Positions 1 to 64,000 of a DNA stretch of 64,000 bases are shown piece after piece. How positions within the stretch are numbered: the stretch's first letter is position 1; the number at the start of each line of letters is the position of its first letter. The stretch comes from an uncultured candidate division Zixibacteria bacterium (lineage in GTDB: Bacteria; Zixibacteria; MSB-5A5; GN15; PGXB01). The translations under genes were made by a program, and so were the position numbers. The stretch is from the NCBI GenBank assembly GCA_963702205.1, contig OY969724.1, positions 32,001 to 96,000 on the forward strand, written 5' to 3'. The notes below the pieces were generated by a model. That model ran no database searches, had not been told where the DNA came from, and saw only the letters and a list, made by a program, of their open reading frames with translations.

Positions 1-106
1 AATGCCCAAGCAGGCCCCTCTCCCAGGGGATATCTATTCCCCCCAGTATCAGTCTGCGGCCTTCAACCAGGCAATGAACATCGTATCCGAAACCAACGCG
101 GAACAT
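1..106 (-). CDS. ispF: 2-C-methyl-D-erythritol 2,4-cyclodiphosphate synthase (5' part, truncated by window edge)
   Basis: Manual translation from ATG at 106: [35 protein letters not shown], the IspF GxDVH...LGG...GH N-terminus; GGAGG RBS upstream. Not in the ORF track. Confidence 0.92.
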
Positions 107-131
107 TCAATCCTCCGAATATACAGGGAAT

Positions 132-368
132 TTAGTGACAGGTTGAGCAACTGCCGCCGGAACAGCCGGCGCAACCGGATGATGAAGTTGAGCCGGAAGA
201 CGCGGAATAATCACCGCCACTGCTTCCGCCGCTCTTAAAACTGCAGGCCGACATCTTGCGTTTTACCTTTTTGGTATCGCAACTGGGGCATGTGACAGTG
301 TCTCCGCCCAGAACTATACATTCAAATTCTTCATTGCATTTCATACACTGATATTCATAAATAGGCAT
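132..368 (-). CDS. FmdB-family zinc-ribbon protein
   Basis: MPIYEYQCMKC...CPSC signature and Cys-rich C-terminal tail (CAGC..CSTCH). Confidence 0.88.
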   Translation of the reverse strand: MPIYEYQCMKCNEEFECIVLGGDTVTCPSCDTKKVKRKMSACSFKSGGSSGGDYSASSGSTSSSGCAGCSGGSCSTCH

Positions 369-382
369 TTTAAACCTCCGGA

Positions 383-1336
383 TTATTTATCTTTGTCAAG
401 TTTTTCTATAACAACGGCTGCCAGGAGAGGGAACATTATTTCGTGGTGTCCGATTATTGAAAATCCTCGCCCGCCCTCCTGAGTAGGCCTGTTGAATACA
501 TTTGTCATAGGACGATAACCCTTTATAAAATCCATGACAAGGGTTGTAAAGTTTTTTACATCAAAACCAAGGTTCCTCACCAGCGTTAAAGCCTTTAAAA
601 AAACCTCGGGAATAATAACAGCTGAACCAAGGTTTATAAACACGCCATCTTCTATTTTTGACACAAGACCGGCAAAAATACGAAAATCCATGTGCGTCGT
701 CTTTCCTATTGCCGCGCCGTCCGCTTCCGGGTGAAAGTGGATCGTATCGGTTCCCATTGCCACGTGGACTGTTACAGGGATATCAAGTTCATATGCTCTG
801 GCAATGAGGCTGAAAGGGTTATATTCAAAATTTTCCCTTAAGAGCATGCCGCCTATCGCGGAACCCATCCCGATATTCTCTTCAGCACCTTTTTTTATTG
901 CCCCATTAAGAAATTTTCCCGTTTCTTCTGCCATGCCGTACACGCCCTTTCCCAGACGTGCGTCCACATCCTCCGATGTATGCCCGGCCATGGCGAACTC
1001 GGAATCATGTATTGTGCATGCCCCGTTCATTGCAATGGCGCTTATTACGCCCCTCTCCATAAGGTCTATTATTACCGGATTCAACCCGACCTTTATGGGA
1101 TGGGCGCCCATTCCCAAGATAACCATCTTTTTATTTTTTACAGCCTCAACAATGCAGTCGGACACATCCATAAGATCCTGTCCCGCAAGAATGCCCGGAA
1201 GGGATATCAGCCATTCCTCCATGCTTCCTCCCGGGGCCCACGCCTTTCCAAATTCTTTGACAGAGACCTTGCTCGCCCGGCCTTTCAGAGGGTAAGTTTT
1301 TATATTTTCAAGAGAAATTGGTTTCCATTCAGTCAT
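383..1336 (-). CDS. Conserved hypothetical protein, deoxyhypusine-synthase-like
   Basis: Long ORF with GAHPIKVG, NGAxxIHD, GSAVIIPEVFLK and GHHEIM motifs; start moved to the ATG (MTEWK) overlapping the gmhA end. Confidence 0.6.
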   Translation of the reverse strand: MTEWKPISLENIKTYPLKGRASKVSVKEFGKAWAPGGSMEEWLISLPGILAGQDLMDVSDCIVEAVKNKKMVILGMGAHPIKVGLNPVIIDLMERGVISAIAMNGACTIHDSEFAMAGHTSEDVDARLGKGVYGMAEETGKFLNGAIKKGAEENIGMGSAIGGMLLRENFEYNPFSLIARAYELDIPVTVHVAMGTDTIHFHPEADGAAIGKTTHMDFRIFAGLVSKIEDGVFINLGSAVIIPEVFLKALTLVRNLGFDVKNFTTLVMDFIKGYRPMTNVFNRPTQEGGRGFSIIGHHEIMFPLLAAVVIEKLDKDK

Positions 1337-1919
1337 TGACGTCGTCTCCGCCCTGAAACAGTATATAGTCCACGAGCTTACAGATAATATGCCCTGCAAG
1401 TATATGACTTTCCTGAATCCTGGCTGCCCTGTCGCTGGGCACAATCAGGCACAGGTCACTTATATCCTTGAGTTTTCCGCCCTTGCCGCCGGTCAGTCCT
1501 GCTACAAAAATACCCATTTCCTTTGCCGTTTCGGCTGCTGATATGACATTTTGCGAGTTTCCGCTAGTACTTATTGCCAGGAGCACATCACCTTCAAGGC
1601 CTATGGCCTTTACCTGCTTGGTGAATATATCATTAAAAGAATAGTCATTTCCGATACATGTAATTATGGATGTATCGGTCGAAAGCGAGATGGCCGGCAG
1701 AGGAGGCCGTTCCATTTCGAGCCTGTTCACAAACTCAGCGGCAATATGCTGTGCATCTGCCGCGCTTCCGCCGTTTCCGCAAAGCATAAGTTTCCTGTCG
1801 TTCGTAAAGGAAGCAACTATCTTTTTTGAAAGGATGATCAGGTCATCGCCGCATTCCCTGATAAACTGTTCCTTTACCTTTAAACTTTCCTGAAGAGTCT
1901 CAGAAATAATATCTTTCAT
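1329..1919 (-). CDS. gmhA: Phosphoheptose isomerase
   Basis: CGNGGSAADAQHIAAE, NDY, STSGNS and RIQESH motifs; start chosen from the GGAGG RBS. Confidence 0.95.
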   Translation of the reverse strand: MKDIISETLQESLKVKEQFIRECGDDLIILSKKIVASFTNDRKLMLCGNGGSAADAQHIAAEFVNRLEMERPPLPAISLSTDTSIITCIGNDYSFNDIFTKQVKAIGLEGDVLLAISTSGNSQNVISAAETAKEMGIFVAGLTGGKGGKLKDISDLCLIVPSDRAARIQESHILAGHIICKLVDYILFQGGDDVND

Positions 1920-1933
1920 CATTCCTCCATACC

Positions 1934-3352
1934 TCAAATGCCGATGGAATTCATATCGCTGATCGCCTTTGCAACGATCTTTAATTCTTTATCCTGTATT
2001 GTTCTTACATCAAGAAGGACACTGTCCTGCTCTACCCTAACAATAATGGGAGGGTCGCCGGCCTTCAGAATTTCGTTTATCCGATGGGCTGTCATCTCAC
2101 GCGGATTGAGCCGTAAAAGGCGTGTATGAAGTTCCATCAGAGGCAGGGCGCCCCCGCCCACCTTTGACATGCCATCCACGGTATCAACCCCGAAATTGTT
2201 GCCATCTTTGGCTGTTATCATGCGCAAAATGCGTCGGGCCTTTGCCTTGAGATCTTCATAGGACTGGCAAATCATCCTGAGGGTCGGTATTGTGTCAATG
2301 GCCTTTCGTTCATCCCTGTATATATTCAATGTCTCTTCAAGGGCCAGGAGAGTCAGCTTGTCTATCCTTAATGCCCTGTTAAGCTGGTTCTTTTTTATTT
2401 TTTCAACCGGTGGTTTTTTCCCCAGGATTATACCTGCCTGGGGCCCCCCCAGGAGTTTATCACCGCTGAATGTGACCAGGTCTATACCTGCCTCAAGCAC
2501 CTGCTGGACGGTCGGTTCCCATTCCATTCCATATTTGGAAAAGTCGATAAATGATCCGCTGCCAAGATCTTCAATAACAGGTATGTTGTGTTTTTTTCCG
2601 AGTTCCACGAGGGCGGACCTTTCGACCTCCTCATTGAACCCTACTATCTGGAAATTGCTTTTGTGGACCTTTAATATGGCTGCTGTTTCAGGGGTTATGG
2701 CCTCTTCATAGTCCTTCAGGTGGGTCTTGTTCGTTGTTCCCACTTCGATCATTCTTGCGCCGCTTTTTCTCATAACATCAGGTATCCTGAATGATCCTCC
2801 GATCTCAACCAGTTCACCCCTGGATATTATTACCTCACGGTCTTTTGCCATCGTTTCAAGGGTAATAAGGACGGCAGCAGCATTATTATTTACCACCATG
2901 GCGGCCTCTGCCGAGGTCAACTCCTTTAAAATTCCCTCCACATGGGTATACCTGCTTCCCCGTTTCCCCATTTCAATATCATACTCAAGATTGCTGTAAC
3001 CGCTGCTGATTGCCTTAAATTTATCTATTACACTTTCGGCAAGCAGAGATCTCCCGAGATTGGTGTGGATGACAACACCGGTGGCGTTTATAACATTCCT
3101 GAGACTTGACCTGGAAACGAGCCGGAGCCTCTCAGCGATCATAGCGATGATATTGTTCTGATCCATCGCCATGCCCTCCTTTGTTATCTCTCCCTTTTCA
3201 ATGCCCTTTCTTGTCTCGGACAGGATTTCATTGATTGACCTGAGTATGAGACTTCGAGGATAATTTGCTGAAATGCCTTTTATTTCAGGTGCTTCCAGCA
3301 GGCGGTCTACAGCTGGAATCTTCCTGAATAATTCTGATCTGCTATCTGTCAT
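1934..3352 (-). CDS. selA: L-seryl-tRNA(Sec) selenium transferase
   Basis: VINATGVVIHTNLGRS, NNNAAA, GELVEIGGSFRIPD, and FSGDKLLGGPQAG (PLP lysine). Confidence 0.97.
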   Translation of the reverse strand: MTDSRSELFRKIPAVDRLLEAPEIKGISANYPRSLILRSINEILSETRKGIEKGEITKEGMAMDQNNIIAMIAERLRLVSRSSLRNVINATGVVIHTNLGRSLLAESVIDKFKAISSGYSNLEYDIEMGKRGSRYTHVEGILKELTSAEAAMVVNNNAAAVLITLETMAKDREVIISRGELVEIGGSFRIPDVMRKSGARMIEVGTTNKTHLKDYEEAITPETAAILKVHKSNFQIVGFNEEVERSALVELGKKHNIPVIEDLGSGSFIDFSKYGMEWEPTVQQVLEAGIDLVTFSGDKLLGGPQAGIILGKKPPVEKIKKNQLNRALRIDKLTLLALEETLNIYRDERKAIDTIPTLRMICQSYEDLKAKARRILRMITAKDGNNFGVDTVDGMSKVGGGALPLMELHTRLLRLNPREMTAHRINEILKAGDPPIIVRVEQDSVLLDVRTIQDKELKIVAKAISDMNSIGI

Positions 3353-3438
3353 AATGCCTTGCCCGTTTCCTGTCCCTTAATATTTTCAATCTTTTTGTTG
3401 CAAAATTTTAAAAGCATGGTAAATAGATAACAAAATAT

Positions 3439-3515
3439 GGTGGGTGTAGCTCAGCTGGCAGAGCACTTGGTTGTGGCCCAAGATGCCGCGGGTTCAAGTC
3501 CCGTCACTCACCCCA
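3439..3515 (+). tRNA. tRNA-His (GTG) with G-1 and encoded CCA
   Basis: Acceptor GTGGGTG/CACTCAC, D arm GCTC/GAGC, anticodon arm CTTGG-TTGTGGC-CCAAG, T loop TTCAAGT, 3' CCCA. Confidence 0.97.
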
Positions 3516-3535
3516 TTAAAATATAATATATCAGT

Positions 3536-3560
3536 AAGGGAGCGAATGCTCCCTTTTATA
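3536..3560 (+). terminator. Intrinsic terminator after tRNA-His
   Basis: AAGGGAGC-GAAT-GCTCCCTT followed by T-rich tail. Confidence 0.75.
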
Positions 3561-3727
3561 TTTTAAGGAATGAATACTCCGAACAGTGCTATTGCTTCCA
3601 CCTTGTTATTTTCTTAATCTTATCAAAAACATATGTTTGTTAGCATATTTTTTTGTTCTTTAAAAGAACAAAGAATAGCCCTCATTACATTTTATATTAA
3701 TATTAGTGGATAATTAACTTTCAGGAA

Positions 3728-4280
3728 GTAATTTCCGGTTGGAAAATTGTGCCTGCTACCATTTCGAAAGACGATATATGCAACTTTTGTGGCCGTTGAT
3801 CCGGCAAAGGACATCATTTTTCAGGACGGAATCGAACTGACTCAGTACATGTGTTTTATTTTTAAGGATCAGAGAAATATAAGAGGTGCACATTATTTAT
3901 GTACAATTGATCCTTAAAAATTAAAACACTGCATATGTGATTACCGGTTATAAAACGATCCCATCCTGAAAAACAATGTCCTTTGCCTGCTGCGGGGGAC
4001 GAAACAGCTGAAAATAAAATCTGGCGATCCTCAGAATTTGCTTCCTGCCTCAAGTGGAGGTGATGCCCTTTTCCTGAAAACATATACGCATATAAATACC
4101 CAATTGGTTCGCGGTTTTGAATTTTTAAGGATTATGTAATTACGTTCTCAAAATGACAGAGGTTATAATCCTTAAAAATCAAAACCAATGTAAGGTGTTT
4201 TTCGGATATGTTTTCGGGAAAAAGGGCAGCGCCGGAACGATAATTCGTCCATGAAATGAAATTTCTTAACCGAAAATTAC
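3728..4280. repeat. Nested long inverted-repeat element, copy 1
   Basis: Outer IR 3728-3748/4260-4280; hairpin A 3803-3987; hairpin B 4059-4233; homologous to 41175-41528 in inverted orientation. Confidence 0.85.
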
Positions 4281-4335
4281 CGGGTTTCATTTATATTTTT
4301 AAGACAAACAAGATATCTATACTGGAAGAAAAGGG

Positions 4336-4364
4336 TCACCCTGCAGTTTTCACTGCAGGGTGAA
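4336..4364 (-). terminator. Hairpin downstream of adk, probable terminator
   Basis: TCACCCTGCAG-TTTTCA-CTGCAGGGTGA perfect stem. Confidence 0.55.
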
Positions 4365-4427
4365 GGTCTTAATGCTGGTTCATTAAAGGAAACTGACTAG
4401 TGCCAGAAAATAGTTTATGGATGGGCA

Positions 4428-5108
4428 CTATTTAATCTTATTCAACAGATCTTCCGAAACTTCCTTGACACCCGGTCGTCCATCAAGCTCAATAAATTTT
4501 GGCGTACCACTGTTGTCGGCAGAGAGTTTTTTAAAGAAGTTCACTGCGGCCATTGTACCTGTTGAATCGTCATAGTAGATATCATGCCTTTTGTCTATTG
4601 CAGCTTCATCCTGGTCATCAGACCTTGTCTTGAGCCCGCCGCCGCAAACACGGCATTTATCACCATTTGGTTTTATGGCGTCGATAAAGATATTATTGGG
4701 ATGATTGTTGTCATTTTCACAGAGTCGTCGGCCCATTATCCTGTCCTTGGCAATCTGCCTGTCAAGTACCATTTCTATAACGATATCAAGAATAATGCCT
4801 TCTGCCTTGAGCGCCTTGTCCAGTTCTTCCGCCTGTGTAAGATTTCTGGGAAAACCATCCAGCAGCCAGCCGTTGCCGCAGTCATCACCCTTGAGCCTGT
4901 CAAGAATCATAGGGATTGTAATGCTGTCGGGTACAAGCTCCCCCCTGTCTATATATCCCTTTGCTTCTTTGCCCAGATCAGTGCCCTTTGATATATTTTC
5001 TCTGAAAATTACACCGGTTTCGATATGGGGAATATTTAATTTATCCTTAACTATAGCACCCTGGGTGCCTTTTCCGCTTCCGTTTGGTCCGAAAAAAAGA
5101 ACTTTCAT
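4428..5108 (-). CDS. adk: Adenylate kinase
   Basis: GPNGSGKGTQ P-loop, GELVPD, LDGFPR, LID with C..H..C..C metal ligands. Confidence 0.97.
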   Translation of the reverse strand: MKVLFFGPNGSGKGTQGAIVKDKLNIPHIETGVIFRENISKGTDLGKEAKGYIDRGELVPDSITIPMILDRLKGDDCGNGWLLDGFPRNLTQAEELDKALKAEGIILDIVIEMVLDRQIAKDRIMGRRLCENDNNHPNNIFIDAIKPNGDKCRVCGGGLKTRSDDQDEAAIDKRHDIYYDDSTGTMAAVNFFKKLSADNSGTPKFIELDGRPGVKEVSEDLLNKIK

Positions 5109-5260
5109 TATTATATCTCCTTTTGGTGGGTTTTTTATTTTGTGAAAATTATTTCAATTGCAGAATAAAGTCAAGGAGGGAAAGGTGGGGGGAGGTGCAA
5201 CCGGTTATTTGATTTTAATATAGTTGGGGAAGATTTTGATTATTACCCGGATAAATGGAG

Positions 5261-5355
5261 AAGGCGCAGGGCTCAGGGAAAATCAAAAACATTTCTAATC
5301 GGGGTTTTTATTTTTAAGGTTTTGACCCTGCGCCTTGTGCCCTGAGCCATGCACC
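5261..5355. repeat. Inverted heptamer-type short repeat element
   Basis: AAGGCGCAGGGCTCAGGG (5261-5278) matches in inverse CCCTGCGCCTT (5326-5336) and CCCTGAGCC (5340-5348). Confidence 0.55.
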
Positions 5356-5370
5356 TTTTTTTCATCCCCC

Positions 5371-5399
5371 TTGACATTGTTCACTTGGAAGGGTATATT
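5371..5399 (+). promoter_or_regulatory. Sigma70 promoter of the ars cluster
   Basis: TTGACA-17 bp-TATATT, 33 bp before the arsR ATG. Confidence 0.7.
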
Positions 5400-5432
5400 C
5401 CTAAAAAAGAATATGCATAAAAGGCAAATCAT

Positions 5433-5777
5433 ATGAAAGATTTTATAAAAGTAATGAAGGCATTATCCGATCCAAACAGGGTCAAAATAGTTAAGATGCT
5501 GCAGCATAAAACAATGTGTGTCTGCGAAATAAGAGAAGCCCTTCAGATAGCCCAGCCCAGCGTATCAAAACATCTTAAAATTCTAGAAGACGCCGATCTT
5601 GTGGCCGGCAGGAAGGACGGCCAGTGGGTTGACTATTATCTTACAGACGGGAGCAGGTCGCCATATGTTGCGAGTCTTCTTGGCAATCTGAAACACTGGC
5701 TGGAAAATGAAAAAGAGATCAGGGATATTATAAATAAGATCCCTTCCATCCGCAGAGAAGACGTCTGCTGCAAATGA
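5433..5777 (+). CDS. arsR: ArsR/SmtB-family repressor
   Basis: KALSDPNR, MCVCE, QPSVSKHLKIL HTH, C-terminal CC; heads an acr3-arsC cluster. Confidence 0.9.
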   Translation: MKDFIKVMKALSDPNRVKIVKMLQHKTMCVCEIREALQIAQPSVSKHLKILEDADLVAGRKDGQWVDYYLTDGSRSPYVASLLGNLKHWLENEKEIRDIINKIPSIRREDVCCK

Positions 5778-5839
5778 TTTTTTTTGGCATTTATAAATAG
5801 TCATATTGGAATATATGCATTTAATTAATGGAGATTGTT

Positions 5840-6073
5840 ATGGAAATAAAGATACTGGGACCAGGATGTAAAAAATGCGAATCCACCAGAAGAGCTGTTG
5901 AAGAAGCAGTAGCTGAAAGCGGAATTTCAGCAGAAATTATTAAGGTTACCGATATGCTTGAGATAGCAAAACATGGTGTTTTCGGGACACCGGCTGTTGT
6001 GGTGGATGGAAAGGTAAAAAGCGTGGGGAAAATTCCGACCAAGGGTGAGATCAAGGGTTGGATACAACAATAA
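5840..6073 (+). CDS. Small redox-active disulfide protein (thioredoxin-like)
   Basis: IKILGPGCKKC and GVFGTPAVVVDG; start chosen from GGAG RBS. Confidence 0.9.
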   Translation: MEIKILGPGCKKCESTRRAVEEAVAESGISAEIIKVTDMLEIAKHGVFGTPAVVVDGKVKSVGKIPTKGEIKGWIQQ

Positions 6074-6087
6074 CAAAGGAGGATAAA

Positions 6088-6477
6088 ATGAAGTCTTTAA
6101 TATTGTCATTTATTTTAGCTTTACTTTTAACAACCGGGTTTTCGGTTAATTCATCCGCTTCCGAAGAGCATGAGAACTTTCTCAAAAACCTTCCTGTCAA
6201 GGGAACGGTGACAATGATAGATCTCGGCAAGAAAAACTGTACCCAGTGCAAGATGATGGCCCCCATACTGGAAAAACTTAAATTGCAATACAAAGGAAAG
6301 GTCGAAATTGTCTTTATAAACCTCCTGGATGATCCGGAACAACAATATCGCTTCCGCTTAAAGGCCTTGCCAACTCAGATATTTTTTAACAGGGAAGGAG
6401 AGGAAGTTTACAGGCATATAGGATTCCTGAGTGAAAAGGATATAACTGCCCAGCTTGTTAAAATGGGTGTTGAATAA
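6088..6477 (+). CDS. Exported thioredoxin-family protein
   Basis: Signal peptide, CTQC motif, PTQIFF cis-Pro strand; AGGAGG RBS. Confidence 0.85.
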   Translation: MKSLILSFILALLLTTGFSVNSSASEEHENFLKNLPVKGTVTMIDLGKKNCTQCKMMAPILEKLKLQYKGKVEIVFINLLDDPEQQYRFRLKALPTQIFFNREGEEVYRHIGFLSEKDITAQLVKMGVE

Positions 6478-6503
6478 CATTCATTCCTTCGGAGAATAAT
6501 TTA

Positions 6504-7208
6504 ATGCTGGATTCCTTTTTTATTACTGTCAACGGATGGATATCAAGTGGACCTTTACTTGCGGCCGTCGGCTGTTTTTTATGGGGAGTGATAAGTGTTC
6601 TGTTCAGCCCCTGCCATCTTGCGTCAATACCCCTTATTGTCGGCTATGTCGGGGGGCAGGAGGCGATGCTTACGCCGCGAAAGGCAGGTGTTTACTCTGT
6701 TTTATTTTCAACCGGGCTGTTTATTTCCATAGCCCTTATAGGGATCATCTGTGCCCTTCTGGGGCGGATGCTTGGAGATGTAGGTAATTACTGGCAGATC
6801 TTTATTGGACTTATTCTTATATGGATCGCCCTGGGAATGCTCGGAGTTGAAAAATGTACCGCGTCCGGCAGTCTGCTTTACAAACTGAATTTCAGAGGAT
6901 TTGCCGGTGCATTTGGGCTTGGTCTGGCATACGGCATTCTATCTGGTTCATGCACATTTGGATTTATTGCACCTGTTCTGGCAATCATCACCGTACAAAA
7001 GCAGATCGCATCAGGAATACTTTTTATATTGCTGTTTGCCGTTGGTCATTGCCTGCCTATCGTAGTGGCAGGCAGTTCAACGGCTGCCGTGAAAAGGATC
7101 ATGGAAAACAGCAGGTGGCAGGGAGCAGGTACCTGTTTTAGAAAAGGAGCGGGTGCTATTATCATTTTATTGGGGATCTATTTTATAGTTAATCCTTTTT
7201 TAAAATAA
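6504..7208 (+). CDS. CcdA/DsbD-type membrane electron transporter
   Basis: Hydrophobic multi-TM protein with SPCHL and GSCT Cys motifs. Confidence 0.85.
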   Translation: MLDSFFITVNGWISSGPLLAAVGCFLWGVISVLFSPCHLASIPLIVGYVGGQEAMLTPRKAGVYSVLFSTGLFISIALIGIICALLGRMLGDVGNYWQIFIGLILIWIALGMLGVEKCTASGSLLYKLNFRGFAGAFGLGLAYGILSGSCTFGFIAPVLAIITVQKQIASGILFILLFAVGHCLPIVVAGSSTAAVKRIMENSRWQGAGTCFRKGAGAIIILLGIYFIVNPFLK

Positions 7209-7243
7209 TTATCCGATTGTTATTAGAATAAGGAAGCGAATGA

Positions 7244-7765
7244 ATGCTGCTGGAAGGGTATAAAAAAGAGATATTCAGGGCAAAATGCAATCCGAGCTTT
7301 GAATCCATTCACTGCATCGCACATCTTGAACAGGATGTATCCGATGTACTACCCTACCTGAATGCCGTACTTGGCGGATTTGAATATTTAAAAGATCCAC
7401 CGGCAGTTACATTTAAAATGCACGGGAAACTTATCACTGTTCATTCGAAAGAGATAGCCATTAATGCACTCAAAGGTGAAGAAGAGGCAAACAAAATACT
7501 GGAATGGCTTAAACAGGAGATTAATGACGCATGGGAAAAAAGAAATGAAATAGTGCCCTGTTATGAAGGCATCGGGAAGCCTAAAGTATTTGAAATTTTA
7601 AAACTTCTGCCTAAAACCAACTGCCGCGAATGCGGTGAATCTACATGTATGGTTTTTGCTGCCAGGATAGCAGAAGGCGCTAAAGGTATTGAAAAATGCA
7701 AACCAATTTCAGATGAGAATAAAATGAAGTTATCTGATTATATGGATCAATTCCGGCTGGAGTAA
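7244..7765 (+). CDS. Fe-S-binding protein with C-terminal AcsC/RnfB-type [4Fe-4S] domain
   Basis: [18 protein letters not shown]...CKP motif. Confidence 0.8.
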
Positions 7766-7785
7766 AAATTTTTCAGGAGAAGTAT

Positions 7786-8877
7786 ATGAGTGTATCTATA
7801 TCAAAAAAACTCTCTTTCCTGGACAGGTTCCTAACACTCTGGATATTCGCCGCGATGATAACAGGTGTATTTTCCGGGTATTTTTTCCCTAAAGTAAAGG
7901 ATTTTATCAATCTTTTCCAAGTTGGAACAACAAACATCCCTATTGCAATAGGGTTAATTTTAATGATGTACCCTCCCCTTGCAAAGGTAAAATATGAACA
8001 ACTGGGACAGGTATTTAAAAATTTCAAGGTTCTTGCTCTTTCACTGGTACAGAACTGGATCATAGGTCCGATACTCATGTTCCTTCTTGCTATAACATTT
8101 TTATCGGGGCACCAGGAATACATGGTAGGACTTATCCTTATCGGCCTTGCCCGCTGCATTGCAATGGTGATTGTATGGAATGATCTTGCGTCAGGAGACA
8201 CTGAATACTGCGCCGGTCTTGTAGCATTTAATTCAATATTTCAGGTTTTATTCTTTTCTGTTTATGCCTACATATTCATTACTGTTCTTCCCCAGTGGAT
8301 AGGGCTTAAAGGAATGGTGGTTGATATATCCATCGGTCAGATAGCCGAAAGCGTATTTATCTATCTTGGAATACCATTTATAGCAGGTATTATTTCGCGA
8401 GTTATCGGCCTTAATACAAAAGGAAGGGAATGGTACGAAAAAAAATTCATACCAAAGATAAGCCCTCTGACCCTTATTGCCCTGCTCTTTACAATCCTTG
8501 TGATGTTCTCTCTCAAGGGGGAGTATATAGTTCAACTTCCGATGGATGTAGTTCGTGTTGCAATACCTCTCTGTATATATTTTGTGATAATGTTTTTTGC
8601 CTCTTTTTTTCTATCCATGAAGGCAGGGGCATCATATGAACAGTCAGCAACGCTCAGTTTTACAGCAGCGTCAAATAACTTTGAACTCGCGATCGCTGTT
8701 GCGGTAGCAGTTTTCGGAATCAATTCAGGGCAGGCATTTGCCGCGGTGATCGGTCCGCTCGTTGAAGTTCCTGTACTGATAGGGCTTGTTAATGTGGCTT
8801 TATGGTTCAGGAAAAAATATTTTCCATATGCAGTGCAAACACCGACAGGTGTGTGTCATATGACATGTGAGGGGTAA
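7786..8877 (+). CDS. acr3: ACR3-family arsenite efflux pump
   Basis: [42 protein letters not shown]. Confidence 0.96.
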
Positions 8878-8878
8878 A

Positions 8879-9304
8879 ATGAAAAAACAGATACTTTTCC
8901 TATGCACAGGAAACTCATGCCGAAGCCAGATGGCAGAGGGGTGGACCAATTACCTCCAGAAAGAAGACTTTAAGGCATACTCTGCCGGAATCAGTCCAAA
9001 GGGCGTTGACCCAAGGGCTGTAAAGGTAATGTCCGAGGTCGGAGTTGATATATCTGGACAAAATTCAAAGGCTATAGATTCGCTGGGAGATATGGAATTT
9101 GACTATGTAGTTACGCTTTGTGACAATGCAAATGAAGCATGCCCGTTCTTCCCAGCAAAGACCAGACTGCTCCACAGGGGCTTTGATGATCCTCCAAAAC
9201 TCGCCGATAGCATACAGAATGAAGATGAGGCATTAAATCATTACCGAAGGGTGCGGGAAGAGATAAGGGCCTTTGTTGAGAACCTGGAAGAAGAACTCAA
9301 ATAA
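8879..9304 (+). CDS. arsC: Thioredoxin-coupled arsenate reductase (LMW-PTP fold)
   Basis: CTGNSCRSQMAEG, TLC...CP and FDDP motifs. Confidence 0.95.
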   Translation: MKKQILFLCTGNSCRSQMAEGWTNYLQKEDFKAYSAGISPKGVDPRAVKVMSEVGVDISGQNSKAIDSLGDMEFDYVVTLCDNANEACPFFPAKTRLLHRGFDDPPKLADSIQNEDEALNHYRRVREEIRAFVENLEEELK

Positions 9305-9478
9305 CAAGATGGGATCAAAATGGCAGAAGTGGTAAAAAAATAAAAACTGAAAAATCTATCCCGTCATCAGTATCCTATTAATTGTATGCATTACAATAAC
9401 TGCTGCGTTTGATTTTATAAAACCAATACGAAATTCATAGATAAAGAGTAAATAATAAAAGAAGAAGAGGGAAAGCAT

Positions 9479-11924
9479 ATGGCATATAAACGATTGATGA
9501 TATTTTTTTTGTCTGTTTTTTTAACGCCGGCTTATATTAATGCCCAAGTCCCCTCTCAGGCAGAGAAGGATCAGAAGTATGAGGAAGCCAAACAGGACGC
9601 GATGGGGATTTGTCCACCTATCAACCTGCTGGACGAAAATGGAAATATTATCAATCCGTTGGAAAATCCCAACGTAAGCAAGCCTTACAGTCCTAAAATG
9701 ACCTGCGGAAAATGTCATGACTACGACAAGATAACACAGGGTTACCATTTTCAACAGGGTAAAGGTGCTAAGATGACTGAGGATTACGCGCAGGCCTATC
9801 CCTGGGCAAAAAGCCCCGGGCAATACGGGGGTAGATGGTGAAGTCCGGGACCTGTTTTCCGCCAGTTGGCAGGGAAAAAGAACTCATCACCCCAGGAGAT
9901 CGACCTTACATCTTACACCTTTACAGCCCAGTGCAGTGTCTGCCATACCGGAGGCGGCCCTGCAGAATACTGACCGGAACGGAAACCGTTATGATCAGTT
10001 TGCAGCAGACCCGAAAAACGGGATAATTCCAGGCGGGACAAACAACCTTGACGGCGATTATTTCGAGTCAAAGTGGGCTGAAAGCGGGGTCCTTGAGGCT
10101 GACTGTCTCATATGCCACCTTAAAAGCTACGACATGGAAAAAAGAAACGCCCAGGTTAAGGAATTCAATTTTCGCTGGGCCGCTACGGCGGGTGCCGGAT
10201 TTGGAAAAGTAGAAGGCAGTATCTTAAAAGGCGAAACACCGAAGGTCATATATAATCCTTCCATGTTCCAAGAAGGCGGCAAGGTGGTTCTTCCGGTTAT
10301 CAGGGAGGTTCAAAATGGAAACTGCCTTTTTTGTCATCACGGGTCCGACTGGAAGAAACGCGGCAGTTCCTACAGTCACAGGACAGATGTGCATATCCGG
10401 GCCGGGCTGCGTTGCATCGACTGCCATTTGACCGGCCGGCATGCGGAAGATCCCAGGATTTATGGAAGGGAAGAACACCAGATAGGCAAAGGCGATGACC
10501 CGGGAGATTTTGACCGTGATGACCTGGATAATACCATGCGCAGCTGTGAGGACTGTCATGCAAATGGTATTCTAAATGCACCTGTCCCGCAGCATAAGGG
10601 CTTCCCGCCGGTTCATTTTGAAAAGATCGCCTGCCAGACCTGTCATATACCATGGCGCCAGGTGAGGGCCGCTCTCGTGCAGGATTCCTCTGTTTTCAAC
10701 GCGAGCCCCCGAATTGAACCGCCAGGTAAAAGAATCTGGAATTTTTACGGGCCGGATATAACACCATGGAATTATTACGGATTTGAAATTGGTTATCCGG
10801 AAGGGCTACAGCCGTTCTTCAAGTACAGGCCGGCACTTGGAAAGTACAAGGACAAGATCTATCCCCTTAACCGTGTTTATACGCTATGGACAGGGATAAA
10901 AACAAAAGGAGAAAAAGGGATCAACCAGCCATTCATGAAAGATATTTTTATGATGTGGAAAAATCATTCAGAGCATCCGGACACGACCTACCCTGAGTTG
11001 AGTATTATCAGCGATGACAACCGTGACGGGTTTCCTGAAGTTAACAGGCCTGAGGAGATCAAATCTCTACTGTCCTCGGTCACCTCTATGCTCAAACAAA
11101 AAGGGGTATCCATGAAGAATAAGACAGTCGTATTTGTGGACGGGGATCGTTACACAGCCGACGGAAACAAATGGATAAGCCTTCCTAAAAAGCCATATGA
11201 ATATTCTCCTTACGGCTCGGTCTTCAAATATTCCCACGACATCACCCCTGCCCGTAATGCACTGGGTGCCAAAGGGTGCGCCGACTGTCATGCCCTCAAA
11301 TCCACTTTTTTCGAGCAGCCCGTCATGACACAGCCGTTTGATGAAAATGGCAAACCCACCTATCGACCTAATGCTGAACTTCTCGGATTTTCATCAACAG
11401 CGGTATTTGCAAGTGGCTTCAGGCAGGAGATTTTAAAACCGATCCTTTTTTTCAGTATTCTGGCCGGTATATTGCTATTACTTATCATGCTTGTATGCGG
11501 AGATTGGGTAATCGGGCTCTCAAAATCGAAACCTTTTCCTTGGACACCCACCCAACGCCTGATGCTTGGTATCCTGGGTGTGGGTCTTCTTGGACCGTCT
11601 ATTATTGTCATCTTTGAATCACTACTACCCAGTAATGTTATAGGAATACTGGAAAACATCCATCGGTGGGCGGGAGTCGGTCTTGTCATTGCTACCCTCT
11701 GGCTGATGTTAAAAACAAGGGGTAAAAACACCGATAGTCTTTTCTGGACAGGCATTTTTTTAGTGGCATTTATGACATCAACAGGGGTCTTCCTTTGGGT
11801 AAGCAGCTCTGAAAACATACGGCAGATCCTTTATACCCTGCATGATGCCGGTGCCATTTGCGCAGGTTTTATAGCTCTTGTATCAATTATTTACTTTTTT
11901 TTACATAACAGGGCAGCCAAATGA
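9479..11924 (+). CDS. Probable selenocysteine-containing, membrane-anchored octaheme c-type cytochrome (UGA 9839-9841; one extra base near 9971)
   Basis: Signal peptide; frame stays open after the TGA and includes CSVCH; 8 CxxCH in total; SECIS-like hairpin; C-terminal TM helices; selA in window. Confidence 0.8.
9855..9878 (+). promoter_or_regulatory. Candidate bacterial SECIS element
   Basis: TTTTCC-GCC-[AGTT]-GGC-AG-GGAAAA; GU-containing apical loop begins 22 nt after the UGA. Confidence 0.65.
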
Positions 11925-12028
11925 TATAGGCAAAAAAAATAGTTTTGCGACAGATAATAGGCGACTCTTTTTTTATCATAGTATATTGATATATAGATTA
12001 TTACGTCTTCAATGGAGAAACTAGTCAA

Positions 12029-13141
12029 ATGAAAACGCTTGAACAAGACAAGGGCTCCTTCACAGCTCTCAACAAAGAATCGACAAGCCGGACAACGATC
12101 GTGAGCCATGCCGGCGTGACCGCCAAATACATTGCGCTCATCGTGCTGCTGCTGGCGGCGTGGTGGGTTATTTACCGGAACCTTCCGGCTTTTGCAGAAC
12201 ACGCAACGCGCATCATGTCAACACTGATGGGCTTTCAGGTCGACGGAAGACTGGGCGGCGTCGTTTCGTTTTTCATCTTCGAAGCGCCCAAAGTGCTGAT
12301 GCTGCTGGTCCTGGTGGTCTTCGGAGTTGGCATCGTTCGATCCTTTTTCACTCCCGAACGGACAAGAAACATTCTCGCCGGCCGACGTGAATCAATCGGC
12401 AACGTACTGGCGTCGATCCTCGGCATCGTGACCCCCTTCTGCTCCTGTTCAGCGGTGCCGCTTTTTCTGGGATTTGTGACTACGGGTGTTCCTCTTGGAG
12501 TGACATTCTCCTTCCTTATTGCTGCACCCATGGTCAACGAAGTGGCGCTGGTGCTTCTCTATGGGCTATTCGGCTGGGAGGTGGCGGCCATCTACCTGGG
12601 TATGGGTGTGTTGATCGCTATGGTCGCTGGATGGGTCATCGGCCGGCTGCACATGGAGCGGCATCTCGAAGAGTGGGTATTCCAGATCCAGGCGGGGCAG
12701 GCAGACCTGCCTGAAGGAAAGCAGAATTGGGCGGACCGGATGCGCTATGGATGGGATGCGGTTCGCGAAATCGTGGGAAAGGTCTGGATATATGTGATAT
12801 TGGGCATCGCTGTTGGTGCAGGCATCCACGGCTACGTGCCCGAAGGTGTTATGGCTTCGTTCATGGGAAAGTCCGCATGGTGGTCGGTGCCCCTGTCCGT
12901 GGTGATCGGCATTCCCATGTACTCCAACGCCGCTGGAATCATTCCCATCGTGCACGCCCTGATTGAGAAGGGGGCGGCGCTTGGCACGGTACTGGCGTTC
13001 ATGATGTCCGTCATCGCACTGTCGTTTCCCGAGATGGTCATACTGCGCAAGGTCCTCAAGCCGCGGTTGATCGCCACTTTTATTGGAGTGGTCGGAGCGG
13101 GCATCCTTTTGGTTGGATATCTGTTCAATTTTATTATGTAG
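12029..13141 (+). CDS. ArsP/DUF318-family permease
   Basis: TPFCSCS, APMVNE, GIPMYSN, ALSFPE motifs; lies in ars cluster. Confidence 0.88.
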   Translation: MKTLEQDKGSFTALNKESTSRTTIVSHAGVTAKYIALIVLLLAAWWVIYRNLPAFAEHATRIMSTLMGFQVDGRLGGVVSFFIFEAPKVLMLLVLVVFGVGIVRSFFTPERTRNILAGRRESIGNVLASILGIVTPFCSCSAVPLFLGFVTTGVPLGVTFSFLIAAPMVNEVALVLLYGLFGWEVAAIYLGMGVLIAMVAGWVIGRLHMERHLEEWVFQIQAGQADLPEGKQNWADRMRYGWDAVREIVGKVWIYVILGIAVGAGIHGYVPEGVMASFMGKSAWWSVPLSVVIGIPMYSNAAGIIPIVHALIEKGAALGTVLAFMMSVIALSFPEMVILRKVLKPRLIATFIGVVGAGILLVGYLFNFIM

Positions 13142-13227
13142 AGGAACCGGATGCCATGACACAAAAAACACAGGGCAGAAAATTTCAATAGAATATTCAA
13201 TAGAAACTCATTATTAAACAGGATACC

Positions 13228-13887
13228 TTGGAAACTGATTTAATCATTGAAATAGAACAGGTCTTGAAACCATTTTTTACTCATGCGCGATTTAAGACAC
13301 AAGAGTTTTTATGGCATGAGGGTGATCCGGGCAGTAAAATGATCTCGATAATCAAGGGAAAGGTCAGAATTTACCGTTCTCTCCCGGATGGAAAGCAGGC
13401 ATCAATATTCTTATTTGGTCCGGGAGAAACATTTGGTTTTTTACCTTTGATTGACAGATCACCATATCCAGCCAGTGCAGAAGTCATAGAAGATCTTGAA
13501 GCTCTGGTCATGACAAGGGAAAAACTGTATGAAGTGATGAGGCAGTATCCTGATGTTGCCGTGTTTTTACTTACACAACTGGCCAAAAAACTGCGCGGAG
13601 CGTTTGACCAGATTGAAATGCTTTCTACCCGGGGTATCCTGCCCCGTGTGGCTGCGGCTATTATCTCACTCACCAGTTCGTCCGATAGTAAAGTGCAAAC
13701 TGAAATAATAACACTTCCTGTCTCTTCACGTGAATATGCAGGTCTTTTAGGGCTTACGCCCGAAAGTTTTTCAAGGGGAATCACGAAACTTTCGGAAATG
13801 GGTATCATTCACAAGATAAAGGGAAATACATTCCAGGTACTTGACTATAACAGGCTGCTCAGCGAATCCAGACCGGAAAATCAGTAA
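13228..13887 (+). CDS. Crp/Fnr-family transcriptional regulator
   Basis: cNMP-binding-like domain (GPGETFG) and HTH GLTPESFSR; TTG start; no N-terminal Cys cluster. Confidence 0.9.
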   Translation: METDLIIEIEQVLKPFFTHARFKTQEFLWHEGDPGSKMISIIKGKVRIYRSLPDGKQASIFLFGPGETFGFLPLIDRSPYPASAEVIEDLEALVMTREKLYEVMRQYPDVAVFLLTQLAKKLRGAFDQIEMLSTRGILPRVAAAIISLTSSSDSKVQTEIITLPVSSREYAGLLGLTPESFSRGITKLSEMGIIHKIKGNTFQVLDYNRLLSESRPENQ

Positions 13888-13897
13888 AAGCTGACCA

Positions 13898-14043
13898 GTG
13901 TCCATCCGGAAAGATACAATTTCAGGACAGAGCTTACAGCAGTCAGCGTTCAGCGTTCAGCCAAGTCTTTAATTTTAATGCTTTAAGCTGATAGCTGAAG
14001 GCTGATGGCTTTCATCAAAAAACAAAGGTTTCCGGATAAACAC
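13898..14043. repeat. MITE-like element with internal inverted heptamer repeats
   Basis: Terminal IR GTGTCCATCCGGAAA / TTTCCGGATAAACAC (13/15); inside TCAGCGT repeats versus GCTGATA/GCTGAAG/GCTGATG. Confidence 0.6.
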
Positions 14044-14089
14044 CAATATTCTAAAATAGTTCAAACATTCTCTACTAAAGCACCCAAAA

Positions 14090-14103
14090 TTGATCGCGAT
14101 CAA
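14090..14103 (+). promoter_or_regulatory. FNR-type binding site
   Basis: TTGAT-CGCG-ATCAA is a perfect FNR consensus, 55 bp before the FmdE-family ATG, next to a Crp/Fnr gene. Confidence 0.8.
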
Positions 14104-14158
14104 TGCCTAATCCTTCATGGTGTTTTATATTTAAAGAAAAAATACAAAGGAGACAATC

Positions 14159-14767
14159 ATGGAAAATTTTAAAGAAATACTTGAAACGGGTATTAAATTT
14201 CACGGTCACAGGTGCCCGGCCATGCCAATGGGGCTCAAGGCAGGGCTCGCCGCTATGAAGATCCTTGGCGTGGAACGCGCAAAAGACAAGGAACTCTCAG
14301 TGATATCCGAAACAGGTAAAGGGCATGCAGCAGGCTGCTTTCTGGACGGCATCATGACAGCTACCGGATGCACATATGGCAAGTCGAATATCGAAAAACG
14401 TTATTACAACAAGATGGCCTTTACTCTAATTGATAATAAAACCGGTCGTGCAGTTCGGGTTTCCCTGAAACCCGACTTTTTTGAAATGGCACTCGCATCC
14501 CCCTTTGTACAACTGAGAAAGGCCGGCACTCCGCCGCAGGACATTGATCCCGAAATAGCCGATCCGCTCATTAACAGGGTCCTGGGGCTGGAAGACTCTC
14601 AGTTCCTCGATATCGGAGATATACACCCTGTTGATGTTAAAAAAGGGAAGGGAGTTTTCGATGCAAAAAGGTGTGAAGCCTGCGGCGAACTTACCTTTAT
14701 AAACAAGCTGCGTGTAAAGGATGACGGGTCCCTCCTGTGCATCCCATGCTCGGGCTATGACGAGTAA
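14159..14767 (+). CDS. FmdE-family metal-binding protein
   Basis: FHGHRCP, CFLDG, GCTYGK and C-terminal zinc finger CEAC...CIPC. Confidence 0.88.
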
Positions 14768-14801
14768 TCAATCTTAATGAAACAGAAGGGGGGAACAGTT
14801 A

Positions 14802-15611
14802 ATGCCTATAGGAACCGAACAGATTATATTATTGTGCGCCGTCTTTTTCATCGTGTCAGTCGTATTTATGATGTTCGGCCAGGGAGGCGGTGCAGTCTAT
14901 GTGCCCATGCTCCTGGCCTTCGGGCTTCCTCTTTATACGTGTGCCGCTACAAGCCAGATGCTGATTATAGTAGCCACCGTCTCCGCCCTTCTTGTTTTCC
15001 ATAAGGCCGGATTCGTTGACTGGACCCTTGCCCTTATCGTGGAGCCGCCAACCAACCTTGGAGCCTTTTTCGGGGGATACCTTTCGCCTTATTTTCCTGT
15101 GACATTTTCCAAGCTTGCATTTGCCTGTATTATCCTTATCGGAGCTTACTTCATGATAAAGCCCATAGGAAACAGGAGGATGGGACCGGAAGTTAAAAAG
15201 GACAGATGGTTTTATATTAATCGAACCACTGGAAATGAATCATATACATTAAATCTTTTTTCCATAATACCGCTGATGATCCTTGCAGGCTTTGTGTCGG
15301 GTATGCTGGGTGTGGGTGGTGGCCTCATAAAGGTGCCTGTAATGGTACTCCTGGTGGGTGTCCCAATGAAGATAGCCGTAGGTTCATCAAGCCTGATGAT
15401 TGGTATTACAGCGATTACAGGCCTTCTAGGTCATGTAATAGCCGGGCATTTTGACCCGAAACTGGCCATGATCCTCGGAGGCGCAGTCCTGGTCGGCTCT
15501 CAGATTGGTGCAAGGCTGGGTGTCAGAATAGACAAGAAAGGTCATAAAAAATATTTTGGTATCCTGTTAATCTTTATCGCCTGCTGGATGGGCTATATGG
15601 CGTTTAAATAA
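14802..15611 (+). CDS. TauE/SafE-family (TSUP) exporter
   Basis: Duplicated G(Q/V)GGG..VP motifs, hydrophobic, GSQIGAR. Confidence 0.88.
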   Translation: MPIGTEQIILLCAVFFIVSVVFMMFGQGGGAVYVPMLLAFGLPLYTCAATSQMLIIVATVSALLVFHKAGFVDWTLALIVEPPTNLGAFFGGYLSPYFPVTFSKLAFACIILIGAYFMIKPIGNRRMGPEVKKDRWFYINRTTGNESYTLNLFSIIPLMILAGFVSGMLGVGGGLIKVPVMVLLVGVPMKIAVGSSSLMIGITAITGLLGHVIAGHFDPKLAMILGGAVLVGSQIGARLGVRIDKKGHKKYFGILLIFIACWMGYMAFK

Positions 15612-15721
15612 AACACATATGGCAGAGTATGAACAAAACAGAAAGCTGATCAGGATAAACAGCTTAATCTGCGATCCGTGACAGGTATTTCCACTGCCAA
15701 TAACCCTCAAGGAGTTTTGAG

Positions 15722-16996
15722 ATGAAGCGTCATTTTATTTTTATGGTTTTATGTGCATTCTGGAGTTCAAACTGCTTTGCCGTCAGTATCGATGATCTTC
15801 TGGATGCTGCAGCGCAGCAACCGGGTTATGAAGTCAGCGCTCTGGCCGTCCAGGAAAGCGATTTGCAAAAAGATCGCGCCACAGCCGCCTTGTTTCCGGA
15901 ACTCGGAGCCTTTAGTCGTTTCGAAAACTACAATTCGCCGACCAATCTTCGCCCAATGCCCCCTACAGAGGTCAATATACAGGCGGGAGAGTCGATTCCC
16001 TTTTCCCGTAATATCATCCGCTATGGGTTGAGCTTTGAGGCTCCTGTGTATGTCCGAAAGCTATATGTGCTGCGACAAAAAGCGATTCTGCTGCGGCAAA
16101 AGGCCGAAACCGATCGGCAATTGGACCTGATCGGTCGTCAGGCGACGGTGGTATCGCTTAACAGTGCTTTGGCTTATCTGCAGGCTCTCGAAGCAGCGAT
16201 CGATGCCCGCCGCGCGTCTCTCGGCAAAACACTTGAGGATATGTCCCTAAAGGTGAAAACCGGGAGATCCCCTGAATCAGAGCTTTTGAAAATTCAAAAG
16301 ACGATCAATGATCTGGATCAACAGCGCAATGAACTGGAGGTGAAACGTCTGGAAACGCTGCGGGAGATCAATACCCTGACAGGCATTAAAGTTTCTGCGG
16401 CGGCCGACATGAGCCTTATTCAACAGCCGATGGGGACCTCCTACCTGGCGGTTACTGCGGCCCAATACAATGCCGATGTCGCTGAAAAGGAAGTTGAGCA
16501 CACGCAGGCAGCCCGTTGGCCGGAGTTGTCTGTTAATGGTTATGTTTCCGGCAATGACGGAGAAGCGTACAACACAGACAGTCATATTTACAGGAGCTAT
16601 AACCAGATCGCCCTGGTTCTGAAGTTTCCCTTGTTCAACCGTACCCTGAAGAGCGACGAATCCATTGCCCGGGTTCAACTGGAGAAAGCGAAAAAATATC
16701 TGGAACAAACACGGCTCGACATGGAAGCGCTTTCCGAAACGCTGGCACAGAAAATCGTGGTCATCGAAAAATCCATCACACTGGCCGAAAATTCGATCAC
16801 TGACAGTGAAAAGCTACTGGCCGTCGCCCGTGTCTCGTTGCGCTCCGGGCGCATGACCACTGAGGATTATCTGCGCTATGAAAGTGATGTTCTGGCCGCT
16901 CAGGCAGCCCTTTGCCAGGCACGTCAGCAAAGGTGGCAGATAGTTGCTCAGCAGGCTGTGCTTTATGGAACAGATTTGAAAGGAGTCGTAAAATGA
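15722..16996 (+). CDS. TolC-family outer-membrane efflux protein
   Basis: Signal peptide, two helical repeats (FPEL/WPEL), precedes MFP and RND genes. Confidence 0.85.
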   Translation: MKRHFIFMVLCAFWSSNCFAVSIDDLLDAAAQQPGYEVSALAVQESDLQKDRATAALFPELGAFSRFENYNSPTNLRPMPPTEVNIQAGESIPFSRNIIRYGLSFEAPVYVRKLYVLRQKAILLRQKAETDRQLDLIGRQATVVSLNSALAYLQALEAAIDARRASLGKTLEDMSLKVKTGRSPESELLKIQKTINDLDQQRNELEVKRLETLREINTLTGIKVSAAADMSLIQQPMGTSYLAVTAAQYNADVAEKEVEHTQAARWPELSVNGYVSGNDGEAYNTDSHIYRSYNQIALVLKFPLFNRTLKSDESIARVQLEKAKKYLEQTRLDMEALSETLAQKIVVIEKSITLAENSITDSEKLLAVARVSLRSGRMTTEDYLRYESDVLAAQAALCQARQQRWQIVAQQAVLYGTDLKGVVK

Positions 16997-18048
16997 AAAA
17001 ACGCATTTTCACTATTTTAATTATTATACTTGTCGCTGCTGCCGGTCTGATGCTGCTACACAAAAGAAAAATCGACCTTTCCAAGGCGTCTCCGGCCCAG
17101 ATCCTGCCGGCGGTTGTTAAGACTATAGATATCAAGTCACAACCAGTCACCCTGACACTGCCGGCCATGGGCGTGGTTGCCTCAGACGTTTCTTCGGTGC
17201 TTTCCACCCGGATCAGCGGTCGAATTACCAAAATAATGAAGCGGGAAGGAGAAACTGTTCATGAGGGAGAATTGATCGCCCTGATCGATAATGCTGATCT
17301 TGAAGCCAAACGAAAATCATTACTGGCAAAACAGGAAGGAGTGAAAGCGGAAATCGAGGCCCTGCGGCAGGCTCATCAGCGTACCCTTGAACTGCTTAAA
17401 GTCGGAGGGGCGTCACTTGAGCAGAAACAGCAGGAAGAGGCTTCCATAGAACGCCTGGTCCGGGAACGGGAAAGCTTGATACAAAACGGGCAGGAGATCG
17501 AAGTATTATCCAGCTACGCCCGCATCGTCGCTCCGGTTTTCGGCACGCTGAGTCAGGTCCTGGTAAGCCCCGGTGATCTGGCTACTCCCGGCAAGCCTTT
17601 GTTTCGGATCGCATCAAAAAACGGTCTTTATCTGCAGCTTTCCCTGCCAGGTTCTGTTCATGCCTCAGAAATCATACTGCAGGGACATACCTTGCCCCTG
17701 ACCTCCAGGGAGCAGACCGCGAACACCGGACTGGTGCAGTATGTGGCTCCACTACCTCCAAGCACCGGGATGGTTGAGGGTGAGTACATAAATGTGAAGG
17801 TAGTCGTTTATCAAGGCAATGGCATGTTTATGCCTGTTGACGCCCTTCTGACCATGGATGGTTCTTCTTCGGTTTTTGTTCTGTCTCTCGACGGCAAGGC
17901 CGAACGTATACCCGTCACGATCAAAGCGCGCGGTGTTGAGGGCGTGACGGTCGAACAAAACCTGTCCGGCCGAAGGATAATCGTGGCCAAGCCTGATATC
18001 CTCTTACGGATCGCTGCGGGCGTCCCCGTGATAGCAATGAATTCCTAA
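16993..18048 (+). CDS. RND efflux periplasmic adaptor (MFP)
   Basis: N-terminal anchor, ISGRI...EGETV lipoyl half, coiled coil, IVAPVFG; AGGAG RBS. Confidence 0.88.
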   Translation: MKKRIFTILIIILVAAAGLMLLHKRKIDLSKASPAQILPAVVKTIDIKSQPVTLTLPAMGVVASDVSSVLSTRISGRITKIMKREGETVHEGELIALIDNADLEAKRKSLLAKQEGVKAEIEALRQAHQRTLELLKVGGASLEQKQQEEASIERLVRERESLIQNGQEIEVLSSYARIVAPVFGTLSQVLVSPGDLATPGKPLFRIASKNGLYLQLSLPGSVHASEIILQGHTLPLTSREQTANTGLVQYVAPLPPSTGMVEGEYINVKVVVYQGNGMFMPVDALLTMDGSSSVFVLSLDGKAERIPVTIKARGVEGVTVEQNLSGRRIIVAKPDILLRIAAGVPVIAMNS

Positions 18049-18059
18049 GGAGGCCAGTT

Positions 18060-21000
18060 ATGTTTGATTTTTTCCATAAGCGTCCCTACCTGCTATATAG
18101 CCTGATCGCCGGATTTTTCGTGCTGGGAGTTTACGGCCTGCTGGTGATGCCAAAGAATCTTTTTCCGGACAGCGACCGGCCGACGATCATCGTAGTGACT
18201 CAGGTCCCCGGCGCGACACCCGACGTGGTGGCTGCCACGGTTTCCAAGCCCATCGAGGAGGAAGTCTCCACCCTGTCGCAGATCCGACAGGTCAGTTCAG
18301 TTAATATTGCCGGCATGTCTATAGTCACGGCCGAGTTTGAGTACATCAAGGGGCTGGATCCGGCTGCTGTTGATGTCAACAACGCTATTAACAAAATGCG
18401 CGGCAAACTGCCCCGGGACGTCAATCCATCCATCTACACGGCCGGCTCACACATTCTGCCGGTAGATGTGTTCGCGCTGTCACCGGCCGGTGGTGGTCTT
18501 ACCCTGGGCGACGTACGCAAGATCGCAGAAAGCGATATCAAACCCGCTCTTCTGCGAAACCCTCAAGTTGGCAATGTGGAGATCTTCGGTGGATACCAAA
18601 GCGCCATCAGTATAAATGTCGATCCGTTCAGGGCAAAAGCAGCAGGATTGAGTCTGGATAAGATCTCAACGACGGTGCGCGCCCTGGACCGGGACGCCCC
18701 ATCGGATTCAGCAAGAATATGGATTCTTTTTATACGATCACCATTTATGGAGAAAAAGCAAGTGTCGAAGAACTAAGCATGCTGCCAGTGGCTCCCAACG
18801 TTCGCCTTGGCGATATAGCTGATATCAGGTGGGAGCACCAGACGCGCTTTTCCGGTTACTACGGCGACGGGAAGGCTGCCATCGCTATAGCGATCCAGCG
18901 TGCACCGGGCGGATCGGTACTGGACACAAGCAATGCCTGCCGCGCGGTTGTCGAAAATCTCAAACCACGCTATCCCAACATCCGCTTCGCACTCGCCGAC
19001 ACCCAGCGCACCCTGATCAAAACAGCCAACATCAATATGCTTGACGCGCTACGGGACGCCATTATTTTCACCCTTATTGTCATCCTCCTTTTTTTGGGCA
19101 ATCTGCGGGCTGTCGCCGCAGCCCTGATCTCTATTCCCATGGTGTTTTTTACTACTCTGGCCATCATCTGGATGACCGGCGGTGAGTTGAACATAGTCAT
19201 CTACACGGCCATCATCCTCGCCTTGGGAATGCTTGTGGATGACGCGGTCGTCGTCCTGGAAAACATCGAGCGCCATCTGGTGGATTTGAAGCAGGATCTG
19301 AATACGGCCATTATCTCCGGCACCAAGGAAGTGGTAGCGCCGGTTTTCGCCGGCACAGTGGCAACCGTGGCCATCATGTTCCCTTTCCTGTTTGCCGGTG
19401 ATTTTCCCCAGCAAATCTTCCGGCCTCTGATCTCCACGCTGATCATAGCCCTGGTGGTTTCCTATTTTCTTTCCATTACCTTCATTCCCGCCATCTCCTT
19501 TTTCCTTTACCGCAAGGGTGTTTCCAAGACTCGCTTCGAGCAGCTACTCGAGTATCTCTACGAGAAAAGCTTCGGACGCCTGGTAGGACCTTATCTGGCC
19601 ATCCTGCGGTTTTCCGCCAGGGGGCGCTCCGGCTGGCGGCGCATCCTGATGACCGTCGCTGTTGTCGCACTGCTGGCCTTCAGCCTCAAAAACATCATGC
19701 CGGTAATCGGCCGTGACCTGATGCCCCCCATGGATACAGGCATCATCAAGGCCCATGTCAAGTTTTCCGCCAACGAGCCGGTGGACGTAGCAGAAAAGCG
19801 TCTCAAACCCTTTATCGAATGGCTTCACCGACAGCCGGAAGTGGTCATGAGTTCAGTGAGTTACGGTTCCGAGCCAGGCGTGCTTTCCCTGGGATCGGGG
19901 TCACTGCCCGCAGAAGCGATGATGACGATTAATTGCGTGGATCGCTTCCACCGCAAAAAAAGTATATGGCAGATTGAGGATGAACTTCGTTCGCGTCTTT
20001 CGGAATTGCGAAACGTCAAGGCTGCCGACGTATATGACTTCGGCGCCACCCCACTGTCCAGTATCAAAGCCCCCGTCGACGTGCGCCTGATGGCTGAAGA
20101 CTACCATGTATTGCCGCAAGCGGCGCAAAAAGCCGCGAAGGCTCTCGGCTCGGTCAAGGGGTTGACTTCTGTAAACACCAGCTGGGACAATGATTTCACT
20201 GAGGCGCGGTTGAATGTCGACACCAACCGTGCCCTGGCATATGGCATGACCCCGGTGCAGATCGCCGCCCAGTTACCTCTGGCAGGTCTTCCTGTAGCAG
20301 TCAGCGCTAATATGGTCACTATGCAGAATCAGTTTGTGCGAATTTATTTTAACCGACCATTTGACGGCAACCCGGAACAGTTGCGCCTGATCCCGATACA
20401 GACGCCCAAGGGACCTGTGCCGCTTTCTGCCCTGGCGACAATAGAATACGGACTGACAGCCAACAAGATCGAGCGTAACCAGATGCTCTATTCCCTGGAC
20501 GTGTCGGGATATCGCTCCCGGCGTGCCATTTCCACCCTGACTGAAGACACCCAGTCAGCCCTGAAAAAGGCCGGCATCAAAGGTGTGAAAATCAGCCAGG
20601 AAGGTGATATCAAGCAGATGAAGGACTCTTTCACGCGGATGATCAAGTCTATCGGCATTGGCGTAATACTTCTGCTCATGGCGCTGGTGGCCATTTATCA
20701 GTCAGTGCGTATGGCTATCGTCATGGTCCTGGTGCTCCCGCTTGCAATGATCGGGGCTTCCTGGGGCATGCTTATCTTCAATAAACCAAGCTGCATGCCC
20801 AGCCTGGTAGGTATTTTGCTGCTCTTTGGCATCATCATCAAGAATTCGATTCTGCTGATCGATTTTTATCAGGAGTTTAGAAAAAAAGAAGAATCCCCCT
20901 TTGATGCGGCCCTGGAGAGTGTGAGGGTGCGATTCCGGCCGGTGTTCATGACCGCTTTTGGCACTATCGCCGGCATGATTCCCATCGCTTTCGAATGGGC

Positions 21001-21145
21001 GGTCGGGCTCGAAAGGCTCTCACCCCTGGCCGATGTGGCAGTGGGCGGGCTCCTGGTCGGAACGGTGCTGACATTGATATACATCCCAATGTTCGCCTAC
21101 AGCGTGGAAGGGAAAAAATCGATTCAAACCGGCAATTTAAAATGA
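18060..21145 (+). CDS. RND (AcrB/CusA-type) efflux permease, frameshifted near 18695-18700
   Basis: Two ORFs join as ...DAP-IGFSKNMDS with one missing C in a C run; LVDDAVVVLENI and RFRPVFMT motifs. Confidence 0.88.
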
Positions 21146-21165
21146 TAATGTCAAATGAAATTTAA

Positions 21166-22551
21166 ATGTCTGGATATATCACCCGTATGATACATGGAAT
21201 TGGAAAAAGGCTTTTTATCTCAGGGCTGGTTTTTATTATTTTAGGTGTTATGGTGGTAACCGTAAAGGCAGGAGAGATTTCTTTTGATGGAGAGATCCGG
21301 GAACGATTCGAGACCCTGGATGGAATGAATAAAAAGACCTATGGTGATCATTCCATTGACGCAAAGGGAAATGTCAAAGGCGGCCCGGATGACCGGCTCC
21401 TGCTGCAGCGTATTATCGCGGGATTTACCTACAGGCAAAATGAGCACATCACCTATCATCTGCATATGTATGATGCACGGGTCCGGGGATGGTCTCTTGA
21501 CGAAGATAATTTTATAAAGAACAAAGGGACACCTGATGAATATACCATGGATCCAGATGAAGAATATTTTGAACTCCACGACGCCAACATAGAGATCAAC
21601 GACCTTTTCATCAATGGGCTCTCAACGCAACTGGGTCGACAGAAAATATGGTACGGTGACAAACGTATCTTCGGTCCCGGAGGTTGGGGAAACTCCATCG
21701 GCTGGCTCTGGGATGCGGTGCACTTTTCCTATAAGAAAAATGGCAATTTCATCGATGCATGGTACGGGCAGACAAAGACAAAAGATCCCTGTTCCTTCAG
21801 CCTCCTTGAAAAGCATGCGTACCAGGGTATAGGCTTTTATTCCCATTTCAGGACCATAAAACACGGCGCGATTGAACCGTTTTTCGCCTGGAAAAATAAT
21901 CTGTTTCATAGTGTTACGCCGGAAGAAAAAACATATTACTTTGGGGCAAGATTCTATGAAAAGGACTACAATAATCTCAACTGGGATATAACATATGCTG
22001 GCGAGAGAGGGGACATCGGGAATAAGACTGTTCGGGCCTATGGTTATATTGCCAAGGTGGGATATCTTTTCAGAAACATTCCCATGAGGCCGAATATAGT
22101 CCTCGGACGTGTCTTTGCCAGCGGTGACAGCAACACCACCGATAATACCATCAGGACATTTACAACGCCGTTCGGCTCCACCGACGGCGAGCATTACGGG
22201 CGAATGGATATCATGTCCTGGTCCAACCTGGTAGACAACCAGATTAATCTCTACGTTGACCCGACTGAAAAAAATCATATCAAGCTGTCCTGCCATAATT
22301 TCTTTCTGGATGAACCGGAGGACACATGGAGTTACTATAAATACAGGAACCTGCCGGGAAACAGTTATACACATCTGGGAAAGGAATTCGACTTTCAGTA
22401 CAGGTATGATTACTCCCGTGCTCTGAGCTTTCAGGTGAGTTACGCATATTTTGATGCCGGTGACTTTGTGACGAACAATGTGGAGGACAACGACACGCAT
22501 CGTTTATTTCTCCAATGTACATATCGCTTCCATTTTCCCTTGAGTAAATAA
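21166..22551 (+). CDS. Alginate-export-family outer-membrane porin
   Basis: GEIRERFE, LGRQ..YGD.R, ASGD motifs; beta-barrel-like C-terminus. Confidence 0.75.
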   Translation: MSGYITRMIHGIGKRLFISGLVFIILGVMVVTVKAGEISFDGEIRERFETLDGMNKKTYGDHSIDAKGNVKGGPDDRLLLQRIIAGFTYRQNEHITYHLHMYDARVRGWSLDEDNFIKNKGTPDEYTMDPDEEYFELHDANIEINDLFINGLSTQLGRQKIWYGDKRIFGPGGWGNSIGWLWDAVHFSYKKNGNFIDAWYGQTKTKDPCSFSLLEKHAYQGIGFYSHFRTIKHGAIEPFFAWKNNLFHSVTPEEKTYYFGARFYEKDYNNLNWDITYAGERGDIGNKTVRAYGYIAKVGYLFRNIPMRPNIVLGRVFASGDSNTTDNTIRTFTTPFGSTDGEHYGRMDIMSWSNLVDNQINLYVDPTEKNHIKLSCHNFFLDEPEDTWSYYKYRNLPGNSYTHLGKEFDFQYRYDYSRALSFQVSYAYFDAGDFVTNNVEDNDTHRLFLQCTYRFHFPLSK

Positions 22552-22644
22552 AATATAGAAGACCATCCATGTGAAACTGAGAAGACCCGTACAAAATATT
22601 GAGCATAAAAAAAGATGCCTCCCAAAAGGAGATATGCGGATACT

Positions 22645-24894
22645 TTATCTATTGAAAGATACTGCTTCCACCACACCTGTTGCAACCAGATTTACAACCT
22701 CTTCCACAGTAACACCATATTGGCGAAGATGAACTGGCAACCTTGTACCCATAAGTATAGGGCCCACCGATACGGCTTTACCAATCTGCTGAATCAGATC
22801 AAGTGCCAGGTTCCCGGACTGCAGATCCGGGAAAATAAGGATATTGGCGTTTTCAACAAGTTCGGAAAAGGGAAAGTTTTTTGACCTTAATTTTTCGTCA
22901 ACAGCAACAGCCAGTTGTACTTCCCCGTCTATAATTAATTCGGGAGCACGATCCTTTGCTATCTCCGTGGCCCTTCGCACTTTGTTTGCGAGTGGATGTT
23001 CAACACTGCCGAAGTTGGAAAATGAAAGCATGGCGACACGAGGTTCAAGCCCCAGAGAGCTGACCCTGCTTGCTGTAAGTAATGCAATCTCTGCCAGATC
23101 TTCTGCACTGGGGTCTATATTAACGGCGCAGTCCGCAAGAAAATAGATGTTTTTAGGCAGCAGTATCATATGGTGACTTGAAATCCTTTTTATTTCCGGA
23201 GCAGGACCGATTATTTCCAGAATTGTTCGAAACGACCTGGCATAATGAGTGGATACCCCCGCGAACAGCATGTCTATATCCCCGGTATGAAGCATGAGAG
23301 ATGCGAAATAATCCCGCTCTCGAAGACGTTTTACGGCCTCCGGCCGCATCACACCTCTACGCTGCCCCATCTTGAAATACTCGTCCACATAAAATTCAAA
23401 GCGGGGACTTTTAAGCGGGTCAATTATATTTATACCTTCCAGGTCGAGATCGAGACTTCCGATAACCCTCAGGACCTCTTCACGATTTCCAAGCAGGGTT
23501 GGTTTTGCTATCCCCTCATCCAGTAAAATGGAACATGCACGCAAAATGGTCTCATCTGTCCCGTCTGAAAAAACTATGCTGAGGTTTTCCTGCCTTGCCT
23601 TCATGATTATTTTCCGCATGGTTTCCCGGCCTGTTCCTATTCGGACGGACAATCTTTCGCGATGTGATCGGTTATCTATTGAAATACGGGCAACACCCTC
23701 CTTGATAGCCTGTTGTGCAACAGCCGAGGACTCATATACCAGGATTCTCGGGTCAATAGGTTTTGGAAGAAGATATTCAGGTCCGAAGCTGAAATGCTCA
23801 TCACCATAAGCCCGTTCCACTTCCTCAACCACCTCTTCGCGGGCCAGTTCGGCCAGCGCCCTGGCTGCCGCTATCATCATTCCCTCAGTAATGCGCGTGG
23901 CCTGGACATCCAGCGCTCCCCTGAAAATATAAGGGAAGCTCAGGGTATCCAGAACAGCATTAGGATACAGCCCCACGCCTGTAGCGACAATTATATCTTT
24001 CCTGCTTGATTTGGCTGATTCATAATCGATTTCAGGATATGGAGTGGATAAAGCGAAAACTATTGGAAAGGAATTCATCGACCTGACCATCTCGGGATTG
24101 ATTGTACCGGAAACCGACGCTCCCAGAAACACGTCGGCCCCCTTCAGTCCTTCGGAAAGAGTCCGTGCCGAATGTTTCCAGGCAAAGGCCTTTTTATATT
24201 CAGGCAAATCCTTTCGATCCGGATGCAGTAAACCTTTTCTGTCATACACAAGAAGGTTTTCACGTTGAATCCCCAGGCGTAAAAACAACCTTGCGCACCC
24301 TATCCCCAATGTTCCGATGCCGCATATAACCACACGTACGTCTTCGATCTTTTTATCAACAAGGTCAAGCGCGTTCAGGAGAGCGGCAGAGGCTACAACC
24401 GCGGAACTGTAAAGATTTTCATGAAAAACCGGTATTTTCATCCGTTCACTGAGACGGTCATAAATATGCAAGCCTTCCCGCACACTTATATCTTTAATGT
24501 TTATCCCGCCGAAGGTCGGTTCCAGCATCAGGACCGTATCAATAAACTTCTCCGGATCCGTTGTGTTCAATTCAAGATCAAAGACATCTATATCCGCCAG
24601 TTGCTTGAATATAACCGCTATACCCTCCTGCATCGGTTTTGCTGCCTCCGGTCCCACGTTGCCCAGGCCGGGCACTGAGGAACCGTTTGTCAAAACACCC
24701 ACCAGATTGCCCTTTGATGTATAGTTGAAAATCTTTGACGGTTCCTCTGCGATGAGTTTTGAAGGAAATGTAGCTCCGGGAAGATAGGCCAGCCTCATTT
24801 CCCTGGGGGTCATACAGGGTTTGGAACTGTGTATTTCAATCTTCCCCGGACGTTCGGACGAGTGATACGTCAAGGAATCATTTTCTCTTATCAT
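22645..24894 (-). CDS. MaeB-like protein (malic enzyme plus PTA domain) with degenerate catalytic site
   Basis: Colinear with MaeB throughout, but EGIA replaces EGK, IKDI replaces LEDI and HENLYSS replaces HDDQHGT. Confidence 0.85.
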   Translation of the reverse strand: MIRENDSLTYHSSERPGKIEIHSSKPCMTPREMRLAYLPGATFPSKLIAEEPSKIFNYTSKGNLVGVLTNGSSVPGLGNVGPEAAKPMQEGIAVIFKQLADIDVFDLELNTTDPEKFIDTVLMLEPTFGGINIKDISVREGLHIYDRLSERMKIPVFHENLYSSAVVASAALLNALDLVDKKIEDVRVVICGIGTLGIGCARLFLRLGIQRENLLVYDRKGLLHPDRKDLPEYKKAFAWKHSARTLSEGLKGADVFLGASVSGTINPEMVRSMNSFPIVFALSTPYPEIDYESAKSSRKDIIVATGVGLYPNAVLDTLSFPYIFRGALDVQATRITEGMMIAAARALAELAREEVVEEVERAYGDEHFSFGPEYLLPKPIDPRILVYESSAVAQQAIKEGVARISIDNRSHRERLSVRIGTGRETMRKIIMKARQENLSIVFSDGTDETILRACSILLDEGIAKPTLLGNREEVLRVIGSLDLDLEGINIIDPLKSPRFEFYVDEYFKMGQRRGVMRPEAVKRLRERDYFASLMLHTGDIDMLFAGVSTHYARSFRTILEIIGPAPEIKRISSHHMILLPKNIYFLADCAVNIDPSAEDLAEIALLTASRVSSLGLEPRVAMLSFSNFGSVEHPLANKVRRATEIAKDRAPELIIDGEVQLAVAVDEKLRSKNFPFSELVENANILIFPDLQSGNLALDLIQQIGKAVSVGPILMGTRLPVHLRQYGVTVEEVVNLVATGVVEAVSFNR

Positions 24895-24934
24895 GCAGTA
24901 ACCTCCAAAATAATTTTTTTAGAAAGGTATAATA

Positions 24935-27900
24935 TTAAAGCGTTAACGGATAATGTTTTATCGTCTCCTGAAGCGTCCTCATAAAACTTGTCACCGGACG
25001 GCATTGTAATATCCAGAGTTTATTATTCTCAAAGCAGAATTCAATGTCCAGGGGATACCCGTAGGCTATTTCAAGTCTGCCTGCTATTCTCACCAGATTA
25101 CAAATATCTGCATAACTGAGCGCGGGCTGCAGGCGCCTGTGATAGGGCGTCGAGGAATAAATTACGCCTCTGCCTTCCCATTTATTAAATACTGCCTGCC
25201 TCTTCTTTTCTCTTGTCAGGTAGCGAAAATTAATCGGTAAATCAGGTGTCTCTAGTACTTTCTTGTCTTTTTCCACAAATATCCGGTCACCGGGAACCCT
25301 TCCCATAACAATTCCAGTGCCCAGCCCGGGCCCTGCGTTGATGACCATTTCCTTGAGATTCCCTTCCGCAATGTTTATCGTCTGAAGTACACCTGAGACC
25401 CGGGGAGAAATAATGCGCTGGATTATTACGCCTCCCTCCGGCATTTCATAAACAGACCCCGTGAGCAATCTGTGATATAATGCACGTTCACCCCAGAAGC
25501 CGCCCCACACTCTTTTCAGATATTTTAAAACATCCCCTTCCCCGTGTATAAAAAGAAAAGTGTCGAACAGGCCGGCATTCGTTGTAATCTCTGTGTCCTC
25601 ATCTCCGGCTGAAGATCGTATTGATACATAATCATTTAAATCCCTGTCAGACATCCCTTCACCGGCAATATTTCCAAGGCGTTTGTAAGCAGTAACAACC
25701 TCCTGAATCAGTTCATCTGGAAGAATAGCATCTTCCCATATCTGCAAAATTTTCCGGGCTTTTTGCATATGATCAATATCACGGCGTACTAGCACCTCAT
25801 TTAATGCTCCCCTCAGAGTTCCTGCGGAAGACATCCCAACGATGTTTTTCGTTGCCCTGTCAAGTGGCAGATCCATCACCCGGGTTAAGGCATGGTTGGT
25901 AACAGCAAACCAGGGGGGAACCAGTCCATCTCCTTCCAGCCGCTCTACTTCGGACAGGTTGGCAGCCTTCCAGCCTATCAGGCCGGAAAGTTCAATACCA
26001 CCGTCTTCGGGCCCCAGGATGGAACATTTTTCAAGCTGATTCAGTGAGATTTCATCATTTAATATAATTTTTTCTCTTATCTCGTTGATCGGATTTTTCA
26101 TCACTGTTGAAGTTCCAAGAACAGAATCCAGTCTTTCCAACTGCAAGATTAAATGCCTGACATGATATTTCATCAGCGGTGACAGATTTCCTTCAATATC
26201 CTGAGACAGCAGTTCCAGTTTCTGCTCAAGATCTTTTCTGAAGTGCGTATCCATATCCTCACTTCCGGACAGGTCCACCCTGATATCTTCGAAACCGCAA
26301 CTGCGTAAAGATTCATATGCCTCATTGACTGCGCGCCGAATCCGCAGTATCTTAAGCCGCATATAAAGTATCTCATAAATATTAACATAAGAACGGAGCT
26401 GTTTTTTGAGTTCCTCCAGCAGTGCCCGGTGCCTGAGATTGAGGCTCATATAAGCATCCAGCAGATGGCCCCTGGCAGCTTCCCCCAGGTCAGGATTTTT
26501 CAAGATAATGGAAATCAGGCTTGCCTTCTCGTTTCGGCTTCCACTGTTAAATGAAAGATATTCACTCATAAGCAGTTCGTACACTATATGACATGCCAGA
26601 AAAGGATCAGAAAGCCTTGCAAGCTGTTTATCAAGGCGATGAAGCGCCCGAAGCCTTCTGCCCCTGAGGTTCAGTATAAACTGATTGCCCTTTGACGCCA
26701 TAAGACTTTCGGTAGTTTCACAAAAATGCGCGAGAGTGTCATGGAACTTGATGGCATCCCTGTCCTGGCCCAGAATCGATAAAAAACCTTTCTCCGAGTC
26801 CAGGACAACAAGGTCTCCTTCCTTTATATACTGATTATTCCTGGTGGTGATAGACCTTGCCGATATTTTATAGCCCAGATATTCTTTACTCTCTTCATGA
26901 AACTCGGAGCAGTAGCTGCGAAGGTTCATTTTACCGTCAATAGACTGTTCCCATTTTCCGTTTATAATCATGGAAGGCTTTTTGAACTGAAGAGCAGTAA
27001 GGGCCGAATGACTCAATATCCCTCCACTCGTGGTAACTATACCCGAACAGTTGTATATCAGGGCATTATCATCCAGGCTGACAACCGGCGTGACAAGAAT
27101 TTTGCCTTGAAAATCTTCAGGCGGTCTGTTTTCCGAGTTAAAGAGTATCCTTCCAACAACCCGTCCCGGCGAAACCTTTACCCCTTTTATAATTCTTTCT
27201 CCCTTAAAAGGTACATGTTCTCTCTTCCTGTTAATCTGCCTGAAACTTTCTCCAACAGATTTTACCTTTTCAGGAGAGTCTTCAGTTACCTCCATTCCGG
27301 GCATCAGACAGTTGCCTTCCCGGAGCCATTTTGACAGTTTATTCGCATCCAGGCTAAAATTTGACTTCCAAGGCTTGCCGGGGTCACTTCTCTTCCTGTA
27401 AAGAATCCGGCCATCTGTAAAAAATGAAAAACGTATAATACCCTCTTCATCTCTCAGCACATAAATTCCTATTATCCTGTCAAAAACAGGTATGGAGGTA
27501 TATTGTATCCTGTATCCGTTGAGGATGCCTGAATTTATAAAATATGTATTCTGATCCAGGGGCCTTATCAGGCCGGAAAGTGAAAAAGAAGACGCCATGA
27601 GGCCCTCCGGGTCGGAAAGTATCTCGGCAAAACGTTCCGCTTCCCACTCATTATGAAATAAATCAGAAGGGGCCTGTGATAAACCCCGGGGCCCTTCTAC
27701 AATACCGCCGGATGAAATGGCTTCCCTGAGGGGTTTGAAAATTAAATTTTCGATCTGAAGCTGGCCAATGTCATTTCCCGATGACTGGCTGGAAAAACGA
27801 TGGATATCAAGGCCGAGCTTCCTTAAAGATGTTTTCAGGCCGGTCAAAAGATCTTTCGGCAACGGAGAAGCGATCCGGTCGACATATGGCTCCTTTCCGT

Positions 27901-30007
27901 CCCATATAACCTCCTGATCTCCCGTGGGGCCATGTATCCGGCTGACAAGGATCCCCTGGCGGTCGCCTGTAAGGCACTGCTCCAGTGGAAGCACTCCCCA
28001 TTTTTTGAAGAATCCTGCCCATGCCTCTGTAACCAGGCCGCGCGACTCTTTACCAAGATTCAGGGAGCTGATAACCCAGTCTATATCCATGAAATAAGGA
28101 ACCAGATTAAACAGCATCTCAGCTTTTTCATACAGGTTTTTTGTATCCATGGCCCTGTTTTTATCATAGCGGACACAGATATGAGTAAGGTTAACCTGGA
28201 CATCATATCCGAGGTATTCGAAAAAATATTTAATGGCATCAAGAGACAGGTTGGGATGCTTATCGATCTCCGTTTTACTCACTCCATAATATTCTAGATC
28301 AATCATTCCGCCGTTCAAGGGGTGGGAAAAATTAATTCTGAGGAAAGCAGGGTGATTCCTGAAGGATATGTAGTAATTAATTTCATTCCCGTAACAGAAT
28401 ATCTTCATTCCGGGAAAATCCTTTTTCCCCCGGAGCATCTGCCGTGCATAGGCATCGGCTGCGATCCTGACCGGGTAGGGTATGTGTGTCGGGTCAGGGC
28501 TCTCTTTTTCCGGCTCAAAGTTAATATAACTTATACATGATAAGGCATTAAGGACCTTCTTTTCTGATGCAGTGAGCAGGGAGACAGTTCTGTTCATAGC
28601 ACAACTCGAGTTTATCAGGCGAAAACCCAGCCGGAGCCCCTTTTGATGGAGATAACGTTTCAGCCCGTGCAGTGTTTGAACCTTGCCGAGTTTGGGAGGA
28701 TCCTCGTACATCTGGACAAGCCTGGACAGCTCAAGGGTTGGTCTATTCCTTATTTTTCCCTTCTCTACCTCGGAAAGGATCTGATTTTTAAGTTTACTGT
28801 ATACATCAGGCAATATAGCACTTTCATCCGAATATGATGAAAAAAGCGCCATATAATCGGTAACTATACTGTCCATTGCCGCAAGCAGCCGATTCACTTT
28901 TTCGGGTGTAAGCTGTGCAGTCTCTGTAAAATCAGCTATAATTCTGGAATGGGCAAGATTGTAGGATCGGAAAAGAATAACAGGGTCCTTATCCTTTGCC
29001 CTTTGCTGCTTTTCATCCTGGACACCGCCGTGACATATAAAAAGATAAATATCACTGCCACGTCTGGCATCCTTCCGGGTATCAAACAGCGTTGCCTCGG
29101 ACGGGGAAACCATCAGCGGGAAGGAATCTCCAATTTTGAGGCTGATAAGTCTTTGGGACTCAATACCATAATTGATGCACTGCCATCCAATTCGTGAAGT
29201 AATGTCCTTCAATATGCTCCTGCCGCATGATGACTCGACTTTATTTAGCTGGTTCAGCGCGGGCGAAGACTCTCCGTGCGATGGAGTGATTTGAAGAAGA
29301 TCCATGTATGAGGCCCTGGTGAATAACAGATAAGGCGCAAAAAACCGGAATGCATCTTCTCCCAGAACTTCAAGTGCCACATCCTCCCTGACCGGTTCTC
29401 CAGGTAAGTCCAAAACCCGGGCTGCCAGCCTGCGTAATTTGATATCCTTGTGATGCAGGAATATCCCCGGCGCCCCACCCCTGGCATCAGCAGAGAAATC
29501 TCCTGGTAAACAACTCACTATTTTTGCCACAGCATTAAGATATTCCGCTGTGTTCAAGATGGTTTCATCATTTTCAATTTTATCGGCGAAAAATTCCAAT
29601 ACGTCGGAACCAACCGGCAAGGAGCCTGATTGTGCAAGAGAGGCTGCGAGATCAGCCGCCTTCAGAGCCAATTTTGCCTCCCTTACTGATAAGAGCCCCT
29701 GGAGAAAAGGCCAGGGATTTTTTATATTTATGGTTATATTATAAAAAAGATCAAATAAAGGAGTGACGATATCACCCATTTTCTTCGGTAATAAAGGGAT
29801 TAAAATTTTCAGGTGATCGAGCTCTGCCGAATCGGGCGGAGCTTCAATTAGATTCAGGAGCAGGGAACAGGACGTCCGCACACGCTCAGGGCTCCCCATA
29901 ACAATATTAAATTCTGCAGTTATATCCCTGATAATAGCTGATACTGCTATATTTTTATCTGCATTTGAATAACGCTCTTCATGGCTTTCGGACTTTGATC
30001 GGTTCAT
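24935..30007 (-). CDS. 1690-aa dikinase-like protein (phospho-His domain followed by C-terminal PPDK-type ATP-grasp)
   Basis: GGILSHS His motif; GWKAANL, IRSSA..ED, AGLFDT, DIEF, ILQCRP motifs; ~930-aa unassigned N-terminus. Confidence 0.8.
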   Translation of the reverse strand: MNRSKSESHEERYSNADKNIAVSAIIRDITAEFNIVMGSPERVRTSCSLLLNLIEAPPDSAELDHLKILIPLLPKKMGDIVTPLFDLFYNITINIKNPWPFLQGLLSVREAKLALKAADLAASLAQSGSLPVGSDVLEFFADKIENDETILNTAEYLNAVAKIVSCLPGDFSADARGGAPGIFLHHKDIKLRRLAARVLDLPGEPVREDVALEVLGEDAFRFFAPYLLFTRASYMDLLQITPSHGESSPALNQLNKVESSCGRSILKDITSRIGWQCINYGIESQRLISLKIGDSFPLMVSPSEATLFDTRKDARRGSDIYLFICHGGVQDEKQQRAKDKDPVILFRSYNLAHSRIIADFTETAQLTPEKVNRLLAAMDSIVTDYMALFSSYSDESAILPDVYSKLKNQILSEVEKGKIRNRPTLELSRLVQMYEDPPKLGKVQTLHGLKRYLHQKGLRLGFRLINSSCAMNRTVSLLTASEKKVLNALSCISYINFEPEKESPDPTHIPYPVRIAADAYARQMLRGKKDFPGMKIFCYGNEINYYISFRNHPAFLRINFSHPLNGGMIDLEYYGVSKTEIDKHPNLSLDAIKYFFEYLGYDVQVNLTHICVRYDKNRAMDTKNLYEKAEMLFNLVPYFMDIDWVISSLNLGKESRGLVTEAWAGFFKKWGVLPLEQCLTGDRQGILVSRIHGPTGDQEVIWDGKEPYVDRIASPLPKDLLTGLKTSLRKLGLDIHRFSSQSSGNDIGQLQIENLIFKPLREAISSGGIVEGPRGLSQAPSDLFHNEWEAERFAEILSDPEGLMASSFSLSGLIRPLDQNTYFINSGILNGYRIQYTSIPVFDRIIGIYVLRDEEGIIRFSFFTDGRILYRKRSDPGKPWKSNFSLDANKLSKWLREGNCLMPGMEVTEDSPEKVKSVGESFRQINRKREHVPFKGERIIKGVKVSPGRVVGRILFNSENRPPEDFQGKILVTPVVSLDDNALIYNCSGIVTTSGGILSHSALTALQFKKPSMIINGKWEQSIDGKMNLRSYCSEFHEESKEYLGYKISARSITTRNNQYIKEGDLVVLDSEKGFLSILGQDRDAIKFHDTLAHFCETTESLMASKGNQFILNLRGRRLRALHRLDKQLARLSDPFLACHIVYELLMSEYLSFNSGSRNEKASLISIILKNPDLGEAARGHLLDAYMSLNLRHRALLEELKKQLRSYVNIYEILYMRLKILRIRRAVNEAYESLRSCGFEDIRVDLSGSEDMDTHFRKDLEQKLELLSQDIEGNLSPLMKYHVRHLILQLERLDSVLGTSTVMKNPINEIREKIILNDEISLNQLEKCSILGPEDGGIELSGLIGWKAANLSEVERLEGDGLVPPWFAVTNHALTRVMDLPLDRATKNIVGMSSAGTLRGALNEVLVRRDIDHMQKARKILQIWEDAILPDELIQEVVTAYKRLGNIAGEGMSDRDLNDYVSIRSSAGDEDTEITTNAGLFDTFLFIHGEGDVLKYLKRVWGGFWGERALYHRLLTGSVYEMPEGGVIIQRIISPRVSGVLQTINIAEGNLKEMVINAGPGLGTGIVMGRVPGDRIFVEKDKKVLETPDLPINFRYLTREKKRQAVFNKWEGRGVIYSSTPYHRRLQPALSYADICNLVRIAGRLEIAYGYPLDIEFCFENNKLWILQCRPVTSFMRTLQETIKHYPLTL

Positions 30008-30218
30008 AGTCCATCCTCTTTAATCCGGATGTCCGCGGATAATCTCTTTAAATAATTCAGCGAACAGTATTCAACACCTGCAAAAATGTCAAGGGTAAAA
30101 CATATTGATATTAAAGGGTTTTTATATATTAATGATAAACTGGCCCTTTTGGGGATAAAGAGTTTGACTATGTAATAACTCTTTGTGACAATGCCTGTGA
30201 ATTGAGTGGTTTTTAAAG

Positions 30219-31491
30219 ATGCAGGATAACAGTAATAAAAATAAAAGAGAACAGGGACGGAAGTATTTCAAGGCCGATTCTTCAGGCAGCATAATAATCC
30301 CGGCGGAAACCGCCACAGGACTGGGCATTAATTCCGGAGACCATATCAGATATACCCAAAAGGGAAGCGTTTTAACTCTTAGACTTCCAATGCGACTGGC
30401 AAAGCTGTACGTGGAGGTTACAAATCAGTGCAACCTTAACTGCCGCACATGCATAAGGCATGTATGGGATGAACGGCCCGGTATGATGTCCGAAAAGGTT
30501 TTTGAATCCATAATGGAAGGCTTATCCTCTTTCCCTGATCTTCCTGAAAAGATCTTTTTCGGGGGCTTTGGCGAACCCCTTTCGCACCCCGGAATAATCC
30601 GGATGATCTCCCGCGTTAAAGCCCTGGGCATGTCAGCAGAGCTGATTACCAACGGTACGCTTCTTAAAAGAGAAGATGATTGAACGCCTGATCGAATCCG
30701 GCCTCGATCGGATGTGGATATCCCTTGATGGATCGACCCCTGAAAGTTTTTCCGATATCCGCATGGGCGCACAGCTGCCGAACATCATGGAAAACCTCAG
30801 GCTTTTAAATAAATTGAACAGTGTGGGCGGCCGCGGGTTCTCACAACATATGGAAATCGGCATTGCCTTTGTTGCGATGAAGCGCAATATCAGGGAACTG
30901 CCCGCAGTAATAGATATCGGTAAAAATATCGGTGCAAACCGGGTCCTCGTCACCAACGTGCTTCCCTATACCGAAGCCATGGTTGACGAGGCCATGTATT
31001 ATCGGTCTGTAAACAGAAGAAACTTTGATCTGGATCTGCCGTTGATGGACATGGATGACATTTCATTAGACTCGATCCGAAGGGCGGCGGACACTATAAA
31101 TATGACCATCCCCTTTATCCCTTCGGAAGCACTCAGAAATAAATGTCCTTTTATTGAAGACGGGGCAGGGGCTATCGGCTGGAATGGTGACATCAGCCCA
31201 TGCCTCCCTCTGCTGCATAATCATGAGGGTTTTCTTGGCTTCCTGACCTATGGAACCCGTCAATCGAAAAAATGGGCAATAGGAAACGTGCTTGAACAGG
31301 ATCTCTTTAAGCTTTGGAATACCCAGGAACACAAAGCCTTTCGTGAGCGTGTAATGGATTTTGATTTCTCCCCGTGTATTACATGCGGAGGGTGTGATCT
31401 GTCAGAGAAGAATGAGGAAGACTGCATAGGTAACAGGTACCCGACCTGCGGAGCATGCCTCTGGGCTCAGGGAATAATAAGGTGTCCATAA
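30219..31491 (+). CDS. Radical SAM/SPASM maturase with N-terminal AbrB-like domain, frameshifted near 30666
   Basis: CNLNCRTC, GGFGEP, SPASM Cys motifs (CITCGGC...CGAC...CP); extra A in an A run splits the gene. Confidence 0.85.
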
Positions 31492-31505
31492 GAGATGGGC
31501 TTTTT

Positions 31506-31701
31506 ACCCGATGCTGTTGAATTAAGCCCTCAATTTCAAAAATTCAGCGACATATAACAAACATAGTAATAGCCAACCACTGAGGACACGGAGCCCACGG
31601 AGATTTTATCTTCAAAGCTTTTATTCCGTGCTCTCCGTGGTAAAAACTAATTATCGTATTCACGCCAATGTGAATTTAGGCTTAATTCAACATCAATGGA
31701 T
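31506..31701. repeat. MITE-like inverted-repeat element
   Basis: Perfect 14-bp IR TGTTGAATTAAGCC (31515-31528) / GGCTTAATTCAACA (31679-31692); internal CACGGAG repeats versus CTCCGTG; related end at 53987-54009. Confidence 0.6.
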
Positions 31702-31789
31702 TTTATACCCGTCTCTACATAACATCTCACCGGCAATGAATTTATATCTGCATTGATTAATAGAAAGTTTTAAAAAGTAAATAATTAGT

Positions 31790-31838
31790 TTGACACTTCA
31801 TTAGTTGTACATTACAATTAATTCAACTTGCAACTAAT
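31790..31838 (+). promoter_or_regulatory. Sigma70 promoter with overlapping inverted-repeat operator for marR-hgcAB
   Basis: TTGACA(31790)-17 bp-TACAAT(31813); IRs TAGTTGTA-CAT-TACAATTA and ATTAGTTGTA...TGCAACTAAT. Confidence 0.75.
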
Positions 31839-31848
31839 AAGGAGTGTC

Positions 31849-32346
31849 ATGAATAAAAATCAGGTTGAAAATTTCAGGAAAATACTCAGGCAGATCCAGA
31901 GAGAAATAATGGAATTATTCAAGAATGATGCCCAATGCTGCGGTATAAGCCTTGCCCAGTGTCATGCAATGATAGAGCTGGGTAATTCGGACAAGACTGC
32001 GATTTCAACCCTTGCAAATGAACTGGGGCTGGACAAAAGCACTTTAAGCCGCACCATAGACAGCCTTGTCCAGCAGTGCCTTGTTCTGAGGAACATAAAT
32101 GATGATGACAGGCGTTTTATGACCATCGAGTTATCAACCGAAGGAAAAAAATTTAATAAATTACTGAATGAAAGATACAACAGGATTTTCAGTGAAGCCA
32201 TGAAAGATATACCCGGAGAGAACCAGGAACGGCTTCTGGAAGACATGGAATTATTTCTCATGATTTTAAACAGGATCAAACAGAACGGGTTACTGAATCA
32301 AACTGATTGCTGTAATTTTTCAAACGAAAATCAAGAGGTAGAGTAG
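31849..32346 (+). CDS. MarR-family regulator, Cys-rich
   Basis: LANELGLDKSTLSRTIDSL HTH, DDRR wing, QCCG..AQCH and DCC; AGGAG RBS. Confidence 0.9.
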   Translation: MNKNQVENFRKILRQIQREIMELFKNDAQCCGISLAQCHAMIELGNSDKTAISTLANELGLDKSTLSRTIDSLVQQCLVLRNINDDDRRFMTIELSTEGKKFNKLLNERYNRIFSEAMKDIPGENQERLLEDMELFLMILNRIKQNGLLNQTDCCNFSNENQEVE

Positions 32347-32347
32347 C

Positions 32348-33412
32348 ATGTTAAATGATCAGGGTTTACGTACAATAGAACAGATTTCATGCTGTGCAGA
32401 CTCTAAAGATTTAGAACAACAGGAATGGATGACGGGTTTCATTACTACCCCTCCCGGAAAAGTACCGGTTGCATCAACCGAATTGTCCCGGAAGGATATA
32501 ACCGGTCGATGGAAGGCCAGGTGGGGTATTGGAAGAATGAAGTATACCATAGAGCCCGGATTATATGCCGTCGGCAATCCCGATTCTTCATCTCCTGTTT
32601 TTGTCTCTGCCAATTACAAGATGTCATTCGACTTCCTGCGAAAAGATCTTAAAGGTATAAACGGATGGATACTGGTCCTGGATACAAAGGGCATTAATGT
32701 ATGGTGCGCGGCAGGAAAAGGCACCTTTGGCACGGATGAGATCATAAGGCGTGTTGCCATGGTGCGCCTCGGGGAAGTTGTCAAACATCGGGAACTGATT
32801 CTCCCGCAACTGGGGGCGCCGGGCGTGGCTGCGCACAGGGTAAAAAAGGCAAGCGGTTTCAGTGTCAGCTACGGGCCTGTTCTTTCAAGGGATATAGGAA
32901 CGTATCTTTCAAATAATAGAAAAGCCACGAAAAATATGAGGCGAGTTTCCTTTACTATTAAGGACCGTGCGGCGTTGATACCCATGGAACTTATTCCATC
33001 TTTTAAATTACTGCCATACATATTTTTTTTAATAATTGCTATTCAGTTAATAGGGTATGGATATTTTGCCGCAAAGGACCTCTTGCTGTTTCTACCTTTT
33101 ATAGGTGCAATACTCATGGGGACCGTGGTCTTTCAATTATTACTTCCATGGATACCTTTCAGGTCTTTTGTTATCAAGGGGTGGATACTTGGCCTGCTCT
33201 GGAGTCTTGTTGTAGCCACCGGCATGGTCTTTGAAAACTGGCAGAGTACAGGGTGGTACTTTCTGCTTCCGCCCATTACAGCATTCCTTGCCGAAAATTT
33301 TACCGGGTCAACGACATTTACACATTTATCCGGTGTAAAAATCGAACTTAAGTATGGATTGCCGGTTATGCTGGTTTCAGTTATAATCGGTATAATACTG
33401 CAATTTATTTAA
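32348..33412 (+). CDS. hgcA: Mercury-methylation corrinoid protein HgcA
   Basis: Cap-helix NVWCAAGKG, ANYKMSFD, ILPQLGAPGV, C-terminal TM helices with NFTGSTTFT; followed by hgcB. Confidence 0.96.
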   Translation: MLNDQGLRTIEQISCCADSKDLEQQEWMTGFITTPPGKVPVASTELSRKDITGRWKARWGIGRMKYTIEPGLYAVGNPDSSSPVFVSANYKMSFDFLRKDLKGINGWILVLDTKGINVWCAAGKGTFGTDEIIRRVAMVRLGEVVKHRELILPQLGAPGVAAHRVKKASGFSVSYGPVLSRDIGTYLSNNRKATKNMRRVSFTIKDRAALIPMELIPSFKLLPYIFFLIIAIQLIGYGYFAAKDLLLFLPFIGAILMGTVVFQLLLPWIPFRSFVIKGWILGLLWSLVVATGMVFENWQSTGWYFLLPPITAFLAENFTGSTTFTHLSGVKIELKYGLPVMLVSVIIGIILQFI

Positions 33413-33425
33413 AAGAGGCTTTGAT

Positions 33426-33731
33426 ATGAGACTTCTCAGCTATTTAAAAAACAATACACTCCTCCTGAATGAGGAAAAATGCATTGGATGCGGCGAATGC
33501 ATCGAAGTATGCCCGCACGAGGTATTTTCTCTGGAGGGAAAAAAAGCGCGAATTGCAAATAAAGGATATTGCATGGAATGCGGGGCATGCCAGAAAAACT
33601 GCCCGGTTGAAGCAATCAGTGTCGATGCAGGAGTGGGATGTGCCTCGGCCGTTATCACCGGGATGCTTACAGGTTCGGAACCGACATGCGGATGCTCGAC
33701 AGATGGTAACAAAAATTCAGGCTGCTGTTAA
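33426..33731 (+). CDS. hgcB: Mercury-methylation ferredoxin HgcB
   Basis: Two CxxCxxCxxxCP motifs including CMECGAC, GVGCA and C-terminal CC. Confidence 0.96.
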   Translation: MRLLSYLKNNTLLLNEEKCIGCGECIEVCPHEVFSLEGKKARIANKGYCMECGACQKNCPVEAISVDAGVGCASAVITGMLTGSEPTCGCSTDGNKNSGCC

Positions 33732-33762
33732 TAAGTGCCCATGTCAGAAAAAGGAGTATATA

Positions 33763-34128
33763 ATGGATAGACGCAAAGAAATTATCAGGGAATACAAGGA
33801 AAACCCGCCGCCTGCCGGAATATTCAGGATGACCAATACCGCCAATGGTAAAATTCTTATAGGTAAAGGATTGAACGTGCAGGGTAAGATCAACAGCAAC
33901 CTTGCCCAGTTAAAGTTTGGGGGCCACAGAAACAAGGAACTGCAGCAGGACTGGAAAAAATATGGCTCGGACGCCTTTTCCTTTGAGGTGCTGGATTATC
34001 TTAAAGAAGATCCGGTCCATCCGGAAAGACAGGCAGATGAACTGGCGGCACTCGAGGAATTATGGCTGGACAAGCTAAAACCCTATGGTGAAAAGGGCTA
34101 TAATAAAGAGATCATCCCACTTGCATAA
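33763..34128 (+). CDS. Small GIY-YIG-like protein
   Basis: PAGIFRMTNTANGKILIG, HRNKELQQDW..YG..AFSFEVL; AAGGAG RBS. Confidence 0.75.
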   Translation: MDRRKEIIREYKENPPPAGIFRMTNTANGKILIGKGLNVQGKINSNLAQLKFGGHRNKELQQDWKKYGSDAFSFEVLDYLKEDPVHPERQADELAALEELWLDKLKPYGEKGYNKEIIPLA

Positions 34129-34419
34129 GGACTGAGATAGTCAGTTTAATCCAACCATAACAGGATGATTCAGCTCGGTTGAGATCTCAAAGGCTCTTGA
34201 GAAGGTCAAGCAGAATATCGAATCTTATCCTATTCCATGATTCGCATTTAAGGGTCTGCCTGACTCCCTTAAACCACTAAATAAGATTTGAATCTTCTGG
34301 TGGGCTTTTTCCCTGGTCTCATCCTTGTATTAAATCGCTTTTTCAGGTAATTATTCCTAAAAAACATAATTAAGTATAATATACTTGGTTTATTTTGTTA
34401 TTTTAGTACTATTTACCAC

Positions 34420-35879
34420 ATGAATATTTCACCTCAAGATATATTATCGGTTCTTCGCCAGTACAATCCCTGGTGGTCCAGCACGCTGATCCAGGATCTT
34501 CCGCGGTGGCGCAGGGCAGCCTACAATGAAATAGATTTATGGTTACGTCATCCGCCTGCCCGTCGCGCTCTGCTTGTAAGCGGTGCCCGCCAGGTTGGCA
34601 AGACCACCCTTTTACTGCAAGCATGCGAGTCGCTGGTAGCAGATGGCACGCCGCCTCAAAATATACTGTATGCAACATTTGACCATCCTCTGCTCAAACT
34701 TGCCGGTCTGGACCAGGTGCTCAAACTCTGGCGTGAGTATGAGCCGGCGCAGGAGGGGACAGAATTTTTATTTTTGGATGAGATTCAGTTCATTCGCGAT
34801 TGGCAGGTCTGGCTCAAACATCAGGTTGATTTTGGAAAAAACGCCGCATCACTGTAACCGGCTCCGCTATGCCGCTGGTGACCGCCGGGCAAGAATCCGG
34901 TGTGGGGCGATGGCATACGATAAAACTGGCGACTCTTTCTTTCTTTGAGTTTCTCCAGATCAAAAAAATATCAGTTCCGGATCTTCCGGAAGTAAATTCA
35001 TTAACTCAACTTTTTTCCTGGACACCGGCTCAGTTCAACCGGGTTGGCGAACTCGCCCGCCCATTGGTGGGCTATTTCCATGATTATCTCCTGCGTGGCG
35101 GTTTTCCACAGAGCGCGCTTGTTCCCACAGTCGAAACGGCTCAGAAACTTTTACGCGAAGATATTGTGGACAAGGTCCTGAAACGTGACATGACAGCGTT
35201 GTTTGGAGTGAGGCGGGTTCTTGAATTGGAGCAGACTTTCCTTTACCTTTGTCTTCATGACGGCGGAATGCTTGATATGTCTGATCTTTGCAAAAATCTG
35301 GAAGTCAAAAAACCTACTGCTACAAACTTCATCAATCTTTTAGAAGCTACCCATCTGATTCATCGTCTTGCACCGCATGGTTACGGCAAGGAAATATTGC
35401 GAGCCCGGTATAAAATCTACATGGCGGATGCAGCCATCAGCGCAAGCGTATTGCTCAAGGGCAAATCAATGCTGGAAGACGAAACCGCCCTGGAAAGAGC
35501 AGTGGAAACCGCATTTTTCAAGCACGTTTTCACACGCTACTATAACGTTAGCGTTGGGTTCAGCTATTGGCGGGGCAAAAAGAACGAAGAAGTTGATATT
35601 GTCGCCCAGGTGCAGGGTCGCACTATTCCATTCGAAGTAAAATATCGTTATCAAAAAACAGGGCTTGGAGAACTGAAGGGTCTGGCCGCTTTTTGCAGTC
35701 AGAAGAAAATTGAGCGCGGCTATGTAATCACCAGGGAAATGAACGACTTCAGTCTTCTGCCGGTCAATCAGTCCCCTGTCAAGACAGTACTTTTAAAGGT
35801 TCCTGCCCCACTGGCCTGTTACTGGCTTGGTAGATCCGAATTGAAGCCCATTGAATTTTCCGAGGCGGCTGCCGAATAA
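34420..35879 (+). CDS. AAA ATPase (AAA_14 plus DUF4143 type), frameshifted near 34840
   Basis: Walker A GARQVGKT, Walker B FLDEIQ, GGFP, EVDIV..PFEVK nuclease-like tail; one A missing in an A run. Confidence 0.85.
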
Positions 35880-36175
35880 TCTATAGTAAAGCGAGTCGGG
35901 CCAGGGAAGGCGGTTAGGATAGGCAAGGGAAATGCTGGAGGTCGAAAATCAGAAGTCGGGGGCAGGGTTAAAAAAACAGGCTGCCGTCTTGGCCAAAGGC
36001 TATGTCGTGCCAAGAAAGCGGTTCATCCTGTGGGGCCGGACCGGAAAGTAAGGGCCTTACAGCCTGGATGAAAGGTTCCCTCACAATTCCTCTTGACTTA
36101 AATCCTGCCCTGCTCTATAGATTGCTGCCCGATTTTGAGTTGGAGCTATATTTCTAATTGTTGAGGTAAGGTATC

Positions 36176-36547
36176 GTGTATAACCCGTGCTTGACTTGCG
36201 GTGCCTGCTGTGCCTTGTTTCGCGCGTCCTTTTACTGGGCGGAAACATCCGAATGCACCCCGGGAGGAGTCCCGGTAGAATTGACTGTTAAAATAAACGA
36301 TTTTTTAGTAGCCATGAAAGGATCAGAAAAGATCCCTCCCCGCTGTGACTGTCTTATCGGGGAAATAGGCGACAGGGTCTATTGTAAAATATATGAAAAC
36401 CGGTCTTCGATCTGCCGTGAATTCAAGCCTACCTGGGAAGATGATCAACCTTCACCAAGATGTGATCAGGCCCGCATTACCTGGGGTTTACTGCCCCTTA
36501 CACCTGACTCCTGGATGACCCCGGCAGGATTTCCAAAGGCAGCATAA
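36176..36547 (+). CDS. YkgJ-family cysteine-cluster protein
   Basis: CLTCGACC and [14 protein letters not shown]. Confidence 0.88.
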
Positions 36548-36726
36548 TCCCTGGTTTCCCATGAAATATAAATGCCTTGACACATAGCTGGATTTTCCAT
36601 ATATCTTGATCACCGGAAACAATTAATTTATATGCTATTTTTTACAGTTTGTTCTATTAAAACGGGATATACAGAGGCCACATTTATTAATGTGTCAACC
36701 TAAAAAGTTTCAGATAAAAGGAGATT

Positions 36727-37740
36727 ATGAATATGCTGACTAAAAGACAAAACCTGATAGAAACAATAAAAGGAGGAAATCCCGACAGGTTCGTAAACCA
36801 GTACGAGGCCCTCGTATGCCAGGATACCATGTTCGGCATGATCATGGGAGACCCTGTTACTGCAGGCAATCCTTCTGTTATGCCCGGAGGCCAGATTGTA
36901 AACGGATGGGGAGTCACCATCCAGTGGCCCGAAGGACTCCCCGGCCCGTTTCCCGTCCATGACGAAGAACATAAGGTTATCAAGGACATCACAAAATGGC
37001 GAGATGTCGTAAAGGCACCCAGGCTGGATTATCCCGCGTCAGACTGGGATCAATATAAACCGGGCATAGAAGCGATTGACAGAAACGAAGTATTTGCAAC
37101 GGTTTTTATAGCTCCCGGCGTCTTCGAGCAGACCCATTACCTTATGGGAGTTGATACATGTTGTATGAACCTGGTGATGGAGCCGGAAGCAATGAAGGAA
37201 CTGATTGACTACATCACGGAATGGGAACTTGGATACGCTGAGCTGCTTTGTGAACATTTCAAACCCGATGCAATATTCCATCATGATGACTGGGGCAGCC
37301 ACACTTCATCATTTATGTCTCCTGATATGTTCAACGAATTTTACGTGCCTGCCTACAAGAAGATCTATGGCTATTACAAGGAGCACGGTGTCGAACTTAT
37401 CGTGCATCACAGCGATTCTTATGCCGCAAATTTTGTACCCTATATGATTGAAATGGGAATTGATATCTGGCAGGGCTGCGTTACAACGAATAATGTCCCG
37501 GAACTGGTCAAAAAGTACGGCGGCCAGATTTCCTTTATGGGTGATATAGATAATGGTGTTATCGATCGTGAAAACTGGACCAGGGAAGTTATCGCAAAGG
37601 AAGTAAGGAGAGCATGTGAGACAAACGGCAAACTCTACTTTATTCCAAACGCAACCATGGGCGGCCCCATGAGTACCTATCCCGGTGTTTATGAGGCTGT
37701 TTCCGAAGAAATAGATAAGATGAGCAAGGAGATGTTTTAG
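36727..37740 (+). CDS. Uroporphyrinogen-decarboxylase-superfamily protein (corrinoid methyltransferase-like)
   Basis: HHDDWG, HHSDS, GIDIWQG, FMGDID motifs. Confidence 0.8.
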   Translation: MNMLTKRQNLIETIKGGNPDRFVNQYEALVCQDTMFGMIMGDPVTAGNPSVMPGGQIVNGWGVTIQWPEGLPGPFPVHDEEHKVIKDITKWRDVVKAPRLDYPASDWDQYKPGIEAIDRNEVFATVFIAPGVFEQTHYLMGVDTCCMNLVMEPEAMKELIDYITEWELGYAELLCEHFKPDAIFHHDDWGSHTSSFMSPDMFNEFYVPAYKKIYGYYKEHGVELIVHHSDSYAANFVPYMIEMGIDIWQGCVTTNNVPELVKKYGGQISFMGDIDNGVIDRENWTREVIAKEVRRACETNGKLYFIPNATMGGPMSTYPGVYEAVSEEIDKMSKEMF

Positions 37741-37765
37741 TCAGTCTCTCTTTTCTCTGTATTTT

Positions 37766-37803
37766 AAAAAAGGCCGGACTCTTTTAAAGAGCCCGGCCTT
37801 TTT
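37766..37803 (+). terminator. Intrinsic terminator
   Basis: AAAAAGGCCGG..CTCTTT/AAAGAG..CCGGCCTTTTT stem with T tail. Confidence 0.8.
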
Positions 37804-37911
37804 CATTCTGCTCCTTCTGTAATTTTTTTGTCAGGCAGTACTATCCTCTTGCATTTATCGTATTTATGTTTCAAATATATTATTACGTCTAGCTGTTATC
37901 GAGGAATAAAA

Positions 37912-38715
37912 ATGTATAATATAGAGCGGAACGATGTTGTTATCAAATCCTGGGCCGATCTTTGCGAAAGGATATATGAAGGTTCGTGGCAGGAAGATAT
38001 CATGCGCTTTCGTTCCAACTATGCATTCAGGGGACTATCCGACAGGGATTTCAAACTTTTGACCAGCTTTTCGCGCAACTGCGGAGACCTGGCACCCCTA
38101 GAATATCATCTGCTCAGGAGCTTCCGGAAATATGCCAGGCTCAATGATGTTGACATAGCAGCGGATTCCCACTGGCGCTGGCTGACCCTTGCACAGCATC
38201 ATGGCCTCCCTACAAGACTCCTTGACTGGACTTACTCTCCTTTTGTTGCACTTCACTATGCAACAATGGAAACTTCAAAATATGATAAGGACGGTATTAT
38301 CTGGAAAGTGGACTATGTTAAGGCAAACCGCTTACTTCCGGAACCGCTCATAGGCCAGCTTAAAAATGCAAATGCCCATGCGCTGACAGTGGGAATGCTC
38401 GAAAGGACTTTACCGGACATTAGAAGTTTTGATAAGTTATCCACGGAACTGCTTGTTGCATTTTTTGAACCGCCTTCGATAGACGCGAGGATAGTGAACC
38501 AGTTTGCGCTTTTTTCATTTATGTCAAACCCCGGCGCCGGAATGGAGGAATGGCTTGTAAAACATCCTGAACTTTTCAGGAGGATCATTATCCCCAGCAA
38601 ACTGAAATGGGAGATAAGGGACAAACTGGACCAGGCAAATATAACCGAAAGGATGCTCTTTCCGGGCCTGGACGGGCTTGCATCATGGCTTAAGAGATAT
38701 TATCAGCCCAGATAA
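37912..38715 (+). CDS. FRG-domain protein
   Basis: FRG motif and AQHHGLPTRLLDWT..PFVALHYA. Confidence 0.92.
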   Translation: MYNIERNDVVIKSWADLCERIYEGSWQEDIMRFRSNYAFRGLSDRDFKLLTSFSRNCGDLAPLEYHLLRSFRKYARLNDVDIAADSHWRWLTLAQHHGLPTRLLDWTYSPFVALHYATMETSKYDKDGIIWKVDYVKANRLLPEPLIGQLKNANAHALTVGMLERTLPDIRSFDKLSTELLVAFFEPPSIDARIVNQFALFSFMSNPGAGMEEWLVKHPELFRRIIIPSKLKWEIRDKLDQANITERMLFPGLDGLASWLKRYYQPR

Positions 38716-38759
38716 TTTTTAAAAAACCAATATTACAGGGAACAAGGGAATCAACAGAA

Positions 38760-39752
38760 ATGAATATTAATGACATCATAAAAAAATCGCATTCAGGCGA
38801 TATATTATCTCATAATGAACTCGTCCATCTGCTGGATCTTCCGCCTGACTCAATCGAAAGCCTTATGGTAATGGCTGAGGCGTCCAGAGTTTCAAAGGAA
38901 TTATCCGGAGGAAAGGCCGAAGTACATGCGCAGTTTGCTGTCAATCTTGCGCCTTGCCCGTGCGAATGCCTCTTCTGTTCCTTTGCCGGTGTGAACAGGA
39001 TATTCAGCGAAGCCACGGAACTCACCCATGAAGAGGCTGTAAATTATGCACTAAGGTTTGAGGCGGATGGTGCAAATGCGATTTTCATGATGTCCACCGC
39101 AAAATATCCATTTGAACGTTTTCTTGAGATATCCGGGGAAATCAGAAAAAATTTAAAACCTGAAACCATGATGATGGCAAATATCGGAGACCAGGATCTG
39201 AAAAATTCTATAAAGCTCAAAGATGCCGGTTTTATCGGGGTGTACCATGTTGTACGCCTGCGTGAGGGTATTGACACCGGCCTTCCTGTTGAGCAGAGAA
39301 TAAGGAGCATCAACAATTTTAAAGAAGCAGGTCTGAAGATAGGTACATGTGTCGAGCCAGTCGGACCTGAACACACCAATGAAGAACTTGCCGACATGAT
39401 AGAACTTACGGCATCCTTTGAACCTGCGTTCAGTGGCGCTGCGAGAAGAATACCCATTCCCGGAACAGAGATTTTAAAACGGGGAATGATCACCGAACTC
39501 AGGATGGCCCAGATAGTAGCGGTCACAAGGCTTGGAATGCCGAGAACTGTAACAGGCAACTGCACCCATGAACCCTGTACCCTGGGTGCAGTTGCCGGGG
39601 CGAATCTGTTCTGGGCGGAGGTCGGTGCAAATCCCAGGGATACAGAAGAAAAAACCGAAGAAGGCAGGGGGGAAACGGTTGAAAGCTGCCGGAAGATCTT
39701 CAAAGAAAGCCAGTGGGATGTATGGGACGGTCCGTCCCGGTATTTCAAATAG
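38760..39752 (+). CDS. Radical SAM protein, biotin-synthase-related
   Basis: CPCECLFC cluster motif, GANLFWAE.G.NPRD tail. Confidence 0.8.
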   Translation: MNINDIIKKSHSGDILSHNELVHLLDLPPDSIESLMVMAEASRVSKELSGGKAEVHAQFAVNLAPCPCECLFCSFAGVNRIFSEATELTHEEAVNYALRFEADGANAIFMMSTAKYPFERFLEISGEIRKNLKPETMMMANIGDQDLKNSIKLKDAGFIGVYHVVRLREGIDTGLPVEQRIRSINNFKEAGLKIGTCVEPVGPEHTNEELADMIELTASFEPAFSGAARRIPIPGTEILKRGMITELRMAQIVAVTRLGMPRTVTGNCTHEPCTLGAVAGANLFWAEVGANPRDTEEKTEEGRGETVESCRKIFKESQWDVWDGPSRYFK

Positions 39753-39804
39753 GGGTCAAAAAATTTCAGGTATTATCTTTGCATAAAATAAAACAGCAGG
39801 AGAC

Positions 39805-40200
39805 ATGATGAAAAAAATATTGATCTGTTTTGCGGCAGGATGCCTGGGTGCTCTGATAAACAGCCTGGCAGTATGGGCAGGTGGTCATTTTGGTATTGCA
39901 GGATCACTCGGCGTATCAATAGCGCCCGCATTAACTCCCCCCTGGCTTTATCCGCGAATCGTGTGGGGCGGCATATGGGGTTTTGTATTTCTTTTTCCGG
40001 TATTGAACTCAAAAGCGTTTGCAAAGGGAACACTTATAAGCCTGTTTCCCACTCTTATACAGCTCTTTGTGGTTTTTCCATATAAGGCACACAAGGGCAT
40101 GGCCGGCCTGGAGCTCGGGCTTCTTACCCCGATATTCGTGCTTGTCTATAACTGGATATGGGGAGTGGTTACATCCCTGACAATAAAGTTTTCGCGATAG
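39805..40200 (+). CDS. Hypothetical membrane protein
   Basis: Four hydrophobic segments; AGGAG RBS. Confidence 0.7.
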   Translation: MMKKILICFAAGCLGALINSLAVWAGGHFGIAGSLGVSIAPALTPPWLYPRIVWGGIWGFVFLFPVLNSKAFAKGTLISLFPTLIQLFVVFPYKAHKGMAGLELGLLTPIFVLVYNWIWGVVTSLTIKFSR

Positions 40201-40259
40201 GGTATTCAGGATCGAAATTGCCAATGCCATTAGAAAGGTTCTGGAGTTGTTACCCTGAT

Positions 40260-41066
40260 TCATTTTTTAATCACGGCCAGGGCCTTATCGATTGCCTGCT
40301 GGAAATCACTGTATGGTTTTGCACCGCGTATATATGAAATCCCCTTTACCTTATGCGGGTTCTCAGGATCAATTTTTGCTATGACAAACCCCGGAACGCT
40401 TGGTATATGCAGTTTGTCACCCAGGGAAATATTTTTATTCACCAGGCCTTCATATTTTTTTGAATCCATGCAGGCCTTGAATTTATTCATATCAAGATCA
40501 GCGAAAGATGCAATAGAGTTTATATCATTAATAGCCTGCTGCTCGAACATTATATCTTCATGCATTTCCCGGAATTTGCCCTGATCCGATGCGCAGTGGG
40601 CAGCTTCCGCAGCCCTGATTGCAGGCGTATCGCCAGGGAGCGGGTAATCAACAATAACATAACGCACCTTTCCTGTATCAATATAGTTCTTGACTATCTC
40701 GGGATAGGTTTCCTTTGTGAAAAGCGCACAATGAGGACATGAATAATCCGAAAACTGGACTATTATCAATCGGGCGGAATCGCTTCCCTGTATCAGATCG
40801 TTTCCAATATCGAATTCTACATCCTTGACTTCCGGATCAGGTGAACGGGTTTGCTGGCTTTGAAGCATCAGCTTCCGGAGTAATTCGCTATCCTTTTTAG
40901 CTGCCTCCTGCTCAACTGTAAGTTTATCAGTTTTTTTATCCTTATCTGTTGCAGCATCTTCTGCCAGTGCAATATACTGAAGGCTGAATATTATCAGTAT
41001 TACAGCGATAGCCGATTTCACCAACTTGGCACACATTACAAAATTCCTTTCAAATATCTTCACCAT
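40260..41066 (-). CDS. DsbA-family thiol oxidoreductase
   Basis: FSDYSCPHC, AAEAAHCA, VP cis-Pro, GAKPY; start uncertain. Confidence 0.85.
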   Translation of the reverse strand: MVKIFERNFVMCAKLVKSAIAVILIIFSLQYIALAEDAATDKDKKTDKLTVEQEAAKKDSELLRKLMLQSQQTRSPDPEVKDVEFDIGNDLIQGSDSARLIIVQFSDYSCPHCALFTKETYPEIVKNYIDTGKVRYVIVDYPLPGDTPAIRAAEAAHCASDQGKFREMHEDIMFEQQAINDINSIASFADLDMNKFKACMDSKKYEGLVNKNISLGDKLHIPSVPGFVIAKIDPENPHKVKGISYIRGAKPYSDFQQAIDKALAVIKK

Positions 41067-41174
41067 AAAGAGGCATGATTTAATTATCGCCTGTTAAGGC
41101 CCCTGAATCCGGTATTCCTGATATAATTACTATTACCGGGGATACTCTTTGTCAATCCTGAATCTTAAACTCAT

Positions 41175-41528
41175 GTATATGTTTTTGTGAAAAGGTCATC
41201 ACCTTCAGAGAAGTCCCAAATCAATTTCGGAGAATTGCATGATTGTTATTCCGGCTTATTTCGCCCTCAGCAGGCAAAGGGCATTGTTTTTCAGGATGGG
41301 ATCGTCTGATAACCGGCAACCAGGTATGCGGTGTTTTAATTTTTAAGGATCAATTGCACAGACATAATGTGCTCCTCTTATATTTCTCTGATCCTTAAAA
41401 ATAAAACACATGTATTGAGGGTATTCGATCCCGTCCTGAAAAATGATGCCCTTGCCGGACCAATGCCGTACCAACGTCCATGAAAGTTGCATATATAGTC
41501 TTTCACAACAGCAGCCGGTACAAAATTC
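41175..41528. repeat. Long inverted-repeat element, copy 2 (inverted, partial)
   Basis: Reverse complement aligns with 3742-4087, covering hairpin A and the left arm of hairpin B. Confidence 0.85.
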
Positions 41529-41647
41529 AGGTAATAATTTCCCTCATTTAAAAAAAAGGGTTTAAGCGGCAGCAAAGATATCGTAATATAGCCCGGCAGC
41601 TCGATTTCGAATAACATAACTTTATTGACAGGAAAGGCAGCATTGAC

Positions 41648-42574
41648 ATGAAGACAATTGTTACAGGCTCGATGGCATATGACAGGATTATGGAATTTCA
41701 GGACAGTTTTTCAGGGTATATACTCCCGGAAAAGATCGATAATCTGAATGTGTGTTTCACTGTAAACGGGATGAAGGAAAGATTTGGCGGTACGGCCGGA
41801 AATATTGCATACGCACTCAAACTTATGGGAGAGATCCCCGAAATATCCGCTGCCATAGGCCAGGATCATGCAAAGTATACAGGATGGCTCAAACAGAATG
41901 ATATTCCTGTTCATATGATCAGGGTAATGGAAGATGATTACACCGCATGTGCCTATATCACCACCGACCATAAAGGGAACCAGATAACAGTGTTCAACAC
42001 AGGGGCAATGAACAATTCCTCATGTCTTGATTTTGACACGCTTGATCCGAATGAAACCATTCTCATAGTATCTCCCGGCAACCTGGATGATATGGTAGAT
42101 TACCCGCGTCAATGCAAGGCAAAGGGTATAAGCTACATTTTTGATCCGGGCCAGCAGCTTCCTGTCATCCCGCCGGAGGATTTAATAAAATCCATTGAAG
42201 GATGTAAAATCCTGATATCAAATGAATATGAACTGGATATGATCATGACCATAACAGGGCTCGATAAGGACGCGCTCCTTACGCGTACGGAAACCATTAT
42301 CATGACCAGGGGAGAATCCGGTTCAAGGATCATCCTTTCAGGCGCGGAGACCGATATCCCGGCGGTAGAGGCAAAACGGGTTCTTGACCCCACAGGTGCG
42401 GGTGATGCTTACAGGGGCGGCCTTATCAGCGGGCTTGTAAGGGGCATGGATATTAAAAAGTCTGCAATCATGGGCAGTGTATGTGCTTCCTTTGCAGTGG
42501 AGTGCTATGGCACACAGGAGTACAGTTTTACCGGACAGGAATTCAATGAAAGGCTCGACCGGATTGCCGCTTGA
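41648..42574 (+). CDS. PfkB-family carbohydrate/nucleoside kinase (adenosine-kinase-like)
   Basis: GSMAYD, GGTAGNIA, NEYE, DPTGAGDAY. Confidence 0.9.
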   Translation: MKTIVTGSMAYDRIMEFQDSFSGYILPEKIDNLNVCFTVNGMKERFGGTAGNIAYALKLMGEIPEISAAIGQDHAKYTGWLKQNDIPVHMIRVMEDDYTACAYITTDHKGNQITVFNTGAMNNSSCLDFDTLDPNETILIVSPGNLDDMVDYPRQCKAKGISYIFDPGQQLPVIPPEDLIKSIEGCKILISNEYELDMIMTITGLDKDALLTRTETIIMTRGESGSRIILSGAETDIPAVEAKRVLDPTGAGDAYRGGLISGLVRGMDIKKSAIMGSVCASFAVECYGTQEYSFTGQEFNERLDRIAA

Positions 42575-42606
42575 TCACGGTATCTCATTATCAGGGGAAA
42601 CAAAAA

Positions 42607-43248
42607 ATGACGAAGATAAAAGAATGGGCAGAAGCGCTTAATATAAATACACAGGATATTTTACCGCCTTCGAAAGACAATAATGGCACTTATGCACGTA
42701 CGGCAGGGGAGGTCGCGGCCCGTACAGTAATCCTGCATTCAATAGTCGCAGCCGGTTCGGGGGTCGATCGGGGCTCCATTTCCCAATGGCTTAAGGATCA
42801 AAACCTGTGGGAGCATGCATCTCCGCATGAACAGGCAACCCTCCTTTCGCCAAGGGTGCTCAAAGAGGACCGGTCCGAGTTGCAATGGTTTCAGGAGTCT
42901 CAATGGGCCCTGTTGTGGACGATTCAAAAGGTAAAAAGCCTTGGCCTGCCTGTAAAAAACTGTGATAGCATCAGGCTCGTTGATGATATTATGCCCGTTC
43001 TTGGCGGCGACATGGATCAGTTTATTTCCACTGCCGAATTCAGGCCGGCGGCTGAGATTAACGCGGAAATCGATCGTGTAAACAGGATCTACTATTACGC
43101 CAGGAAGGCAGTAGACAGGGACGAAATGCCTGAAGGCCTGATATACGGGGTTATGTATCACCGGTATTATGCTTTCAGGTGGCTGACCAGTGATGAGCCA
43201 TGGGATGATGTTGACATTGATGCGGATGATCTGAATTTTGAGATGTAA
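42607..43248 (+). CDS. DUF4272-like hypothetical protein
   Basis: ESQWALLW and RYYAFRWL...WDDV patterns. Confidence 0.6.
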   Translation: MTKIKEWAEALNINTQDILPPSKDNNGTYARTAGEVAARTVILHSIVAAGSGVDRGSISQWLKDQNLWEHASPHEQATLLSPRVLKEDRSELQWFQESQWALLWTIQKVKSLGLPVKNCDSIRLVDDIMPVLGGDMDQFISTAEFRPAAEINAEIDRVNRIYYYARKAVDRDEMPEGLIYGVMYHRYYAFRWLTSDEPWDDVDIDADDLNFEM

Positions 43249-43282
43249 CCGGCCCTTCGCAAGGCCCGGGTGGAAAACTATA

Positions 43283-45925
43283 TCAGTTATCAAGTACCTG
43301 TCTTACTGTTTCGGCTACTGTATACAATGCAAGCGGTTTCATAATGAACCTCGATATACCCATCTCCATTGCCTTTTTTTCATCTATCATTTCGCTGTAA
43401 CCTGTGCAGAGGATGATCGGCATTTCGGGTCTTAATGCCTTTATCTTCTTAGCCAGATCGTAACCGGTCATTTTCGGCATGGTCATATCCGTAATAAGCA
43501 GGTCAAATCCGGAAGGATCCTTTTCAAATGTTTCAAAAATCTCAACAGGGTCGGTTCCTGCAGTTACATCGTATCCCAGTCTTTCAAACAGATGTGTCAG
43601 CATGGCAGTAATACTTTCTTCATCATCCGTAATAAGTATTTTTTCATTGCCCCGAAAAAGGGTATGTGATGATTCCTTTTTCTTTTCAGGTTGTTCACTG
43701 ACAACAGGAAATACTATTCTTACGGCTGTTCCCTTTCCTGGAGTGCTTTCAACCCGGATCCTGCCATTGTGTTCTGTTACAATTCCATGAACAACGGCCA
43801 GCCCCATGCCGCTGCCTTCACCCACACCTTTTGTTGTGAAGTACGGATCAAAGATGCGCCCTATGATACCGGGTGATATGCCGTGGCCCGTATCACTCAC
43901 CATTACTTCAATGTAATCGCCTTCGGAAAGTTCGTAATATTTTATCAGGGATTTGTCCTTTGTACCGAACCCTGTAACTGTAATATCCAGTGTACCGCCG
44001 GTTTCGCGCATGGCATGCGAGGCATTTGCGCAGAGATTAAGCATTACCTGGCTTATCTGTGTTGAATCTCCTATTATGGTTTCATTCATGTCAGGCAGTT
44101 TTAAGGAAATAGATATGGTCGAAGGAATAGTGGACCTGACCAGCTTGACAGATTCACCTATGATTTTATTGATACTGATGGGTGAAAATTTCTTATCGCT
44201 TTTCCGGCTGAAAACCAGTATCTGCTCAACCATTTTTTTGGCCCTGAAACAGGCAACTCTTATCTCTTCAACATATTCATCAACGGGCTCCCCGTCATCA
44301 AGGGATATCTTCGTCAACTCGGCATTACCCAGTATTATTCCCAGTATATTATTAAAATCATGGGCTATACCTCCTGCCAGTGTTCCTATGGACTCCATCT
44401 TCTGTGCCTGATGGAGTTTTGATTCCAGGTTTTTACTTTCTGTAATGTCATAGAACGCACCCTGAAGGAAACCTGGGTTTCCGCTTCCCGGATTTACCAT
44501 CCGGCATATGTCCCTTATCCATCTTATTCCGCCTTCCTTCCGGAGAATCCTGTATTCATTGTCTATCACATATTTGCTGGCAGCCTTAAGTCTTGAAATA
44601 TCCTCCATGACAGCATCAAGATCTTCCGGATGGATAAGGTCCCTTAAGGTCATCTTTCCGGCAAGTATCTCTTCCTCTTCATATCCCGAGATATCTTTTA
44701 CATATCCGTGTATCAGCAGGAATTCAAATGTGTTTTTATCGGCCTGATACGCAAGTCCGACAAAGTTTTGCAGAAATTGACGATATTTTTCTTCACTCTC
44801 AAGGAGAGAGGTTTCGGCTATTCTTCTTGCCGTAATATCCCTGAAATACCACACCCTCCCCAGAGATTTTTTATCACCGATTGCCATCGGAGAAGAATAG
44901 CATTCAAAAATGCTTCCATCCGCAAGATCCATCTCCTGAAAACCTCTGCCGGCCGGATTATCGTCAAACTGCCTGATCAGGGTGAGCAGCACATCCGGAT
45001 TACGCATTTTTTCCTTTGCCTTATAAAGCGCGCAATTACCTGACCCCAGATGCATTATTTCATCAGACAGCCCCCACATGCTCATAAACCGCCTGTTATA
45101 TGTCAGGATATCATCTTTGTTATCTACAATTATGATCCCGTCAAGGGAGGTTTCCTGCTGTGTCGATAATATTGTATTCAGGGTTTCCAGCTCATGTGTA
45201 TATTCATTTATTTTACCTAAAAGCTCGGTAAGCTTCATATCAACGAGGCGTATTTCACTGCTGACCATTTTGCCTCGACGTGCAACCGGTACTATTTCCT
45301 TGATATTACCTGCCGTTAATGATTCTGCGAGGAGATTGAGCGGTTTAAGCAGGAACAGCAGTATCAGCCAGCCTGCAAACAGCAGGGCTATGGTCCCCAG
45401 TGTAGCCAGTATAAAACTATTTTTTACTTTTTTTTCCAAATGCTGGAAGGAATATTTACTGCAGTGAAACCGGGCGATTCCTATCAGCTCTTTTGTCCGG
45501 GTTGAAAAAAGCGGTATTTCCACGTTATAAAAATCATCTTTTTCATTATCAACCTTTGTTTCCTGCCATCTGCTTATGTCAAGAGAACCGTCAGGAACGT
45601 CTAACGCGTCATAATCCATGATAAGTTCAACACCTGAGACAAAGGGAGTATCGGTTTTCGGATCCTTGAGCAGGAACAGGCTGTCAATTTCCTTTATTAC
45701 ACTATCTTTATTGAGTGATTTTTCTGACAGCAGGTTTGCAATGGAATTGCTCTGTGTCTGGGCAAGCGCCATTATATTTGACTTTATATCGGATTCGATG
45801 TGCGGACGCATAAAGAAAATCCAGTAGAAAACGATAGCCCCCTCTATGATAAATGCCAGCAGCACAAACATTAACGTGATCCGGCCTTTGAGGGAAGATG
45901 TGTATTTAAAAAATTTATTGTTCAT
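43283..45925 (-). CDS. Hybrid sensor histidine kinase (2 TM, PAS domains, HisKA, HATPase, receiver)
   Basis: AGGIAHDFNNIL, NLCANA, DTGHG, FDPYFTTK, GMGL, receiver ITDMTMP...KP. Confidence 0.93.
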   Translation of the reverse strand: MNNKFFKYTSSLKGRITLMFVLLAFIIEGAIVFYWIFFMRPHIESDIKSNIMALAQTQSNSIANLLSEKSLNKDSVIKEIDSLFLLKDPKTDTPFVSGVELIMDYDALDVPDGSLDISRWQETKVDNEKDDFYNVEIPLFSTRTKELIGIARFHCSKYSFQHLEKKVKNSFILATLGTIALLFAGWLILLFLLKPLNLLAESLTAGNIKEIVPVARRGKMVSSEIRLVDMKLTELLGKINEYTHELETLNTILSTQQETSLDGIIIVDNKDDILTYNRRFMSMWGLSDEIMHLGSGNCALYKAKEKMRNPDVLLTLIRQFDDNPAGRGFQEMDLADGSIFECYSSPMAIGDKKSLGRVWYFRDITARRIAETSLLESEEKYRQFLQNFVGLAYQADKNTFEFLLIHGYVKDISGYEEEEILAGKMTLRDLIHPEDLDAVMEDISRLKAASKYVIDNEYRILRKEGGIRWIRDICRMVNPGSGNPGFLQGAFYDITESKNLESKLHQAQKMESIGTLAGGIAHDFNNILGIILGNAELTKISLDDGEPVDEYVEEIRVACFRAKKMVEQILVFSRKSDKKFSPISINKIIGESVKLVRSTIPSTISISLKLPDMNETIIGDSTQISQVMLNLCANASHAMRETGGTLDITVTGFGTKDKSLIKYYELSEGDYIEVMVSDTGHGISPGIIGRIFDPYFTTKGVGEGSGMGLAVVHGIVTEHNGRIRVESTPGKGTAVRIVFPVVSEQPEKKKESSHTLFRGNEKILITDDEESITAMLTHLFERLGYDVTAGTDPVEIFETFEKDPSGFDLLITDMTMPKMTGYDLAKKIKALRPEMPIILCTGYSEMIDEKKAMEMGISRFIMKPLALYTVAETVRQVLDN

Positions 45926-46505
45926 AGACAACCGATACCCTCATGAAGAATTGCTTGATTTGTATGCCGGAGGATTTCATGGATGCCATGTTTATAAAGG
46001 GAAGGACCCTGTCACTTATATATAGTCCTCCCATAACGCCCTTTTCAACATCACCATTGAAAGGCGAAAAAAGGATGATGTGGTTATCTATTGCGTATTT
46101 AACAACATCGTTTAATTCATTTCCGAGAGGCTGTGTTATAAAAATGCCTGCGGGAGGATCTTCACTTAAGGAACTCATGTTAAGTTCGTTTGATATATCC
46201 ACGCGGATCGGTATCCCCCGGATCTTCTTCAGCCTCGTGAGTGTCCGGGACATCTCAAGTGCCTGGAATTTGTTATCAGTATATATAAGCACTAACCTGA
46301 GAAATCCGTCGCGTCCCTGTTTCTTTGTTATCTCCAGATCGGCAGTCAAAAGGCTGGGAAACAGATCAAGACCAGCCTTCAACCTGAGTTCATCCCGGTC
46401 AACCGCAGCGGAGGTATTGCACAACAGCAGTATTACTGCAATATCCATCAGGATAATGCTGAGGACAGATGATATTGTTCTTTTATTTTTTAAAAACTTC
46501 TTCAT
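45915..46505 (-). CDS. Periplasmic YfiR-like protein
   Basis: Signal peptide; sits between TonB receptor and kinase; FINMASMKSSGIQIK tail. Confidence 0.6.
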   Translation of the reverse strand: MKKFLKNKRTISSVLSIILMDIAVILLLCNTSAAVDRDELRLKAGLDLFPSLLTADLEITKKQGRDGFLRLVLIYTDNKFQALEMSRTLTRLKKIRGIPIRVDISNELNMSSLSEDPPAGIFITQPLGNELNDVVKYAIDNHIILFSPFNGDVEKGVMGGLYISDRVLPFINMASMKSSGIQIKQFFMRVSVVYEQ

Positions 46506-46519
46506 TTAATGGTCAATCG

Positions 46520-48634
46520 TTAGAAATCATAGCTGAATTTAGCCCACCACTCTCTTCCCGGCCCTGGATAGTCTTCGGGGTACAGGTTCGCCGGTGATGC
46601 ATAGTAGACTTTTTCATCAAGGATATTTTTGATGCCGGCCCTCAGGGTCAAGCCTTCCGTGAAAACGTTATACAGGCTGATTGTCGTATCCACTGTGTTA
46701 TAGGCTGATAATTTATCTCTTGTATCGATAACCTCCCTGTTGCGCTTTCCTACATAACCATACTGTACATTGACGGCCATGTCCCTGTTCGGCTCATATA
46801 TTATCCCCAGGTCTCCCAGCCATTCTGCTACATCTGGGATGGAGTCGCCCGTAAGGCTGTTTCTCGAATGAGAATATGAAAGATTACCGTCCAGCTTGAG
46901 CCTTGCTGTCAACTCGTATTCCATCTCTATTTCAGCACCGGAAATCTTTGTCGAACCCGTATTGGAGTAAGTCCCTTCTCCTGCACTTATCAGATCATCA
47001 AGGCTTGAATAAAAAAGGGTTATCTTACCCATCCTATAATCGTCACGGTAGAGATAGCTTAGTTCAAAAGTGTCCGTGATCTCGGGTTCGATCGCCGGAT
47101 TTCCGATCAGGTACGGATTATTCTTTGAATACAACTGGTTGAATGTAGGCGGGCAAAAGGCCCTGGCATACTGTGTCTTGAGTATATGGTTCCGGGTAAT
47201 CCGCCACACGGCGGCAATCCTCGGGGACAGCTCTGCCCCCACATCGCTGTAATGGTCGTACCTGAGACCTGCCGTGACGGTGACGGACTCACTGACATTA
47301 ATCTCATCCTGCAGGGTAAAATTAATGAGTTTCCTTTCCACGCCTTCATCCAGCCAGTTTTCATCGCCGGTGTATCTGGCTACATAGTCTGCAGGCGCAC
47401 TCGTAGAAGGGATATAATTTGTTTCATGCCATACATCATCTATTTCGGTTTGTGCAAAGGCCACCCCGAAGTTAACTAAATGCCTGCTCCATCCGGAATA
47501 TACAAGATCCAGCCCCCCGTCAAACCTGTTTTCCTGATAAAAAGGACTGGCCGCCATCCCGTTCGTGTATATGCCTGCGAAACCGGGGGGCTGCTGAAAA
47601 ACCAGGGCAGAACTGAACTGATGCTGAAAAAATCCCAGGTTATAATCAAACTTAAGGCCGCCTGACGCATCAATCTCCTGTTTTATCTGTCCGCCATAGT
47701 TCTTGAACCTGAATGCAATATTATTATGGGGCGGCGGAAGAGACCCGAGAAACCCGAAATAATCTCCCTGCCCCTCATCCAGATAGTATCCTGTGAAGGT
47801 AAATTTCTTCAGGGAAAACTCCATCACCGCGTTACTCACGTCCCTGGCTTCGTCAGCCGGACCGGGCGCATTGGATATGGAGCCCATGCCCAGGCCGTAG
47901 AGTTGATCCGGGCCTGTTATGACATTTGCTCCGTCTGTCTTGAAACCAGCGACATTAAGACTGAAATTTATTTCACGTTCGGGATCAGAGATTGAATACA
48001 GGACGCTTCCTCTATATGACGCATTCTGACCCAATCCCCCGCTGACCTCACTGCCTTTATTCCGGGTAATTACGTTTACAACACCGGTACTGGCAAATTC
48101 ACCATGAATAGCCGAACCGGGACCTCTTATTATTTCGATCCTGTCTATCTGCTCCACGGGCATGTCCAGGATAGGATAGGCCTTGCCCCACAGGGCAGAA
48201 TTCATGGATATCCCGTTCAACTCGAATTTCAGGTTGCCCGACGAGACAGTATTGCCTATTCCCCTTACAAGAACGTGCCGCAGGCCCATATTGTTGATGC
48301 CAATATCCATACCGGGGACAAGTTTAAGTGCTTCCCATACATTTGTAATACCGCGCACCTCAAGATCTTCACCGTGCAAAACAGTGACCATGCCCGGAAC
48401 AAAATCAACATTGAGCTTTGTCTTTGTGGCTATTTCTGTGTATTTGTCAATTATCTGAATGAGGTGCGCAAGATCCTCTTCATCTTCCGGATCTGCCGTC
48501 TGGTCTGCCGAAATTTCATTTTCTACACCCTTATTTATCAGTGTGTCCGAATAAGAAGGAGAATACCGGGCTATGAGGATAAGCAGAAAAACGATGCAGC
48601 TTATAACATGACTGACCGGCGTTCGTTTTCTCAT
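46520..48634 (-). CDS. TonB-dependent receptor
   Basis: Plug RIEIIRGPGSAIHG...GVVNVIT, AGLRYD, NILD, C-terminal YDF; start MRKRTP with GGAGG RBS. Confidence 0.92.
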   Translation of the reverse strand: MRKRTPVSHVISCIVFLLILIARYSPSYSDTLINKGVENEISADQTADPEDEEDLAHLIQIIDKYTEIATKTKLNVDFVPGMVTVLHGEDLEVRGITNVWEALKLVPGMDIGINNMGLRHVLVRGIGNTVSSGNLKFELNGISMNSALWGKAYPILDMPVEQIDRIEIIRGPGSAIHGEFASTGVVNVITRNKGSEVSGGLGQNASYRGSVLYSISDPEREINFSLNVAGFKTDGANVITGPDQLYGLGMGSISNAPGPADEARDVSNAVMEFSLKKFTFTGYYLDEGQGDYFGFLGSLPPPHNNIAFRFKNYGGQIKQEIDASGGLKFDYNLGFFQHQFSSALVFQQPPGFAGIYTNGMAASPFYQENRFDGGLDLVYSGWSRHLVNFGVAFAQTEIDDVWHETNYIPSTSAPADYVARYTGDENWLDEGVERKLINFTLQDEINVSESVTVTAGLRYDHYSDVGAELSPRIAAVWRITRNHILKTQYARAFCPPTFNQLYSKNNPYLIGNPAIEPEITDTFELSYLYRDDYRMGKITLFYSSLDDLISAGEGTYSNTGSTKISGAEIEMEYELTARLKLDGNLSYSHSRNSLTGDSIPDVAEWLGDLGIIYEPNRDMAVNVQYGYVGKRNREVIDTRDKLSAYNTVDTTISLYNVFTEGLTLRAGIKNILDEKVYYASPANLYPEDYPGPGREWWAKFSYDF

Positions 48635-48885
48635 TTGAATTCCTCCATATTTTCTGACTGCATATGCCAAAAAACAGGATATACCGTCAGAACTGGTAAA
48701 CGGAACTTCAACAGATGCAAACCGCCCAAAAAAGGTTGCACGGTTAACTACTTGATATAAGGCCTGAAATCCATATAAGATAAACAAAGGGGATCACTGG
48801 GCCTGCAAATGTTTATTGGCAATGCAACAATTTGAATCAAATATCAATAAATATGCAATATCCAGACCAGTAATCCTGTTGAAAT

Positions 48886-48909
48886 GCCCCCGTTTTTTCA
48901 GGCGGGGGC
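48886..48909 (-). terminator. Hairpin after tex
   Basis: GCCCCCG/CGGGGGC stem immediately after the stop codon. Confidence 0.55.
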
Positions 48910-48916
48910 GGTATTC

Positions 48917-51172
48917 CTAGAGAAGTTTTCGGAAGGGGTTGTTGAAGGGCTCGGGCCTTTTCTTCTCAGGGCGTTTTCTGTCATTTTTTCGGGGGGCGGT
49001 TTTTTTTATGCCGCGGTCGGAATCGATATTCTGTTCAGGATTTTCCTTCATGGACAGGGATATCCTCTTCCTTTCCAGATCAACCTCGATGACAGTGACC
49101 CTGACCCGCTGATTGACCTTTACCACAGTATTGGGGTCCTTTACAAAACGGTCGGCAAGCTGGCTTACGTGCACGAGTCCATCCTGGTGGACACCTATGT
49201 CAACGAAGGCGCCAAAGGCGGTTACATTGGTAACAATCCCAGGAAGCCTCATGCCGGGCTTTACGTCTTCTATTTTTTCCACACCGTCCGTGAACTTGAA
49301 CAGTTCAAACTGTTTTCTGGGGTCCCTGCCCGGTTTGGCAAGCTCGTCCATAATATCTGTCAGCGTAGGCATACCTATTGTATCAGTGACATATCCGGAA
49401 AGATCGATCTTCTTTCTTATCTCCTCTTTACTTATGAGTTCGCCTATGGAGCAGTCCATATCAACAGCCATCGATTCCACAATATGGTATGCCTCGGGGT
49501 GCACTGCGCTCGCGTCCAGGGGATTCAGGCCGTTCCTTATCCTCAAAAAGCCTGCAGCCTGCTCAAAGGCCTTGGGCCCCAGCCTCGGCACATTTTTAAG
49601 GTCATCACGGCTCGCGAGCGGCCCTTTTTCATTCCTGTACTTTATAATATTTTTTGCAAGCTGAGGTCCCAGACCCGACACATATGCAAGGAGCTGTTCA
49701 CTCGCCGTATTTACCTCGACGCCGACCCTGTTTACGCAGCTTATTACAACATCGTCAAGCCCCTCCTTGAGGGCCTGCTGGTTTACGTCATGCTGATACT
49801 GGCCTACACCGATGGACTTGGGGTCTATCTTTACAAGCTCTGCCAGGGGGTCCATGAGTCTCCGGCCTATTGAGACAGATCCCCTGTAGGAGATATCCAG
49901 GTCAGGAAATTCCTGGCGCGCCACCTCGGATGCGGAATAAACCGATGCGCCGCTTTCGTTTACCATGGAGACGATTATTTCCGAGGGAAGTCCAAGGGTC
50001 CTTACAAAGGCCTCTGTCTCTCTTCCGGCAGTCCCGTTGCCTATGGCAATGGCCTCTACCTCATATCTCGCGCAAAGTGCCCTTACGATGTTCTCCGCAC
50101 TTGAAAGGGCTTCATTGGAGCCGAAGGGAAAGATGGTTTCATGGCATAGGAGCTGACCCTGGGCGTCCATGCAAACCACCTTGCAGCCAGTCCTTATTCC
50201 CGGGTCAATGGCCATTACCCTTTTCTGTCCCAGAAACGGCGCCAGCAGCAGTTCCCTCAGATTGTTCGAAAAAACCGAAATCGCGGTTTCATCCGCCTTT
50301 TTCTTTGTTTCCAGCCTTACCTCGGTTTCCATGGACATGGACAAAAGACGCCTGTAGCAGTCGTGTGCTGCCTCAAGGACCTGTTGCGAGGCAGGGCCTT
50401 CCCCCTTTACAAAGAGCCCCTCGATGATCCTGAGCGCGTCATCCTGCGGGGGGGTCACCTTCATGGTGATAAATCCTTCCTTCTCGCCCCTTCTCATGGC
50501 GAGTACCCTGTGGGACGGTGCGTCGGTTACAGGTTCCGACCACTCGAAATAATCCTTGTACTTGGCTCCTTCGGTCTCCTTCCCCTTGATGATGTTTGAC
50601 TGGAACACGCTCTTTTTCATGAAAAAGGCCCTCATGGCCTCCCTTGCCGCCTGATCCTCATTTATTTTTTCGGCTATAATATCCCTTGCCCCGGATAATG
50701 CATCTTCAATGGATTCAACGCCCTTTTCCGCATCGATATATTTTTCCGCCTCAATAGCAGGGTCTGTCCCGGCGAGCTGTTCCCATATGATGTCCGCCAG
50801 GGGTTCAAGGCCCTTTTCCTTTGCCATGGTCGCCTTGGTCCTTCTTTTGGGCTTAAATGGAAGATATATGTCTTCAAGTTCGGACATTGTCTGTGCCTTG
50901 ACTACCTTGTCTTCCAGCTCGGGCGTCAAAAGCTCCCTTTCCTTAAGGGACTCGAGTATGCTCTCCCTTCGTTTGTCCAGTTCCTTTAACTGCTCCAGCC
51001 TGTCCCTTATATTTATTATGGCGACTTCGTCCAGGGTGCCTGTCGCCTCTTTCCTGTACCTGGCAATAAAGGGCACTGTGGCCCCGTCTTCCAGAAGCCT
51101 GGCAACGGCATCTATCTGCTGTAATTTAAGACCAAGTTCCTCTGCAATCTTCATCCCATGTTCAATGCTCAT
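48917..51172 (-). CDS. tex: Tex-family transcription accessory protein
   Basis: TVPFIARYRKE, DPGIRTGCK, SIGVGQYQHDV, C-terminal S1 domain. Confidence 0.95.
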   Translation of the reverse strand: MSIEHGMKIAEELGLKLQQIDAVARLLEDGATVPFIARYRKEATGTLDEVAIINIRDRLEQLKELDKRRESILESLKERELLTPELEDKVVKAQTMSELEDIYLPFKPKRRTKATMAKEKGLEPLADIIWEQLAGTDPAIEAEKYIDAEKGVESIEDALSGARDIIAEKINEDQAAREAMRAFFMKKSVFQSNIIKGKETEGAKYKDYFEWSEPVTDAPSHRVLAMRRGEKEGFITMKVTPPQDDALRIIEGLFVKGEGPASQQVLEAAHDCYRRLLSMSMETEVRLETKKKADETAISVFSNNLRELLLAPFLGQKRVMAIDPGIRTGCKVVCMDAQGQLLCHETIFPFGSNEALSSAENIVRALCARYEVEAIAIGNGTAGRETEAFVRTLGLPSEIIVSMVNESGASVYSASEVARQEFPDLDISYRGSVSIGRRLMDPLAELVKIDPKSIGVGQYQHDVNQQALKEGLDDVVISCVNRVGVEVNTASEQLLAYVSGLGPQLAKNIIKYRNEKGPLASRDDLKNVPRLGPKAFEQAAGFLRIRNGLNPLDASAVHPEAYHIVESMAVDMDCSIGELISKEEIRKKIDLSGYVTDTIGMPTLTDIMDELAKPGRDPRKQFELFKFTDGVEKIEDVKPGMRLPGIVTNVTAFGAFVDIGVHQDGLVHVSQLADRFVKDPNTVVKVNQRVRVTVIEVDLERKRISLSMKENPEQNIDSDRGIKKTAPRKNDRKRPEKKRPEPFNNPFRKLL

Positions 51173-51183
51173 TCTTTCCCCTT

Positions 51184-52774
51184 TTAAGAATCATATTCTA
51201 TTGTCTTGTCAAATACTACGTCCGGATAATCTTTCATTGCCTTTTCAAGGTGCCATTCACTCGGGGCAAGGAAGGTCAATTGTCCTTCGGCGTTCAAAGC
51301 CAGGTTGCGTGAATTGTCATGTTCAAATCGCTTCATCTGTGCGGGATTATCCGAGCTTACCCATCTTGCGGTAACAAACCTTGATGGCTCGTAAACGGTT
51401 TCGGCGCCATACTCACTAAGGAGGCGCGCGGAAGTGACCTCAAACTGGAGCACCCCGACAGCGCCAAGGATATATTCGCTGCTGTTGACCGGCCTGAATA
51501 CCTGTATTGCTCCCTCTTCGGCCAGGTGCAGCAGGCCCTTTGCAAGCTGCTTTGTCTTCATGGGGTTTTTAATCCTGATCACCCTGAAGTGCTGGGGCGC
51601 AAAACTGGGGATACCTGTAAACCTCAGGGGCTCTTTTTCCGTGAATGTATCCCCTATCTTTATGGTGCCGTGATTGTGTATGCCTATGATATCACCGGGA
51701 TAGGCCTCTTCGACATTTTCCCTGTCCTGGGCCATGAGGATAGTGGCGTTGCCCAGGGAAATCTCTCTTCCTATCCTGTGATGCATGGCCTTCATTCCCC
51801 TGGTGAATTTCCCCGAACATACCCGCAGGAATGCTATCCTGTCTCGATGGGCCGGGTCCATGTTTGCCTGAATCTTGAATACAAACCCCGAAAATGCCTC
51901 CTCATAGGGAGAAACCTCTCTTGTGGCGGTCATCCGCGGGTAGGGCGGCGGTGCCATTTCAACAAAGGCGTTCAACAGCTCTCTGACGCCAAAGTTATTG
52001 ATAGCGCTCCCGAAAAAAAACAGGTGTCTGGGAACCGATCAGGTAGTGCTGGAGTTCAAACGGGTTGGCAGCGCCTTCAAGCAGTTCCACATCCTCACGG
52101 ACCTGCCTTGCCTGGCTTCCAAGCAGTTCATCGATCCGGGTGTCTCCAAGATCCTTTATGGTTATGCCGTCTGTCAAACGGGTTACACCGCCGGCCTTAA
52201 AAAGATGCAGTTCCTTTTTATAGAGATTATATACCCCCCTGAAGGATTTGCCCATGCCTATGGGCCATGAAAGAGGTGTGCATTCCACCTGGAGCTTGTC
52301 TTCTATATCGGCCATGATATTGAGCGGATACATGCCGTCCCTGTCGAGCTTGTTGATAAAGGTCATGATGGGGGTATTGCGCATGCGGCATACCTCCATG
52401 AGTTTTTCGGTCTGGGGTTCAACACCCTTTGCGCTGTCTATGACCATCATGGCGCTGTCAACAGCAGTCAACACCCTGTAGGTATCCTCTGAAAAGTCCT
52501 GGTGCCCGGGGGTATCAAGGAGATTGATCTCAAAATCCCTGTAACAGAACTTCATGGCCGAGGCAGTCACTGAAATACCTCTTTCCTGCTCTATGGCCAT
52601 CCAGTCGCTGGTGGCATGCCTCGCCGCCTTTCTGGCCTTTACCGCGCCTGCCTGCTGTATTGCGCCGCCAAAAAGGAGGAGCTTTTCAGTCAGTGTTGTT
52701 TTGCCGGCGTCCGGGTGACTGATAATCCCGAAATTTCTCCGCCGGTCCACCTCTTTTTTATGCTGCTTGTTCAA
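51184..52774 (-). CDS. prfC: Peptide chain release factor 3, frameshifted at A8 run 52013-52020
   Basis: [23 protein letters not shown]; removing one base restores [24 protein letters not shown]. Confidence 0.95.
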
Positions 52775-53033
52775 AATAAAATCCTCTTTTATCCATTATA
52801 TAAAAAACCGGACTCAAAGGTGCCCGGTTTTTAAAGCCGGGTTATTATATTCATATATGAGAAAAGGTCAATGGAAGGTTGATAATTTAGGGAAAAGCGG
52901 AGCTGGCGGATCAGTTCCCAAGTAAAATATTGACTTTCTCTTTCATTTGTTGCAGTTTATAATCTGTGTGTTAAGTAATGTTGACTTGAAAAATTCTCTG
53001 TCATCTTGTGAGGCAGGGCAGGGAGCATAAGAA

Positions 53034-53071
53034 CTCCCCTCCCCTTTGTGGGAGGGGCTGGGGGAGGGGGG
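53034..53071. repeat. REP-like G/C-rich hairpin
   Basis: CTCCCCTCCC-CTTTGT-GGGAGGGG...GGGGAGGGG; related inverse fragment near 54020-54041. Confidence 0.55.
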
Positions 53072-53082
53072 AAAGAAAATAA

Positions 53083-53739
53083 ATGCCTGACCTGGACTTT
53101 AACATCTTCTGCAAACGGGCCTTTGAAGCGCTTAAGATCGACTCACAGATAGATCTTGCATCTGCCATGGACCTTAACCGCTCTGCCATTACACAGGCAA
53201 AGAAGAAAGGCATCGTGCCTGACAAATGGCTTCTTATCCTGTTTTCAAGGCATGGCGTCAATCCTGACTGGATGGAGACAGGCAAAGGTCCTGTATTTCT
53301 AAAAATAAAAGAAACCGGAGCAACACAGCCTGAATTCATGGCCATAACCAAGGTCAAGGCAAGGCTCTGCGCAGGAGACGGGTCATTTGAAACTGATGAG
53401 GGAGTAAACAACAGATATCTCTTTCAGAGCGAATGGCTCAAAAGGAAGGGACAGCCGGACAGGATGGTGTTAATGGAGGTGTTCGGCAACAGCATGGAAC
53501 CGGGACTCAAGTCAGGGGATACTGTGCTTGTTGACTGTTCCCAGAACGATATAATACCAGGGCTAATATATGCGGTAGGCATAGATGACACAATAATGAT
53601 AAAACGCATAGAAAAACATCCCGGTAAAATACTTTTAAGGAGTGATAACAGGGAGTACGAACCGGTAGTTGTTGAGGGTGAAAACATCAACAGCATGCGA
53701 ATTATAGGCCGGATAATCTGGACCTGCCGTACCCTTTAA
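53083..53739 (+). CDS. CI/LexA-like repressor with S24 peptidase domain
   Basis: N-terminal HTH (SQIDLASAMDLNRSAIT), AG cleavage site (LCAGDG), catalytic GNSM and IKR. Confidence 0.9.
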   Translation: MPDLDFNIFCKRAFEALKIDSQIDLASAMDLNRSAITQAKKKGIVPDKWLLILFSRHGVNPDWMETGKGPVFLKIKETGATQPEFMAITKVKARLCAGDGSFETDEGVNNRYLFQSEWLKRKGQPDRMVLMEVFGNSMEPGLKSGDTVLVDCSQNDIIPGLIYAVGIDDTIMIKRIEKHPGKILLRSDNREYEPVVVEGENINSMRIIGRIIWTCRTL

Positions 53740-53755
53740 CTATCTAATTATATTT

Positions 53756-54275
53756 GTCATTCCAAGGCCTGCCCTGTTAAATTTCCCGGAGGGAACCCTG
53801 TTTAACAGGGCGAGTCGAAGATCCAGATGCTGTTTTCGGGGATCGTGGGATCCATAGTCTTTTCATTGGGTAGGGATTTATTCCTGACCGGTATTTTGTA
53901 TTATATATATTGTAGAGACAAGGCATGCCTTGTCTCTACACGGCGGGGTATAATCCGTCTTCGCACAAGCCTACGCCGGGACACGAACCCAATGCTGTTG
54001 ACTTAAGGCAGAATACGGCTCCTCTCCCTTAATCCCTCCCCTGCCTGCCGGGGCGTAGCCTAAGCGACGAAACCTCCACCTGCCGAAATAAACAGGGCTT
54101 TCGTCTTGCGCTACCTGTCACGCCCTGGTCTGAACGCTTTTGACGAAGACGGGTGCCCCATGCACTACTTGTCCCGGCGTAGCCTTCAGCGAAGAAGGGA
54201 GTTTTATTCTTTCCCTAACAGCCTACAGCCTAAACTGCTTCCCTGGCCCGGCACAGCCTCGGCGACGACGGCAGC
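53756..54275. repeat. Mosaic of REP-like palindromes between the repressor and intI
   Basis: Perfect 30-bp palindrome TGTAGAGACAAGGCATGCCTTGTCTCTACA (53911-53940), 45-bp hairpin 53768-53812, GGCGTAGCCT units and ACAGCCT heptamers. Confidence 0.65.
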
Positions 54276-54281
54276 CTATTT

Positions 54282-55232
54282 TTACATCAAATCCAGCGGG
54301 CTCTTCGCCCCCAGTCCACCCTTTTTCATAACATGTGTGTAAATCATGGTGGTTCTTATATCCTTGTGCCCCAGTAACTCCTGTACAGTCCTGATATCAT
54401 ACCCGTTCTCCAGCATGTGTGTGGCAAAGCTGTGGCGAAAAGTGTGAGGGCCTATCAATTTATGAATACCTGCCTTTTGTGCTGCCGATCTAACCGCTTT
54501 TCTAAGAACGCTTTCATCAATGTGATGACGTCTTTTTATACCGCCACGCGGGTCTTTTGATATTTTAGAAGCGGGAAAAACATACTGCCATTTCCATTCT
54601 TTCGCTGCGTTTTTATATTTCCTTTCCAGGGCATAGGGCAGGTACACCTCTCCAAATCCATTTTTAAGATCATGATCATGCATTATCTTTATTTTTTCTA
54701 AATGATCTTTCATTAATGGCTGAATTTTTTCCGGAAACAACGTTGCACGGTCCTTGGCTCCTTTTCCATTTACTACAATTAATTGTTCCATGTAAAAATC
54801 CAAATCTTTTACTCTAAGCCGAACACATTCTTTTACCCGCAATCCTGAACCATAAATAACCTGGGCCATTAACCTGTTTGTACCGGACATAAAACCCAAA
54901 ACACTTTCAACTTCTTTACTTAAAACAATAGGAATCTTCTCAGGTTTTTTTGCTCTCTCCATAGGCCCGAAATCACCAAGATCAATTTTGAGAACATATT
55001 TATATAAAAAAACAACAGCGTTTAAAGCCTGATTCTGGGTGCTTGCAGCGACATTCCTGTTCAAAGCCAGATCTGATACAAACTCCGATATCTCTTTTTC
55101 TCCCATGTCAGCAGGATGTTTTTTATTATGGAAGAGTATATATCTTTTCGCCCAACTTACATAAGCCTCTTCAGTCTTGTAAGAATAATGTTTTTTTCTA
55201 ATAACCTGCTTAAGCTGATCAAGAAGTCTCAT
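54282..55232 (-). CDS. intI: Integron integrase
   Basis: HYSYKTEEAY, STQNQALNA, GLR, GKGAKDR, IntI-specific insert LPYALERKY..A..EWKWQYVFP, HTFRHSFATH, LLGH, TTMIYTHV. Confidence 0.97.
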   Translation of the reverse strand: MRLLDQLKQVIRKKHYSYKTEEAYVSWAKRYILFHNKKHPADMGEKEISEFVSDLALNRNVAASTQNQALNAVVFLYKYVLKIDLGDFGPMERAKKPEKIPIVLSKEVESVLGFMSGTNRLMAQVIYGSGLRVKECVRLRVKDLDFYMEQLIVVNGKGAKDRATLFPEKIQPLMKDHLEKIKIMHDHDLKNGFGEVYLPYALERKYKNAAKEWKWQYVFPASKISKDPRGGIKRRHHIDESVLRKAVRSAAQKAGIHKLIGPHTFRHSFATHMLENGYDIRTVQELLGHKDIRTTMIYTHVMKKGGLGAKSPLDLM

Positions 55233-55823
55233 GGTAATCCTCCTTATAATTATTTTGACATTAATTTATTAATATGATCTCATGGCTCTCGATTTACCGC
55301 TTTGATGTTGATTTAATCGATATAATAAAATACCTCTTCGGCATTCGCCGACCTGCCCTGTTAAATTACCTGGAGGGATTCCTGTTTGCTAGGGCGTATT
55401 AGATGATTCCAGTAGTCTTTGCCAGTTAGGGGGTATCAGATATTAGTGATGATGAGCGTGAATTGTTAAACAATAAACGCATTGTTTATATTTGTCAACT
55501 TATTTCTATTTTTTTGTTTCTCAATAGGCACAGCTTTTCCGATTAACTAAATTATATCAGGTAGATAGGCGCCATAAAAAAATATTTTTAATGTGGATAT
55601 CGGAAAATTTTCCGATATGGAGCAATTGAATTCGGTTACAACAACGATTATCACCTATCCTATTGATATAATTAATAATAAGTATTTTTCACAAATTTAA
55701 TTTTATTATATTTATTAGCCATACTTTGCCTGATTTGCCGATTTCAATAGGGTGGCAATATTTAATTTAACTGTTTGAAAATATGATTAATATAAAGGAG
55801 CAAAAGGCATTTTTTCAAAAGTC

Positions 55824-55860
55824 GATATCGGAAAATTTGCCCACTACTCCTATGTTAAAT
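55824..55860 (+). other. Putative attI site (core G/TTAAAT at 55854)
   Basis: First GTT box of the array, not preceded by an attC; complements GCATTTAAC at 56925-56933. Confidence 0.7.
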
Positions 55861-55876
55861 GCTCAAGGAGCAAAAA

Positions 55877-56443
55877 ATGCGAATATATTTAATACTCATA
55901 TCATTGTTACTTCTTTTTTCATGTGCCCCAATAAAGCATTATGAAATCATGTCAAAAAAAACTGGTATTGTGCACACCGTTTCTATTGGAAGTGAACTTT
56001 ATAGGATAAAAAAAGAACGTGATCTACCAAATGTTTTTGGAAAAGCAGATATACACGGTGGGAAAATTGAGGAAGGGTTAACCGAGTTACGATTTATGGG
56101 CATTGCAGATGATGGGAAAATAATGTTTAGGCTTACTGACATTGATATACAATCTAATGAAACCGTATTCACAAGATATGGTGCAAATCGAACAACAATA
56201 AATACAAATGCAAATGCAAATGTATCAGTCTATGGTAATTCTGCATTTGGTTCTGGTAATGCAAATACTGTTATAACAGAACACGATAAACCAGAGGCCC
56301 AGATTACCAAACTTCCAAATACTGTTGATTTCGTATTTGACCCAAAAGATAAATACTTAAAACTTGAAGATATTACTGTTGAAGTAATTGATGCTACAAA
56401 ATATTCCTTAAGTTACACCCTGCACAAAGAAGAAGTCCAATAA
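55877..56443 (+). CDS. Cassette lipoprotein, hypothetical
   Basis: Lipobox LLLFSC; AAGGAG RBS. Confidence 0.8.
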   Translation: MRIYLILISLLLLFSCAPIKHYEIMSKKTGIVHTVSIGSELYRIKKERDLPNVFGKADIHGGKIEEGLTELRFMGIADDGKIMFRLTDIDIQSNETVFTRYGANRTTINTNANANVSVYGNSAFGSGNANTVITEHDKPEAQITKLPNTVDFVFDPKDKYLKLEDITVEVIDATKYSLSYTLHKEEVQ

Positions 56444-56471
56444 TCTGCCGTTAAATGTGAGGGAGAACAAA

Positions 56472-56921
56472 ATGACTACTCGTAATGAAACAAGATTGCA
56501 TAACTTGGATTTTTTAAAAACAAATTTGCATTTTTCACAAAATGGGAATAGTGCTGTTTTCCAAAAAGACAGTAAATATTTTATTTCTCCTGCGGTGTCA
56601 GAAGGGAAACATGGTAAATACTGGATAGATATACGTGAAGCAAACTTAAAAAAAATAGTACTGCAAAACTGTTTTCTTATGCCAAGGATTAAACCAAACT
56701 TATTCATTCTTGAAAATATCAATAATCTAAATAACCTGCTGTCTAAAGATTCTATGGAATGGAGGTCAAATTCAGGGAATGTTTGGGGCATTTATATGAA
56801 AATAAATATTCAATTAAAAACAGCAACATTGTTCAGTAAAAAAAATCCTGAAAATCAAATAACAACAGCTTTAATACCCAAAGACACAATTAAAGAAACA
56901 TTAAATGAAGTATTTACATAA
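56472..56921 (+). CDS. Cassette hypothetical protein
   Basis: ORF with GGAG RBS ending at attC. Confidence 0.75.
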   Translation: MTTRNETRLHNLDFLKTNLHFSQNGNSAVFQKDSKYFISPAVSEGKHGKYWIDIREANLKKIVLQNCFLMPRIKPNLFILENINNLNNLLSKDSMEWRSNSGNVWGIYMKINIQLKTATLFSKKNPENQITTALIPKDTIKETLNEVFT

Positions 56922-56926
56922 ACTGC

Positions 56927-57053
56927 ATTTAACATGGCACTCAACGTGACACGCTACTATCTTGCCGAATCAGCCTTTAAAGGTTACCGGCATTCATACT
57001 TAAAAATATCTTATGGTGGAGTGCACCGCGTGCTCGTTAGTTAATCGTTATGG
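56927..57053 (+). other. attC 1
   Basis: ATTTAAC...GTTATGG with inner IR AACG..CACGC/GCGTG..CGTT. Confidence 0.88.
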
Positions 57054-57064
57054 GCCAAAGACAT

Positions 57065-57801
57065 ATGATAGAAGAGTTAAAAAATTACTATAAAGAAAAC
57101 GGAATCCTCGCAACATCATTTACTTGTGCCTACAAATTCCGGTGCAAGGGTGATTGTACCGAGTTTACAGGACCAAAATCTGCTTTCGTTAGTTCTGGAT
57201 ATGAAATCAATTTACTTCCGAGATTATTGTTTTTATCATTGGATTCTGGCAGCGGCGACAAAAACGATGATAACCGACTTCCCCTAGCTGTAAGACAGCA
57301 AGAGGAAATAGATGAAGATGTTTTGTCTTTACCAAAACACAAACATTGGTATAGGACACACGAATTAGCATGGTACGTATTACGGCATTTTAATGAAAAA
57401 CTAAAAATACAAGAGGTTAACAAATTCTTTGCTCATGCCAACTCCGCTAAATGTTGCATGAACAAAAAGCAAAAAAAAAGGCAAATGCTATATTATTCAG
57501 AAACTGTAAAAAATATTTGCGAGGCGAAATAAAGATCTTGTCACCAGATATTGTCATTACCCAAGGTAATGAAGCAAAAGAAGCTATCTGGTTTTTGCAG
57601 GATACAATCTATAATCGTATTGATGAGTTCGCATCAGTAATTGAGCTAAACAATAGGCAAGTATTTTGGTTACACACCTACCATCCTAGTAATTGGGGGG
57701 CATTTTATAAACAGCGAAATTTTGATAAAGCCAATAATATCGCTAGGGGTTGGGTAAAATATTCAGACCTAATATATGAGTTTTTATCAAAAAAACCATA
57801 A
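57065..57801 (+). CDS. Cassette uracil-DNA-glycosylase-superfamily protein, frameshifted at A9 run 57471-57479
   Basis: NSAKC, C..YL..EI.IL.PDIVITQG and YHPS motifs. Confidence 0.65.
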
Positions 57802-57922
57802 CATGCAACTCAACGTGACACGCTACTATTTCGCCAAATCGGCCTTGTGTGGTCTGCAAAATATTAACATTTAATCATCTTATGATGGCGGGCACCGCGT
57901 GCTCGTTAGTTAATCGTTACAC
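57796..57922 (+). other. attC 2
   Basis: CCATAAC...GTTACAC; arms near-identical to attC 1. Confidence 0.88.
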
Positions 57923-57937
57923 GTCAAAGGAAATAAT

Positions 57938-58318
57938 ATGATTTGCTTTGAAATTACAATCAATGGTGAAAAAATCTGCACTGCTGGAATTGAACAGGAA
58001 TATGGTGTTATCAGTTCTATATTGACTTGGGTAAAAAGAAAAAAAGCTCCTGCAGAGACGTGTTCTGAAGTATCAGAAGAAGAACTCTTTTTAGATGTGG
58101 GAGGTCTTATAACTCATGGAAACAACAACCATGAAAATCTCAAATGGTTAAAGAGAGAAATTGAGGCTGGAGACGAAATAAAAATAAGAGTCATAGAATC
58201 TGATTCCTGTACTCAACCTAGCTCAAGAACGAAACAAGATCCCGAATTTTTGGAGAAAGAAAAGCGCAAGTATTATAAAAAGCTTAAAAAAGAATATGAG
58301 AACGACAAAGACGTGTAA
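57938..58318 (+). CDS. Cassette hypothetical protein
   Basis: ORF fills cassette; stop codon lies in R''. Confidence 0.8.
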   Translation: MICFEITINGEKICTAGIEQEYGVISSILTWVKRKKAPAETCSEVSEEELFLDVGGLITHGNNNHENLKWLKREIEAGDEIKIRVIESDSCTQPSSRTKQDPEFLEKEKRKYYKKLKKEYENDKDV

Positions 58319-58439
58319 CAATTCATTCAACGTGACGTGCTTACTATCTTGCCAAATCGGTCTTTAAAGGTTTGCAACGTTCATTCTTCTAAGCACCTTT
58401 ATTGGCAGGCGTCGCACGCTCGTTAATTCTACGTTCGGC
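58313..58439 (+). other. attC 3
   Basis: GTGTAAC...GTTCGGC. Confidence 0.85.
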
Positions 58440-58454
58440 TAGGTGGAAGAAAAT

Positions 58455-59207
58455 ATGACAGACGAAGGTAAAAATAAAGAATTAAGTGATTGGCGATTGC
58501 AAGCTGTATCAACACTCGCAAAACCTTTTAAATCACCATGGTCAAATATTACTTTTCCTGCTGGTTCTAAAGTATGCCTCACAGCAATAGCAAAATTTGA
58601 TAAAAAAATTAACATTGGGATACCAATGCCTAATGCTACAGCAATGTTTTTAAATATTTCAAGCAAATCATATCAACAAGCGAATAAAATTATTTCTGAC
58701 AAATCGAAAATCAAGCATGCAGATGGAAATTTAAGCTTTATTTCAGACACCGATGCAATCGATTTTATTGAAAATTTATGTGCTGCTGTTGTTTTTGCTT
58801 TTAGCTCTTTAGAAACATATGCAAATGAAGTTATTCCTGATGATTATATTTTTAGGATAAAAAGAAAAGATGCAAAATGTATTGAAGAATATAATAAAGA
58901 CCAAATAGAAAAGTATTTAAATATCGATGTAAAATATGGTGAGGTTCTTCCTGAAATATTTGGGATTAAAAGTCCAAAAAATAAAAGAATCTGGCATGAC
59001 TATAAAAGGTTAAAAGATGTCAGAGATAGAATCATTCATTTGAAGTCTAAAGATAGGAAATCCTCTGGCCCTAATGATAATACTATTTGGAATTCATTAC
59101 TTTATAAAGAGTTCCCTGACATGGCAAAAATATCGAAAAATCTAATCGATTATTTTGCTGTAAACATGGAAAAAACTCCAACATGGATAGAAAATTATCC
59201 CTATTAA
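58455..59207 (+). CDS. Cassette protein with HEPN-like RxxxxH motif
   Basis: SSLETYAN helix and RDRIIH. Confidence 0.6.
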   Translation: MTDEGKNKELSDWRLQAVSTLAKPFKSPWSNITFPAGSKVCLTAIAKFDKKINIGIPMPNATAMFLNISSKSYQQANKIISDKSKIKHADGNLSFISDTDAIDFIENLCAAVVFAFSSLETYANEVIPDDYIFRIKRKDAKCIEEYNKDQIEKYLNIDVKYGEVLPEIFGIKSPKNKRIWHDYKRLKDVRDRIIHLKSKDRKSSGPNDNTIWNSLLYKEFPDMAKISKNLIDYFAVNMEKTPTWIENYPY

Positions 59208-59210
59208 AAC

Positions 59211-59276
59211 GCCGAACAAACGCATTAAGCCGATTTGGCGAAAAGACCGCCAAACCGCTTATGCAGCTCGTTATGT
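59211..59276 (+). other. attC 4 (short)
   Basis: GCCGAAC..GCATTAAGC..TTTGGCG/CGCCAAA..GCTTATGC..GTTATGT. Confidence 0.88.
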
Positions 59277-59303
59277 TTTTCATTGTATGCGGAGGAAAGT
59301 GAT

Positions 59304-59579
59304 ATGGATGAAAAAGAGTTAAGAGAAATGAGAAAAACATTAGCAGAACAAACTAAAATATTGGCTACACCAATTGATTTCGATGATTTAATCAAAAAAG
59401 GTTTAATTAAAAAGGTTGGTAAATCCTACTATACTGATAACATCCATAAATTACCGAAAGAGGTAACTTGTAAAATAAAAGAAATGTCGAATGGTAGGTA
59501 TGGTTTAAAACTTACCTTTTACAAAGAAACCAAATCAATCAAAAAGGTTGCAAAAGATTTTGAGCAATATTCTGAATAA
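59304..59579 (+). CDS. Cassette hypothetical protein
   Basis: GGAGG RBS; ORF ends at attC. Confidence 0.8.
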   Translation: MDEKELREMRKTLAEQTKILATPIDFDDLIKKGLIKKVGKSYYTDNIHKLPKEVTCKIKEMSNGRYGLKLTFYKETKSIKKVAKDFEQYSE

Positions 59580-59580
59580 A

Positions 59581-59710
59581 ACATAACCCGGCAATTAAGC
59601 GCGACTGGCTGGTTTTTCTTGCCGATTGAAATTCAGTGGTATTAATAGTCTTCACACTTTATCGCCCATCGGTACCATTACCCGCCAGCGCCTTATCGCC
59701 ATTATTGGCT
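59581..59710 (+). other. attC 5 with non-canonical R' (ATTGGCT)
   Basis: ACATAAC..TAAG..CTGGC/GCCAG..CTTA..ATTGGCT. Confidence 0.75.
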
Positions 59711-59979
59711 GTCAATAGAATAGAACAAAATCGAATTCAGGGGCAGCGGAAATGAAGTTGCAAATAACATGTAATCCAAGGACGCGAGAATTGATCTGAA
59801 AATAAAAAGGTAACAAAACAAAGGAAATCCATTCCCCGGAAATTCCTTTGAAAAATAAATCAAAAAAATATAAAAAGAATCATTCAAAAACATAGTTTTC
59901 AAAAAGCAACAAATCTTTAAAAATCAGTAATTGAAAGTAAGCAGTCATAAATAAACTAAATGGGTTGGCGGCAGCCAAC
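59705..59979 (+). other. ORF-less integron cassette body, copy 1
   Basis: No credible forward ORF; homologous to 61836-62121. Confidence 0.8.
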
Positions 59980-60102
59980 AAGTCACTAAACAAGGACAGG
60001 CTGGTTTTTCTTGCCGAATCGAACCGCAAAGATTCGCGAAGTTATATAATGCAACAAGCTTCAAAGGTACGCCCCGCCTGCCTGTTAGTGTCGTCGTTAA
60101 AG
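59973..60102 (+). other. attC 6
   Basis: AGCCAAC..CACTAAACA..CAGGC/GCCTG..TGTTAGTG..GTTAAAG. Confidence 0.88.
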
Positions 60103-60118
60103 GTCAAGGAAATATAAA

Positions 60119-60397
60119 ATGGAATATATAGGAACAACTCCCAATAAATTTATGGCAATTTTCTGGATGTTTTTTGCTGTATTTGTAGCAATCGGATCAA
60201 TTCCTGTTCTATGGTCATCAGCTAAATTATTGATTATACCATTGCTGATATTACCAATTATTTTTTTTATCATGGGATTACAGAGGACACGGAAATATCG
60301 TCTTGAGAATGGGAAGTTTGAAAAGGTAATACGTTCATTATTTTTCGCAGCAGCAATGGTTTCAGCACTTACAATGCCATTTAATGTAGTTCTTTAA
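60119..60397 (+). CDS. Cassette small membrane protein (copy 1)
   Basis: Three hydrophobic segments; identical to 61044-61322. Confidence 0.82.
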   Translation: MEYIGTTPNKFMAIFWMFFAVFVAIGSIPVLWSSAKLLIIPLLILPIIFFIMGLQRTRKYRLENGKFEKVIRSLFFAAAMVSALTMPFNVVL

Positions 60398-60400
60398 AAC

Positions 60401-60529
60401 CTTTAACCATGCGTTCAAGGTGACCCGGCTACTATATCGCCGAGTGAGCAGAGTCAATATTAACAAGTATCTTAGGGGCATGAGGCTAGTTGCAATAAAA
60501 CCGCCGGGCTCCTTAACTTCACGTTCTAT
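60401..60529 (+). other. attC 7
   Basis: CTTTAAC...GTTCTAT. Confidence 0.88.
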
Positions 60530-60545
60530 GTCATAAAAAATAACT

Positions 60546-60884
60546 ATGATGCGAGATTATAAAGATTTCAAACCAGTAAAAATTGGAGGTCAAATATCCA
60601 TTTGTATTGGTGTATTCATTTTTCTATTTTACTTCGTTTTGGTTCGTGAACCTGAATTAGGAACTTCATTTGATGTTTTTGCGTGTATCAATATTGCTTG
60701 GTACCTTTTAATGGGCATAGGAATCCTTCAACAAAAAATATGGGGCTATCATATGCTCAAAGTATTTTTATACATCTTATTCGTCAGTTTTCCGATTGGA
60801 ACATATATTTCTTATAAATCATTAAAGTATTTTAAAGAAAAAGATATCAAAGACTTCTTTGTCAGTAAAACAATGGATTTGTAA
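60546..60884 (+). CDS. Cassette small membrane protein
   Basis: Three hydrophobic segments, FPIGT motif. Confidence 0.8.
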   Translation: MMRDYKDFKPVKIGGQISICIGVFIFLFYFVLVREPELGTSFDVFACINIAWYLLMGIGILQQKIWGYHMLKVFLYILFVSFPIGTYISYKSLKYFKEKDIKDFFVSKTMDL

Positions 60885-60894
60885 ATTAAATGTC

Positions 60895-61027
60895 ATAGAA
60901 CCAGCGCATTTACTAAGACCGGGCTATTTTTTACGCTTTTTTTAATTCTCTGCAAACTATCAACCTTCGAGTCTTTATCAAGGTGAATCGGTTTGCGCCG
61001 CCCGGCTTGTAATGCAATACGTTAAAG
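60895..61027 (+). other. attC 8
   Basis: ATAGAAC..TACTAAGACCGGGC/GCCCGGCTTGTA..GTTAAAG. Confidence 0.88.
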
Positions 61028-61043
61028 GTCAAGGAAATATAAA

Positions 61044-61322
61044 ATGGAATATATAGGAACAACTCCCAATAAATTTATGGCAATTTTCTGGATGTTTTTT
61101 GCTGTATTTGTAGCAATCGGATCAATTCCTGTTCTATGGTCATCAGCTAAATTATTGATTATACCATTGCTGATATTACCAATTATTTTTTTTATCATGG
61201 GATTACAGAGGACACGGAAATATCGTCTTGAGAATGGGAAGTTTGAAAAGGTAATACGTTCATTATTTTTCGCAGCAGCAATGGTTTCAGCACTTACAAT
61301 GCCATTTAATGTAGTTCTTTAA
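61044..61322 (+). CDS. Cassette small membrane protein (copy 2)
   Basis: Identical to 60119-60397. Confidence 0.82.
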   Translation: MEYIGTTPNKFMAIFWMFFAVFVAIGSIPVLWSSAKLLIIPLLILPIIFFIMGLQRTRKYRLENGKFEKVIRSLFFAAAMVSALTMPFNVVL

Positions 61323-61325
61323 AAC

Positions 61326-61454
61326 CTTTAACCATGCGTTCAAGGTGACCCGGCTACTATATCGCCGAGTGAGCAGAGTCAATATTAACAAGTATCTTAG
61401 GGGCATGAGGCTAGTTGCAATAAAACCGCCGGGCTCCTTAACTTCACGTTATAG
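61326..61454 (+). other. attC 9
   Basis: Same as attC 7 up to GTT, then ATAG. Confidence 0.88.
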
Positions 61455-61466
61455 GGCTATAGTTAA

Positions 61467-61766
61467 ATGAAACAAGAATATGAGAATAATAAAATCAACT
61501 ATATCCACCTTTCAATAGGTGTCTTTATTCTATTATCTTTTTTGGGTTTTTGCGTATACCATAATAATACAAAATATTTTTTCGATACCATCTTAACTTT
61601 TATATTTCTTGATATTGCATTAAGTCTTTATCTTAGTAGTAGCAGTGTTAAAAAAATTGTTGCCTATATTCTTTGTCCAATTCTTTTATTCCACAAGTTT
61701 TTAATTCCTAAGAAGTTGAGAAATGAAATTAAGGAAATAGAAGAAAAAATTAAAAATGAGACCTAA
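61467..61766 (+). CDS. Cassette small membrane protein
   Basis: Hydrophobic ORF filling the cassette. Confidence 0.72.
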   Translation: MKQEYENNKINYIHLSIGVFILLSFLGFCVYHNNTKYFFDTILTFIFLDIALSLYLSSSSVKKIVAYILCPILLFHKFLIPKKLRNEIKEIEEKIKNET

Positions 61767-61771
61767 AAAGC

Positions 61772-61841
61772 ATATAACAAGCCCTTCAACAAATGACCGG
61801 GCGATAAGGCGCCGCCCGGCATGTTAAGGGCGCCGTTGGCG
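61772..61841 (+). other. attC 10 (short)
   Basis: ATATAAC..GCCCTTCAAC..CCGGGCG/CGCCCGG..GTTAAGGGC..GTTGGCG. Confidence 0.88.
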
Positions 61842-62121
61842 TGCTGGAAAAGCAGAATAAAAAAAAAGGCCATAGTGACAGAGGGAAGTCAGTTACCAAT
61901 AACATGTAACTCAAGGGCGCGAGAATTGATCTGAATATTTTCAGGAGTTAAAACAAAGCCATTTAATAAATCCGGATATTCCTGTTTCCGGAAATTCTTT
62001 GAAAATAAAATCAAATTAATATAAATCCAAAAACATAGTTTTCAAAAAGCGTCAAATCTTTAAAATCAGTAATTGAAAGTAAGCAGTCAAAAACAAACTA
62101 AACAGGTTGGCGGCAGCCAAC
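61836..62121 (+). other. ORF-less integron cassette body, copy 2
   Basis: No ORF of 60 aa or more; homologous to 59705-59979. Confidence 0.8.
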
Positions 62122-62247
62122 AATGGTATCTACTAAGACCGGGCTATTTTCTTTGCTTTTTATGTTTCGCCTTACAAGTATCAATTTTATAGGTTTTAAA
62201 TAGTTTATCGGTTTGCTCCGCCCGGCTTGTAATACCTGTCGTTCTGT
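62115..62247 (+). other. attC 11
   Basis: AGCCAAC..TACTAAGACCGGGC/GCCCGGCTTGTA..GTTCTGT. Confidence 0.88.
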
Positions 62248-62261
62248 GCAAAGAGAATTTA

Positions 62262-62540
62262 ATGGAAGTAACAAAAAAGAAAAAGAAGAGACGCGCTAAA
62301 GGTAAAAGTTGGGTAAAAGAATATAAAGGCAATAATATCCTTCATGACTACAAGCGCAAATTTAAAATACAATTAATTGCGGCAATTAATGATCTCCAGT
62401 CTTTAGGTGTTCATCTTAATGAAGCGGAGGCCGCTCGGATAAAACTTGAAAGACATTACAATGGTGAACAACAAATCAATAAGAAAACTCAGGAATATTT
62501 AAAATCTATTATTAGTGGGAATAATCGTGGCTTATACTGA
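62262..62540 (+). CDS. Cassette basic hypothetical protein
   Basis: ORF fills cassette between attC 11 and attC 12. Confidence 0.75.
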   Translation: MEVTKKKKKRRAKGKSWVKEYKGNNILHDYKRKFKIQLIAAINDLQSLGVHLNEAEAARIKLERHYNGEQQINKKTQEYLKSIISGNNRGLY

Positions 62541-62542
62541 GC

Positions 62543-62675
62543 ACAGAACAAACGCATTTACTAAGACCGGGCTTTTTTTTCGCCATTTTTTAAACATTTA
62601 TCAACTATAAACCTTCGTGCATTTAACATGGTCAGTTGGTATGCACCGCCCGGCTTGTAATGCACCACGTTATGC
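62543..62675 (+). other. attC 12
   Basis: ACAGAAC...GTTATGC. Confidence 0.88.
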
Positions 62676-62685
62676 TTTAGTAAAT

Positions 62686-63075
62686 ATGAAAATATTGATT
62701 AAAATTATAATAGCTATAGGTTGCATCGGTTTTCTTTTTGCAACTTGGTATGTAATAAATGTCATCAATACTTATGGTGAAAAAACTGCTGTTTTCAAAG
62801 CAGGTTGGACTAACTTGCCTAAAGGGGAAACAGGTGGAGATCGAATTATTCTTTATCAACATGACACAAACAATAAAATAATCGAACTAAGTATAGACAA
62901 TGAATTAAGAGAGTATTTAAACAATAAAAAAGGTGGAACTATAAATGTTGAGGTAAAAATGGGAGGTAGATGGTGGTCCTCTTGGACTTTAGTCCCTGCT
63001 ATTGATGGAAAGATATACACCTATAAAGATTTTACAGTTATTGATCGTGACTTTTTAAAAAAAATTAAAAAATAG
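62686..63075 (+). CDS. Cassette membrane-anchored hypothetical protein
   Basis: Start moved to ATG inside the cassette (MKILIKII); N-terminal TM. Confidence 0.75.
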   Translation: MKILIKIIIAIGCIGFLFATWYVINVINTYGEKTAVFKAGWTNLPKGETGGDRIILYQHDTNNKIIELSIDNELREYLNNKKGGTINVEVKMGGRWWSSWTLVPAIDGKIYTYKDFTVIDRDFLKKIKK

Positions 63076-63143
63076 CATAACCCGCCCTTCAACTATGACC
63101 GGGCGAAAAAACGCCGCCCGGCCTGTTAAGGGCACCGTTAAGT
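63075..63143 (+). other. attC 13 (short)
   Basis: GCATAAC...GTTAAGT; same family as attC 10. Confidence 0.88.
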
Positions 63144-63170
63144 TACCAAAGGTATCAGGAGAAAAATAAA

Positions 63171-63527
63171 ATGAAATATTTAAAATTCTTTATATCAATC
63201 CTCATACTGCTTTTTATCGTATCATGTGGAACATTACAAAAAAAAGCTGCGCTTGTTAATTATGGTGCCACCAAAGAAGATGTTATGAAAATTATGGGAC
63301 CTCCTGACGACCGTCAATTTAAAGGCAAAAATGAAGCTTGGCAATATTGTCAAACAGGTGCAGGGTTTGGATTCCATGATTATCGTATATTTTGGTTTTA
63401 CGATGGTAAGGTTACAGGAGTTAATTCATATAAAAGTACTCGTCCAGGCTCATCATGTGTTACAGACATTAAGCCCATAAATTGGGAAGATGCACCTGAT
63501 GTAACTGTCGAGGTTCGCGGTAGGTAA
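63171..63527 (+). CDS. Cassette lipoprotein, SmpA/BamE-like
   Basis: Lipobox IVSC; GATKEDVMKIMGPP...WQY pattern; AGGAG RBS. Confidence 0.78.
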   Translation: MKYLKFFISILILLFIVSCGTLQKKAALVNYGATKEDVMKIMGPPDDRQFKGKNEAWQYCQTGAGFGFHDYRIFWFYDGKVTGVNSYKSTRPGSSCVTDIKPINWEDAPDVTVEVRGR

Positions 63528-63659
63528 CTTAACAAGGGCATCTACTACGACCGTGCTATTTTTTCGCCTTTTTTAATCTATCTACCAGCTTTGAACCTTT
63601 AAGTATTTAACATGGTAAGTTGGTGTGAACCGCACGGCCTGTAATGCCGGTCGTTATGT
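63527..63659 (+). other. attC 14
   Basis: ACTTAAC..CCGTGC/GCACGG..GTTATGT. Confidence 0.88.
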
Positions 63660-63678
63660 TTTGTAGAGGGGATAGTAA

Positions 63679-63909
63679 ATGGTAAATGAAGGAGACCTTA
63701 AAAGTCACCTAGATATGTGGATGACAGACAACTGTAATAGGTACTTCCATGTACTGGATGACTTAGGGCTAATAGATAAGAAAAAGGCTGCGAAATTATC
63801 AAAGGAACTTCTAGAGAAAAGAAATGAAATGTTAGACAAATACATTCCATTCTTTATAGACGCAACTTTTAAACTTCTGGGGAAAGAAGCAGCCGATGAA
63901 AACACATAA
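63679..63909 (+). CDS. Cassette hypothetical protein
   Basis: GAGGGG RBS; stop codon lies in R''. Confidence 0.72.
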   Translation: MVNEGDLKSHLDMWMTDNCNRYFHVLDDLGLIDKKKAAKLSKELLEKRNEMLDKYIPFFIDATFKLLGKEAADENT

Positions 63910-63970
63910 CACGCTAATCTACCGGACCTGGCTGAAACGCTTGCCAGGCCGGTAATCAGCACCGTTATAG
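63904..63970 (+). other. attC 15 (short)
   Basis: ACATAAC..TACCGG.CCTGGC/GCCAGGCCGGTA..GTTATAG. Confidence 0.88.
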
Positions 63971-64000
63971 AAATAATATTTTAAAATAGCAAAATTGGAA

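Follow-up and report, generated by a model that had tools for sequence, protein, structure and literature searches.

The window examined here, a stretch of 64,000 nucleotides from an uncultured Zixibacteria genome, carries between positions 9479 and 11924 two open reading frames with c-type heme motifs, and it raises the question of whether these are separate genes or one selenocysteine (Sec) gene that ordinary gene calling cuts apart. In the list of open reading frames (translation table 11), ORF1 (9479–9841, 120 aa) terminates as ...PGQYGGRW-TGA, and ORF2 (9936–11924, 662 aa) lies in the +1 frame relative to it. The initial annotation had proposed that the TGA encodes Sec and that reading through it adds a heme motif contained in no listed ORF. 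The sequence agrees: past the TGA, the frame of ORF1 reads on as SPGPVFRQ...CSVCHTGGGPAEY, and this read-through stretch encodes a CxxCH motif (heme motif 2) that lies outside every table-11 ORF. The features discussed below are collected in Table 1.

Table 1. Features of the cytochrome locus and its surroundings (positions in the window).
Feature	Position	Strand	Evidence or remarks
selA (selenocysteine synthase)	1934–3352	−	TIGR00474 621.9 bits (cut-off 267.9); PF03841 and PF12390
Best sigma-70-like promoter match before the arsR-led row	5371–5399	+	TTGACA-17-TATATT, 11/12 matches; consensus match only
arsR-family regulator	5433–5777	+	PF01022 60.8 bits
Thioredoxin_3 protein	5828–6073	+	PF13192 102.2 bits; CxxC in GPGCKKC
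Exported thioredoxin	6058–6477	+	PF00085
CcdA/DsbD-type membrane thiol-disulfide transporter	6504–7208	+	PF02683
ACR3 arsenite efflux pump	7786–8877	+	TIGR00832 463.8 bits, above cut-off; PF01758
Thioredoxin-type arsenate reductase ArsC	8867–9304	+	TIGR02691 143.1 bits, under the 174.3 cut-off; PF01451
Cytochrome gene, first part	9479–9838	+	Signal-like N-terminus; heme motif 1 (CGKCH, 9704–9718); conserved His90
UGA read as selenocysteine	9839–9841	+	Residue 121, W-U-S-P
Same-frame continuation	9842–9969	+	Heme motif 2 (CSVCH, 9932–9946)
SECIS-type hairpin	9855–9877	+	9-bp interrupted stem 9855–9863/9868–9877; loop AGUU 9864–9867; bulged A 9871
Extra base, GAATA[C]TGAC	9970	+	Frame shift; probably assembly error
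Cytochrome remainder, +1 frame	9972–11924	+	Heme motifs 3–8 at 10104, 10323, 10413, 10545, 10632 and 11277; conserved distal-His candidates
C-terminal membrane domain	11382–11921	+	About 5 hydrophobic segments; His in ENIHRW and TLHDAG; reduced cytochrome b561/FdnI-like (predicted)
ArsP_1-type permease	12029–13141	+	PF03773 253.1 bits; CSC motif
Crp/Fnr regulator, FmdE, TauE, OEP-HlyD-AcrB efflux pump, Alginate_exp porin	13228–22551	+	Same families flank Sec-type relatives

The in-frame TGA stands at a conserved cysteine column

Alignment of the homologues showed Cys (W-C-S-P) at the TGA column in 84 of the 85 that carry the motif, Ser in one and Trp in none. At the same column (121), 34 relatives, taken from Desulfobacterota MAGs and from metagenomes, likewise have an in-frame TGA, and their frame is open before and after the codon, as is typical of a selenoprotein gene. 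The motif was found at 75 of 80 genome loci, 65 of them with TGY and 10 with TGA, a ratio that understates the Sec share because one of the two peptide patterns used in that search demands a Cys codon. A DNA pattern limited to Y-G-G-(R/S)-W-TGA-AGY-CC forms gave 44 metagenome matches, and 24 of these belong to the family and carry the TGA in frame. Of the Sec-type relatives, at least 17 have an intact gene (814–936 aa, 7–8 CxxCH, a single TGA), and all 13 Sec-type rows form one clade (support 99) that includes the gene of the window. The TGA itself also appeared in independent metagenome contigs (runs X1, X2 and X3). The refuting conditions named in the initial annotation, a non-Cys residue such as Trp at this column or reads without the TGA, thus came out in favor of the Sec reading. 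General recoding of TGA was rejected, since this codon ends 8 of the 35 long ORFs of the window.

A SECIS-type hairpin and the selenocysteine machinery

The GU-loop hairpin that the initial annotation had placed at 9855–9878 was found to end at 9877. Its loop G lies 26 nt behind the U of the UGA; the range used by bSECISearch from UGA to apical loop is about 16–37 nt. A G/U apical loop is thus present at short distance 3′ of the UGA, as in selenoprotein genes. The significance of the hairpin comes from the comparison with relatives and not from its own fold energy, as the fold of a 62-nt segment does not outdo shuffled sequences (z = 0.15). Across 29 distinct Sec-type sequences, 87.2% of the cells pair, against 49–66% in slid registers, and GUU occurs in 28 of the 29 loops. 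The mean MFE is −9.0 kcal/mol in Sec-type sequences (n = 29) and −2.2 kcal/mol in Cys-type sequences (n = 64), in which the hairpin is absent, a contrast that overstates independence because the Sec-type sequences are kin. Covariation among the 29 is modest, with two pairs changed on both sides; RNAalifold returned 0 consensus pairs on their alignment, and an Rfam search (E ≤ 10) over 9700–10050 gave noise only. The hairpin of the window has a shifted register with a bulge, unlike that of most relatives. A natural variant, G9874A, leaves the encoded residue unchanged and replaces a G-U pair by A-U.

The selA gene reported for the window was confirmed, and a second copy exists in the genome. 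Profile searches of the genome also recovered selB (344.6 bits) and selD (392.5 bits), the latter with an in-frame TGA of its own, and the tRNA-Sec gene is present. With selA, selB, selD and tRNA-Sec, the genome thus holds the set that selenoprotein synthesis requires, and the proposed search for selB, selC and selD had a positive outcome. Given the Cys/TGA column, the conserved Sec clade, the hairpin restricted to TGA forms and the complete machinery, sequence comparison strongly supports the reading of TGA 9839–9841 as a Sec codon and of the gene as a hidden selenoprotein.

The frame break at position 9970

The initial annotation had taken 9479–11924 as one frame and overlooked a frameshift. 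At 2446 nt the interval is not divisible by 3 and hence not a single frame, and the frame of ORF1 meets a second TGA at 9971–9973. Of the joined product of about 814 aa described there, the eight CxxCH motifs, the signal-like N-terminus and the C-terminal hydrophobic segments with His were all recovered, but read-through alone does not join the two ORFs, as base 9970 intervenes and has to be deleted. With this base deleted the junction is seamless, residue 164 of the read-through product corresponding to residue 169 of an intact relative (L024) and residue 13 of ORF2 to its residue 170. The first part of the gene is 55–63% identical to homologues of about 816 aa, and the remainder is 69% identical to L024 over 647 residues.

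None of 9 aligned relatives has the extra base, and 31 of 33 Sec-type loci, likewise all Cys-type homologues, are in frame at this position. A 151-nt contig of run X2, which is metagenomic, has a depth of 2.8 and does not derive from the assembly's own reads, covers 9916–10067 with 0 mismatches and with one letter missing at 9970; metagenome contigs cover the gene in parts, 10710–11460 being without one. Elsewhere in the same assembly, dnaE is split by a 1-nt shift, as are four genes of the window, namely AcrB (frameshift at about 18719–18776), prfC, a radical-SAM/SPASM gene and an AAA_14/DUF4143 gene. The gyrB gene, suspected from motif positions to be broken, proved intact. The genome, a single contig, has a 'contamination' score of 7.69%, which would fit split marker genes. 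Because an otherwise identical contig lacks the base and dnaE and four more genes are split, we consider it very likely that the break is a one-base insertion error of the assembly, a real mutation of the strain being unlikely.

Were the base real, the locus would be a selenoprotein gene by descent whose copy in this strain had recently become a pseudogene, the protein being truncated after heme 2. In favor of this, the base is present in the assembly and stands outside any homopolymer, the read evidence that contradicts it is one low-depth metagenome contig possibly of another strain, and the gene is missing from all three same-genus genomes, which suggests that it is dispensable. However, the copy shows no further lesion, has kept every one of its 8 heme motifs along with the 7 conserved His and is 69% identical to intact relatives. 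The same kind of 1-nt shift recurs in dnaE and, within 64 kb, in four other genes, and the 'contamination' score would fit split marker genes; a pseudogene therefore appears improbable. A prfB-like programmed +1 frameshift, with UAC-UGA-C as its slip site, would find a zero-frame UGA directly at the slip point, yet its probability is close to nil, as relatives of both types are in frame there, the otherwise identical contig lacks the base, tRNA-Tyr on UAC would be unable to re-pair on ACU under established codon-anticodon rules, and the upstream GGAGG is 13 nt away, compared with 3 nt in prfB. As to the first TGA, an ordinary stop or a nonsense mutation would mean either two products, one of 120 aa with a single heme and one with seven hemes, or a dead gene. 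Such a stop would be in line with the two ORFs called under table 11, with the normal use of TGA as a stop elsewhere in the window and with a hairpin energy that is unremarkable by itself, but it is very improbable given that 34 relatives keep TGA at the Cys column with the frame open across it, that a conserved heme motif is encoded between the two ORFs, that the second ORF would be without a signal peptide and that the hairpin is specific to TGA forms. An assembly error in a Sec-encoding gene is accordingly the reading that we follow below.

Hemes and the C-terminal membrane domain

The restored protein has 8 CxxCH motifs in all and begins with a hydrophobic, signal-like segment. Since eight hemes are set against only seven conserved non-motif His, one heme would be without a conserved distal His and is probably catalytic or unusually ligated. 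The C-terminal transmembrane helices with His in IHRW and LHDA, described initially, were found again. The tail of the window protein matched the tail of long-form relatives in hhalign (probability 98.7%, E 1.9e-16), with the His of ENIHRW and TLHDAG aligned to two His columns of the long-form tail. For the long-form tails the scores are 75 bits (PF01292) and 114.5 bits (TIGR01583), and it is through this terminal domain of the relatives that the likeness to FdnI/HydC-type cytochrome b becomes visible; the tail of the window protein gives 14.4 bits (E 0.032) on PF01292, below the 30.1-bit cut-off. Compared with FdnI-like cytochrome b tails it is about 65 residues shorter and keeps 2 of about 4–5 His, and Cys-type short forms do not conserve the second transmembrane His. 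The C-terminal domain would thus be a reduced FdnI-like cytochrome b and is a candidate for heme b or quinone binding. Its homology to the PF01292/FdnI-like tail of the long-form relatives lends indirect support to the earlier suggestion that the tail may couple to quinone. Fusions of multiheme c-type cytochromes with cytochrome b are known, for example CbcL of Geobacter.

An octaheme family distinct from known selenocysteine cytochromes

The protein carries the features of its family, namely eight CxxCH in conserved order, PGxYGGxW[C/U]SP, the His set and the C-terminal transmembrane domain. At E ≤ 1e-30 the family counts 502 representatives, and in a set of genomes limited to one per species it has at least 572 loci. 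Neither Pfam nor NCBIfam has a dedicated model for this uncharacterised octaheme family of about 816 aa. Literature searches for a Sec octaheme or ars-operon cytochrome yielded no description of it, with the proviso that selenoprotein compilations could still list it, and PDB profile searches gave no close solved relative. Of the best 150 family representatives, 30 start just behind the Sec column (individual rows unchecked), and the ESM Atlas has one cluster of 168 such 'fragments', commonest in Thermodesulfobacteriota. The three same-genus genomes gave no homologue, and 284 further genomes sampled from the class gave no other TGA form, so that the gene was probably acquired and could be dispensable.

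MccSep/ExtKL (GSU2937-2936) of Geobacter sulfurreducens, which the initial annotation cited as a Sec-containing multiheme cytochrome, is a fair analogy from a different family. MccSep is reported to have a Sec beside a heme, to reduce polysulfide and selenite and to be encoded together with the rhodanese ExtH and the porin ExtI (PMC13510729, PMC5877670). MccSep and the window protein are both periplasmic multiheme c-type cytochromes with one UGA-encoded Sec that annotation splits into two ORFs, both show Sec/Cys alternation and a SECIS-like hairpin just behind the UGA, and MccSep shares with the Sec-type relatives Desulfobacterota hosts and, in some loci, nearby rhodanese and porin genes (PMC13510729). 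The same source gives MccSep 5 hemes, about 49 kDa and a soluble tetrameric form, with Sec (D-G-U-P) in a C-terminal Ig-like domain by a His/Cys heme (PMC13510729), whereas the window protein has 8 hemes and 814 aa, is predicted to be membrane-anchored and carries its Sec (W-U-S-P) between heme motifs 1 and 2. Membership in the MccSep/ExtKL family was rejected, since neither the window parts nor three intact Sec-type relatives matched NF040886 (family cut-off 250 bits) at E ≤ 0.01; eight CxxCH and a Sec at residue 121 do not correspond to the MccSep architecture of five hemes with Sec in an Ig-like domain at the C-terminus. A search with NF040886 of the genome itself and 151 genomes of the phylum gave no match, a result of little weight as the controls were silent too.

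The octaheme tetrathionate reductase family (TIGR04315) likewise has eight CxxCH, and weak local similarity was seen over hemes 3–6 (TIGR04315 29–43 bits; NrfA 6v0a, E 0.0019; OcwA 6i5b, E 0.0048). A heme without conserved distal His would be a further likeness to catalytic multiheme enzymes. Membership in TIGR04315 was rejected on the score, which compares with a cut-off of 375 bits; the window protein is also about 370 residues longer and has a membrane domain in addition. A review mentions a TIGR04315 selenoprotein annotated in GenBank (PMC13188914); by score, that protein would belong to a different family.

Gene neighbourhood and proposed function

The cytochrome gene stands in an arsR-led row, with no convincing terminator-like site between arsC, the cytochrome and the permease. 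The nearest NCBIfam models to the permease are SaoE (134.5 bits) and SO_0444 (97.4 bits), both below cut-off. At 21 Cys-type loci the neighbours included ArsP_1 (9), DGC (6), ArsR (4), DsbD (3) and thioredoxin (3), and ArsR, ArsP_1, PF13192 or DGC partners form tight same-strand operons with Cys-type genes in many phyla. Among 14 Sec-type relatives scanned, no ArsP_1 neighbour was found; rhodanese, porin and TauE genes flank several of the Sec-type relatives (L108, L026 and L104). A preprint on Pseudodesulfovibrio mercurii ND132 reports an arsenic-induced ArsR-ArsP-PF13192-DGC operon and calls the Thioredoxin_3 type ArsE (bioRxiv 10.1101/2022.10.17.512643). The partner families of such organoarsenical-type operons, ArsR-ArsP-ArsE(PF13192)-DGC, are the same as those that flank the cytochrome family, but the ND132 operon, as described, is without a cytochrome, unlike the row in the window. 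Our search found no publication linking a multiheme cytochrome to ArsR-ArsP-ArsE-DGC operons.

We propose that a single gene occupies 9479–11924 and that its product, 814 residues long, is an octaheme c-type cytochrome that is exported and anchored in the membrane. SelB would bind the hairpin and deliver Sec-tRNA(Sec) to UGA codon 121. Sec121, a Cys in most relatives, would probably sit at the odd heme as nucleophile or ligand, and the C-terminal domain, which keeps two His, would probably carry electrons between menaquinone pool and heme chain. Because the gene lies in a row with arsR, thioredoxins, CcdA, ACR3, ArsC and the ArsP-like permease, and because the family recurs in such settings in many phyla, we infer a quinol-linked periplasmic oxidoreductase acting on metalloid or chalcogen species; the catalytic Sec and the metalloid or sulfur reductase of the initial annotation are likewise predictions from sequence. 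The whole reading, a single gene for a Sec octaheme cytochrome of 814 residues, interrupted by an assembly error and acting as a quinol-linked metalloid or chalcogen oxidoreductase, seems to us probable.

The metalloid assignment is soft, because Zn/Cu-type transporters (ZIP, CDF) also occur near family genes. An arsenic species is the best single guess at the substrate, held with less than even confidence, and polysulfide, selenite or tellurite come next. In the latter case the protein would be a respiratory or detoxifying reductase of polysulfide, selenite or tellurite, an analogue of MccSep bound to the membrane, with the ars genes as mere neighbours on an island. The reduction of polysulfide and selenite by a Sec next to a heme in MccSep, with rhodanese and porin nearby, as reported (PMC13510729, PMC5877670), favors this reductase, as do the rhodanese, porin and TauE genes beside the three Sec-type relatives named above and the Thermodesulfobacteriota host lineage. 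The tight operons of Cys-type genes with ArsR, ArsP_1, PF13192 or DGC across many phyla, the place of the window gene between arsC and the ArsP-like permease, behind arsR, and the absence of any sequence relation to MccSep speak against it, and on balance we judge a chalcogen reductase of this kind a serious but less probable option. A bolder version of the arsenic reading, rather unlikely in our estimate, is that Sec121 (Cys elsewhere) binds the substrate at, or ligates, the heme without distal His, and that anaerobic ars operons have in this family their missing redox enzyme, periplasmic and quinol-linked, which would transform arsenicals such as methylarsenite or thioarsenic species in more than 8 phyla. 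If Sec does ligate the heme, this would be the first natural selenolate-ligated heme.

Implications

To our knowledge, MccSep, published in 2026, is the single characterised precedent for a Sec next to a heme. The window protein would offer the same chemistry in an unrelated and larger architecture, with eight hemes fused to a cytochrome-b-like anchor. Gene callers halve such genes or retain a signal-less fragment of about 660 aa, and the selenoproteomes and multiheme inventories of sulfate-reducer-type bacteria are therefore undercounted. As one-base indels in this assembly reach even dnaE, the 'pseudogenes' of the genome need checking. The Cys form of the family is widespread and nameless and stands consistently in ArsR/ArsP/thioredoxin/DGC operons. 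This setting points to a redox step of anaerobic metalloid resistance that has gone unrecognised, and such a step is directly testable with the natural Sec/Cys enzyme pair.

An in-frame TGA codon in an octaheme cytochrome gene

Under genetic code table 11, the octaheme c-type cytochrome gene at 9479-11924 (+) is called as a 120-aa ORF (9479-9841), which ends in PGQYGGRW-TGA, and a 662-aa ORF (9936-11924). With the TGA at 9839-9841 read as U, the first frame continues for 43 more codons, SPGPVFRQ...CSVCHTGGGPAEY, and gains an extra CxxCH (9932-9946), after which it meets a second TGA (9971-9973) and breaks up into stops. The 662-aa ORF occupies the +1 frame (9479 mod 3 = 2, 9936 mod 3 = 0, span 2446 nt), so the joined product of ~814 aa proposed by the initial annotation requires a frame change as well as read-through. 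The read-through with its added heme motif was borne out, but the frame change had been overlooked. The other protein features proposed at the outset were recovered, namely eight CxxCH motifs (two in the first frame and six in the second), a hydrophobic N-terminus agreeing with a signal peptide, and about five hydrophobic C-terminal segments carrying His in ENIHRW and TLHDAG.

When the read-through N-terminus was used as the query, 89 homologues were returned, mostly of 810-930 aa with eight CxxCH. The column after PGxYGGxW, located with a regular expression in 85 of them, holds Cys in 84 and Ser in one (P0068); the motif was not found in the four most distant homologues. We then scanned one genome for each species, which gave at least 599 pattern matches and at least 572 confirmed relatives, 80 of which were kept. 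The motif is present in 75 of the 80 loci, with the codon TGC in 33, TGT in 32 and TGA in 10; this last share is a lower bound, because one of the two scan patterns needs a Cys codon. Apart from the single Ser, the column carries Cys or TGA in the relatives that have the motif, as the initial annotation had predicted. All TGA loci bear the labels Deltaproteobacteria, Desulfobacteraceae, Desulfonema, Desulfococcus or Desulfohalobiaceae MAGs. A DNA pattern across the TGA matched 44 metagenome stretches, 24 of them family members whose frame stays open through the next heme motif. At least 17 complete relatives with TGA at this column (Sec-type) are available, 814-936 aa long, with one TGA and 7-8 CxxCH. 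In a FastTree phylogeny of 64 rows, the 13 Sec rows together make up a single clade (SH-like support 99), and the 662-aa ORF falls inside it, beside the Sec-type loci L024 and L121 (support 98). Metagenome contigs from three independent sequencing runs cover 9839-9841 without a difference. We regard the TGA as almost certainly a selenocysteine codon.

As a separate observation, 30 of the 150 best family representatives start (residue <=5) at profile positions 128-164, directly behind the Sec/Cys column, a pattern that would be expected if gene callers restart past a TGA in many more lineages.

A SECIS-type hairpin and the selenocysteine machinery

The hairpin noted initially behind the TGA is present at 9855-9877 with the loop AGUU. 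Twenty-nine distinct sequences of TGA plus 54 nt were folded one by one. The results revealed a helix of columns 19-25 with 31-37 around the loop AGUUG, in which 87.2% of cells pair, versus 49-66% in slid registers. Both sides have changed in two pairs, and the observed pairing was reached by 1 of 500 shuffles. The mean fold in a 30-nt window was -9.0 kcal/mol for Sec-type sequences (n=29) and -2.2 for relatives with Cys at the column (Cys-type; n=64), the independence of these rows being overstated since they are kin. GUU occurs in the apical loop of 28 of the 29 Sec-type sequences; in the window, as in the Sec-type locus L125, the hairpin takes a shifted form, CCGCC-AGUU-GGC(A)GG. Contigs of two salt-marsh metagenome runs show the natural substitution G9874A, which leaves the encoded amino acid unaltered and converts a G-U stem pair to A-U. 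RNAalifold gave no consensus pairs on the ungapped hairpin alignment, an Rfam search at the hairpin region matched nothing, and the window's 62-nt fold was not better than shuffles.

The Sec machinery of the host genome is complete: besides the selA already noticed in the window, the genome holds a second selA as well as selB, selD and a tRNA-SeC (see table), the three genes whose presence was to be confirmed. Since selD has an in-frame TGA of its own, the organism's Sec system is itself Sec-dependent. General reassignment of TGA was ruled out, as TGA terminates 8 of the 35 long ORFs of the window. Sec is inserted by an ordinary mechanism.

A single extra base separates the two frames

Homologues read CHPGGGxxE[YF]-DRxGxRYD in a single frame, whereas in the window ...PAEY and DRNGNRYD belong to the first and the second frame, respectively. 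Aligned at the DNA level against nine Sec-type relatives, the window has exactly one additional base, GAATA[C]TGAC, at 9970. In BLASTP, read-through residue 164 falls on L024 residue 169 and residue 13 of the 662-aa ORF on L024 residue 170; no other part is missing, and the repaired product would have 814 aa. Among the 33 Sec-type loci that reach the break point, 31 are in frame, which leaves a programmed shift at this site a negligible probability. The two exceptions are L128, which skips to a remote region of the gene, and L026, with a one-base loss of its own. This loss (L026:3232-3452, Desulfonema limicola MAG) is located within a run of G directly behind heme motif 2; it reflects either a further assembly indel or an inactivation that arose independently.

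A 151-nt contig from one of the independent runs matches 9916-10067 with no mismatches and lacks one letter, at 9970. Several other genes of the window and the host genome are likewise split between frames (see table). The best dnaE of the genome is cut at 1483599/1483601 by an apparent one-base loss, so that model positions 1-372 fall in one frame and 373-1022 in another; gyrB was ruled out as a further broken gene, being intact. The one-contig genome scores 7.69% 'contamination', which may stem from split marker genes, and the split genes suggest that the assembly carries roughly one single-base indel per 10-15 kb. The extra base is in our judgement very probably an assembly error, and a true mutation of the strain is improbable.

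Protein family, hemes and membrane tail

Pfam recognised generic multiheme domains only. For the window's parts and three intact relatives, the best NCBIfam models all scored far under their cut-offs (TIGR04315, 29-43 bits versus 375; TIGR04314, 28-40 bits versus 250), and NF040886 (ExtKL) was absent from the matches. Profile searches of the PDB gave weak local matches only, to NrfA 6v0a (E 0.0019) and OcwA 6i5b (E 0.0048). Among clusters at 50% identity, the family counts 502 representatives (E <= 1e-30), and the labels of its loci (at least 572 in one-per-species genomes) include Bacteroidota, Ignavibacteriota, Acidobacteriota, Nitrospirota, Planctomycetota, Verrucomicrobiota, KSB1 and Latescibacterota.

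An alignment of 63 sequences revealed seven (near-)invariant His outside the motifs (L024 positions 95, 310, 338, 377, 384, 501 and 591), all kept in the window's protein. With eight hemes, one heme has no conserved His partner, which hints that it could be catalytic or unusually ligated; Sec/Cys121 may belong to this heme.

The tail occurs in a long and a short form. In proteins with the long form (881-936 aa) the terminal domain reaches 75 bits with PF01292 and, with TIGR01583 (formate dehydrogenase gamma subunit), 114.5 bits against a cut-off of 115.85; the window's short form scores only 14.4 bits on PF01292. The short tail nevertheless aligns with the long form at an hhalign probability of 98.7%, and both its His fall on two His columns of the long form; in Cys-type short forms only the first is conserved (48/50). 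By homology, a link of the tail to the quinone pool is plausible.

Gene neighbourhood and origin

The cytochrome gene stands in a same-strand row that opens with arsR and a PF13192 thioredoxin and includes an exported thioredoxin, CcdA/DsbD and an Fe-S protein; ACR3, ArsC, the cytochrome and an ArsP_1 permease follow, then Crp, FmdE, TauE, an RND pump and an Alginate_exp porin. The flanks of 14 Sec-type loci (43 ORFs) repeat this set: AcrB and Alginate_exp at 4/14 each, FmdE, TauE, ACR3, rhodanese and DsbD at 2/14 each, and LMWP ArsC, PF13192 and Porin_O_P at 1/14 each. From the 65 Cys-type genome loci 23 were picked and the flanking ORFs of 21 scanned (65 ORFs), which gave ArsP_1 (9/21), DGC (6/21), ArsR and F420_oxidored (4/21 each), DsbD and thioredoxin (3/21 each), and FmdE, TauE, Alginate_exp, AcrB, Porin_O_P and ZIP (2/21 each), mostly in tight same-strand arrays. 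An ArsR-ArsP-PF13192-DGC operon of Pseudodesulfovibrio mercurii ND132 is reported to be arsenic-induced (bioRxiv 10.1101/2022.10.17.512643). Cu/Zn exporters and SaoE belong to the ArsP_1 family as well (bioRxiv 10.1101/2022.07.06.499078), so that a 'metalloid' role is a reasoned guess.

In the host, the housekeeping protein Tex shares 84-88% identity with proteins labelled Desulfobacteraceae, Desulfatiglans and Thermodesulfobacteriota. No cytochrome homologue was found in three same-genus genomes, and the homologues in 29 of 284 other genomes sampled from the class all lack stops and are ~46-55% identical; the Sec-type gene was therefore probably acquired, together with its island.

Elsewhere in the window, a tyrosine-recombinase (phage integrase family) gene (54282-55232, -) is followed by ~7 kb of ORFs without Pfam match (55859-63075), which may form a mobile element unrelated to the cytochrome. 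In a 1689-aa protein (24935-30007, -), the PPDK_N and PEP-utilizers domains are confined to the C-terminal end, and the first ~960 residues match nothing in Pfam.

Features of the window and of the host genome contig (C1)
Feature	Coordinates	Strand	Remarks
Promoter	5371-5399		good match, ahead of same-strand row
arsR	5433-5777		same-strand row with cytochrome
PF13192 thioredoxin	5828-6073		same-strand row with cytochrome
AcrB	18060-18776 and 18719-21145		split between frames
Radical-SAM/SPASM gene	30219-30683 and 30676-31491		split between frames
AAA_14/DUF4143 gene	34420-34857 and 34869-35879		split between frames
prfC	51184-51975 and 51995-52774		split between frames
dnaE (main)	C1:1482493-1485532		split between frames
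selA copy 1	1934-3352	-	622 bits; alone, adjoining tRNA-His (genome 35440-35515)
selA copy 2	C1:2218894-2222107	+	476 bits; directly upstream of selB
selB			344.6 bits
selD	C1:3782531-3783454	-	392.5 bits; one in-frame TGA
tRNA-SeC			anticodon tca

Comparison with known selenoprotein cytochromes

Literature searches on selenocysteine-containing multiheme cytochromes and on cytochromes in ars operons found no published description of this cytochrome family. The selenoproteins tabulated in a 2026 review (PMC13188914) include ExtKL, a GSU2204-family protein and a TIGR04315 octaheme cytochrome, and none of these entries fits the family by score. MccSep (ExtKL) of Geobacter is described as a soluble, tetrameric pentaheme enzyme that reduces polysulfide and selenite, its Sec325 lying next to a His/Cys-ligated heme (PMC13510729). 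The window's protein lies outside that family; by analogy it may work like MccSep, through a periplasmic selenol placed beside a heme. We conclude that this is a real selenoprotein gene that ORF calling has misread; its multiheme architecture is new, and its function is testable.

Follow-up and report, generated by a model that had tools for sequence, protein, structure and literature searches.

How is a protein to be understood that has the full length and domain organisation of the allosteric malic enzyme MaeB, but in which the residues that split malate have been replaced, and which is encoded directly behind a giant dikinase? One gene in the window, by which we mean the whole stretch of 64,000 nucleotides of DNA that was analysed, raises this question. 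Thousands of such genes are filed in databases as NADP-malic enzyme or phosphate acyltransferase, and because of this misfiling, bacteria of sediments and soils are credited in metabolic reconstructions with a reaction that is almost certainly impossible for these gene products. The clade to which the gene belongs appears to be a whole allosteric enzyme, sensor and catalytic domains alike, that has been preserved intact, has lost its chemistry and is coupled to a second enzyme. As the partner comes from a family of 1700-residue dikinases without an assigned acceptor, the pair marks an equally unassigned ATP-consuming step, probably near the pyruvate, malate and acyl-CoA node. No description of the pair was found in the literature.

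An earlier, first-pass annotation of this DNA suggested a pseudo-enzyme or repurposed enzyme working with the dikinase, and this suggestion is supported by a slow-evolving clade, by linkage that holds in both directions and by the presence of a separate canonical maeB. Since the malate-splitting residues are replaced and the variant always lies behind the dikinase, the two proteins probably form an undescribed two-protein unit. We tentatively hypothesise that the variant is a MaeB-derived sensor or scaffold subunit, active neither as a malic enzyme nor as a PTA, and the obligate partner of the dikinase, a reading that we consider plausible rather than probable.

The MaeB-variant gene

The gene and its parts are located as follows.

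22645..24894, minus strand: MaeB-variant gene, 749 aa (P0001), intact frame with no internal stop
23650..24894, minus strand: malic-enzyme-like domain, residues 1-415 (PF00390, 41 bits; PF03949, 66 bits)
22681..23619, minus strand: PTA-like domain, residues 426-738 (PF01515, 309 bits)
22618..22632, minus strand: terminator-like hairpin and T-run directly 3' of the variant stop, weak evidence because the regional count of such sites is not above that in shuffles

The first-pass annotation was thus right in describing an intact frame of 749 aa. In Pfam, PF00390, PF03949 and PF01515 together span residues 18-738, which is the three-domain architecture of MaeB, and the length is also that of MaeB. 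A phmmer comparison with PDB chains gave alignments over the whole length of the variant, at 667 bits to the MaeB of Bdellovibrio (9kru/6zng) and at 607 bits to that of E. coli (8jzo), and identity to canonical MaeBs is ~47% over the full length. The variants score 666-705 bits against NF009501, whose cut-off is 1178, a value that two canonical MaeBs of other lineages (760-790 bits) also fall below. It had been predicted that pipelines would mislabel the protein as malic enzyme, and the source names on clade members are indeed 'NADP-dependent malic enzyme', 'malate dehydrogenase (oxaloacetate-decarboxylating)(NADP+)' and 'phosphate acyltransferase'.

The malic-enzyme-like domain

Malic enzymes hold their divalent metal, as known from the eukaryotic enzymes, through a Glu, an Asp and the second Asp of the HDDQ motif. 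Residues of the variant were mapped by alignment to solved MaeB structures, with the codons re-read from the window, and the metal-ligand positions are occupied by K134, D135 and N160, leaving the canonical ligand set incomplete. The catalytic set of BbMaeB, given in the accessible part of its description as Y52, K107, E149 and D174 (Harding 2021, PMC7902834), maps to Y37, I92, K134 and E159, so that the Tyr alone is kept. Alignment to the structure chains bears out the replacements claimed by the first-pass annotation relative to E. coli MaeB, namely Lys94 by Ile92 (PMQEGIAV), Glu136 by Lys134 (GINIKDI), HDDQHGT by HENLYSS (Glu159-Asn160) and GRSDYPNQVNN by GVGLYPNAVLD, as well as the retention of Tyr37, which is found in 120/120 clade members. 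The change of GAGAA to GIGTL, which had also been counted as a loss, is not one, since GIGTLG still fits GxGxxG and both G192 and G197 are present in 120/120 clade members. Overall, Ile92, Lys134, Glu159-Asn160, Thr284, Ala313, Leu315 and Asp316 stand for the canonical Lys, Glu, Asp-Asp, Asn, Gln, Asn and Asn, and a canonical ANP motif has become ATP. Like MaeB, the variant keeps the swapped-helix Tyr, the dinucleotide motif G192-I-G-T-L-G197, the acidic D218 after beta-2, R227 and the hook Y363, the last three being conserved in the clade; unlike MaeB, it has Met/Val/Ile for Lys, Lys for Glu, Glu-Asn for Asp-Asp and NAVLD for NQVNN.

For the clade as a whole we compared the 120 closest homologues (identity 65-100%) with 20 canonical representatives. 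Position 92 is M, V, I or L in all 120 and Lys in 20/20 canonical proteins, position 134 is Lys in 107/120 as against Glu in 20/20, and position 160 is Asn in 119/120 as against Asp in 20/20. A313 occurs in 116/120 clade members, and D316 and Y217 in 120/120. The active-site substitutions are not chance. The new residues of the malate pocket, Lys134, Asn160, Leu161, Ser163, Tyr217 and Asp316, are invariant or nearly so, and all 31 clade-specific conserved (type-II) changes fall within the malic domain; as read from the alignment, the former active site has not simply been lost but has been remade from new invariant residues.

The full MaeB architecture and the level of identity to canonical MaeBs would suit a protein that is still an ordinary malic enzyme. 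However, the general base Lys, the metal-ligand Glu and the metal-ligand Asp are gone across the clade, whose members are, on these residues, almost certainly unable to perform the malate reaction, and we regard this reading, together with that of a decaying pseudogene (see below), as highly improbable.

The main rival to the sensor reading is that the rewired pocket provides either the acceptor site or an additional active site. The variant would be a neofunctionalised catalytic partner whose rebuilt, metal-free pocket (Lys134 at the position of the Mg-ligand Glu, a more hydrophobic lining, Asp316 and the retained Tyr37) may bind the acceptor or the phosphorylated product of the dikinase, the pair then being a two-protein enzyme. 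We consider this possible but rather unlikely. It is favoured by the conservation of the pocket changes, by the confinement of the type-II sites to the malic domain and by the tautomerisation Tyr being kept throughout the clade. The conserved new pocket residues fit a passive sensor no better than they fit a specific new ligand or a new reaction.

The PTA-like domain

The motifs DCAVN, SFSNFGS, DGEVQ and GPILMG, which the first-pass annotation listed as kept in this domain, are all present. The variant thus resembles the Pta proteins of M. thermophila and P. gingivalis in its PTA_PTB fold (the 309-bit match), SFSNFGS and DGE-Q. The catalytic loop is different: where true PTA, including the genome's own pta, reads N-D-L-S-R-G-C-S-A-E-D (NDLSRGCSAED), the variant has H-L-R-Q-Y-G-V-T-V-E-E. 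The loop residues D, S, R and D that the accessible part of PMC6461089 names as catalytic in PgPta and MtPta correspond to L723, Q725, Y726 and E732, so the PTA set is absent, with Leu, Gln and Tyr in place of the Asp, Ser and Arg of the D-L-S-R-G loop. Instead the clade has a Q-Y-G that is invariant or nearly so (Q725 in 119/120, Y726 in 118/120). Here again the variant resembles MaeB, whose PTA-like domain likewise lacks the catalytic residues of PTA.

A further likeness to Bdellovibrio MaeB is the retention of acetyl-CoA site-1 residues in most of the clade. The site-1 residues R531, K534, R577 and Q679 of BbMaeB (as given in the accessible part of PMC12704298) align with positions 510, 513, 556 and 660, and the clade has R510 in 111/120, R513 in 115/120, R556 in 113/120 and Q660 in at least 90%. 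The window protein matches site 1 at Arg513, Arg556 and Gln660, but at position 510, which is an Arg of the acyl-CoA site in most clade members, it carries Gly, and this speaks against the sensor reading.

Conservation, selection and distribution

In a quick IQ-TREE run on a hand-picked set of 24 variants and 17 others, the variants occupy one side of a branch with an SH-aLRT of 100 and a stem of 0.59, and the branches within are short. They form a single clade that is linked to the dikinase at every locus that could be checked, and the opposite case, of substitutions private to one sequence and without linkage, is excluded, because they are common to the 120 closest homologues. Record labels place the carriers in about ten phyla, and between phyla clade members are at least 65% identical. 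Purifying selection is strong, with a dN/dS of 0.04-0.07 for the variant (against loci L017 and L018) and of 0.13-0.16 for the dikinase. The variant's conservation, that is its intact frame, low dN/dS and identity across phyla, refutes the pseudogene reading; that it evolves more slowly than the dikinase would also suit a catalytic partner.

The first-pass annotation had pointed to a canonical maeB elsewhere in the genome as something to look for, and one was found here and in 5/5 other carrier genomes, so that canonical MaeB is co-present in 6/6 carriers examined. The variant therefore differs from MaeB also in being a separate, dikinase-coupled clade that coexists with it. The pair was not found in any of 60 relatives. 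A search of sequencing runs listed no RNA run with a match, and the DNA runs listed had shares of at most 0.29.

The giant dikinase

The upstream gene has the following layout.

24935..30007, minus strand: giant dikinase gene, 1690 aa (P0002)
27218..30007, minus strand: N-terminal 930 residues, no family match
26798..27109, minus strand: phosphohistidine swivel domain, residues 967-1070 (PF00391)
27008-27010, minus strand: codon of the predicted carrier His1000, within T-S-G-G-I-L-S-H, invariant across homologues
24965..25981, minus strand: C-terminal ATP-grasp nucleotide-binding domain, residues 1343-1681 (PF01326, 178 bits)

The ATP-grasp domain matches PEP synthases in the PDB (E 1e-30), and with the His motif it is conserved across dikinase homologues; the dikinase looks catalytically competent. 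With PEP synthase and PPDK it shares the PPDK_N ATP-grasp and a swivelling His domain with T-x-G-G-x-x-S-H. Unlike in these enzymes, the His domain precedes the ATP-grasp, a PEP-utilizers_C (PEP/pyruvate) barrel gave no match in Pfam, and there are in addition 930 unrelated N-terminal residues and a stretch of ~270 residues without a Pfam match; all NCBIfam equivalogs lie far below their cut-offs. The N-terminal region gave only noise against Pfam (E up to 10), nothing below E 0.1 against PDB sequences with a profile of 61 N-termini (best E 0.14), hhalign probabilities of 4% and 0.2% for that profile against the genome's own two PPS-like proteins, and no usable match for residues 1-930 in the ESM Atlas. 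It is nevertheless conserved, most highly at about residues 350-700, with H447-G-L-K-R-Y-L-H-Q455, H552, R557, H584, R613, D615, K616 and D643-W644 invariant.

The missing barrel favours a catalytic partner, since the variant could supply the substrate site that replaces it or carry out a second step. Against this, the N-terminal region, which is large and conserved and has many invariant His, Arg, Lys and Asp residues, stands at the place of the acceptor domain of glucan water dikinase (GWD), so that the dikinase may need no acceptor site from outside. GWD1 is laid out as acceptor region, His domain and ATP-binding domain in more than 1400 residues (accessible part of PMC13553574), and the dikinase has the same domain order and falls in the same size class. 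In glucan water dikinases, CBM45 modules and a helical central domain precede the His and ATP domains. The dikinase differs from GWD1 in having neither CBM45 nor any other Pfam domain in its N-terminal region, no sequence match of that region to solved chains, and a MaeB-like partner, none being found for GWD1 in the accessible part of the literature.

A second precedent is VadK (Rv1127c), a mycobacterial kinase derived from PPDK that, in the accessible part of PMC13400623, autophosphorylates on His and binds metabolic enzymes. VadK is likened here by description only, as a precedent for a dikinase relative that works outside PEP/pyruvate chemistry with enzymes of central metabolism. If the barrel-less dikinase acts in the same way, it may be a regulatory kinase that has the variant as its protein target or as its effector, as the strict pairing and the Ser, Thr and Tyr gains particular to the clade (S163, T284, Y217, Y291 and T336) would allow. 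However, VadK is far smaller, and 930 conserved N-terminal residues are hard to explain if the neighbouring protein is the only substrate; we think this improbable.

Linkage of the variant to the dikinase

The junction between the two genes has two features.

24895..24934, minus strand: intergenic spacer of 40 nt between the dikinase stop and the variant start
24902-24906, minus strand: Shine-Dalgarno GGAGG, 7 nt upstream of the variant ATG

The dikinase frame ends 40 nt ahead of the variant start codon, which agrees with the distance noted in the first-pass annotation, and a terminator scan listed no terminator-like site in the spacer. With the MaeB variant as the query, the dikinase lies directly upstream at 15/15 genome loci; with the dikinase N-terminus as the query, the variant lies downstream on the same strand at 53/53 metagenome loci, these being the loci that include the dikinase 3' end and extend 200 nt or more beyond it. 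Neither gene was seen without the other among the loci that could be checked, and by coordinates the dikinase stop and the variant start overlap by 4 nt in 8/14 genome loci. The two genes are co-inherited: across 44 loci, the pairwise distances of one protein correlate with those of the other (r = 0.87, a value reached by 0/999 Mantel permutations), as would hold for any two genes that are passed on together.

Partners in an operon need not touch, and the two proteins might share a transcript and act independently, with no complex. The linkage across many phyla, where other neighbours vary, the start/stop overlaps and the finding of neither gene alone argue against independent action, which we judge to have little likelihood.

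Proposed function of the pair

In the mechanism that we propose, the dikinase would transfer the beta-phosphate of ATP first to His1000 and then to an acceptor, its parts being ordered, as in glucan water dikinase, from a putative acceptor region through the His swivel domain to the ATP-binding domain. The sensor or scaffold reading of the variant follows from what it appears to retain: the parts with which MaeB builds its oligomer and transmits allostery (hook Tyr363, linker and PTA core), the dinucleotide-binding fold, and the residues of a Bdellovibrio-type acyl-CoA site, these last in most clade members. The variant may report the occupancy of NADP(H)-like and acyl-CoA-like ligands to the dikinase, and its exapted job would be that of the PTA hexamer toward the malic domain in true MaeB. 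For this scheme we infer that the two proteins form a physical complex, that the variant still binds ligands, and which way control runs.

The catalytic-partner alternative, in its most specific form, is that of a two-protein enzyme of anaerobic sediment bacteria in which the His1000 phosphate would be transferred to a substrate that is held in, or processed by, the metal-free, malic-derived site, where Lys134 replaces the Mg ligand and Tyr37 is retained. This form, which we hold to be unlikely, would mean that a new ATP-driven phosphorylation uses as its acceptor module what was once an enzyme of central metabolism.

Genomic neighbourhood

Among 40 flanking ORFs of the window and seven other loci no third conserved gene was found; for L024 and L026-L029, which are high in GC, ORF calling is unreliable and the flanks were therefore left out. 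PADLOC had no match for either protein, and a defence-system reading of the pair was therefore dropped. A search for fused forms gave five long matches, one of which, P0392 (2410 aa), joins both proteins. We rejected it as a Rosetta-stone fusion: in place of the dikinase C-terminus it has Arg/Pro-rich sequence, which points to a frame error, and it looks like a frameshift artefact.

Some loci have neighbours that belong to the pyruvate/oxaloacetate node, namely OAD subunits (L020), a canonical MaeB (L022) and a 2-oxoacid:ferredoxin oxidoreductase (L023), and these would suit a catalytic partner, but such hints are few and inconsistent. Beyond the pair the neighbours vary and point to no pathway. 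The window is syntenic with its two closest relatives, L017 and L018, past the pair, and a radical SAM-SPASM gene is common only to these three.

Proposed role of the variant

We tentatively propose that P0001, the MaeB-like variant of the window, is the allosteric machinery of a hybrid malic enzyme exapted as the ligand-sensing, oligomerising subunit of P0002, the dikinase encoded upstream of it, a reading that is quite possible though short of probable. This proposal is based on what P0001 would appear to retain, namely the MaeB framework (hook Tyr363, linker and PTA core), a putative dinucleotide site (GxGxxG, Asp218 and Arg227) and, across most of its clade, a putative acyl-CoA site of the Bdellovibrio type. 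We found no paper on the variant clade or the pair in the Creative Commons PMC and bioRxiv full text.

Architecture of the gene pair

The features of the pair are as follows, and they bear out the intact 749-aa frame and the dikinase gene 40 bp upstream described in the first-pass annotation.

22645-24894, minus strand: P0001, a single intact ORF of 749 aa
24935-30007, minus strand: P0002, an ORF of 1690 aa, 40 nt upstream of P0001 on the same strand
P0002 residues 967-1070: PEP-utilizers swivel domain (Pfam)
P0002 residues 1343-1681: PPDK_N ATP-grasp domain, after the swivel domain (Pfam)

A GGAGG lies 7 nt ahead of the P0001 ATG, and the terminator scan listed no candidate between the two genes; a hairpin with a T-run lies beyond the P0001 stop, the terminator count being no higher than in shuffles. 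The Pfam layout of P0001 is that of a full hybrid malic enzyme, with a strong PTA_PTB match (309 bits) and weak matches for the two malic-enzyme domains (41 and 66 bits), which score 105 and 87 bits in a canonical MaeB adjoining a relative's locus.

In P0002, Pfam found no PEP/pyruvate barrel, and no family match in the first ~930 residues. The N-terminal 930 residues match 322 proteins, the best 120 being nearly all 1600-1730 aa, and names among the matches listed include 'PEP/pyruvate-binding domain-containing', 'pyruvate, water dikinase' and 'hypothetical'. His1000 with its T-x-G-G-x-L-S-H motif, like many ATP-grasp residues, is invariant in alignments of 14 and of 60 homologues, and an invariant N-terminal core (approximately residues 350-700) is rich in His, Arg, Lys, Asp and Trp. 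The order of acceptor region, His domain and ATP domain is that of potato alpha-glucan water dikinase (GWD1), which the excerpted text of PMC13553574 lays out as two CBM45 domains, a central domain, a His992 domain and an ATP domain; no sequence relation was detectable between the dikinase N-terminal region and the front half of GWD1 or any solved chain.

Replacement of the malic enzyme active site

P0001 aligns end to end with Bdellovibrio MaeB (BbMaeB; 9kru/6zng, 667 bits) and with E. coli MaeB (8jzo, 607 bits) in phmmer searches of PDB chains, and residue correspondences were counted along these alignments, with codons re-read from the window. E. coli Lys94 corresponds to Ile92, Glu136 to Lys134 and Asp161-Asp162 to Glu159-Asn160, with Asp137 unchanged as Asp135; where E. 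coli MaeB reads ANP and NQVNN, P0001 has STP (Thr284) and NAVLD. In the excerpted text of Harding et al. (2021; PMC7902834), where numbering is that of the PDB chain plus 4, the catalytic residues of BbMaeB are Y52, K107, E149 and D174, the nucleotide motif is 207-GAGASA-212, N300 and V330 contact nicotinamide, and D233, R242 and K250 govern NADP binding. On that numbering, the catalytic residues map to P0001 Y37, I92, K134 and E159, the motif to G192-G197, N300 and V330 to T284 and V314, and D233, R242 and K250 to D218, R227 and K234. The list of substitutions drawn up in the first-pass annotation is therefore correct for the catalytic lysine, the metal ligand, the altered HDDQHGT and GRSDYPNQVNN motifs and the retained Tyr37; the one item that falls is GIGTL, taken there as loss of GAGAA, as GIGTLG still conforms to GxGxxG.

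The 120 best matches to P0001 in a collection of 5.8 billion proteins are 65-100% identical to it; only the 8000 candidates with the most words in common with it were scored, and the 120 are best matches rather than the clade total. These variants (P0001 and P0003-P0121) were compared with 20 canonical representatives, hand-picked from 26 canonical full-length cluster representatives.

Residues at active-site positions (P0001 numbering) in 120 variants and 20 canonical MaeBs
Position 37: variants Y 120; canonical Y 20
Position 92: variants M 49, V 36, I 33, L 2; canonical K 20
Position 134: variants K 107, S 8, R 2, L 1, others 2; canonical E 20
Position 159: variants E 107, Q 13; canonical D 20
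Position 160: variants N 119, D 1; canonical D 20
Position 284: variants T 104, others 16; canonical N 20
Position 313: variants A 116; canonical Q 20
Position 316: variants D 120; canonical N 20

All 31 clade-specific conserved changes (at least 90% conserved in variants and at least 70% in the canonical set, differing between the sets) lie within the malic domain (residues 30-384). At the level of sequence, an ordinary malic enzyme is excluded. The strongest rival to a sensor subunit, which we consider possible but somewhat less likely, is that the variant supplies the acceptor site or itself forms an additional catalytic site; the rebuild of the pocket is itself conserved, with Lys in place of the metal ligand, a more hydrophobic lining, an invariant Asp316 and the retained Tyr37, all of which speak for it, and the retained framework and ligand sites speak for the sensor.

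The best 150 matches among 1.84 billion cluster representatives were listed, and the 32 full-length ones (700-800 aa) were inspected: 26 carry PVMEGK, E and HDDQHGT, three the variant signature, two (P0265 and P0270) are otherwise degenerate and one lacks its N-terminal part. In a quick IQ-TREE run on 24 variants and 17 others, hand-selected, all variants group together to one side of a branch supported at SH-aLRT 100, the stem measuring 0.59 and the branches inside the group being short. P0265 and P0270 have lost catalytic residues in other ways (e.g. PVAEGR / IHGGCCGL and PLLEGR / FDSERWGQ), P0270 lying next to the variant clade on a long branch in this tree, and the disabling of MaeB may not have been a single event.

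In comparisons with the two nearest relatives, the variant has a dN/dS of 0.04-0.07 and the dikinase one of 0.13-0.16, values that are rough because dS is 1.0-2.0. The variant is under strong constraint, and a decaying gene is likewise excluded at the level of sequence.

The PTA half and the putative acyl-CoA site

The phosphotransacetylase of the genome itself has the loop ...NDLSRGCSAEDIV. In P. gingivalis Pta, mutating D309, S311, R312 or D318 abolishes or sharply lowers activity, S309 and R310 being the residues named for M. thermophila (excerpted text of PMC6461089). The variant has L723, Q725, Y726 and E732 at the four P. gingivalis places and is therefore not a PTA; in this it is like true MaeB, but it carries a fixed loop sequence of its own, with a Q-Y-G signature (Q725 in 119/120 and Y726 in 118/120 variants). 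To judge by its residues, the variant would be capable of neither the known malic-enzyme mechanism nor the known PTA mechanism.

In the excerpted text of PMC12704298, acetyl-CoA site 1 of BbMaeB is made up of R531, K534, R577 and Q679, and R475 and R482 belong to the site in E. coli. Neither of the latter two is retained in P0001, which has Asn470 and Val477 in their place. Assuming that this source numbers residues as in chain 9kru, which all four identities fit, the BbMaeB residues map to position 510 (Arg in 111/120), position 513 (Arg in 115/120), position 556 (Arg in 113/120) and Gln660 (at least 90% conserved). The protein of the window and five of its closest relatives have Gly at residue 510 (codon 23365-23367), and since this is the place of BbMaeB R531, their sub-lineage may have an altered or lost ligand site of the site 1 type.

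Linkage of the variant to the dikinase

Linkage was assessed both ways, from the variant (one genome per species) and from the dikinase N-terminus (metagenomes). The former scan gave 15 loci, labelled Desulfatiglandales, Calditrichaceae, Ignavibacterium, Bacteroidota, Pseudomonadota, Gemmatimonadetes, Acidobacteria/Acidobacteriota, Planctomycetaceae and Eisenbacteria, and in all 15 a full-length P0002 relative (36-70% identity) ends just ahead of the variant, L022 being cut by a contig end and L031 broken up by frame breaks. Dikinase stop and variant start overlap by 4 nt in 8/14 genome loci (ORF coordinates). The search with the dikinase N-terminus retained 80 metagenome loci, of which 56 hold the dikinase 3' end; 53 of these have at least 200 nt downstream (the other three have at most 111 nt), and in every one of the 53 the variant follows on the same strand, 9-452 nt past the last aligned dikinase residue. 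An additional locus, L099, has a divergent dikinase C-terminus and the variant is likewise present. The substitutions thus define a clade (SH-aLRT 100) paired with the dikinase at all checkable loci, being common to 120 homologues rather than private to this sequence.

Over 44 loci the pairwise distances of the two proteins correlate (r = 0.87; 0/999 permutations as high), which is expected for co-inherited neighbours and therefore shows nothing beyond the two genes moving together; the variant diverges more slowly than the dikinase (mean distance 0.31 vs 0.53). At the loci checked, the variant is inseparable from the dikinase, which from its residues looks competent. Lesser rivals to a subunit role are mere co-expression of the pair, without contact, and a regulatory phosphorylation of the variant that could resemble that of VadK (excerpted text of PMC13400623).

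P0392, a 2410-aa protein of a metagenome contig, contains both dikinase and variant in a single reading frame. A natural fusion was rejected, as Arg/Pro-rich sequence replaces the last ~170 dikinase residues, so this is probably a frame error.

Neighbouring genes and distribution

Genes flanking the pair differ between loci, a divergent radical SAM-SPASM gene being common only to the window, L017 and L018. The neighbours include oxaloacetate decarboxylase alpha and beta subunits (L020:10409-13397) and G6PD in L020, a convergent canonical MaeB directly after the variant in L022 (L022:4637-6931), an FGGY kinase and a 2-oxoacid:ferredoxin oxidoreductase in L023, and in L025 a GH116 glycosidase gene that ends where the dikinase gene begins (L025:14-2785). 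These hint at sugar or pyruvate/oxaloacetate metabolism, inconsistently between loci. Beyond the pair, window 14477-15624 and 30273-31490 are syntenic with L017 and L018 (MAGs labelled Desulfatiglandales) in TauE-like and radical SAM genes of 71-80% nucleotide identity; the interval from the TauE-like gene to the pair is occupied in the window by an RND efflux operon together with an alginate-export-like porin, and in L017 and L018 by genes for a TonB receptor, DUF4198 and a tetrapyrrole methylase.

The pair is rare. It occurs in 0/60 relatives sharing the genus, family or order of the window, where the best variant matches are canonical MaeBs (45-51% identity) and dikinase matches are solely to ATP-grasp parts of other proteins; the dikinase N-terminus is found in 2/285 genomes of the window's phylum and in 5/401 genomes sampled from the phylum to which the L026 genome belongs.

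A canonical maeB elsewhere in the genome, which the first-pass annotation had suggested seeking, is present at contig position 1934531-1936766 with all canonical motifs, as is a separate pta gene, and all five further carrier genomes examined have a canonical MaeB (PVMEGK, GINLEDI, FHDDQHGT and PNQVNN). Compared with the intact gene of a same-genus genome (G001), this maeB is split by one extra base, likely an assembly error because genes in the window are split likewise: the AcrB-type pump and radical SAM-SPASM genes (18060-21145 and 30219-31491) seem split by single-base frame changes, the latter gene being intact in L017 and L018 (441-461 aa). Both genes of the pair are intact, and the splits point to errors in the assembly of this single-contig genome.

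Elsewhere in the window, one further feature was recorded.

54282-55232, minus strand: tyrosine recombinase gene (PF00589 and PF13495)

The recombinase faces away from a low-GC run (0.34-0.36) with at least 14 small plus-strand ORFs, 13 of the 14 scanned having no Pfam match. These ORFs are divided by imperfect repeats ending ...CGTTA (seven copies, 311-925 nt apart), one 300-nt unit is duplicated exactly, and the whole region (54282-64000) resembles a chromosomal integron and its cassette array.
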